Positions 1 to 25,267 of a DNA stretch of 25,267 bases are shown piece after piece. Both the position numbers and the translations under genes were made by a program. The DNA is taken from positions 1 to 25,267 of the forward strand of contig CAYGEV010000001.1 in the NCBI GenBank assembly GCA_964349035.1, given 5' to 3'. This DNA comes from an uncultured Candidatus Saccharibacteria bacterium (lineage in GTDB: Bacteria > Patescibacteriota > Minisyncoccia > Phycocordibacterales > Phycocordibacteraceae). Every line of letters starts with the position of its first letter. The stretch's first letter is position 1. The notes under the pieces are model-generated. The model had not been told where the DNA came from. It saw nothing but the letters and a program-made list of their open reading frames with translations, and did not search any database.

Positions 1-46
1 GTAGTGTACCATAATATGCACTCATCCCCCTCGGGGGAGGGATATT

Positions 47-1084
47 ATGCGACTCCTTATTGTTACTCAAACGGTTGATAGAAAGGACTCAACACTTGGG
101 TATTATCATCGGTGGCTTACCGAGCTTGCAGAGCGCTTTGAAAACATAATCGTGTTTTCACTACGAGTGGGAGAATACGATCTTCCTCACAATGTTTCTG
201 TCGTACAAATTCGTCCATGGGGGTATCGCGCACGAGTACGTACGGCACTACGCGTGCTTCGTCTTGCATGGAAGTATCGTGGCGAGTATGATGCCGTGTT
301 GGTGCACATGAACCAGGAATATCTTCTTGTCGCTGGGTGGCTGTGGAAAGCGCTTGTGAAGAAGATATATTTTTGGCGCAATCATTATGAGGGAACGTTT
401 CTTACCGACGTCGCTTCATTCTTTTGCGATAAGATTTTCTATACATCGAAATCGTCCTACACGGCGAAGTATGTACGTGCGGTACAAATGCCGGTTGGGG
501 TCGACGTGGATTCGTGCCATCTTGATGAGCCAATACCGCGCGTCCCGCGTTCGATACTATTTCTTGGTAGATTTGACTCTTCAAAGCGTCCCGATCTACT
601 TGTTGATGCCCTCGGGAAACTTTCTTCACGCGGAGAGTCTTTCACGGCTTCATTTGTTGGTGGACCGAGCGATCACGACCCATCCTTTCCTGAAAAGGTT
701 GCGCGCCGCGCAAAAGAGATCGGCCTTGAAGGCAAGGTGTCTTTCGTTGGTCCGGTACCGAACACTGATACGTATACATATTATCGTTCGCATGCGCTGT
801 ATGTAAATTGCGGGAAGAGCGGAATGTTTGATAAATCTCTTTTTAAATCAATCGCGTGCGGATGCCTTCCACTCTTTGCGAGTAGGGATATGGCAGAGAT
901 TGTTGGAACCACGTTTCAATACAAGGACGGAGACGCAGATGATCTGGCCTCCCGCCTCTCATGGGCGCTCGCCTTACCTCAAAAAGATCGTGAAGAATAT
1001 GTGAAGACACAACAAGCTCAAACAATAGACGCACATTCGCTACCTGTCCTCGCTAGGCGACTCGCAGAAGAAATAACAACATGA
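47..1084 (+). CDS. GT4 (GT-B fold) glycosyltransferase
   Basis: 345 aa. C-terminal GT4 elements ILFLGRFDSSKRPDLL, FVGPVP and DKSLFKSIACG. GGAGG at 36-40 upstream of the ATG; stop overlaps the next start (ATGA). Confidence 0.88.
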   Translation: MRLLIVTQTVDRKDSTLGYYHRWLTELAERFENIIVFSLRVGEYDLPHNVSVVQIRPWGYRARVRTALRVLRLAWKYRGEYDAVLVHMNQEYLLVAGWLWKALVKKIYFWRNHYEGTFLTDVASFFCDKIFYTSKSSYTAKYVRAVQMPVGVDVDSCHLDEPIPRVPRSILFLGRFDSSKRPDLLVDALGKLSSRGESFTASFVGGPSDHDPSFPEKVARRAKEIGLEGKVSFVGPVPNTDTYTYYRSHALYVNCGKSGMFDKSLFKSIACGCLPLFASRDMAEIVGTTFQYKDGDADDLASRLSWALALPQKDREEYVKTQQAQTIDAHSLPVLARRLAEEITT

Positions 1085-2208
1085 AAGCACTTTTTATCTC
1101 AAACGATCCGAATATATTCGACACAACAAGCGCGGTTCGAGCGCGTATGCGCCTGTATGCGAAAGAAATAGGTGAGCTCCATATTGCTTCCGTGGCACGC
1201 ACGGGGGCGCGCGCAGAACAAGAAGAGGGACTCTTTTTGTACCCCGTGCACGCATCAAGACTTTTCCGTGTTCGCGCGTTTACGGCGCTCGCTCGCTCGA
1301 TTATCGCTGAACGGGGTATCGAAGTGGTATCAGCACAAGACCCTTTTGAGCACGGGCTCGCCGCACTTAAAGCAACTCAAGGGACACTCGCAAAACTCCA
1401 TATCCAAGTACACACAGACTTTCTTTCGCCTTGGTTTATTAAGCGGGGTAACTGGAGAAGTCCGTCGGTACGAATGCCATTTCTTAATCGATATCGGCTC
1501 CGTCTCGCCGACCGCATTCTCCCGCAAGCGAGCGGTATTCGTGTTGTCTCGGAGCGAATAAAAGAGTCTCTTATTGCAAAGTACGGTAAGAGTATAGTTG
1601 ACCCAGTCGTTATTCCAGCAGGAATGTCTTCTGAAACACCCGAGCCGGTACGACTGCCTGAACATCCACACTTTACCTTTGCTCTTATTGCGGTTGGACG
1701 GCTCGAGCCGGAAAAGCGCATCGAGGATATTCTCGCGGCACTCAAGCTTGTACGCGCACACTACTCAACGGTAGGGCTCTTTATTGTCGGAGAGGGGAGG
1801 GAGCGAAAGCGACTTGAGCGAATGGTGCGCCAGCTTGGTCTCCAGAACCACGTATTCTTCCTTGGGCAACGTAGTGATGCGCGAGGGCTTATGCAGAGCG
1901 CACACGCGTTTATTCAAGCAAGTGCGTATGAGGGATACGGCTTCACGCTTATCGAAGCGGCGCTTGCAAAGGTGCCGATTATCACCACGGACGTGGGAAT
2001 AGTCGGTGAAGTGTTTAAGGGATATGAAGACGTTCTCTCCGTCCCGGTCGCAGACCCGACAGCTCTCTCGCTCAGTATCGTTGGTATTCTTGAAGATACG
2101 CGTGTTCGCCTTGAGCTACCACTACACGCTGAAGCGACGGTACTCGCGCACCTGGGCTCCGTAGGCAATACTCCGGAGCGGATTGCGGAGGATCTTTCGC
2201 GTATATAG
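1081..2208 (+). CDS. GT4 glycosyltransferase
   Basis: 375 aa. VGRLEPEKRIE and a canonical EX7E motif EGYGFTLIEAALA, followed by IITTDVG. Confidence 0.92.
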   Translation: MKALFISNDPNIFDTTSAVRARMRLYAKEIGELHIASVARTGARAEQEEGLFLYPVHASRLFRVRAFTALARSIIAERGIEVVSAQDPFEHGLAALKATQGTLAKLHIQVHTDFLSPWFIKRGNWRSPSVRMPFLNRYRLRLADRILPQASGIRVVSERIKESLIAKYGKSIVDPVVIPAGMSSETPEPVRLPEHPHFTFALIAVGRLEPEKRIEDILAALKLVRAHYSTVGLFIVGEGRERKRLERMVRQLGLQNHVFFLGQRSDARGLMQSAHAFIQASAYEGYGFTLIEAALAKVPIITTDVGIVGEVFKGYEDVLSVPVADPTALSLSIVGILEDTRVRLELPLHAEATVLAHLGSVGNTPERIAEDLSRI

Positions 2209-2212
2209 CCGT

Positions 2213-3337
2213 ATGACAAAGCGACTTCTCTACATTGCGAATGTTCGACTTCCCACCGAGAAGGCACACGGTATCCAGATAATGGAGATGTGCGCCGCTT
2301 TCGCGGACCAAGGTCTTTCGGTAGAGCTTGTCATCCCCAGGAGGTACAACTTTATGAAAGAAGATCCGTTTGAGTATCATGATATTCGTCGTATTTTTCC
2401 TATCAGAAAGATACCAAGCGTTACTCCCCTTTGGCTTGGCTCGGTGGGGTACTTCCTAGGACTCGTGACCTTCGGGGTAAGTGCGGGAATCTTCTCGCTC
2501 TTTCAGAAGGATGCTCTTTTCTACACGCGAGATGAGTTTATCGCGCTTTGTCTGCGCTTGTGTGGGAGGCGCGTTGTGTGGGAAGGGCACACCGGACAAC
2601 GAAACAGTATTGTGCGAATACTCATTCGCCTCGGCGTCCCTTTTGTTGTTATTACTACAGCGCTCAAAGATTTGTATGTCTCGTTTGGCGTAGAGCCGGC
2701 GAATATTCTGGTTGCCCCAGACGGAGCAGATATTACACGCTTCAATATTCCACTCACGCAGGCCGACGCACGTAAAGAGCTTTGCCTCCCGCTTGATAAA
2801 ACCGTTGTGCTCTACAAGGGGCACCTCTACGAACAGAAGGGCGCACACACCATTGCGCGAGCAGCGCCACTTCTTGTGGGGAAGGCGGAGCTCGTATTTA
2901 TCGGTGGCAACGAGCCAGACGTTGAGGCGTTTAAGAAAGAGTTTGACGCATATGAAAACGTACACATTCTCGGCAATAAGCCCCGCCGAGAGACGCCAAT
3001 TTACCAGAAGGCCGCAGACTTTCTCGTTATTCCCAATAGTGCAAAGGACGACGTGTCGAAGCTCTACACTTCACCCATGAAGCTCTTTGGTTATATGGCA
3101 AGTGGCGTGCCGATTATTGCGTCAGACCTGCCGTCGCTCCGCGAGATCCTCGACGAGTCTCTGGTGTATTTCTTTACCCCAGACTCTCCAGAGAGTTTTG
3201 CGGAAGTGCTTGTGCGGGCGCTGGCTACTCCTGAGGAATCAAAGAAGAAAGGAGAGGCGACTCTCGTGCTCGCTGGCGAGCACTCGTGGCAGAAGCGAGC
3301 GGAAAGTATCACAGAGTTTATGGAAAGAATCTCATAG
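2213..3337 (+). CDS. GT4 glycosyltransferase
   Basis: Start moved from the TTG at 2183 to the ATG at 2213, just after the upstream stop. Motifs LYKGHLYEQKG and TSPMKLFGYMASGVPIIASDLP. Confidence 0.9.
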   Translation: MTKRLLYIANVRLPTEKAHGIQIMEMCAAFADQGLSVELVIPRRYNFMKEDPFEYHDIRRIFPIRKIPSVTPLWLGSVGYFLGLVTFGVSAGIFSLFQKDALFYTRDEFIALCLRLCGRRVVWEGHTGQRNSIVRILIRLGVPFVVITTALKDLYVSFGVEPANILVAPDGADITRFNIPLTQADARKELCLPLDKTVVLYKGHLYEQKGAHTIARAAPLLVGKAELVFIGGNEPDVEAFKKEFDAYENVHILGNKPRRETPIYQKAADFLVIPNSAKDDVSKLYTSPMKLFGYMASGVPIIASDLPSLREILDESLVYFFTPDSPESFAEVLVRALATPEESKKKGEATLVLAGEHSWQKRAESITEFMERIS

Positions 3338-3340
3338 TAT

Positions 3341-4105
3341 ATGATACGAACTTTTGTCTGGTGGATACTGTATGTCCTATCGAAGATGATCACGCATCGC
3401 CCGCGTATGACGGTGCTCTTGTACCACTCGATTTCAAATTCATCTGATTTTTTTGCGGTATCGCCAGACATGTTTGAGAGACAGATGCAGTATATTGCAA
3501 AGTACGGCGCTCCCGTGCCTCTCTCTCGCGCGTTCGCACACGCGCAAGGAGATGCAGTCACTCGCGATAGTGTAGCGATTACGTTTGACGATGGATATAA
3601 AGATTTTGTTACAAACGCACTTCCGATACTTGAAAAGTACAATATTCCCGCGACCGTTTTCCTGCTCAGCGGCATGCCGAGTCGAGCTGATCTTGGCAAT
3701 GACCACTCACTGCTTACCACGCACGACGCAAAAGAGCTGAGGAACCCTCTCGTTACCATAGGGAGTCACGGGGCGACGCACCGAAAGATTACGAAGCTTT
3801 CGGATAGTGATGCTGAGCAAGAGCTTGTGGGGTCACGCACAGATATTGAAAAGATGTTCGGCGTGTTACCCACGTACTTCGCCTACCCGAAGGGGAGCTT
3901 CAACAAAGTAGTGGCAGAACATGCTCGTGAGACGGAGTATGCAGGGGCAGTGACGGTCATTGAGCGCGGGGTGCGCGCAGGGGACTCTTTGTTTATGCTC
4001 CCGCGCGTACAGGTAGATTCCCGCACAACAGAAACCATCTTCAAAGCAAAGCTTTCAAAGACTGCAGATTGGTATTACCAGCTTTGGTCGCTACAAGGGA
4101 AGTAG
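3341..4105 (+). CDS. Polysaccharide deacetylase (CE4/NodB-homology, IcaB/PgaB-like)
   Basis: VLLYHSI, motif 1 ITFDDG, metal-binding SHGATH, FAYPKG and LPRV. Confidence 0.9.
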   Translation: MIRTFVWWILYVLSKMITHRPRMTVLLYHSISNSSDFFAVSPDMFERQMQYIAKYGAPVPLSRAFAHAQGDAVTRDSVAITFDDGYKDFVTNALPILEKYNIPATVFLLSGMPSRADLGNDHSLLTTHDAKELRNPLVTIGSHGATHRKITKLSDSDAEQELVGSRTDIEKMFGVLPTYFAYPKGSFNKVVAEHARETEYAGAVTVIERGVRAGDSLFMLPRVQVDSRTTETIFKAKLSKTADWYYQLWSLQGK

Positions 4106-4120
4106 GATACTATACAAAGT

Positions 4121-4771
4121 ATGTTTTGGAAGACTTGGACACAGGTATTGCGAGGGAAGACCCTTATGCGTGCCTTTATGAATACGGCGCTTACGCGTTT
4201 TACCCTTGAATCAGGAAAGGTGGTGGATTTGGGCGGGGGGCGCAACCCAAGCTATCTTCAGTTTATCCAGGGGGCATCTGGTGCCACGATTGAGAACATC
4301 GACACCCAGTATGGTGAGGGGAAAGCGCGAGAGATAGATTTTGAAAAAGATCCGTTACCGTATGCAGATAACAGCGTTGACCAGGCGCTTATGCTAAACG
4401 TGCTTGAGCATATCTACAATCACAACTTTTTTATGAGCGAAGCATTTCGTATTTTAAAACCAAAGGAAAGGATTATTGGATTTGTACCGTTTTTAATCAA
4501 CTATCATGCAGATCCGCATGACTATTTCCGTTATACGGACGAAGCGCTTAAAAAGATTTGTTCTAATGCCGGATTTAGTGAGGTAGTAGTTGAGCCACTC
4601 GGGAAGGGGCCTTTTACGGTCAACTGCAACACGCTTGCATCGTTTCTACCCCGCATATTTATTGTGCTTTTGTGGCCATGTTCATATATACTTGACTCAA
4701 TACTCATTGCAGTAAAGCCCAGTATGAAAAAGCGTTTCCCGCTCGGCTACCTGTTTATTCTTACGAAGTAA
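4121..4771 (+). CDS. Class I SAM-dependent methyltransferase (Methyltransf_11-like)
   Basis: VVDLGGG motif I, LPYADNSVD, NVLEHI, and HADPHDYFRYT typical of glycan-cluster methyltransferases. Confidence 0.85.
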   Translation: MFWKTWTQVLRGKTLMRAFMNTALTRFTLESGKVVDLGGGRNPSYLQFIQGASGATIENIDTQYGEGKAREIDFEKDPLPYADNSVDQALMLNVLEHIYNHNFFMSEAFRILKPKERIIGFVPFLINYHADPHDYFRYTDEALKKICSNAGFSEVVVEPLGKGPFTVNCNTLASFLPRIFIVLLWPCSYILDSILIAVKPSMKKRFPLGYLFILTK

Positions 4772-4776
4772 CTTCT

Positions 4777-5598
4777 ATGGAAAAGATTCCTTGTTCAGTC
4801 GCGATGCTTACCTATAACTCTGGGAAGACGCTTCGGCGCGCTCTTGAGAGCGTGAAAGATTTTGACGACATTATCTTGTATGATGGCGATTCGACTGATG
4901 ATACACGCATAATTGCTACGGAATACGGTGCACGAGTCATCCCTCAGGATATGAAGCATCGCTACCCGGATGGCAAGCTCTCTGATGGAGGTGGGGCGCG
5001 CAACGCCATGATGGCGGAGGCGAAATATGATTGGTATTTGTGGATGGATTCCGACGAGAGTATTTCAGAGGGGCTCCGTGACGATATTGTTGACATTGTC
5101 CGTACCGCGCTTACCGAGGGAAGCCCCCTTGCCTACAGGGTGCCTATTTGTATTTGGATTGATGGGCGTCCTATCAAGTATTCTTCTAATTATCCTGGGT
5201 ATCAATTCCGGTTTTTTAATAAAAAAAGTGGTGGGCACCTTACCAAGCGTGTCCACAATAAGATTAAGTTTGATTCGGGAACCATCATCGGAACCCTTAA
5301 AAATCCCTGGTATGTATTTCACGAACTGAAAGATTATAAAGCTTGGGGTGCCGAATGGAAACATTATCGGCGAGTAGAAATTGAAGAGGCAGCGAAACGT
5401 CCACTCGGTAGTTTTCTTTATTTTATATATTGGCACGCGCGTACCTCGGTGGGGATGACAGTAAAAGCGCTCTACAACTACCTGCGACACGGCTTTCGCG
5501 ACACGATGCCCATTTCTGCCGAGCTTGCTAGGATTTTGAGTCCCCTCGTACTCATTTTCAATTCTACCGCGTATCGCGTTCGCAAGTATTTCTCTTGA
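4777..5598 (+). CDS. GT2 glycosyltransferase, WaaE/KdtX/LgtF-like
   Basis: VAMLTYNSGKTLRRALESV, DGDSTDDT, ARN, and DxD motif WMDSDE. Confidence 0.85.
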   Translation: MEKIPCSVAMLTYNSGKTLRRALESVKDFDDIILYDGDSTDDTRIIATEYGARVIPQDMKHRYPDGKLSDGGGARNAMMAEAKYDWYLWMDSDESISEGLRDDIVDIVRTALTEGSPLAYRVPICIWIDGRPIKYSSNYPGYQFRFFNKKSGGHLTKRVHNKIKFDSGTIIGTLKNPWYVFHELKDYKAWGAEWKHYRRVEIEEAAKRPLGSFLYFIYWHARTSVGMTVKALYNYLRHGFRDTMPISAELARILSPLVLIFNSTAYRVRKYFS

Positions 5599-5622
5599 AG
5601 TCCACAGATTTTCTGGTACGAT
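5595..5622 (+). promoter_or_regulatory. Putative sigma70 promoter for the 5632 gene
   Basis: TTGAAG (5595-5600), 16-nt spacer, extended -10 TGgTACGAT (5614-5622), 9 nt before the ATG. Confidence 0.55.
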
Positions 5623-5631
5623 ATCTGTAAT

Positions 5632-6687
5632 ATGCCTGTCCAAGAGTCTTTTACTCAATATGCTGAAAAGATAGAGGGCAAGACCATCCTCGTCACCGGT
5701 GGTACGGGTTCGTTCGGTATGGCAGTTACTGAAGCGCTTTTAAAACTGTCACCGAAGAAGATAATTGTATTTAGTCGTGACGAGCAGAAGCAGTTCGATA
5801 TGGGAAATCGTTTTAATGATGTTCGTCTCGAGTTCATTATCGGAGACGTGCGTGAACGCCAGACCGTTGATCACGCCATGGCAGGAGTTGACTATGTCTT
5901 TCATGCAGCAGCACTTAAACAGGTGGTAACGGGCGAATTCTTCCCCCTTGAGCTCGTGAAGACAAACGTGCTCGGAAGTAATAACGTCATTCATAGTGCG
6001 ATTGACCACGGCGTTAAGCGCGTCGTGCTCCTCTCAACCGATAAGGCAAGCTCACCGACCTGCGCCATGGGTATGACCAAGGCGTTGATGGAACGCATAA
6101 TGATTGCCACTGCGCATCGCGGAGAAGGGAAAACCATCGTTTGCGCGACGCGCTATGGTAACGTCTTGTATACTCGTGGCTCGGTTATCCCGTACCTTGT
6201 TGATCGTATAAAAAACAAGAAGACACTCACCATCACCGATCCGCGTATGACGCGCTTCTTCATGACCATTGACCAGTCGCTCGACTTAGTTCTCTTCGCT
6301 CTCACGAGTGGTAGCCCTGGCGAGATTTATGTACGCAAAGCGCCCGCGACGACTATTGAGAGCCTTGTTTCTGCAGTGGCAGAGATTTTCTCCTACCAGA
6401 CGCCAGTAGAAGAGATTGGTGCGCGCCCGGGAGAGAAAGTAGACGAATTCCTTATATCGCGCGAGGAGCAGGCGCGCGCCACTGATCACGGCGATTATTA
6501 CAGCATCTCGCCTGAAATATCAAAACAAGAGTATCCCGGATACTACTTCAAAGGGAAAAAGAAGACCGAGATTTCCCCAGACGGCTACAGCTCGCTGAAT
6601 GCAAAGCGCTTCTCAAAGGACGAAGTGAAGGAATTACTCCTTTCCCTCCCACAGATCCAAGATGAACTTTCTGCGTACACACGATGA
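5632..6687 (+). CDS. fnlA: UDP-GlcNAc 4,6-dehydratase, CapE/FnlA/WbjB type (Polysacc_synt_2)
   Basis: TGGTGSFG, SRDEQKQ, HAAALKQV..EFFP, STDKA, MxxxK (AMGMTK) in place of YxxxK, RYGNVLYTRGSVIP, RPGEK. Confidence 0.8.
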   Translation: MPVQESFTQYAEKIEGKTILVTGGTGSFGMAVTEALLKLSPKKIIVFSRDEQKQFDMGNRFNDVRLEFIIGDVRERQTVDHAMAGVDYVFHAAALKQVVTGEFFPLELVKTNVLGSNNVIHSAIDHGVKRVVLLSTDKASSPTCAMGMTKALMERIMIATAHRGEGKTIVCATRYGNVLYTRGSVIPYLVDRIKNKKTLTITDPRMTRFFMTIDQSLDLVLFALTSGSPGEIYVRKAPATTIESLVSAVAEIFSYQTPVEEIGARPGEKVDEFLISREEQARATDHGDYYSISPEISKQEYPGYYFKGKKKTEISPDGYSSLNAKRFSKDEVKELLLSLPQIQDELSAYTR

Positions 6688-7355
6688 AGGTACTTATATC
6701 CTTTTTAAAAACCCTTGTTAAGCTCGTTCTTGGTAAGGGCGTCGTGACCTCATATGGGCACCAAGGCGAAGATGCTGTGCTCCAGGCGGCGCTTAAGTGG
6801 GTTAAGAAGGGTACCTACGTCGACGTAGGGGCATATCACCCCGTATTGTATTCAAATACCTATGTATTTTATAAAAGGGGGTGGCAGGGGATTGTCATAG
6901 ACCCTAATAGCGATATGAAGCCACTCTACCGGCTTATGCGCCCACGAGACACGTTTGTCCTGTCTGCGGTCGGAGAGAAACCAGAAGAAAAGACGTATTA
7001 CATGTTCGCAGACGGTGCGTACAACAGTTTCGACGAAGGACGTGCACGAAGCTGGAAGGAGTCGCGCGGGCTTGATATTAAGGAGACACGGAGAGTCTCG
7101 TTCAAACCACTCTCTCAGATTCTCAAGGAGCAGAGTATACAGAAAATAGATTTTCTTAATATTGACGTTGAGGGGTATGACTTTGAAGTGTTAAAAACAC
7201 ATGACTGGAATATTGGGACGCGTGTTATAGCGATAGAAGACGAGACGTTTAATCCAGACGCGCCACGCGACAACGCAATTTATACGTATCTGCACGATAA
7301 GGGGTATGCGCTAGTGGGGCTTGTGGGGCTCACGCTTATTTTCAGCAAAAAATAA
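6684..7355 (+). CDS. FkbM-family methyltransferase
   Basis: YGHQGED, YVDVGAYHP...SNT, IDPN, IDFLNIDVEGYDFEVL. Confidence 0.9.
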   Translation: MKVLISFLKTLVKLVLGKGVVTSYGHQGEDAVLQAALKWVKKGTYVDVGAYHPVLYSNTYVFYKRGWQGIVIDPNSDMKPLYRLMRPRDTFVLSAVGEKPEEKTYYMFADGAYNSFDEGRARSWKESRGLDIKETRRVSFKPLSQILKEQSIQKIDFLNIDVEGYDFEVLKTHDWNIGTRVIAIEDETFNPDAPRDNAIYTYLHDKGYALVGLVGLTLIFSKK

Positions 7356-7360
7356 AAGGT

Positions 7361-8023
7361 ATGAAAAGCACGTCCAGAGAAGAGCTTATAGCAGAAGAAG
7401 CGATTCTTCATCACCCTACACGCGTGCTCGATATTGCCTACGCGCATGGGCCGAATCTTGCTCTCTCGAGAACGGGGGCAGAGCTATATGGTCTAGATCC
7501 CTTAGGGCGCTTCGCGCCACAGATACAGATCACGACGTGTGATATTAACAAAGAGCCAATTCCCTTTGGAGATGAGGAGTTTGATATGGTAACGATGGGG
7601 TGTGTGCTCTCACACACGGCACGCCCGCTCGAAGTGCTTGCCAAGATACACCGAGTCTTGAAGCCGGGCGGGACGCTTATTTTAAGCTCTCCCAACCCAC
7701 ACTACTATTGGGAGACTTTTCTCAATATCTTTTACCACCATTTTAAGAAACGAGTTTCCAAATCGAAGCATCTCGAACACTTCTTTGAGTTTACGCGGTA
7801 TACGATGCGCACAAGCTTAGAGCGTATGGGCTTCACGCTCGAAAAAGAAATCGGTTCCTCCTTCCAGCTCGTTAAGACAGGGCTCCGTTTCAACGTATCG
7901 AAATGGCCCGCGCTCGCGTTCGAAATAATATATGTCGCCAAAAAGACTGGAACTCCAGAGCTGTTTACGGTGATTGATGATGACAAGGGGAATACCGTGC
8001 GTCTACAAACAGACTTAGTATGA
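7361..8023 (+). CDS. Class I SAM methyltransferase (Methyltransf_11-like) with atypical motif I
   Basis: IPFGDEEFDMV, VLSH, RVLKPGGTLILSSPN. Motif I reads VLDIAYAHG. Confidence 0.75.
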   Translation: MKSTSREELIAEEAILHHPTRVLDIAYAHGPNLALSRTGAELYGLDPLGRFAPQIQITTCDINKEPIPFGDEEFDMVTMGCVLSHTARPLEVLAKIHRVLKPGGTLILSSPNPHYYWETFLNIFYHHFKKRVSKSKHLEHFFEFTRYTMRTSLERMGFTLEKEIGSSFQLVKTGLRFNVSKWPALAFEIIYVAKKTGTPELFTVIDDDKGNTVRLQTDLV

Positions 8024-8616
8024 ACATTCTCACTAGAGTCTTCGACTTCTTAAAGAAGAAAGATATGGAGAAACACTATCGCCAAGGAGGGTGGCGAGTG
8101 GAAGGTCCAAATGGCGAAATAGAAAAATCCAGAGAGCTCATTTCAGACAGACGATATGCTCGATGCCTTGATGTGGGAGCGGGACTCGGGCATTTTACCG
8201 AGCTTGTCTCTCTGATGTGTGACGAGGTTCTTGCGATAGATATAGCAGAAAATGCGATTTTACAGACACAGAAGCGACTTGCACATCTTAAAAATGTTCA
8301 TTTCAAGGTTCGAAACCTTCGAGAAGTTGGGGATACGCTCGGGACGTTTGACTTAATAATTCTTGCGGAAGTTCTGTATTATCTTGGGGACGAACGATTC
8401 CCAAATGATTTTAAGCGTCTATTGCAACAGATAGCTCGCATTGTTCGTCCGAACGGACGGATTCTGCTTGTAAATTATATTGCTCCATGGAGAGATGAGC
8501 AGAAATTGAGAGAGTATGAAGAGATTTTTGCTGACTCCGGACTTTCTTTGGAGAAGACGATCACGCACAGTGCTCGGGGCAAGGAGTTCCTTATTTCAGT
8601 ATTGAGGAGTCAGTAG
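8020..8616 (+). CDS. Class I SAM methyltransferase, NodS-like
   Basis: RCLDVGAGLGHFTELV, VLAIDIAENAI, FDLIILAEVLYYL resemble NodS-type methyltransferases as recalled. Confidence 0.75.
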   Translation: MNILTRVFDFLKKKDMEKHYRQGGWRVEGPNGEIEKSRELISDRRYARCLDVGAGLGHFTELVSLMCDEVLAIDIAENAILQTQKRLAHLKNVHFKVRNLREVGDTLGTFDLIILAEVLYYLGDERFPNDFKRLLQQIARIVRPNGRILLVNYIAPWRDEQKLREYEEIFADSGLSLEKTITHSARGKEFLISVLRSQ

Positions 8617-9904
8617 AGGGCAATATTGCTGTGACTAGTCGTTCACGTCTCCCATAGGTCGTTACCAAAGCACCGCCAATAATAAAGGCCCATACGCGAC
8701 TCGCAATACGGGCAGTAACGGCGCCGATGAGGCCGTATATGCTCGTAAGAAGAATAAGGGCTCCTATTTGAAAAATGGGAGAGACAACATTAAAGATATA
8801 CAGCTCGCGTTTCGCTTTGTGAGCCTCGAGCAGGGTAATGGAGAGCGTATTTCCTGCAGGGACAAGAGAAAGAGCAAAAATTTGTGAGTAAAAGATTGCC
8901 TCTTGGTATGCGGGAAAGAAGATCTTAAAGAGGGATGGGGCGATAAGGACATAACCGATTGCTGTAATAACGAGGAGGCCAGTAAATCCATAGACGCGGT
9001 ACCAGAATGTTTTCTTAATCTCAGAGAATGGGCGAGTGATAAATTTCGGTAGTGCAAGGGTTGAAACGCTTCCAAACACAGACCTGATTTGTTCCGGCAG
9101 TGCCGTTGCAAGCGCGTACACAGCAAGCTCAACTGCACCTAGGTAATGAAACACAACGATCTTATCTACTTGTTGCGCAATAGTTGAGAGAAGATTCATC
9201 ACGCTGAAGTGCCATCCAAGGTTCTTGTATTCCGCATCTGGCTCGCTGTTTGGTCGATGTCGGGTCAAAATAGCGCGCGCGATAACCATTCCACTGAGAA
9301 TGGTGGAAGCGAGGTAGGTGAAGATGAGCACTAAGGGGTCTTTCGTGGTCTGCATCACAGCTATGAGGCAAAGGGCAGGGACGAAAGCAAAAATGAGTCC
9401 ATAGAGGAAAAGAGCTTTGAAGTTCTTCTTTCCTACAAAGTATGAGCTCCACAAGGTAGCGCTCTGCATGAGTGGTCCAAGTGCTGCGATGATAAGGAGT
9501 CCAGAACCAAGCACGGCATTCCCTTGGAAGAAATAGTATGCGCTCATACAAAGTGCTATACCAGAGAGGGGGAGAGCGAAGCGAATACTTAGTGCAAATG
9601 AAGAGCGGAACACTCCCTCGTGTCCTTGTGTGACCGCTCGGGACATTGCGGACGAGAGTCCAGTCATGGTAAAGGCCGTAAGCACCCAGAAGAGAGCGAT
9701 GAGGAAGCGGTAGGTCCCGTACACCTCCTTAGGGAGAAGATATGCGAAAGCAACTGAGAGTATTAGTCCAGCGAGTGCCCCACCTCCTACGTCGAGAGTG
9801 AGCCAGAGACCACCTTTTGAGAGGTAGGTGAGATCAGTTTTGGTGTACCGCTCTAGGGAACACAATAGTCCTTTGGGGCGATTACCAAGTGACTCTGGTA
9901 GCAT
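8591..9904 (-). CDS. wzx: Oligosaccharide flippase (Wzx/MOP superfamily)
   Basis: 437 aa with about 12 hydrophobic segments. LPKEVYGTY, QVDKIVVFHYLGAVELAVYALA. Converges on and overlaps the 8020 gene by 26 bp. Confidence 0.85.
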   Translation of the reverse strand: MLPESLGNRPKGLLCSLERYTKTDLTYLSKGGLWLTLDVGGGALAGLILSVAFAYLLPKEVYGTYRFLIALFWVLTAFTMTGLSSAMSRAVTQGHEGVFRSSFALSIRFALPLSGIALCMSAYYFFQGNAVLGSGLLIIAALGPLMQSATLWSSYFVGKKNFKALFLYGLIFAFVPALCLIAVMQTTKDPLVLIFTYLASTILSGMVIARAILTRHRPNSEPDAEYKNLGWHFSVMNLLSTIAQQVDKIVVFHYLGAVELAVYALATALPEQIRSVFGSVSTLALPKFITRPFSEIKKTFWYRVYGFTGLLVITAIGYVLIAPSLFKIFFPAYQEAIFYSQIFALSLVPAGNTLSITLLEAHKAKRELYIFNVVSPIFQIGALILLTSIYGLIGAVTARIASRVWAFIIGGALVTTYGRRERLVTAILPSTDSSILK

Positions 9905-9922
9905 AGTGCCTCTATGCTACCA
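9896..9922. promoter_or_regulatory. Perfect 11-bp inverted repeat TGGTAGCATAG-tgcct-CTATGCTACCA covering the wzx start codon
   Basis: Read directly from the sequence. Each arm contains an extended -10-like TGnTAGCAT. The function is inferred. Confidence 0.6.
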
Positions 9923-10029
9923 CTCATTTGGAGATAATTCTTGGTGACCGCCTTATACCAGACGTAGCATGTTACTATATGTTGGTACTTATTAAATACA
10001 CACACTTTATGATTCTTAGAGGAAACATT

Positions 10030-11430
10030 ATGTATGTTGGTAAGAGGATGCTAGTAGGAGTTTCTATCCTGTTGTTCACGGTAGTCTTCGGAAGCACAGT
10101 ATTGGCAGATATTATTTCAGGATCTTCAGACACATCTGCTTCCACTGACGTTACATATACAGAAGTTCTTCTTGCTAAACCAGGAGACGCAGAAGCGGAC
10201 GATACTCTCATCGCGAACATTAGTTTTAAGAATGGAACACTTGCAACCATTACTCCCCCAGCTGGCTGGGCACTTATTCGGAGGACTGACAACAGTACCA
10301 ATATTGGTATGGTCACTTACTCAAAGAGAGTGAGTTCTTTAGAGCCAACTTCTTACGTATGGAACATTAGTCCAGCAGTAGATGCCGCTGGTGGGGTAAC
10401 TCGGTATAGCGGAGTTTTTATAACTCCTGTTGATAATTCTAGTGGAGCAAGTGGTTTTGGAACGAGTTTAACAGCCCCCTCGGTTACTACAACTTCGGCA
10501 TCTGAGCAAATTCTTGCTTTCTTTGCATTCGATAATGGTAAAAATAATAACCAACATTTCAGTACCCCAGTAGGAATGACTGAAAAATACGACTTCTCAA
10601 ACACACCGTCTGGCCCCTCAATTGCTCTTGACGATGTATTGCAGGTAGTTGCAGGGGTCTCTGGTCCGAAGACATCAAACATTACCCCAAATTCTCCACG
10701 TAATTGGGTGGCGCAACAAATCGCTCTTAATCCAGCCACGCTACTCAGTGTCGGGGCAGTTTCCTATTGGAAGTTCGATGATCTAACAGGAAATGCTACG
10801 GATTCTGCTGGCACAAACACTTTAACAAATAGCGGCACTCTCACCTATTCATCGGCATTTATTAACAACGGAGCCGATCATAATATTCTCCAGTATCTTA
10901 GTATTGACGATGCATCTCAGACAGGGTTGGATCTCGTTGATAACTTTACTCTTGCGGGATGGGTGAAGTTTTCAGCAGTACCCAATGATGGGGATAGACA
11001 AACCATGATTGGTAAGTTCGTGCCTCCAAATGGGCTATCATATGCGTTTTCATATGAAGACGACACAAGTCTCAAGGGGGTTAACTTGCAGCTTAATTCG
11101 TCGGGTGATGGATTTACGCAAGTCCAAGGTTACGGAATTATAAACGATAATATTCCTCTTACAATAGGAGTGTGGTATTTCTTCGCGGTCACTCATACAG
11201 GAGGGAGTACTACTTTTTATTTCCAAGGGGATCCTGTAACTACAGTAATTAATTCCGCCACAAACATCTATAACTCAAATTCAGTTTTCACTCTAGGTCG
11301 CGAGAACACAGGATCTGCAAATGCCGTTAAAGGTCAAATGGACGAATGGGGGATTTGGGGTAGAGTGCTTTCTGCGTCAGAAATCTCGCAACTCTATAAC
11401 AACGGAAATGGAATCCAGTATCCATTTTAA
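10030..11430 (+). CDS. Secreted protein with C-terminal LamG/concanavalin A-like domain and Ser/Thr-rich N-terminal beta-rich region
   Basis: Signal-peptide-like MLVGVSILLFTVVFGSTVLA. LamG motifs VSYWKFD, FTLAGWVK, WYFFAVT, FTLGR, GQMDEWGIWGRVLSASEISQLY. Start uncertain (9979, 10030 or 10048). Confidence 0.8.
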   Translation: MYVGKRMLVGVSILLFTVVFGSTVLADIISGSSDTSASTDVTYTEVLLAKPGDAEADDTLIANISFKNGTLATITPPAGWALIRRTDNSTNIGMVTYSKRVSSLEPTSYVWNISPAVDAAGGVTRYSGVFITPVDNSSGASGFGTSLTAPSVTTTSASEQILAFFAFDNGKNNNQHFSTPVGMTEKYDFSNTPSGPSIALDDVLQVVAGVSGPKTSNITPNSPRNWVAQQIALNPATLLSVGAVSYWKFDDLTGNATDSAGTNTLTNSGTLTYSSAFINNGADHNILQYLSIDDASQTGLDLVDNFTLAGWVKFSAVPNDGDRQTMIGKFVPPNGLSYAFSYEDDTSLKGVNLQLNSSGDGFTQVQGYGIINDNIPLTIGVWYFFAVTHTGGSTTFYFQGDPVTTVINSATNIYNSNSVFTLGRENTGSANAVKGQMDEWGIWGRVLSASEISQLYNNGNGIQYPF

Positions 11431-11459
11431 GCAACTTTTTGTTTTGGACTACGAGCGCT

Positions 11460-12860
11460 ATGCTAGGCATGCAGGATGAGGAGATTGATGCAGATGTTTG
11501 TATTGTGGGCGCTGGGCCAGCAGGAATTGCGCTTGCTGAATTCCTCGCCGAGAATGGGAAGTCGGTATGTTTGCTTGAAAGCGGCGGGAAGGAGATGGGT
11601 ACCCACTCTTTCTTTTCAGAGTCATTACAAATAAAAGGAAGGTCTATAAGAGAAGACTCGCGTATCCGTGCGTTTGGCGGAACAACAAAAGTGTGGGCTG
11701 GTAGGTGGAAACTTTTTGATGCCATTGATTTCAGCGAGCGCGCCGACATTCCATTTTCCGGCTGGCCCTTCTCGCGAGAGGTATTGCTACCGTTCTACAA
11801 CGAAGCAGCTCGTCGTTTTGGAGCGCCCTGCACTACAGAATTTACTCATCCGAGCGTCAGTGAAGCAACGCAAGATTTTTGTGCAGACGGAGTATTTGAG
11901 CCGACCGTTTTTTGGACGTTCCCACGAAAGGAGGTAGATTTCGGAGCTCGTTTTTTCTCACGCGTGGCGAAAAACAAGAATATACAGTTGGTGCTCGACG
12001 CGACACTCGTCCACATCCAGACTTCCGGAGCACAGGTTGCCCATATGCGTTTTCGTTCACGAGCAGGGAAGGAGGGTACGGTGTGTGCTAAGAAATATGT
12101 ACTCGCGTGCGGTGGAATAGAAAACGCACGCCTCCTTCTCATCTCAAGTATCGGTGGGCCTGCCATAGGTAGATATTTTATGGATCACCCCAAAGGAGTG
12201 CTCGCTACTATCCGACCCTCACCAAAATTTATGTATGCAAATGAGTGGCTTCGAAAGGATGTGAGTAAGGGGTCGTATCGCGTCGGATTTCGGCTTTCAG
12301 AGAAGCTACAGTCTATGAAGGGAATTTTAAATTCTTACATCCAACTTGAACCAATATATTTAGAATCGTATTGGTATAAACTATTACGAAAACTTAGACT
12401 ACCAGTTCCACTACAACATGTTGCGGTCGTAAGTTATCTTGAACAGGTGCCGTCGAGAGAAAATCGTATTGTGCTTGTAGAAGAAAAAGATTCTTTTGGT
12501 TTGCCGAAAGCCGAGCTTTCTTGGAACATTAGTCCACTAGACACAAAGACTATTGTTGAATTACATTTTTTGTTACGCCAGCGCCTCAAGCAACTTGATC
12601 TTGGAATTCTTGATACAGAAATGCTAGAGATGTCTCCGCCCGGCTGGGAGCGACTACGCGACGCCTCGCATCACACAGGGACTACTCGTATGGGGAATGA
12701 CCCAGAGACCTCCGTGATAAATCCCGATGGAAGAGTCCATGAAATAGACAACCTGTATGTGGTGGGGAGCTCAGTCTTCCCAACCTCTGGGCATGCAAAC
12801 CCAACAGCGACAATTATTGCTTTAGCTCTTAAACTAGGGCATCATCTAGCTCATGGATAA
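11460..12860 (+). CDS. GMC-family FAD-dependent oxidoreductase
   Basis: VCIVGAGPAG, LLESG, FGGTT..W.G, LACGGIENARLLL, YFMDHP, catalytic His/Asn region HHTGTTRMG...SVFPTSGHANPT. Start is ATG 11460 or 11469. Confidence 0.9.
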   Translation: MLGMQDEEIDADVCIVGAGPAGIALAEFLAENGKSVCLLESGGKEMGTHSFFSESLQIKGRSIREDSRIRAFGGTTKVWAGRWKLFDAIDFSERADIPFSGWPFSREVLLPFYNEAARRFGAPCTTEFTHPSVSEATQDFCADGVFEPTVFWTFPRKEVDFGARFFSRVAKNKNIQLVLDATLVHIQTSGAQVAHMRFRSRAGKEGTVCAKKYVLACGGIENARLLLISSIGGPAIGRYFMDHPKGVLATIRPSPKFMYANEWLRKDVSKGSYRVGFRLSEKLQSMKGILNSYIQLEPIYLESYWYKLLRKLRLPVPLQHVAVVSYLEQVPSRENRIVLVEEKDSFGLPKAELSWNISPLDTKTIVELHFLLRQRLKQLDLGILDTEMLEMSPPGWERLRDASHHTGTTRMGNDPETSVINPDGRVHEIDNLYVVGSSVFPTSGHANPTATIIALALKLGHHLAHG

Positions 12861-13875
12861 GCGAAGGGTCATTATCATTGGTGCCGGTAAGCGGGTAGAG
12901 CGAGTGATACTGCCGGCCCTCTACTGTCTACAAGATGACGTTGAAATTGTAAATATCATGGCACGAACAGCTCGGCTTAAGTCATTTCTTGATAAACGTC
13001 TCGAGGTATCGATTGTTACGGAAGTAGCAGATGTCGTGTGGAGCTCTACGGAGCTTGTCATTATTGCTGTCCCTAAGGAGGCCGTAGCATCAGTTTTGCG
13101 TAAGATACCTCGACAATTCCGTTCACGACTAATACTTCTTGTCGATACGCCGGTTATTCCCCTACGCTCTCTTGGCACATTGCGCATATTTGATGACTTC
13201 AAGCGGGTTCTTGTTTCTGAGGACTACCTCGGAGTTCCTTTTTTTGAGGCAGCTAAAGTGTTTTTACAAGAGGGTAAAATCGGGGATCTTCATGCTATTC
13301 ACTTTATGCACAGCGGGTATCGGTACCATGCGCTTGCCGCAATAAAGCATCTTTCTGGTTGTTCTACATTTTCGTATATTCGTATGCGTAATCGAGGCGC
13401 AGTAGAGCGTGATATACGCACCGCAAACAATGTTAGAGCACATATTCTCGAGCCACGTGATTACCGTAACGGACGCACTCTCATCGTAGGAGCAAAGGGG
13501 ACAATCGGAGATTATCCTCTTCAGGGACTGAATCACAGGATGCTTGATACAAGTGTGGGGAGCGCAGTTTTTTTTGAAGGAAAGTTGGTAGGGAATAATG
13601 AGATCACAGACAAAGCTTTGCGCACACATGGAGACGGTGTTGTTCCGCAAGATCAAACCGACGCTGCCAAAGTTTATGGGTTTATGCGTCTCGTGCAAGC
13701 AAGCTTCGAGCCAGTATCCAATTATCATTACCAACCTCTTGAAGCAGTGTATGACAATCTTGCTTGCGCAGTAAGTGATCGATTCGGGTGGTTTTTCGAT
13801 ATTCCATTCGGGAAGACTTCAGTGGTCAAAATAGGTATCCGAATATTCGCGAGGATACTTTCTCGTCCATTATGA
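12853..13875 (+). CDS. Divergent Gfo/Idh/MocA-like NAD(P)-dependent oxidoreductase
   Basis: N-terminal Rossmann VIIIGAGKRV and LVIIAVP. LLVDTPV aligns with the usual EKP position; VSEDY and IGDL follow. The C-terminal half is not recognisable. Confidence 0.6.
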   Translation: MDKRRVIIIGAGKRVERVILPALYCLQDDVEIVNIMARTARLKSFLDKRLEVSIVTEVADVVWSSTELVIIAVPKEAVASVLRKIPRQFRSRLILLVDTPVIPLRSLGTLRIFDDFKRVLVSEDYLGVPFFEAAKVFLQEGKIGDLHAIHFMHSGYRYHALAAIKHLSGCSTFSYIRMRNRGAVERDIRTANNVRAHILEPRDYRNGRTLIVGAKGTIGDYPLQGLNHRMLDTSVGSAVFFEGKLVGNNEITDKALRTHGDGVVPQDQTDAAKVYGFMRLVQASFEPVSNYHYQPLEAVYDNLACAVSDRFGWFFDIPFGKTSVVKIGIRIFARILSRPL

Positions 13876-15734
13876 AAAAAACACACTGGGAGTACCTAGC
13901 AGATCAGGTGCACAATCTTGCGGGCGTACCTATCCTTGATCTCGGTTCTGGCAAAGGAGCGTTTCTTTTGCAGGCGGCAGAGCGCGGAGCAACAGTAACG
14001 GGGCTAGAAATAAGTGAGAAATATATACGTATGGCGAAGGAGCGACTTTCTTCTGCGGGATACCATGTGAGGATAGAACATGGAGCAGGGGAACACCTCC
14101 CTTTTCGTGATGCAGAATTTGGATTCATCAATATGTGCGAAGTCATTGAGCACGTTGAAGACCCCGACCGTCTTCTGTCGGAGGCGTATCGCGTACTTCA
14201 GTCTGGTGGGCACGCGTACCTAAGTGTCCCGAACCGTTTTGGTTTTCGAGATCAGCACTTCCATTTGTATTTGGTCAATTGGTTTCCGCGGGCTCTCTCT
14301 GATTTGTTTATCATTATGTTTGGGAAGCATAAAGACTATGCAGATACAGGTATCGGGCGACAAAGTCTTACCGACATGCATTACTTCACTTTCGGAACGA
14401 TTGTGCAGAGAGCGAGAGAAGTGGGATTTGAGGTGCAAGATATGCGCGTGACACGCATTACTCGAGAACTACATGGTATCAAACGATACCTCGCGCTCAT
14501 GGGGTATCGTATCCTGCGTGCATTTTATTTCGACTCATTTCATCTTTTGCTTACTAAGCCGACGAATGGTTCCCGTAGTCAGACTATAGATAATGTGACC
14601 ACGGGGGCATCGAAGCCCATCAAGGTTGCTCTCGTTATTAATGGGTTTCTTATCGGTGGGGCACAAAATGTGCTTTTGCAAATAATTAAGCGCATAGACC
14701 GCACACGCTTTACTCCCGTTTTGATTACACTTATGCGCAAACATAGCGACGAGAAGCAATATTTGTTTGACCAGCTTCCTGCCGGTACACAGATATATGA
14801 TTTGCGTTTCAAGGGATTTTTCGATATGCGCGCGTGGAGAATGCTCTGGCGCGCGCTCCGGGAGAGTAATCCTGACGTCGTGTTCTCAAACCTGTTTTTC
14901 AGCAATACGGTTATGCGGTTCCTGAAGCCACTTTTCGGCTATCGCGTGATTATTGCCGAGCATAATACTTATGTTGATAAGACATTGCTTCAGAAAGTTG
15001 CTGACTGGTGTCTTTCGTGGGTGACATACCGTATCGTCGCGGTATCGAAGACGGTTGCACGCTTTACGGCGAAGCAGGAGCACATATCTCCGTCAAAGTT
15101 TTTTATCAACCATGGCGGTATCGACATCAGGGCGATGCAGAAAGAAATGGATGAGTCTGATCCACTTGAGACGTGGAAGCGTACCGGATTTACTCCTCCG
15201 AATAAAATAATTCTTTCGGTTGCGCGCGTGGTGCCCCAGAAGAATCAGCGTCTCACGCTCGAGGGGTTCGCTCTCTTTGCTCCATCTCACCCCGAATACC
15301 GCCTCCTCGTTATCGGCGGGGGGAATTTGGTTCATGAGCTCGAAGCGTATGCGAAGGAGCTCGGTATCGGAGAGAAAGTGCGTTTCCTTGGATATCAGAA
15401 GCAGATGTATCCATTTTTCAAAATCTCTCACTTCTTCGTATCGACATCTCTTGTGGAAGGATTTGGTACTACCCACGTCGAGGCGCTTGTGGCGGGTCTC
15501 CCGCTCGTAAGTACGAAGACCGCGGGGCCTGACGAGATCATTAAAGAAGGGGTGAACGGCTTCTTTATTCCTGAGTACACGAAAGAAGCGGTGGCAGAGA
15601 GCCTAGCCAAGATGGCCGCTCTCGACCTCGAGCGTATGCGAGAGGCTGTTCGCAAATCAGCAGAACCATTCGCAATTGAGTGTATGATAGAGAAGTATGA
15701 AAAGCTTTTCGCTGATGCTGGCGCAAGTGTGTAA
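13872..15734 (+). CDS. Fused SAM methyltransferase + GT4 glycosyltransferase
   Basis: ATG 13872 overlaps the upstream TGA. N-domain ILDLGSGKG, LPFRDAEF, VIEHV, VLQSGG. C-domain GGAQ, VARVVPQKN, EGFGTTHVEALVAG. No stop between the domains. Confidence 0.88.
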   Translation: MKKTHWEYLADQVHNLAGVPILDLGSGKGAFLLQAAERGATVTGLEISEKYIRMAKERLSSAGYHVRIEHGAGEHLPFRDAEFGFINMCEVIEHVEDPDRLLSEAYRVLQSGGHAYLSVPNRFGFRDQHFHLYLVNWFPRALSDLFIIMFGKHKDYADTGIGRQSLTDMHYFTFGTIVQRAREVGFEVQDMRVTRITRELHGIKRYLALMGYRILRAFYFDSFHLLLTKPTNGSRSQTIDNVTTGASKPIKVALVINGFLIGGAQNVLLQIIKRIDRTRFTPVLITLMRKHSDEKQYLFDQLPAGTQIYDLRFKGFFDMRAWRMLWRALRESNPDVVFSNLFFSNTVMRFLKPLFGYRVIIAEHNTYVDKTLLQKVADWCLSWVTYRIVAVSKTVARFTAKQEHISPSKFFINHGGIDIRAMQKEMDESDPLETWKRTGFTPPNKIILSVARVVPQKNQRLTLEGFALFAPSHPEYRLLVIGGGNLVHELEAYAKELGIGEKVRFLGYQKQMYPFFKISHFFVSTSLVEGFGTTHVEALVAGLPLVSTKTAGPDEIIKEGVNGFFIPEYTKEAVAESLAKMAALDLERMREAVRKSAEPFAIECMIEKYEKLFADAGASV

Positions 15735-16601
15735 GTGAACCACATGTCTTTCTTTAGGCATCTGCAGTATAAAATCTTTCGTGCAATCGGTACCATACCC
15801 TGGATACGATGGGGATTGCGCTACCGGATCTTCCAATACATGAAGCGGACTGATTATGAATTTGTCGTCCCGTTCTTTGGTCGCGTGTACCGTGGGAATT
15901 TCGATAATGTCCTCGACAGGCATGTGTACTTCTATGGCGCTCATGAAAAAGAAGTCATGGAATATATGGGTTCGAGAATATCTTCTGAGAGCATCGTGCT
16001 TGATGTCGGTGCAAACGTCGGACACCACTCACTGTTTTTTGCTACAAAAGGGAAGGAGGTTCATGCGTTCGAGCCGAATCCAGAATATTGCGAACAATTC
16101 AAAGTATTGATGAAAGAAAACGGCATGACGAACGTGTTTTTGCATGCGGTGGGACTTGGCGAAGCGAAGAAAGATGCGGCGTATTACGCGCCCGAGAGGG
16201 AATCTCGAGGGGTCGGCTCTTTCATTGATAAACATTGGCCAACCAACAAAGAAGCGGGTATTCTCCCGATTGAAAAAGGGGATGATGTCGTTGCTGCTCT
16301 TGGCTTGTCGAGGGTCGACTTTATAAAAATAGATGTAGAACGCTACGAGCAGTTTGTACTGCAGGGTCTTCAAGAGACCATGAGAGTATTCCGCCCGATT
16401 ATAGTGATGGAGTATGCAAAGCAAGACTTTGAGACTGAAGATAGATTTCGTTCTCTGATACATGGATATACGCCATATGCGCTACGAGTAAACAAACCGT
16501 TTCTTTTCTTTTTCAATAATCCTACATGCCGGGTAGAACCGTTCGATATAAAGAAGTCTGGAAAGACTGAAGTACTCTTGGTGCCTTCAGACATATCTTG
16601 A
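15735..16601 (+). CDS. FkbM-family methyltransferase
   Basis: VLDVGANVGHHS, VHAFEPNP, VDFIKIDVERYEQFVLQG. Start is GTG 15735 or ATG 15744. Confidence 0.9.
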   Translation: MNHMSFFRHLQYKIFRAIGTIPWIRWGLRYRIFQYMKRTDYEFVVPFFGRVYRGNFDNVLDRHVYFYGAHEKEVMEYMGSRISSESIVLDVGANVGHHSLFFATKGKEVHAFEPNPEYCEQFKVLMKENGMTNVFLHAVGLGEAKKDAAYYAPERESRGVGSFIDKHWPTNKEAGILPIEKGDDVVAALGLSRVDFIKIDVERYEQFVLQGLQETMRVFRPIIVMEYAKQDFETEDRFRSLIHGYTPYALRVNKPFLFFFNNPTCRVEPFDIKKSGKTEVLLVPSDIS

Positions 16602-16645
16602 GGGTATTCTCGACAGTAGGATGAGGCTGAGTTAGGATACAAGTA

Positions 16646-17617
16646 ATGAAATTTTTCGTCACGGGCGGGGCGGGGTTTATCGGGAGTACCTTTTGTGATC
16701 ATCTTTTACGTGGGGGACATGAGGTGGTATGTTTCGATAATCTTTCTACGGGGAAAGAGTTTTTCATACAGGATGCCTTACAGAATCCAAAGTTTCGATT
16801 TGTTAAGGGTGACATTACGATTCTAGAAGAAATAAAGAACGCAGTAGAGGAGGTAAAGCCAGACTGGGTGGCGCACTTCGCTGCTAATGCTGATGTGCGC
16901 CATGGACTTAAGCATCCTCGCAAAGATCTTGATGTGAACACTATTGGTACATGGAATGTACTTGAGGCGTGTCGTGGGGCAGGAGCAAAGAAGATTCTTT
17001 TCAGCTCAACCTCTGCTGTGTACGGAGACCCTATGATATTTCCAACACCAGAGAATGAGCCATTTCCAGAGCAAACGTCGCTCTATGGGGCTTCTAAGGC
17101 GGCTGCAGAGGGTCTTATTTCATCGTATTGTCACGGCTATGGGATGACGGCAGTCGTATTTCGTTTTGCATCGATCGTGGGTCCTCGCTATACACACGGG
17201 CACGTATTTGATTTTGTGAAGAAGTTGAAAGCAGATTCCACACGCATGGAGATCTTGGGAGATGGCAATCTGCCGAAATCTTATATTCACATCAAAGATC
17301 TCATGCGCGGACTCCAGGCGACTCTCGACGGAGCAGAGTCCGGAGCTCTTACGAAGCCGTTCAATGTTTTTAATATTGGTCACGAAGAAACACTTGTTAT
17401 TAAAGATAGTGCGACGATTATTGCAAAACGTATGGGACTCACGCCAACATTTCACTTCACTGGCGGTACGGGTGGGTGGATTGGTGACCACAAAGTTCTT
17501 CTCGATACGAAACGACTACGTTCCCTTGGGTGGAGTCCTGAACACTCAATTGAGAATGGGATTCTCGATACTGTAGATTATTTACTTGCGAATACTGACC
17601 TCTTGTTGCGAGAATAG
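16646..17617 (+). CDS. NAD-dependent nucleotide-sugar epimerase (extended SDR; candidate LmbM-like)
   Basis: TGGAGFIG, AANADV, SSTSAVYG, YGASK catalytic motif, HGHVFDF. Confidence 0.88.
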   Translation: MKFFVTGGAGFIGSTFCDHLLRGGHEVVCFDNLSTGKEFFIQDALQNPKFRFVKGDITILEEIKNAVEEVKPDWVAHFAANADVRHGLKHPRKDLDVNTIGTWNVLEACRGAGAKKILFSSTSAVYGDPMIFPTPENEPFPEQTSLYGASKAAAEGLISSYCHGYGMTAVVFRFASIVGPRYTHGHVFDFVKKLKADSTRMEILGDGNLPKSYIHIKDLMRGLQATLDGAESGALTKPFNVFNIGHEETLVIKDSATIIAKRMGLTPTFHFTGGTGGWIGDHKVLLDTKRLRSLGWSPEHSIENGILDTVDYLLANTDLLLRE

Positions 17618-17641
17618 GTAGGAGTGGTAGCATAAGCCGAT

Positions 17642-18628
17642 ATGATTATTACGCGGACTCCTTTCCGAATCACTTTGGGTGGTGGCGGTACCGACTTGCC
17701 TTCTTACTATGAGAAGCACGGCGGTTTCATTTTCTCAGCAGGCATCGATAAATATATGCATATAGATGTAAATCGACCTGCCTCGGACGATCTTATTCGT
17801 CTTAAGTATTCAGAGTCAGAAACCGTTGATAGCGTACATGAAGTTCGTCACCAAGTTGCAAAAGAGATATTGCACTTTGCTGGTATTGAGAAAAATATAG
17901 AGATAAGCTCCATCGCCGATATTCCATCAGGAACAGGGCTTGGTTCGTCGAGTTGTTACGCGGTTGGGCTTCTACACGCGCTCCATACGCTGAAGCGCGA
18001 TCATGTCCCACTCGAGCAATTAGCGGAAGAAGATTTCAAGATTGAAGCTGGTGTATTGAAACGTCCTATTGGTAAGCAAGATCCATATCTCGCAGCGCTC
18101 GGCGGGCTCACGGTTCTTGATATTGGTACGGACGGACAGGTGAAGGCACGCAAAGCAAATGCCTCTCTTGATGTAATAGACGAGTTAAATCAGAACCTAC
18201 TTGTGTTCTTCACTGGAGTTACGAGAAATGCTGATGTAATTTTGACTGAACAATCTAAGGCAATTGCACAGGATGATAAGGCGGTTACAGAGAGTATGCA
18301 TTATATTAAACAGCTCGGTTACGAGATCCTCGAGGCAGTGGAAGAAGGAAATCTTGATGAGGTGGGGACGAAGTTCCACGCGCACTGGCAACACAAAAAG
18401 AAGATCTCAACGAAAATGACCAATCCAGAGTTTGATACGATATACGACCACGCGCTCGCTAACGGTGCGCTTGGCGGTAAGATCTCTGGCGCTGGTGGAG
18501 GCGGATTCTTTACCTTCTATGTGCCAGAGAAACATCGAGCGTTTAGAGAGGCTATGAAGCAGTTCAATCTTCGCGAGATGCGTTACCGCTTTGATATGGA
18601 GGGCTCCAAGGTGCTTGCTAATTTTTAA
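17642..18628 (+). CDS. hddA: GHMP kinase, heptose-7-phosphate 1-kinase HddA / LmbP-like
   Basis: TRTPFRITLGGGGTD, IPSGTGLGSSS, IGKQD, GGKISGAGGGGF. Confidence 0.88.
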   Translation: MIITRTPFRITLGGGGTDLPSYYEKHGGFIFSAGIDKYMHIDVNRPASDDLIRLKYSESETVDSVHEVRHQVAKEILHFAGIEKNIEISSIADIPSGTGLGSSSCYAVGLLHALHTLKRDHVPLEQLAEEDFKIEAGVLKRPIGKQDPYLAALGGLTVLDIGTDGQVKARKANASLDVIDELNQNLLVFFTGVTRNADVILTEQSKAIAQDDKAVTESMHYIKQLGYEILEAVEEGNLDEVGTKFHAHWQHKKKISTKMTNPEFDTIYDHALANGALGGKISGAGGGGFFTFYVPEKHRAFREAMKQFNLREMRYRFDMEGSKVLANF

Positions 18629-18629
18629 T

Positions 18630-19361
18630 ATGACTCCCATGAAGAAGTTGCATGAGCTGAATATCAAGATATTTGCCGATGGTGCAGAAAAGGCAAGTAT
18701 GGTCGCGCTTTCAAAAGACCCTCTTATCAAAGGGCTCACAACGAACCCGACCTTGATGCGTAAGGCAGGTATTACGGACTATGCCGGGTTTGCAAAAGAA
18801 GTCCTTGCTGAGATTAAGGATAAGCCAGTATCGTTTGAAGTATTTTCTGACGACTTTGACGAGATGGAGCGTCAGGCGCGTATTATCGCGTCATGGGCGC
18901 CGAACGTCTACGTAAAAATTCCTATTACGAATACCAAGAAGGAACCATCATACGATTTGATTAAGAAACTCTCTGCAGACGGTATTAAGTTAAATGTGAC
19001 TGCCATCTTCTCGCTTGTGCAAGTACATCAGACGCGAGACGCGCTCAGAAAAGATGTCCCAGCTATTATTTCTGTATTTGCTGGTCGTATCGCGGACACG
19101 GGCGTGAACCCACTACCTCTTATGAAGCAGGCGAAGAATATCCTCAGGGACTGTCCAAATTTTGAATTGCTCTGGGCGAGCCCACGAGAGCTTCTAAACA
19201 TTTACCACGCTGAGGAGGCCGGCTCACATATTATTACTGTGACGCCAGATGTACTGAAAAAAGCTGAAAACATCGGTCTTGATCATGAGGAATTCTCGCT
19301 ACAAACAGTTAAGATGTTCTACGATGACGGACAGAAGGCCGGCTACACGCTTTACGAATAA
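18630..19361 (+). CDS. tal: Short (TalC-type) transaldolase; candidate LmbR-like
   Basis: IFAD, TTNPT, SFEV (Glu), Schiff-base VKIP, SVFAGR (Phe, the transaldolase rather than FSA signature). Start is ATG 18630 or 18639. Confidence 0.9.
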   Translation: MTPMKKLHELNIKIFADGAEKASMVALSKDPLIKGLTTNPTLMRKAGITDYAGFAKEVLAEIKDKPVSFEVFSDDFDEMERQARIIASWAPNVYVKIPITNTKKEPSYDLIKKLSADGIKLNVTAIFSLVQVHQTRDALRKDVPAIISVFAGRIADTGVNPLPLMKQAKNILRDCPNFELLWASPRELLNIYHAEEAGSHIITVTPDVLKKAENIGLDHEEFSLQTVKMFYDDGQKAGYTLYE

Positions 19362-19371
19362 TACTTTCACT

Positions 19372-19980
19372 ATGTACAAGGACTACATCAGCTCGTATCT
19401 CAAAGAAACGCAGATGATCGCGAAACAGCTTGATCAGAAAGAGATTAACTCGATGATTAAGATTTTGAAAAAAGTTCGTGACGATAAGGGACGTCTTTTT
19501 ATCCTTGGTATTGGTGGCGGCGCAGGGCACGCAAGTCATGCGGTGAATGATTTTAGAAAGCTCGCTTCCATTGAGGCATATACGCCTGCAGATAATGTGT
19601 CAGAGATTACGGCCCGCGCAAACGACGATGGGTTCCATACGATTTTCTCAAATTGGCTTCTTGGGAGTAATCTCGCCAAGAAAGACGCGGTATTGGTATT
19701 TTCGGTAGGAGGAGGAAATGCCGAGAAGAACGTAAGTGCAAACATTGTTGAGGCGCTCAAGCTCTGTAAGAAAGTGGGCACCAAGATATTGGGAATTGTT
19801 GGGCGTGATGGAGGATACACTGCCAAGGTCGCGCATGCCTGCGCAATTGTACCAACCGTAAATCATGAGAATGTAACGCCACACACGGAAGGGTATCAGG
19901 CGGTCATCTGGCACCTTATCGTCTCGCACCCGAAGTTTCGTTCACAAAAGGGTAAGTGGGAGTCCGTCGGAAAGAAATAA
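19372..19980 (+). CDS. gmhA: SIS-domain phosphosugar isomerase, divergent GmhA / LmbN isomerase-like
   Basis: LFILGIGGG, ITARAND, VLVFSVGGGN, ILGIVGRDGG, C-terminal His. ATG 19372 follows the tal stop. Confidence 0.85.
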   Translation: MYKDYISSYLKETQMIAKQLDQKEINSMIKILKKVRDDKGRLFILGIGGGAGHASHAVNDFRKLASIEAYTPADNVSEITARANDDGFHTIFSNWLLGSNLAKKDAVLVFSVGGGNAEKNVSANIVEALKLCKKVGTKILGIVGRDGGYTAKVAHACAIVPTVNHENVTPHTEGYQAVIWHLIVSHPKFRSQKGKWESVGKK

Positions 19981-20516
19981 TGAGCCCCACAGTCTTTTTC
20001 GACCGAGACGGGACACTCATCGAACAAGTCGATATACTTACTCTTCCTTCGCAGGTTAAGTTGTTGCCTGGCGTTGCGGAGGCCATTGCAGATTTGAATC
20101 GTAGAGGATACCTTGTCATCGGTATTACGAATCAGCCAATCATAGAAAAGGGACTTTTATCACAAGAAGGTCTGTTGGAGATAAACACAGAGCTGTCCAG
20201 ACAGCTTGCCGAGAGTGGCGCTCACCTAGATTCTATCTACACGTGTCCGCACCAGTATCGTACAGAAGGGCAGTGTAGATGCCGTAAGCCAGGGATCGGG
20301 CTCATCGAACAAGCACAAAGAGAGTTCTCTATAGAGATGCCTAAAAGCTGGATGGTCGGGGACCGGTTGCGCGACGTAGAAACCGGCAAGCGCGCTGGTC
20401 TAAAAACAATCTTGGTATCTACTGGAGGGCCGAGTAAAGACGATGAGTTTTTTCCTGATACGAAAGCCGACTTTGTTGCGTCAGGCTTGCACGCTGTAGG
20501 CACCCTTATCTCGTAA
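19980..20516 (+). CDS. gmhB: Heptose 1,7-bisphosphate phosphatase GmhB / LmbK-like (HAD)
   Basis: FFDRDGTL, ITNQ, Zn site CPH...CRCRKP, MVGDRLRD. TAATG overlap with gmhA. Confidence 0.92.
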   Translation: MSPTVFFDRDGTLIEQVDILTLPSQVKLLPGVAEAIADLNRRGYLVIGITNQPIIEKGLLSQEGLLEINTELSRQLAESGAHLDSIYTCPHQYRTEGQCRCRKPGIGLIEQAQREFSIEMPKSWMVGDRLRDVETGKRAGLKTILVSTGGPSKDDEFFPDTKADFVASGLHAVGTLIS

Positions 20517-20547
20517 AAACGGCCGTCCCTGGTGGGGACGGCCGTTT
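20517..20547. terminator. Probable bidirectional intrinsic terminator
   Basis: Perfect 13-bp stem AAACGGCCGTCCC / GGGACGGCCGTTT with a 5-nt loop, between the convergent stops at 20516 and 20551. Confidence 0.8.
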
Positions 20548-20550
20548 GGT

Positions 20551-21285
20551 TCAGGTAACCACTTGGGGTTTCGCATCGCCGTAGACATCGCGGACGATCT
20601 TCGAAATCCCGGTTGCTTCGCGTGCCCAGTTGCGGGCAAACGATTGCGAGTTGCGCAGTGCTTCGACGCGCGGAGTGTATTGCTCGCGATCTTCCGCAAG
20701 CAATACTTCTTCCGCTTCAAGTACTACAACGCGGAGACTGCGGTACTGCGGGTACACGGACATGTGTTTCAACACGTACGTTGCCACCCTGGGAGCATGG
20801 ACGCCGACAGCAACTATTGCAATACTGTCGAGACCACGTTCAATCGCGAGATCGAACAAGTTCAACAGTTCTTGCCGAGTGTTAGATGGCATTGAGAGCT
20901 GGCGCTCACGTGGCCACACCACGATTTCTGGCAAGAGCTCGGTTTCAGCGAACCGCGCTTTGAGCATTGCGCTCATCACTTCACTTTCCGACGGAGCGTC
21001 GAGTTTCGCCAAGTAGTCGGCACGATGACCGTAGGCGCACACGGCGACTTCCGGTTGGTACTGTTGAATCAGGAGGCATGCTGCCTCCAAGATCATTTCG
21101 CCACCACCCACCATGCAGTACGGACTTTCGTCGTCGACCGGCACGCGAACTCGCAAATGCGCTGAGTTTGTGTCACACAGTTCGAGGTCTTCAGTGAGAC
21201 CCCACGAACTGGTCTCTGCCGGTGGAGCATTGGCGGACAACATCTGGATCCCGCGACCCAGCCCTACAATCACGTCGAATGACAT
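20551..21285 (-). CDS. Hypothetical protein, possibly YdcF/DUF218 (ElyC/SanA-like) fold
   Basis: DVIVGLGRG, SESEVM, SNTRQE, IVAVGVHAPR echo DUF218 motifs. Start is ATG 21285 or GTG 21291. Sampled lines are about 57-60% GC. Confidence 0.5.
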   Translation of the reverse strand: MSFDVIVGLGRGIQMLSANAPPAETSSWGLTEDLELCDTNSAHLRVRVPVDDESPYCMVGGGEMILEAACLLIQQYQPEVAVCAYGHRADYLAKLDAPSESEVMSAMLKARFAETELLPEIVVWPRERQLSMPSNTRQELLNLFDLAIERGLDSIAIVAVGVHAPRVATYVLKHMSVYPQYRSLRVVVLEAEEVLLAEDREQYTPRVEALRNSQSFARNWAREATGISKIVRDVYGDAKPQVVT

Positions 21286-21462
21286 GAGCACCTCTCTTCT
21301 TCAGGGTTAAAAAACGTTGATTTTTATTACACTTTCAAGCGACTAGCTGGGTGTAGGGTAGACCCTAACCCCCTATCTACCAGTATAACATGTTTTCAAC
21401 ATAAATGCAAGCTCTCTGCAAGGGCGTACTTTCGTGGTATTTTTACCTTACGAAACGACTCT

Positions 21463-22785
21463 ATGCAGTCTCCTCTTACTATTGGCGTTATTGGGTTGTG
21501 GCACCTCGGAGAAATATATTCTGCGGGTCTTGCAGAATTGGGACACGCGGTTATTGGCGTCGACGAAGATGCTGCTCGCGTTGAGAAGTTGAATGCGGGC
21601 ATTCCTCCGCTACCTGAGCCAAACCTTGAAGCGTTGCTTTCGAAACATCTCCAAGCGAAACGGCTTCGCTATGCGACAGAGTATGCATCGCTCAAAGAAT
21701 GTTCTGTCGTGTGGCTCACCATCGACACGCCTGTGAAAGATAACGATGAGGTGGATCTGTCTTCTGTTTTTATGGCAGTTGATTCTGCAATTCCGCATCT
21801 ACAAGACAATGTTGTATTTGTCGTTTCAAGTCAACTTCCAGTAGGTACCTCAGAAAAGATTATCAGTCGTATAGGTGAGGCACGTCCCGAACTTTCTTTT
21901 GACTATGTATATACTCCTGAAAATCTACGTCTTGGAGAAGCGGTCAAGTGTTTCCTTGACCCGGCTCGTGTTATTGTGGGCGCGAGTTCTGAACGCGCTG
22001 TCGAGACCATGCGTCATATATTTGCGACACTCCCACATCCGGCAGAAATCATTTCCATGAAGCCGGCATCTGCGGAGATGGGCAAGCACGCGCTTAATGC
22101 TTTTCTCGCTACAGAGATCTCTTTCGCAAATGATCTTGCAGACATAGCTGAAAGAGTTGGTGCGGACATGCTCGAGGTAACGCGCGTGCTCAAATCAGAT
22201 CCGCGCATTGGCCCAAAGGCATATCTTGACGCTGGGGTAAGCTTCTCAGGAGGTACGTTAAACCGTGATGTAAAGATACTCACTAATCTTGCGCGAGAGC
22301 ACTCTATCCAACCATCCGTCATCGAGTCTATCTATCTTAAAAACGAGGCGCGCAAAGGCTTGATTGCCTCAAAACTATTCCAAGATCTCGGCTATCTGCA
22401 GGGGAAGACGGTGGCACTTTTTGGTCTTACGTATAAACCAGGTACAAAGACCTTGCGACGTTCATATCCTCTTGAGGTCGCTCGAGAGCTTCTCGGGAAA
22501 GGAGCTTCAGTACGTCTATACGATCCGGTAGCAGACGAACATGAAATCGGGATATCTGGAGTCGTATTTTCTAATAATGCATATGAGGCGGCGTCGGGTT
22601 CAGATGCCATTGTGGTGCTCACCACGTGGGCAGAATTTAAGGACTTAGACTTTAAGCGTTTAGGCACGCAAGCAAAGTCCGGGGCCATATTTTTTGACAC
22701 ATCAAATTTTCTAGTCTCTAAGGAGGGTAAAATTATAGAAGCGGGATTTGTATATAAGGGCGTAGGTCGTGCAGAAAAGGTATAA
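21463..22785 (+). CDS. UDP-glucose/GDP-mannose dehydrogenase-family protein lacking the catalytic Cys (candidate LmbL-like)
   Basis: IGVIGLWHLG, TPENLRLG, AEMGKHALNAFLA, DPRIG, GLTYKPGT, YDP. GGTL replaces GGSC. Confidence 0.85.
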   Translation: MQSPLTIGVIGLWHLGEIYSAGLAELGHAVIGVDEDAARVEKLNAGIPPLPEPNLEALLSKHLQAKRLRYATEYASLKECSVVWLTIDTPVKDNDEVDLSSVFMAVDSAIPHLQDNVVFVVSSQLPVGTSEKIISRIGEARPELSFDYVYTPENLRLGEAVKCFLDPARVIVGASSERAVETMRHIFATLPHPAEIISMKPASAEMGKHALNAFLATEISFANDLADIAERVGADMLEVTRVLKSDPRIGPKAYLDAGVSFSGGTLNRDVKILTNLAREHSIQPSVIESIYLKNEARKGLIASKLFQDLGYLQGKTVALFGLTYKPGTKTLRRSYPLEVARELLGKGASVRLYDPVADEHEIGISGVVFSNNAYEAASGSDAIVVLTTWAEFKDLDFKRLGTQAKSGAIFFDTSNFLVSKEGKIIEAGFVYKGVGRAEKV

Positions 22786-22794
22786 TCTTCTCAT

Positions 22795-23637
22795 ATGAAA
22801 CTCCTGGGCAAGAAAGCACTCATTACTGGCGGTAGTCGTGGTATCGGGCGTGCTGTCGCGGAAGAGTTCTTGAAAGAAGGAGCAACGGTGTTTCTTGTCG
22901 CGAATGAGCCGGAAGAATTGCCACGAACCGTTTCGGAGCTTTCCATGGCATTTCCTAATGTGGCTGGAGCGGTAGGAGATGTTTCAAACGAGCAGGACGT
23001 CAATCGCGTAACGAATGAGGCGATAGAAAAGATGGGTACCATTGATATCCTTGTGAACGCCGCAGGTATATATGGACCAATCGGGCCGATGCTCGATGTT
23101 GATACGGCACATTGGCGAAGAACATATGAAGTCAATGTGTTCGGTGCACTCTATATGGTTCGTGCAGTTGGGGCGCAAATGAAAAAGAAAGGAAAAGGGA
23201 AGATCGTTATCTTCTCTGGTGGGGGCGATGGTCCGTTTCCTAATTTTACTGCATATAATTCTTCAAAGGTTGCGATCGTGCGCCTTACTGAAACTCTTGC
23301 AGAAGAGTTACTTCCTTTTGGAATTGAGATTAACGCAATAGCTCCGGGGAGCGTCAATACAAAGTTTCTTGACGAAGCGCTTGAGGCGGGGGAGGAGAGA
23401 GTTGGTAAGAAAAAATACCAACAATTTCTTAAACAAAAGCAGGATGGAGGCACGCCACGAGAAAAAGTCGCGGAGCTTTGTTTATTTCTAGGCTCATCTG
23501 CCTCAGACGGACTCTCAGGGAAATTAGTAAGTGTCCTCTGGGATTCGTGGCGAGAGTGGACTGCAGAAAAGATACAAGAAATAATGAAGACTCCTGCATT
23601 TACGCTCCGTCGAGTTGATCCTTTTCGTAAAGACTAA
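22795..23637 (+). CDS. Classical short-chain dehydrogenase/reductase
   Basis: TGGSRGIG, DILVNAAG, YNSSK, INAIAPG. Confidence 0.9.
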   Translation: MKLLGKKALITGGSRGIGRAVAEEFLKEGATVFLVANEPEELPRTVSELSMAFPNVAGAVGDVSNEQDVNRVTNEAIEKMGTIDILVNAAGIYGPIGPMLDVDTAHWRRTYEVNVFGALYMVRAVGAQMKKKGKGKIVIFSGGGDGPFPNFTAYNSSKVAIVRLTETLAEELLPFGIEINAIAPGSVNTKFLDEALEAGEERVGKKKYQQFLKQKQDGGTPREKVAELCLFLGSSASDGLSGKLVSVLWDSWREWTAEKIQEIMKTPAFTLRRVDPFRKD

Positions 23638-23638
23638 T

Positions 23639-24655
23639 ATGAGTACTCGCTCTAATAAAAAAAATATCAATCTAGCCCTCATTGGTGCTGGTGGCATAGG
23701 TACGTTGTGGGCTGAGGCGTTGAGAGGCACTAAAGGGATTATTCTTAGTGCGGTCGTTGATATTGATGAACAAAAAGCGCTCGCCATCGCGAAGCTTTTT
23801 CCCAACTGCATAACGGTAAAGGACTGGAAGCAGGTCATGGCTGATAAGAGTATCGACGCGATACTTGTTGCTACGCCACATAAGTGGCTTGCGCCGATTT
23901 CTTTTGCCGCACTCTCATCTGGTAAGCATGTGCTATGCGAAAAGCCGTCTGGCATAACATCAGCAGAAGTGCAAAAGAATGTGCGTATCGCGAAGAAGAA
24001 GAATCTTATATATATGCCAGGGTTCAATCACCGGTATCATCCAGCATATATACAAGCAAGAGAGATTTTCGAAAAAGGCGGCATCGGGAACATCTCATTC
24101 GTGCGTGCCAGGTATGGGTTTGGCGGGCGTCCAGGATATGGCAAGGAATGGCGATTTTCTAAAGACATTGCTGGAGGAGGCGAACTTATGGATCAGGGTA
24201 TGCATATGATTGATATGGCGAGATGGTTTCTTGGTGATTTCAAACAAGTGCATGGATTCGCCGAGAACTTTTTCTGGGGAGGGGAGGTAGAAGACAATGG
24301 CTTTCTTCTTATGCGCACGGAAACTGGTAAGGTAGCCTCAATACACGTGAGCTGGACCAATTGGGAATGGGTACATTCGTTTGAGATATTCGGCGACGCA
24401 GGGTATCTTCTTATTGATGGTCTCGATCAGCGTTATCAAGGGCCTGAACGTCTCACGTGGGGGAAGCGTGACGTAACCTTTTCACGACCAATAGAAAAGA
24501 AGTATGTATTTGGTAAGGAAAGGAAGCATGACTCGCTCAGGCGTGAAATGGAGGACTTTGTACGTGCGGTGCGAGGTGATGCCGTACTCAGGGCTTCTGG
24601 GAATGACGCTCATGCAGTACTGCAGATAGTTGAGAAAATATACAAGAAACAATGA
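23639..24655 (+). CDS. Gfo/Idh/MocA oxidoreductase (candidate LmbZ-like)
   Basis: IGAGGIG, ATPH, HVLCEKP, GFNHRYHP, GGGELMDQGMHMID. Confidence 0.9.
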   Translation: MSTRSNKKNINLALIGAGGIGTLWAEALRGTKGIILSAVVDIDEQKALAIAKLFPNCITVKDWKQVMADKSIDAILVATPHKWLAPISFAALSSGKHVLCEKPSGITSAEVQKNVRIAKKKNLIYMPGFNHRYHPAYIQAREIFEKGGIGNISFVRARYGFGGRPGYGKEWRFSKDIAGGGELMDQGMHMIDMARWFLGDFKQVHGFAENFFWGGEVEDNGFLLMRTETGKVASIHVSWTNWEWVHSFEIFGDAGYLLIDGLDQRYQGPERLTWGKRDVTFSRPIEKKYVFGKERKHDSLRREMEDFVRAVRGDAVLRASGNDAHAVLQIVEKIYKKQ

Positions 24656-25267
24656 AAACTCTCGAAAATAAAAAAGCGGTGATTACTGGAGGAAGTCGCG
24701 GTATCGGCAAGGCAATTGCCGTAGAATATCTGAAAGAGGGAGCTGAAGTGTTCTTAGTCGCACGTAGCGCAGAAGAACTCAAACAGACTCAGACTGAGTT
24801 GCAGACATTCGGTATCGTCCACAGCAGGGTCGTTGATATGTCGCAAGAAGGAGAGGTGAAGCTTTTAGCTGATGAAATTTCGAGTACATGTGGCACCATT
24901 GATATCTTAGTGAATGCCGCTGGGGTGTATGGACCTATTGGTCCGAGTACTGATGTTAATCCAAAAGAGTGGAGACAGGCGCTCGATGTAAACCTGTTTG
25001 GGCCATTTCTCGGCATACATTTTCTTGTACCACTTATGAAAAACAACACTGGAGGCGTTGTCATTAACTTTGTTGGTGGTGGTGAGGGTGCATATCCAAA
25101 CGCAAGTTCATACGTGGCCGCAAAGGGCGGTATTGCTCGCCTTACAGAGACGGTGGCGGCTGAACTCAAAGACCGCAAGATATGGGTAAATGCTATTTCT
25201 CCTGGAGCGGTGAATACGAAACTCCTTGAAGATTGGAGGAAGTTGCAGACCTCGGATCATTTCTATT
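24652..25267 (+). CDS. Short-chain dehydrogenase/reductase paralogous to 22795, runs off the window edge, possible frameshift near 25232
   Basis: Absent from the ORF track (no stop in the window). Hand translation: MKTLENKKAVITGGSRGIG...DILVNAAGVYGPIGP...YVAAK...VNAISPGAVNT. ATGA overlap with the upstream gene. Confidence 0.85.
   Translation, partial: MKTLENKKAVITGGSRGIGKAIAVEYLKEGAEVFLVARSAEELKQTQTELQTFGIVHSRVVDMSQEGEVKLLADEISSTCGTIDILVNAAGVYGPIGPSTDVNPKEWRQALDVNLFGPFLGIHFLVPLMKNNTGGVVINFVGGGEGAYPNASSYVAAKGGIARLTETVAAELKDRKIWVNAISPGAVNTKLLEDWRKLQTSDHFY

Follow-up and report, generated by a model that had tools for sequence, protein, structure and literature searches.

A transaldolase-containing sugar-nucleotide cassette, possibly for octose synthesis, in the surface-glycan locus of a Patescibacteria genome

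The window, i.e., the whole 25,267-nucleotide stretch of DNA analysed, belongs to a CPR/Patescibacteria host with a 0.6-Mb genome (G000). Positions 16646-25267 are occupied by a tight operon embedded within a surface-glycan locus, which also features GT4 and GT2 transferases, a Wzx-like flippase, many methyltransferases and a GT-C protein. Pfam and NCBIfam profile searches located all the families that the original prediction had described as clustered here. In operon order, the genes are:

16646-17617, + strand: GalE-like extended-SDR sugar-nucleotide epimerase, 323 aa (Pfam Epimerase, 1.2e-49)
17642-18628, + strand: GHMP sugar-phosphate anomeric kinase of the HddA/LmbP type, 328 aa (GHMP_kinases_N/C)
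18630-19361, + strand: transaldolase (TAL), 243 aa (TAL_FSA, 4.9e-43; TIGR02134, 328.8 bits, cut-off 282)
19372-19980, + strand: SIS-domain isomerase, ketose-phosphate to aldose-phosphate, GmhA/LmbN type, 202 aa (SIS_2)
19956-20516, + strand: HAD-IIIA sugar bisphosphate phosphatase of the GmhB/LmbK type (PRK08942, HAD-SF-IIIA); translation probably begins with the ATG at 19980
20551-21291, - strand: DUF218-like protein (weak DUF218 match, 2.8e-4)
21463-22785, + strand: UDP-Glc/GDP-Man dehydrogenase-family protein, Ugd-like (three UDPG_MGDP_dh domains)
22795-23637, + strand: classical SDR (SDR1), 280 aa (adh_short, 2.3e-52)
23615-24655, + strand: Gfo/Idh/MocA oxidoreductase, the candidate LmbZ counterpart (both GFO_IDH_MocA domains, N and C); translation probably begins with the ATG at 23639
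24652-25267, + strand: second classical SDR (SDR2), cut by the contig end (adh_short, 4.7e-47)

The epimerase carries the GalE-type motif SSTSAVYG...YGASK; the Ser, Tyr and Lys residues are present and the Asp-Glu pair of dehydratases is absent. Its nearest solved structures are the UDP-glucose 4-epimerases 3EHE and 8RDG. It is a variable member of the cassette, sharing no more than 26-45% identity with its counterparts in related cassettes, in which orthologues of the HAD phosphatase are also present. The DUF218-like gene is kept within the cassette on the opposite strand, and copies 37-53% identical to it are found in loci L005, L007, L011 and L027.

The TAL gene starts with an ATG one base past the kinase stop codon. 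The protein retains the catalytic Asp, Glu and Schiff-base Lys residues, and has Phe, not Tyr, at the aldolase-switch position. It is the sole PF00923 match in the genome. Of the 301 Patescibacteria genomes sampled, just 62 contain a TAL of any kind. Among five sampled members of the host's family and order, each recorded as 100% complete, no TAL was detected. Non-cassette TALs of CPR mostly adjoin a transketolase gene. G000 itself carries transketolase and RpiB, and can thus supply sedoheptulose-7-P without a TAL. Rarity, absence from close kin, this alternative supply and the transketolase linkage of the other TALs together indicate that the window TAL is no part of the host lineage's housekeeping gene set.

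In the TAL tree, 17 cassette TALs are split from 22 others, representing two phyla, by a 99/99 branch. The window TAL lies in the cassette-linked clade; the five TALs nearest to it on the tree are all cassette-embedded. By sequence, therefore, cassette TALs appear as a lineage distinct from the transketolase-linked TALs. They feature the motif S(V/I/L)F(A/G)GR, versus SPF(V/I/L)GR in other TALs, and sit on long branches; both traits would fit an altered acceptor specificity, whichever the acceptor. TALs accept various aldose phosphates (PMC5854111), and one with such a divergent motif and branch length might prime a sugar that is neither a heptose nor a lincosamide-type octose, for instance a nonulose from hexose-6-P, a pentulose or another ketose. 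We consider this improbable, as it has no precedent and the downstream enzymes match the octose pathway family for family.

The cassette is conserved, as a survey of synteny revealed. Epimerase, kinase, TAL, SIS, HAD, Ugd-like, SDR, Gfo/Idh/MocA and nucleotidyltransferase (NTP) genes are syntenic in L005/L006, L007/L008 (Liptonbacteria), L010, L011, L026 and L027. Because the same set recurs in many unrelated contigs, the clustering is not due to chance. TAL is linked to SIS and kinase genes in 17 loci from several phyla. SIS and TAL are a few hundred bases apart in most loci examined; they are separated by one to three cassette genes in L010, L013, L014, L021, L042 and L043. A core of TAL, SIS, kinase and HAD genes, with or without the NTP gene, occurs without Ugd-like and Gfo/Idh/MocA genes in CPR (L013, L014 and L016). 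The core module is also found in Rokubacteria (L024, with the same GT2 and PMT_2 neighbours as those described below), in Acidobacteria (L042), in L023 and L043, and within an NRPS gene cluster of Actinomadura rubrisoli (L021), a strain that has a separate, long housekeeping TAL besides that of the module. As the TAL-primed core is widespread outside CPR, the window belongs to a broad cassette family for sugar nucleotides, of which no prior description was found in the literature searched. TAL-less cassettes of four genes (kinase, SIS, HAD and NTP) are also present in Patescibacteria (L017 and L019; partial in L018).

The Ugd-like protein features the motif GGTLNRD where Ugd 4A7P has GGSCFPKD, and the catalytic Cys aligns with Thr265. 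The catalytic Lys/Asn (KHALN) and Asp residues are kept. GGTL(G/N)RD is found in all of the 120 best homologues, and the earlier claim of a Ugd homologue devoid of the catalytic Cys is thus borne out. The Cys-to-Thr change should make the second oxidation, to a carboxylate, impossible; the enzyme should perform a single NAD-dependent oxidation of an alcohol to a carbonyl. TAL is nearby in every Cys-less Ugd-like locus examined, i.e., in eight Cys-to-Thr loci and in the Cys-to-His locus L012. Across divergent genomes, the Ugd-like, SDR and Gfo/Idh/MocA genes travel together with those for TAL, SIS, kinase and phosphatase. Orthologues of the Gfo/Idh/MocA gene (36-61% identity) adjoin the Ugd-like gene in seven of nine loci. 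SDR1 adjoins it in 8/8 Cys-to-Thr loci examined (36-75% identity in L005, L007, L010, L011, L025, L026 and L027) and is absent from L012.

Pairs of Ugd-family and Gfo/Idh/MocA proteins are common in UDP-ManNAc3NAcA-type pathways. The window pair could accordingly be read as of the WbpA/WbpB type, serving a 2,3-diamino or 3-keto uronic acid, and the TAL, the only one in the genome, as a housekeeping enzyme placed there by chance. We regard this as very improbable. No uronic acid can be formed without the catalytic Cys, and a domain search of the window found neither an aminotransferase nor an acetyltransferase. Moreover, the TAL-SIS-kinase linkage is kept in the 17 loci, housekeeping TALs of CPR are transketolase-linked and phylogenetically separate, and no TAL was detected in the sampled relatives from the host's family and order.

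The same search agrees with the original prediction that two SDRs are present and an LmbS-like aminotransferase is not. SDR1, conserved beside the Ugd-like gene, would suit a ketoreductase that takes the place of the aminotransferase LmbS. SDR2, an SDR1 paralogue (51% identity), is specific to the window and does not belong to the conserved cassette set.

Contig C8, read on its reverse strand, very probably carries the next part of the operon, with SDR2 followed by a nucleotidyltransferase. At the end of C8 lies the coding sequence for the last 95 aa of an SDR, which align to residues ~193-280 of SDR1, and the next gene (C8:15509-16228) is the only NTP_transferase gene of the genome. A polyprenyl-phosphate GT2 and a PMT_2-type GT-C follow. 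In L005, a 74%-identical relative, the NTP_transferase gene comes immediately after the Gfo/Idh/MocA gene. Logan contigs end at 25193, and window positions 25219-25265 match an internal part of another, unrelated contig of high depth; the final ~45 nt appear to be chimeric. The SDR2 tail past about 25193-25234 is unreliable.

Likeness to the lincosamide (Lmb) enzymes was judged at the level of Pfam families. Seven Lmb families had been matched to the window; the match holds, and becomes one of eight (R, N, P, K, O, M, L and Z) once C8 is joined. By analogy, we propose the epimerase as the counterpart in role of LmbM, the C8 nucleotidyltransferase as that of LmbO and the Ugd-like protein as that of LmbL, the last on family-level similarity.

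Four of the enzymes score best against heptose models, all below the cut-offs: the kinase against HddA (159 bits, cut-off 600), the isomerase against GmhA (46 bits, cut-off 209), the phosphatase against GmhB (PRK08942, 136 bits, cut-off 178; HAD-SF-IIIA, 112 bits) and the C8 nucleotidyltransferase against HddC (88 bits, cut-off 300). The operon may thus encode a GDP- (or NDP-)D-glycero-D-manno-heptose pathway in which TAL boosts or secures sedoheptulose-7-P and the Ugd-like, Gfo/Idh/MocA and SDR proteins tailor the heptose, for instance by oxidation at C6 or C7 followed by reduction or epimerisation. Source annotations of the kinase family read heptose-7-P kinase. Sedoheptulose-7-P, a heptose precursor, is what canonical TALs make from erythrose-4-P, and the window TAL passes TIGR02134, whose Staphylococcus and Coxiella members presumably serve the pentose-phosphate pathway as ordinary transaldolases. 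With four in five sampled CPR genomes lacking TAL, a self-contained operon could bring its own sedoheptulose-7-P source, and L027 pairs the cassette with ADP-heptose-type genes (PfkB kinase, GT9 heptosyltransferase-type and cytidylyltransferase-like). Trees also fell short of a full separation: TALs set themselves apart from transketolase-linked ones, but kinases did not split cleanly by TAL linkage. Kinase orthologues in TAL-containing cassettes are 50-80% identical, yet L014 falls among TAL-less kinases and the TAL-less L022 among TAL-linked ones. Similarly, window-type SIS proteins score 46-67 bits to GmhA versus 102-109 for those of TAL-less cassettes, but the SIS proteins from L012 and L014, at 91-95 bits, overlap with this TAL-less group.

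We nevertheless hold the heptose reading to be rather unlikely. All four matches fall far below equivalog cut-offs, the G000 transketolase already provides sedoheptulose-7-P, the phylum also has heptose-type cassettes devoid of TAL, and a dedicated TAL of distinct lineage is retained even in Actinomadura, beside the housekeeping one. Neither for heptose pathways nor for gene clusters that use sedoheptulose-7-P are we aware of a characterised case with a TAL, and searching found none. To our knowledge, the lincosamide pathway is the only characterised one in which a TAL gene forms part of a sugar-nucleotide operon. Joint action of Ugd-family and Gfo/Idh/MocA proteins on a higher sugar has a characterised precedent only in octose 6,8-dehydration, a reaction that requires a C8 sugar. 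This dehydration is reportedly detailed by Wang et al. (PNAS 2020).

In lincosamide biosynthesis, LmbR and LmbN convert ribose-5-P and fructose-6-P or sedoheptulose-7-P to octulose and octose 8-P, LmbK and LmbO lead to GDP-octose, and LmbM, LmbL, CcbZ and CcbS turn this into GDP-lincosamide (PMC7014725, PMC5854111, PMC4351081, PMC12945683). It seems to us about an even chance that this operon is devoted to making, along the lines of that pathway, a nucleotide-activated higher-carbon sugar, with an octose as the likeliest product, destined for a heavily methylated cell-surface glycan. Equally balanced is our confidence in an NDP-octose route with LmbL/LmbZ-type 6,8-dehydration and SDR ketoreduction, all steps of which are drawn from protein families and gene context. 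TAL would move a C3 unit from fructose-6-P or sedoheptulose-7-P to ribose-5-P, giving octulose-8-P (LmbR role), which the SIS isomerase would convert to octose-8-P (LmbN role). The GHMP kinase would phosphorylate C1 (LmbP role), the HAD phosphatase would remove the terminal phosphate (LmbK role) and the C8 nucleotidyltransferase would form NDP-octose (LmbO role). The GalE-like epimerase may then adjust stereochemistry (LmbM role), and the Cys-less Ugd homologue, by one oxidation, and the Gfo/Idh/MocA protein would carry out 6,8-dehydration to a 6-keto-8-deoxy sugar (LmbL/LmbZ role). The conserved SDR would reduce the keto group, which is transaminated in the lincomycin pathway. The product would pass to the GT4/GT2 transferases and Wzx-like flippase of the locus, and possibly to the GT2 and GT-C pair of C8. 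The originally predicted NDP-octose thus gains from the Lmb families, the synteny and the separate TAL lineage, and loses from the heptose models that four enzymes match best. Chain length is unreadable from sequence, and C8 instead of C7 is favoured by analogy.

Compared with known systems, the cassette shares with the lincosamide octose pathway of Streptomyces lincolnensis and S. caelestis (LmbR, LmbN, LmbP, LmbK, LmbO, LmbM, LmbL, LmbZ/CcbZ and LmbS/CcbS) the clustering of eight families, i.e., TAL, SIS isomerase, GHMP kinase, HAD phosphatase, nucleotidyltransferase, SDR epimerase, UDPG/GDP-Man-dehydrogenase and Gfo/Idh/MocA, as well as a TAL embedded in a sugar-nucleotide operon. In contrast, it has a classical SDR with its paralogue and a DUF218 protein rather than an LmbS-type aminotransferase, its isomerase and oxidoreductase lack a carrier-protein fusion, and it lies in the surface-glycan locus of a small CPR genome, not in an antibiotic gene cluster. 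The GDP-heptose pathway (GmhA/HddA/GmhB/HddC) has the same four core families and reaction order and supplies the best-scoring curated models, albeit with sub-threshold scores; it lacks the TAL, the Cys-less Ugd homologue and the Gfo/Idh/MocA partner, and its TAL-less cassettes occur separately in Patescibacteria. The TIGR02134 'Staphylococcus-type' transaldolases resemble the window TAL in score, catalytic residues and switch Phe, but the window TAL and its kin sit in sugar-nucleotide cassettes. UDP-glucose/GDP-mannose 6-dehydrogenases (Ugd, AlgD and WbpA) share with the Ugd-like protein the three-domain fold (~35% identity to solved Ugd) and the NAD-binding and Lys/Asn/Asp catalytic residues; their nucleophilic Cys is Thr in the window and His in L012.

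The genome that contains the window (G000; 597 kb in 86 contigs, listed as 89% complete) encodes proteins whose closest homologues carry the labels Patescibacteria, Paceibacterota or Liptonbacteria, which identifies the organism as a member of the CPR. The window spans the entire contig C1 of this genome. The gene content of the first two thirds of the window identifies this region as a surface-glycan locus, and includes the following features:

1-16600: three GT4s, a GT2, a polysaccharide deacetylase, a PseB/FnlA-like dehydratase, a LamG protein and a GMC oxidoreductase
within 1-16600, minus strand: a Wzx-type flippase
4121-8616 and 13788-16601: at least seven methyltransferases, including two of the FkbM type, at least four of the class-I SAM type and one fused to a GT4

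The number of methyltransferases is unusually high, and their abundance points to a heavily O-methylated glycan. In CPR bacteria, surface chemistry probably governs attachment to the host.

All the families that the original prediction assigned to the cassette at 16646-25267 were recovered by family and NCBIfam profile matches. The proposed clustering is real and strongly non-random, as the same set recurs syntenically elsewhere; since the genes overlap or are 1-24 nt apart, the cassette is likely an operon. Two short-chain dehydrogenases (SDR1 and SDR2) are present and, as previously stated, members of the aminotransferase family are missing from the window; none was found on C8 either, a contig of the same genome that very probably continues the window.

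The epimerase is GalE-like, as it retains the Ser/Tyr/Lys motif and lacks the dehydratase Asp-Glu pair. The best curated matches of the kinase, the SIS isomerase and the HAD phosphatase are HddA (159 bits, cut-off 600), GmhA (46 bits, cut-off 209) and GmhB (136 bits, cut-off 178), respectively, and the nucleotidyltransferase encoded on C8 scores 88 bits against the HddC model (cut-off 300). The transaldolase (TAL) exceeds the TIGR02134 cut-off (329 vs 282). In alignment columns, the catalytic D and E and the Schiff-base K (YVKIP) are retained, and the position of the fructose-6-P aldolase Tyr is occupied by F (SVFAGR). By its aligned residues, the protein is predicted to be a class-I transaldolase as opposed to a fructose-6-P aldolase. 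The Phe/Tyr rule at this position derives from the TalB F178Y and TacTAL F132Y variants. An FSA-type aldolase using free dihydroxyacetone was discarded, because the switch position is Phe and not Tyr.

In two-step dehydrogenases, the Cys of the GGxCxxKD motif forms the thiohemiacetal/thioester. True UDP-glucose and GDP-mannose 6-dehydrogenases carry this catalytic Cys, whereas the Ugd homologue of the window features Thr265 at the same position (GGTLNRD aligned with GGSCFPKD), the Lys/Asn and Asp residues being kept. The GGTL(G/N)RD signature is found in all 120 closest homologues (50-76% identical), and Thr likewise replaces Cys in two of the loci compared, L010 and L011. The absence of Cys implies that the enzyme would catalyse a single alcohol oxidation only. 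For the same reason, a uronic acid pathway of the WbpA/WbpB type was rejected; such a pathway, or coincidence, is highly improbable. Searches of the ESM Atlas with the Ugd-like protein returned generic dehydrogenase clusters only.

The families listed in the original prediction include no nucleotidyltransferase. The sole NTP_transferase gene of the genome occupies C8:15509-16228, and 280 nt separate it from the contig end. An open frame running off the same end encodes the last 95 aa of a classical SDR and aligns to residues ~193-280 of SDR1. The sequence TTGAAGATT is common to the window and to reverse-complemented C8, at precisely the point at which SDR2 (…NTKLLED|LLNAGPEK…) would run on. 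Logan contigs from the source study reach only position 25193 of the window, and the 25219-25265 interval aligns, at all but 4 positions, with an internal part of an unrelated 16.5-kb contig whose depth is about five times higher. Consequently, the 25193-25267 end of the window looks chimeric, and the last 11 SDR2 codons (WRKLQTSDHFY) are probably not real. In L005, a 74%-identical relative, the NTP_transferase gene directly follows the Gfo/Idh/MocA (Gfo) gene. From the SDR tail, the shared junction and the L005 gene order, we conclude that the nucleotidyltransferase most plausibly comes after SDR2. The adjoining part of C8 is organized as follows:

C8 (L004) 12653-16510: the partial SDR gene and the nucleotidyltransferase gene, then genes for an AglJ/ArnC-like polyprenyl-phosphate GT2, a PMT_2-type GT-C, a methyltransferase and a Wzy_C-TPR protein

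MurB, SecA and GatB are also encoded on C8 and show that the organism is a bacterium. The genes that follow the nucleotidyltransferase suggest delivery via a lipid-phosphate-sugar to an extracytoplasmic acceptor. The same GT2 and PMT_2 neighbours flank the module found in a Rokubacteria locus (L024).

The synteny survey that had been proposed was carried out, and revealed that the cassette recurs in many loci with shuffled gene order. The full cassette (epimerase, kinase, TAL, SIS, HAD, Ugd-like, SDR, Gfo, nucleotidyltransferase and, often, DUF218) is found in L005/L006, L007/L008 (Liptonbacteria, GCA_001818625.1), L010 (genome G071), L011 (G148), L026 and L027. In L010, nine cassette genes form a single run, and the TAL is merely 29% identical to that of the window. 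The pairing of Ugd-like and Gfo genes (21463-22785 and 23615-24655 in the window) is kept in L005, L007, L010, L011, L012, L026 and L027. L025 carries Ugd-like, SDR and TAL genes, with no Gfo gene within 10 kb. A TAL gene is found near the Ugd-like gene in all nine Cys-less loci examined, eight of the Cys-to-Thr type and one, L012, of the Cys-to-His type.

Additional features were noted in some loci. The DUF218-like gene of the window (20551-21291, minus strand) lies on the opposite strand and is conserved inside the cassettes of L005, L007, L011 and L027. A small PF05635 gene ("23S rRNA intervening sequence protein"), not found in the window, separates SIS and HAD in L005 (7929-8297), L006 (3863-4231) and L027 (14723-15100). 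The His-containing Ugd homologue of L012 (GGHLERD; G244:C9, ~9395-10700), a second Cys-less variant, adjoins Gfo, SIS and TAL genes, and another, ordinary TAL is encoded elsewhere in the G244 genome. In L027, ADP-heptose-type genes (PfkB kinase, HAD, GT9 heptosyltransferase and cytidylyltransferase-like; 1-2759 and 19867-20370) sit beside the full cassette, and two higher-sugar routes may coexist in this locus.

Five families (TAL, SIS, kinase, HAD and nucleotidyltransferase), located at 17642-20516 and C8:15509-16228 in the window genome, form a complete cluster in L005, L010, L013, L014, L016, L026, L027 and L042. In L023 and L024, one member each is unconfirmed, and in L021 and L043 TAL, SIS, kinase and HAD are clustered with no adjacent nucleotidyltransferase. 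This core occurs without Ugd-like and Gfo genes in three CPR genomes (G018, G192 and G101). Outside CPR, it is found in L024, in L042 (Acidobacteria), on two large contigs (L023 and L043) and in an Actinomadura cluster (L021). Both Actinomadura-type TALs selected for long contigs alone lie inside the core module (L042 and L043). Going beyond the original prediction, these loci show the TAL-primed core to be a module widely distributed over several phyla, in which its genes now bear heptose, transaldolase or Ugd annotations.

L021, a cluster of Actinomadura rubrisoli with NRPS genes (GCA_004349215.1, SMKU01000004.1), includes an epimerase, kinase, SIS, HAD, TAL, a nucleotidyltransferase, at least two Gfo/Idh/MocA proteins, a sulfotransferase, a GT20 and aminotransferases. 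It is an uncharacterised cluster and a candidate for a new natural product containing a higher-carbon sugar.

Of 301 evenly sampled Patescibacteria genomes, only 62 encode a TAL of any kind (G154, flagged as unpublished, is one of the 62 and was counted in this tally only). The five genomes sampled from the family and order of the window, all listed as 100% complete, yielded none. A transketolase and RpiB are encoded on contig C2 of G000, so sedoheptulose-7-P (S7P) could be obtained without TAL. The transketolase match (C2 3075-3977, with RpiB just upstream at 1816-2238) holds one TGA and one TAA, and may correspond to a split N/C-subunit gene or to a broken gene.

Most CPR TALs outside cassettes have a transketolase gene no more than a few kb away, and Actinomadura carries a separate long housekeeping TAL in addition to that of the module. 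In a maximum-likelihood tree of 39 TALs, labelled by gene context and modestly sampled (characterised TALs, such as TalB, the Staphylococcus TAL and LmbR, are not among the sequences), a 99/99 branch separates 17 cassette-linked TALs from 12 other CPR and 10 Actinomycetota proteins. The latter, used as outgroup, are of the kind retrieved with the Actinomadura TAL from 400 Actinomycetota genomes, which yielded 33-44%-identical short TALs only and no lmb-like cluster; these tallies take in the unpublished genomes G302, G349 and G389. By the active site, cassette TALs feature S(V/I/L)F(A/G)GR and other TALs SPF(V/I/L)GR. A housekeeping TAL placed in the cassette by chance was dismissed, given the separate lineage, the conserved linkage to the module and the lack of TAL in the sampled genomes of the same family and order.

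The kinase family is present in 15 of the 301 Patescibacteria genomes. Every kinase 50-63% identical to that of the window has a TAL as its neighbour. Another three (G029, G279 and G128), 39-44% identical, belong to kinase-SIS sets, some with HAD and nucleotidyltransferase, that have no TAL, as does the kinase set of a Myxococcales locus (L022). Against GmhA, SIS proteins of TAL-less sets score 102-109 bits and window-type proteins 46-67 bits, with L012 and L014 at 91-95. A tree of the kinases places 14 of the 15 TAL-linked sequences together (94/99); L014 joins the kinases of TAL-less sets, and L022, which has no TAL, lies within the TAL-linked group. Because of these exceptions, the split by TAL linkage is not clean, and the sequence comparisons are suggestive of it.

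These data bear on the possibility that the product is a heptose instead of an octose. All core enzymes are most similar to heptose enzymes, and S7P is the normal TAL product, but the TAL is conserved in the cassette, while TAL-less sets exist elsewhere in the phylum; we regard a heptose as a possible but less likely product. The occurrence of a dedicated TAL lineage across phyla, even beside a housekeeping TAL, argues that the enzyme makes a ketose phosphate of the pathway's own, and not S7P. The sole biochemical precedent for such a compound is octulose-8-P, formed from ribose-5-P; a product of another chain length is improbable. The NDP-octose model originally put forward, drawn by analogy, is in our analysis the best reading available, with about an even chance of being correct.

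We tentatively propose that, in Patescibacteria, Rokubacteria, Acidobacteria and other groups, the dedicated TAL lineage primes the synthesis of NDP-octoses destined for cell-surface glycans; loci that also carry the Cys-less Ugd-like, Gfo and SDR genes would yield an 8-deoxy-octose. In this scheme, the lincomycin/celesticetin sugar pathway would have branched off from the primary-glycan module towards secondary metabolism, as would the NRPS cluster of Actinomadura. We found no earlier description of this scheme, nor any paper that links a TAL with HddA-type clusters or reports homologues of LmbR/LmbN in CPR. If the NDP-octose model is true, eight-carbon sugars are ordinary building blocks of surface glycans in several little-studied phyla, thousands of genes annotated as "heptose-7-phosphate kinase", "transaldolase" or "UDP-glucose dehydrogenase" are misnamed, and the lincosamide sugar pathway can be traced to its evolutionary source. 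A conserved CPR accessory locus also gains a defined, testable function, and glyco-engineering gains new enzymes, namely a TAL accepting ribose-5-P, a Ugd-family oxidase working in a single step and an enzyme pair for 6,8-dehydration. Should the product be a heptose, the finding would amount only to a novel tailoring branch in an established pathway.

To our knowledge, octoses made by chain extension have been described only in a handful of antibiotics, and lincosamides are the sole known case of the LmbR-type route. The LmbL/CcbZ pair reportedly carries out 6,8-dehydration (Wang et al. 2020), a step that the Cys-less Ugd-like and Gfo proteins would mirror. Homologue searches from the Actinomadura TAL and kinase retrieved no Lmb protein, and a representative search for kinase homologues, with high-GC picks, yielded Actinomadura and Myxococcales proteins but likewise none of the Lmb set. 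The lmbZ primer (PMC7014725) had a single match in genome contigs, within a 1118-aa ORF of a 6-kb "Deltaproteobacteria" MAG contig, which was set aside as a chance match and not lmb.

The GmhA/HddA/GmhB/HddC pathway relies on four genes and draws S7P from central metabolism, whereas the window cassette adds a conserved TAL, and its proteins score below all four equivalog cut-offs. The lincosamide sugar pathway consists of the LmbR transaldolase, the LmbN C8 isomerase, the LmbP kinase, the LmbK phosphatase, the LmbO guanylyltransferase, the LmbM epimerase, the LmbL dehydrogenase and the LmbZ oxidoreductase (PMC4351081, PMC12945683, PMC7014725, PMC5854111). All eight families are matched, at family level, in the window and C8 combined. 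The two systems differ at the 6-keto intermediate, which is converted by the LmbS aminotransferase in the lincosamide pathway, whereas the cassette features a classical SDR at a conserved position that would act as a ketoreductase in place of LmbS.
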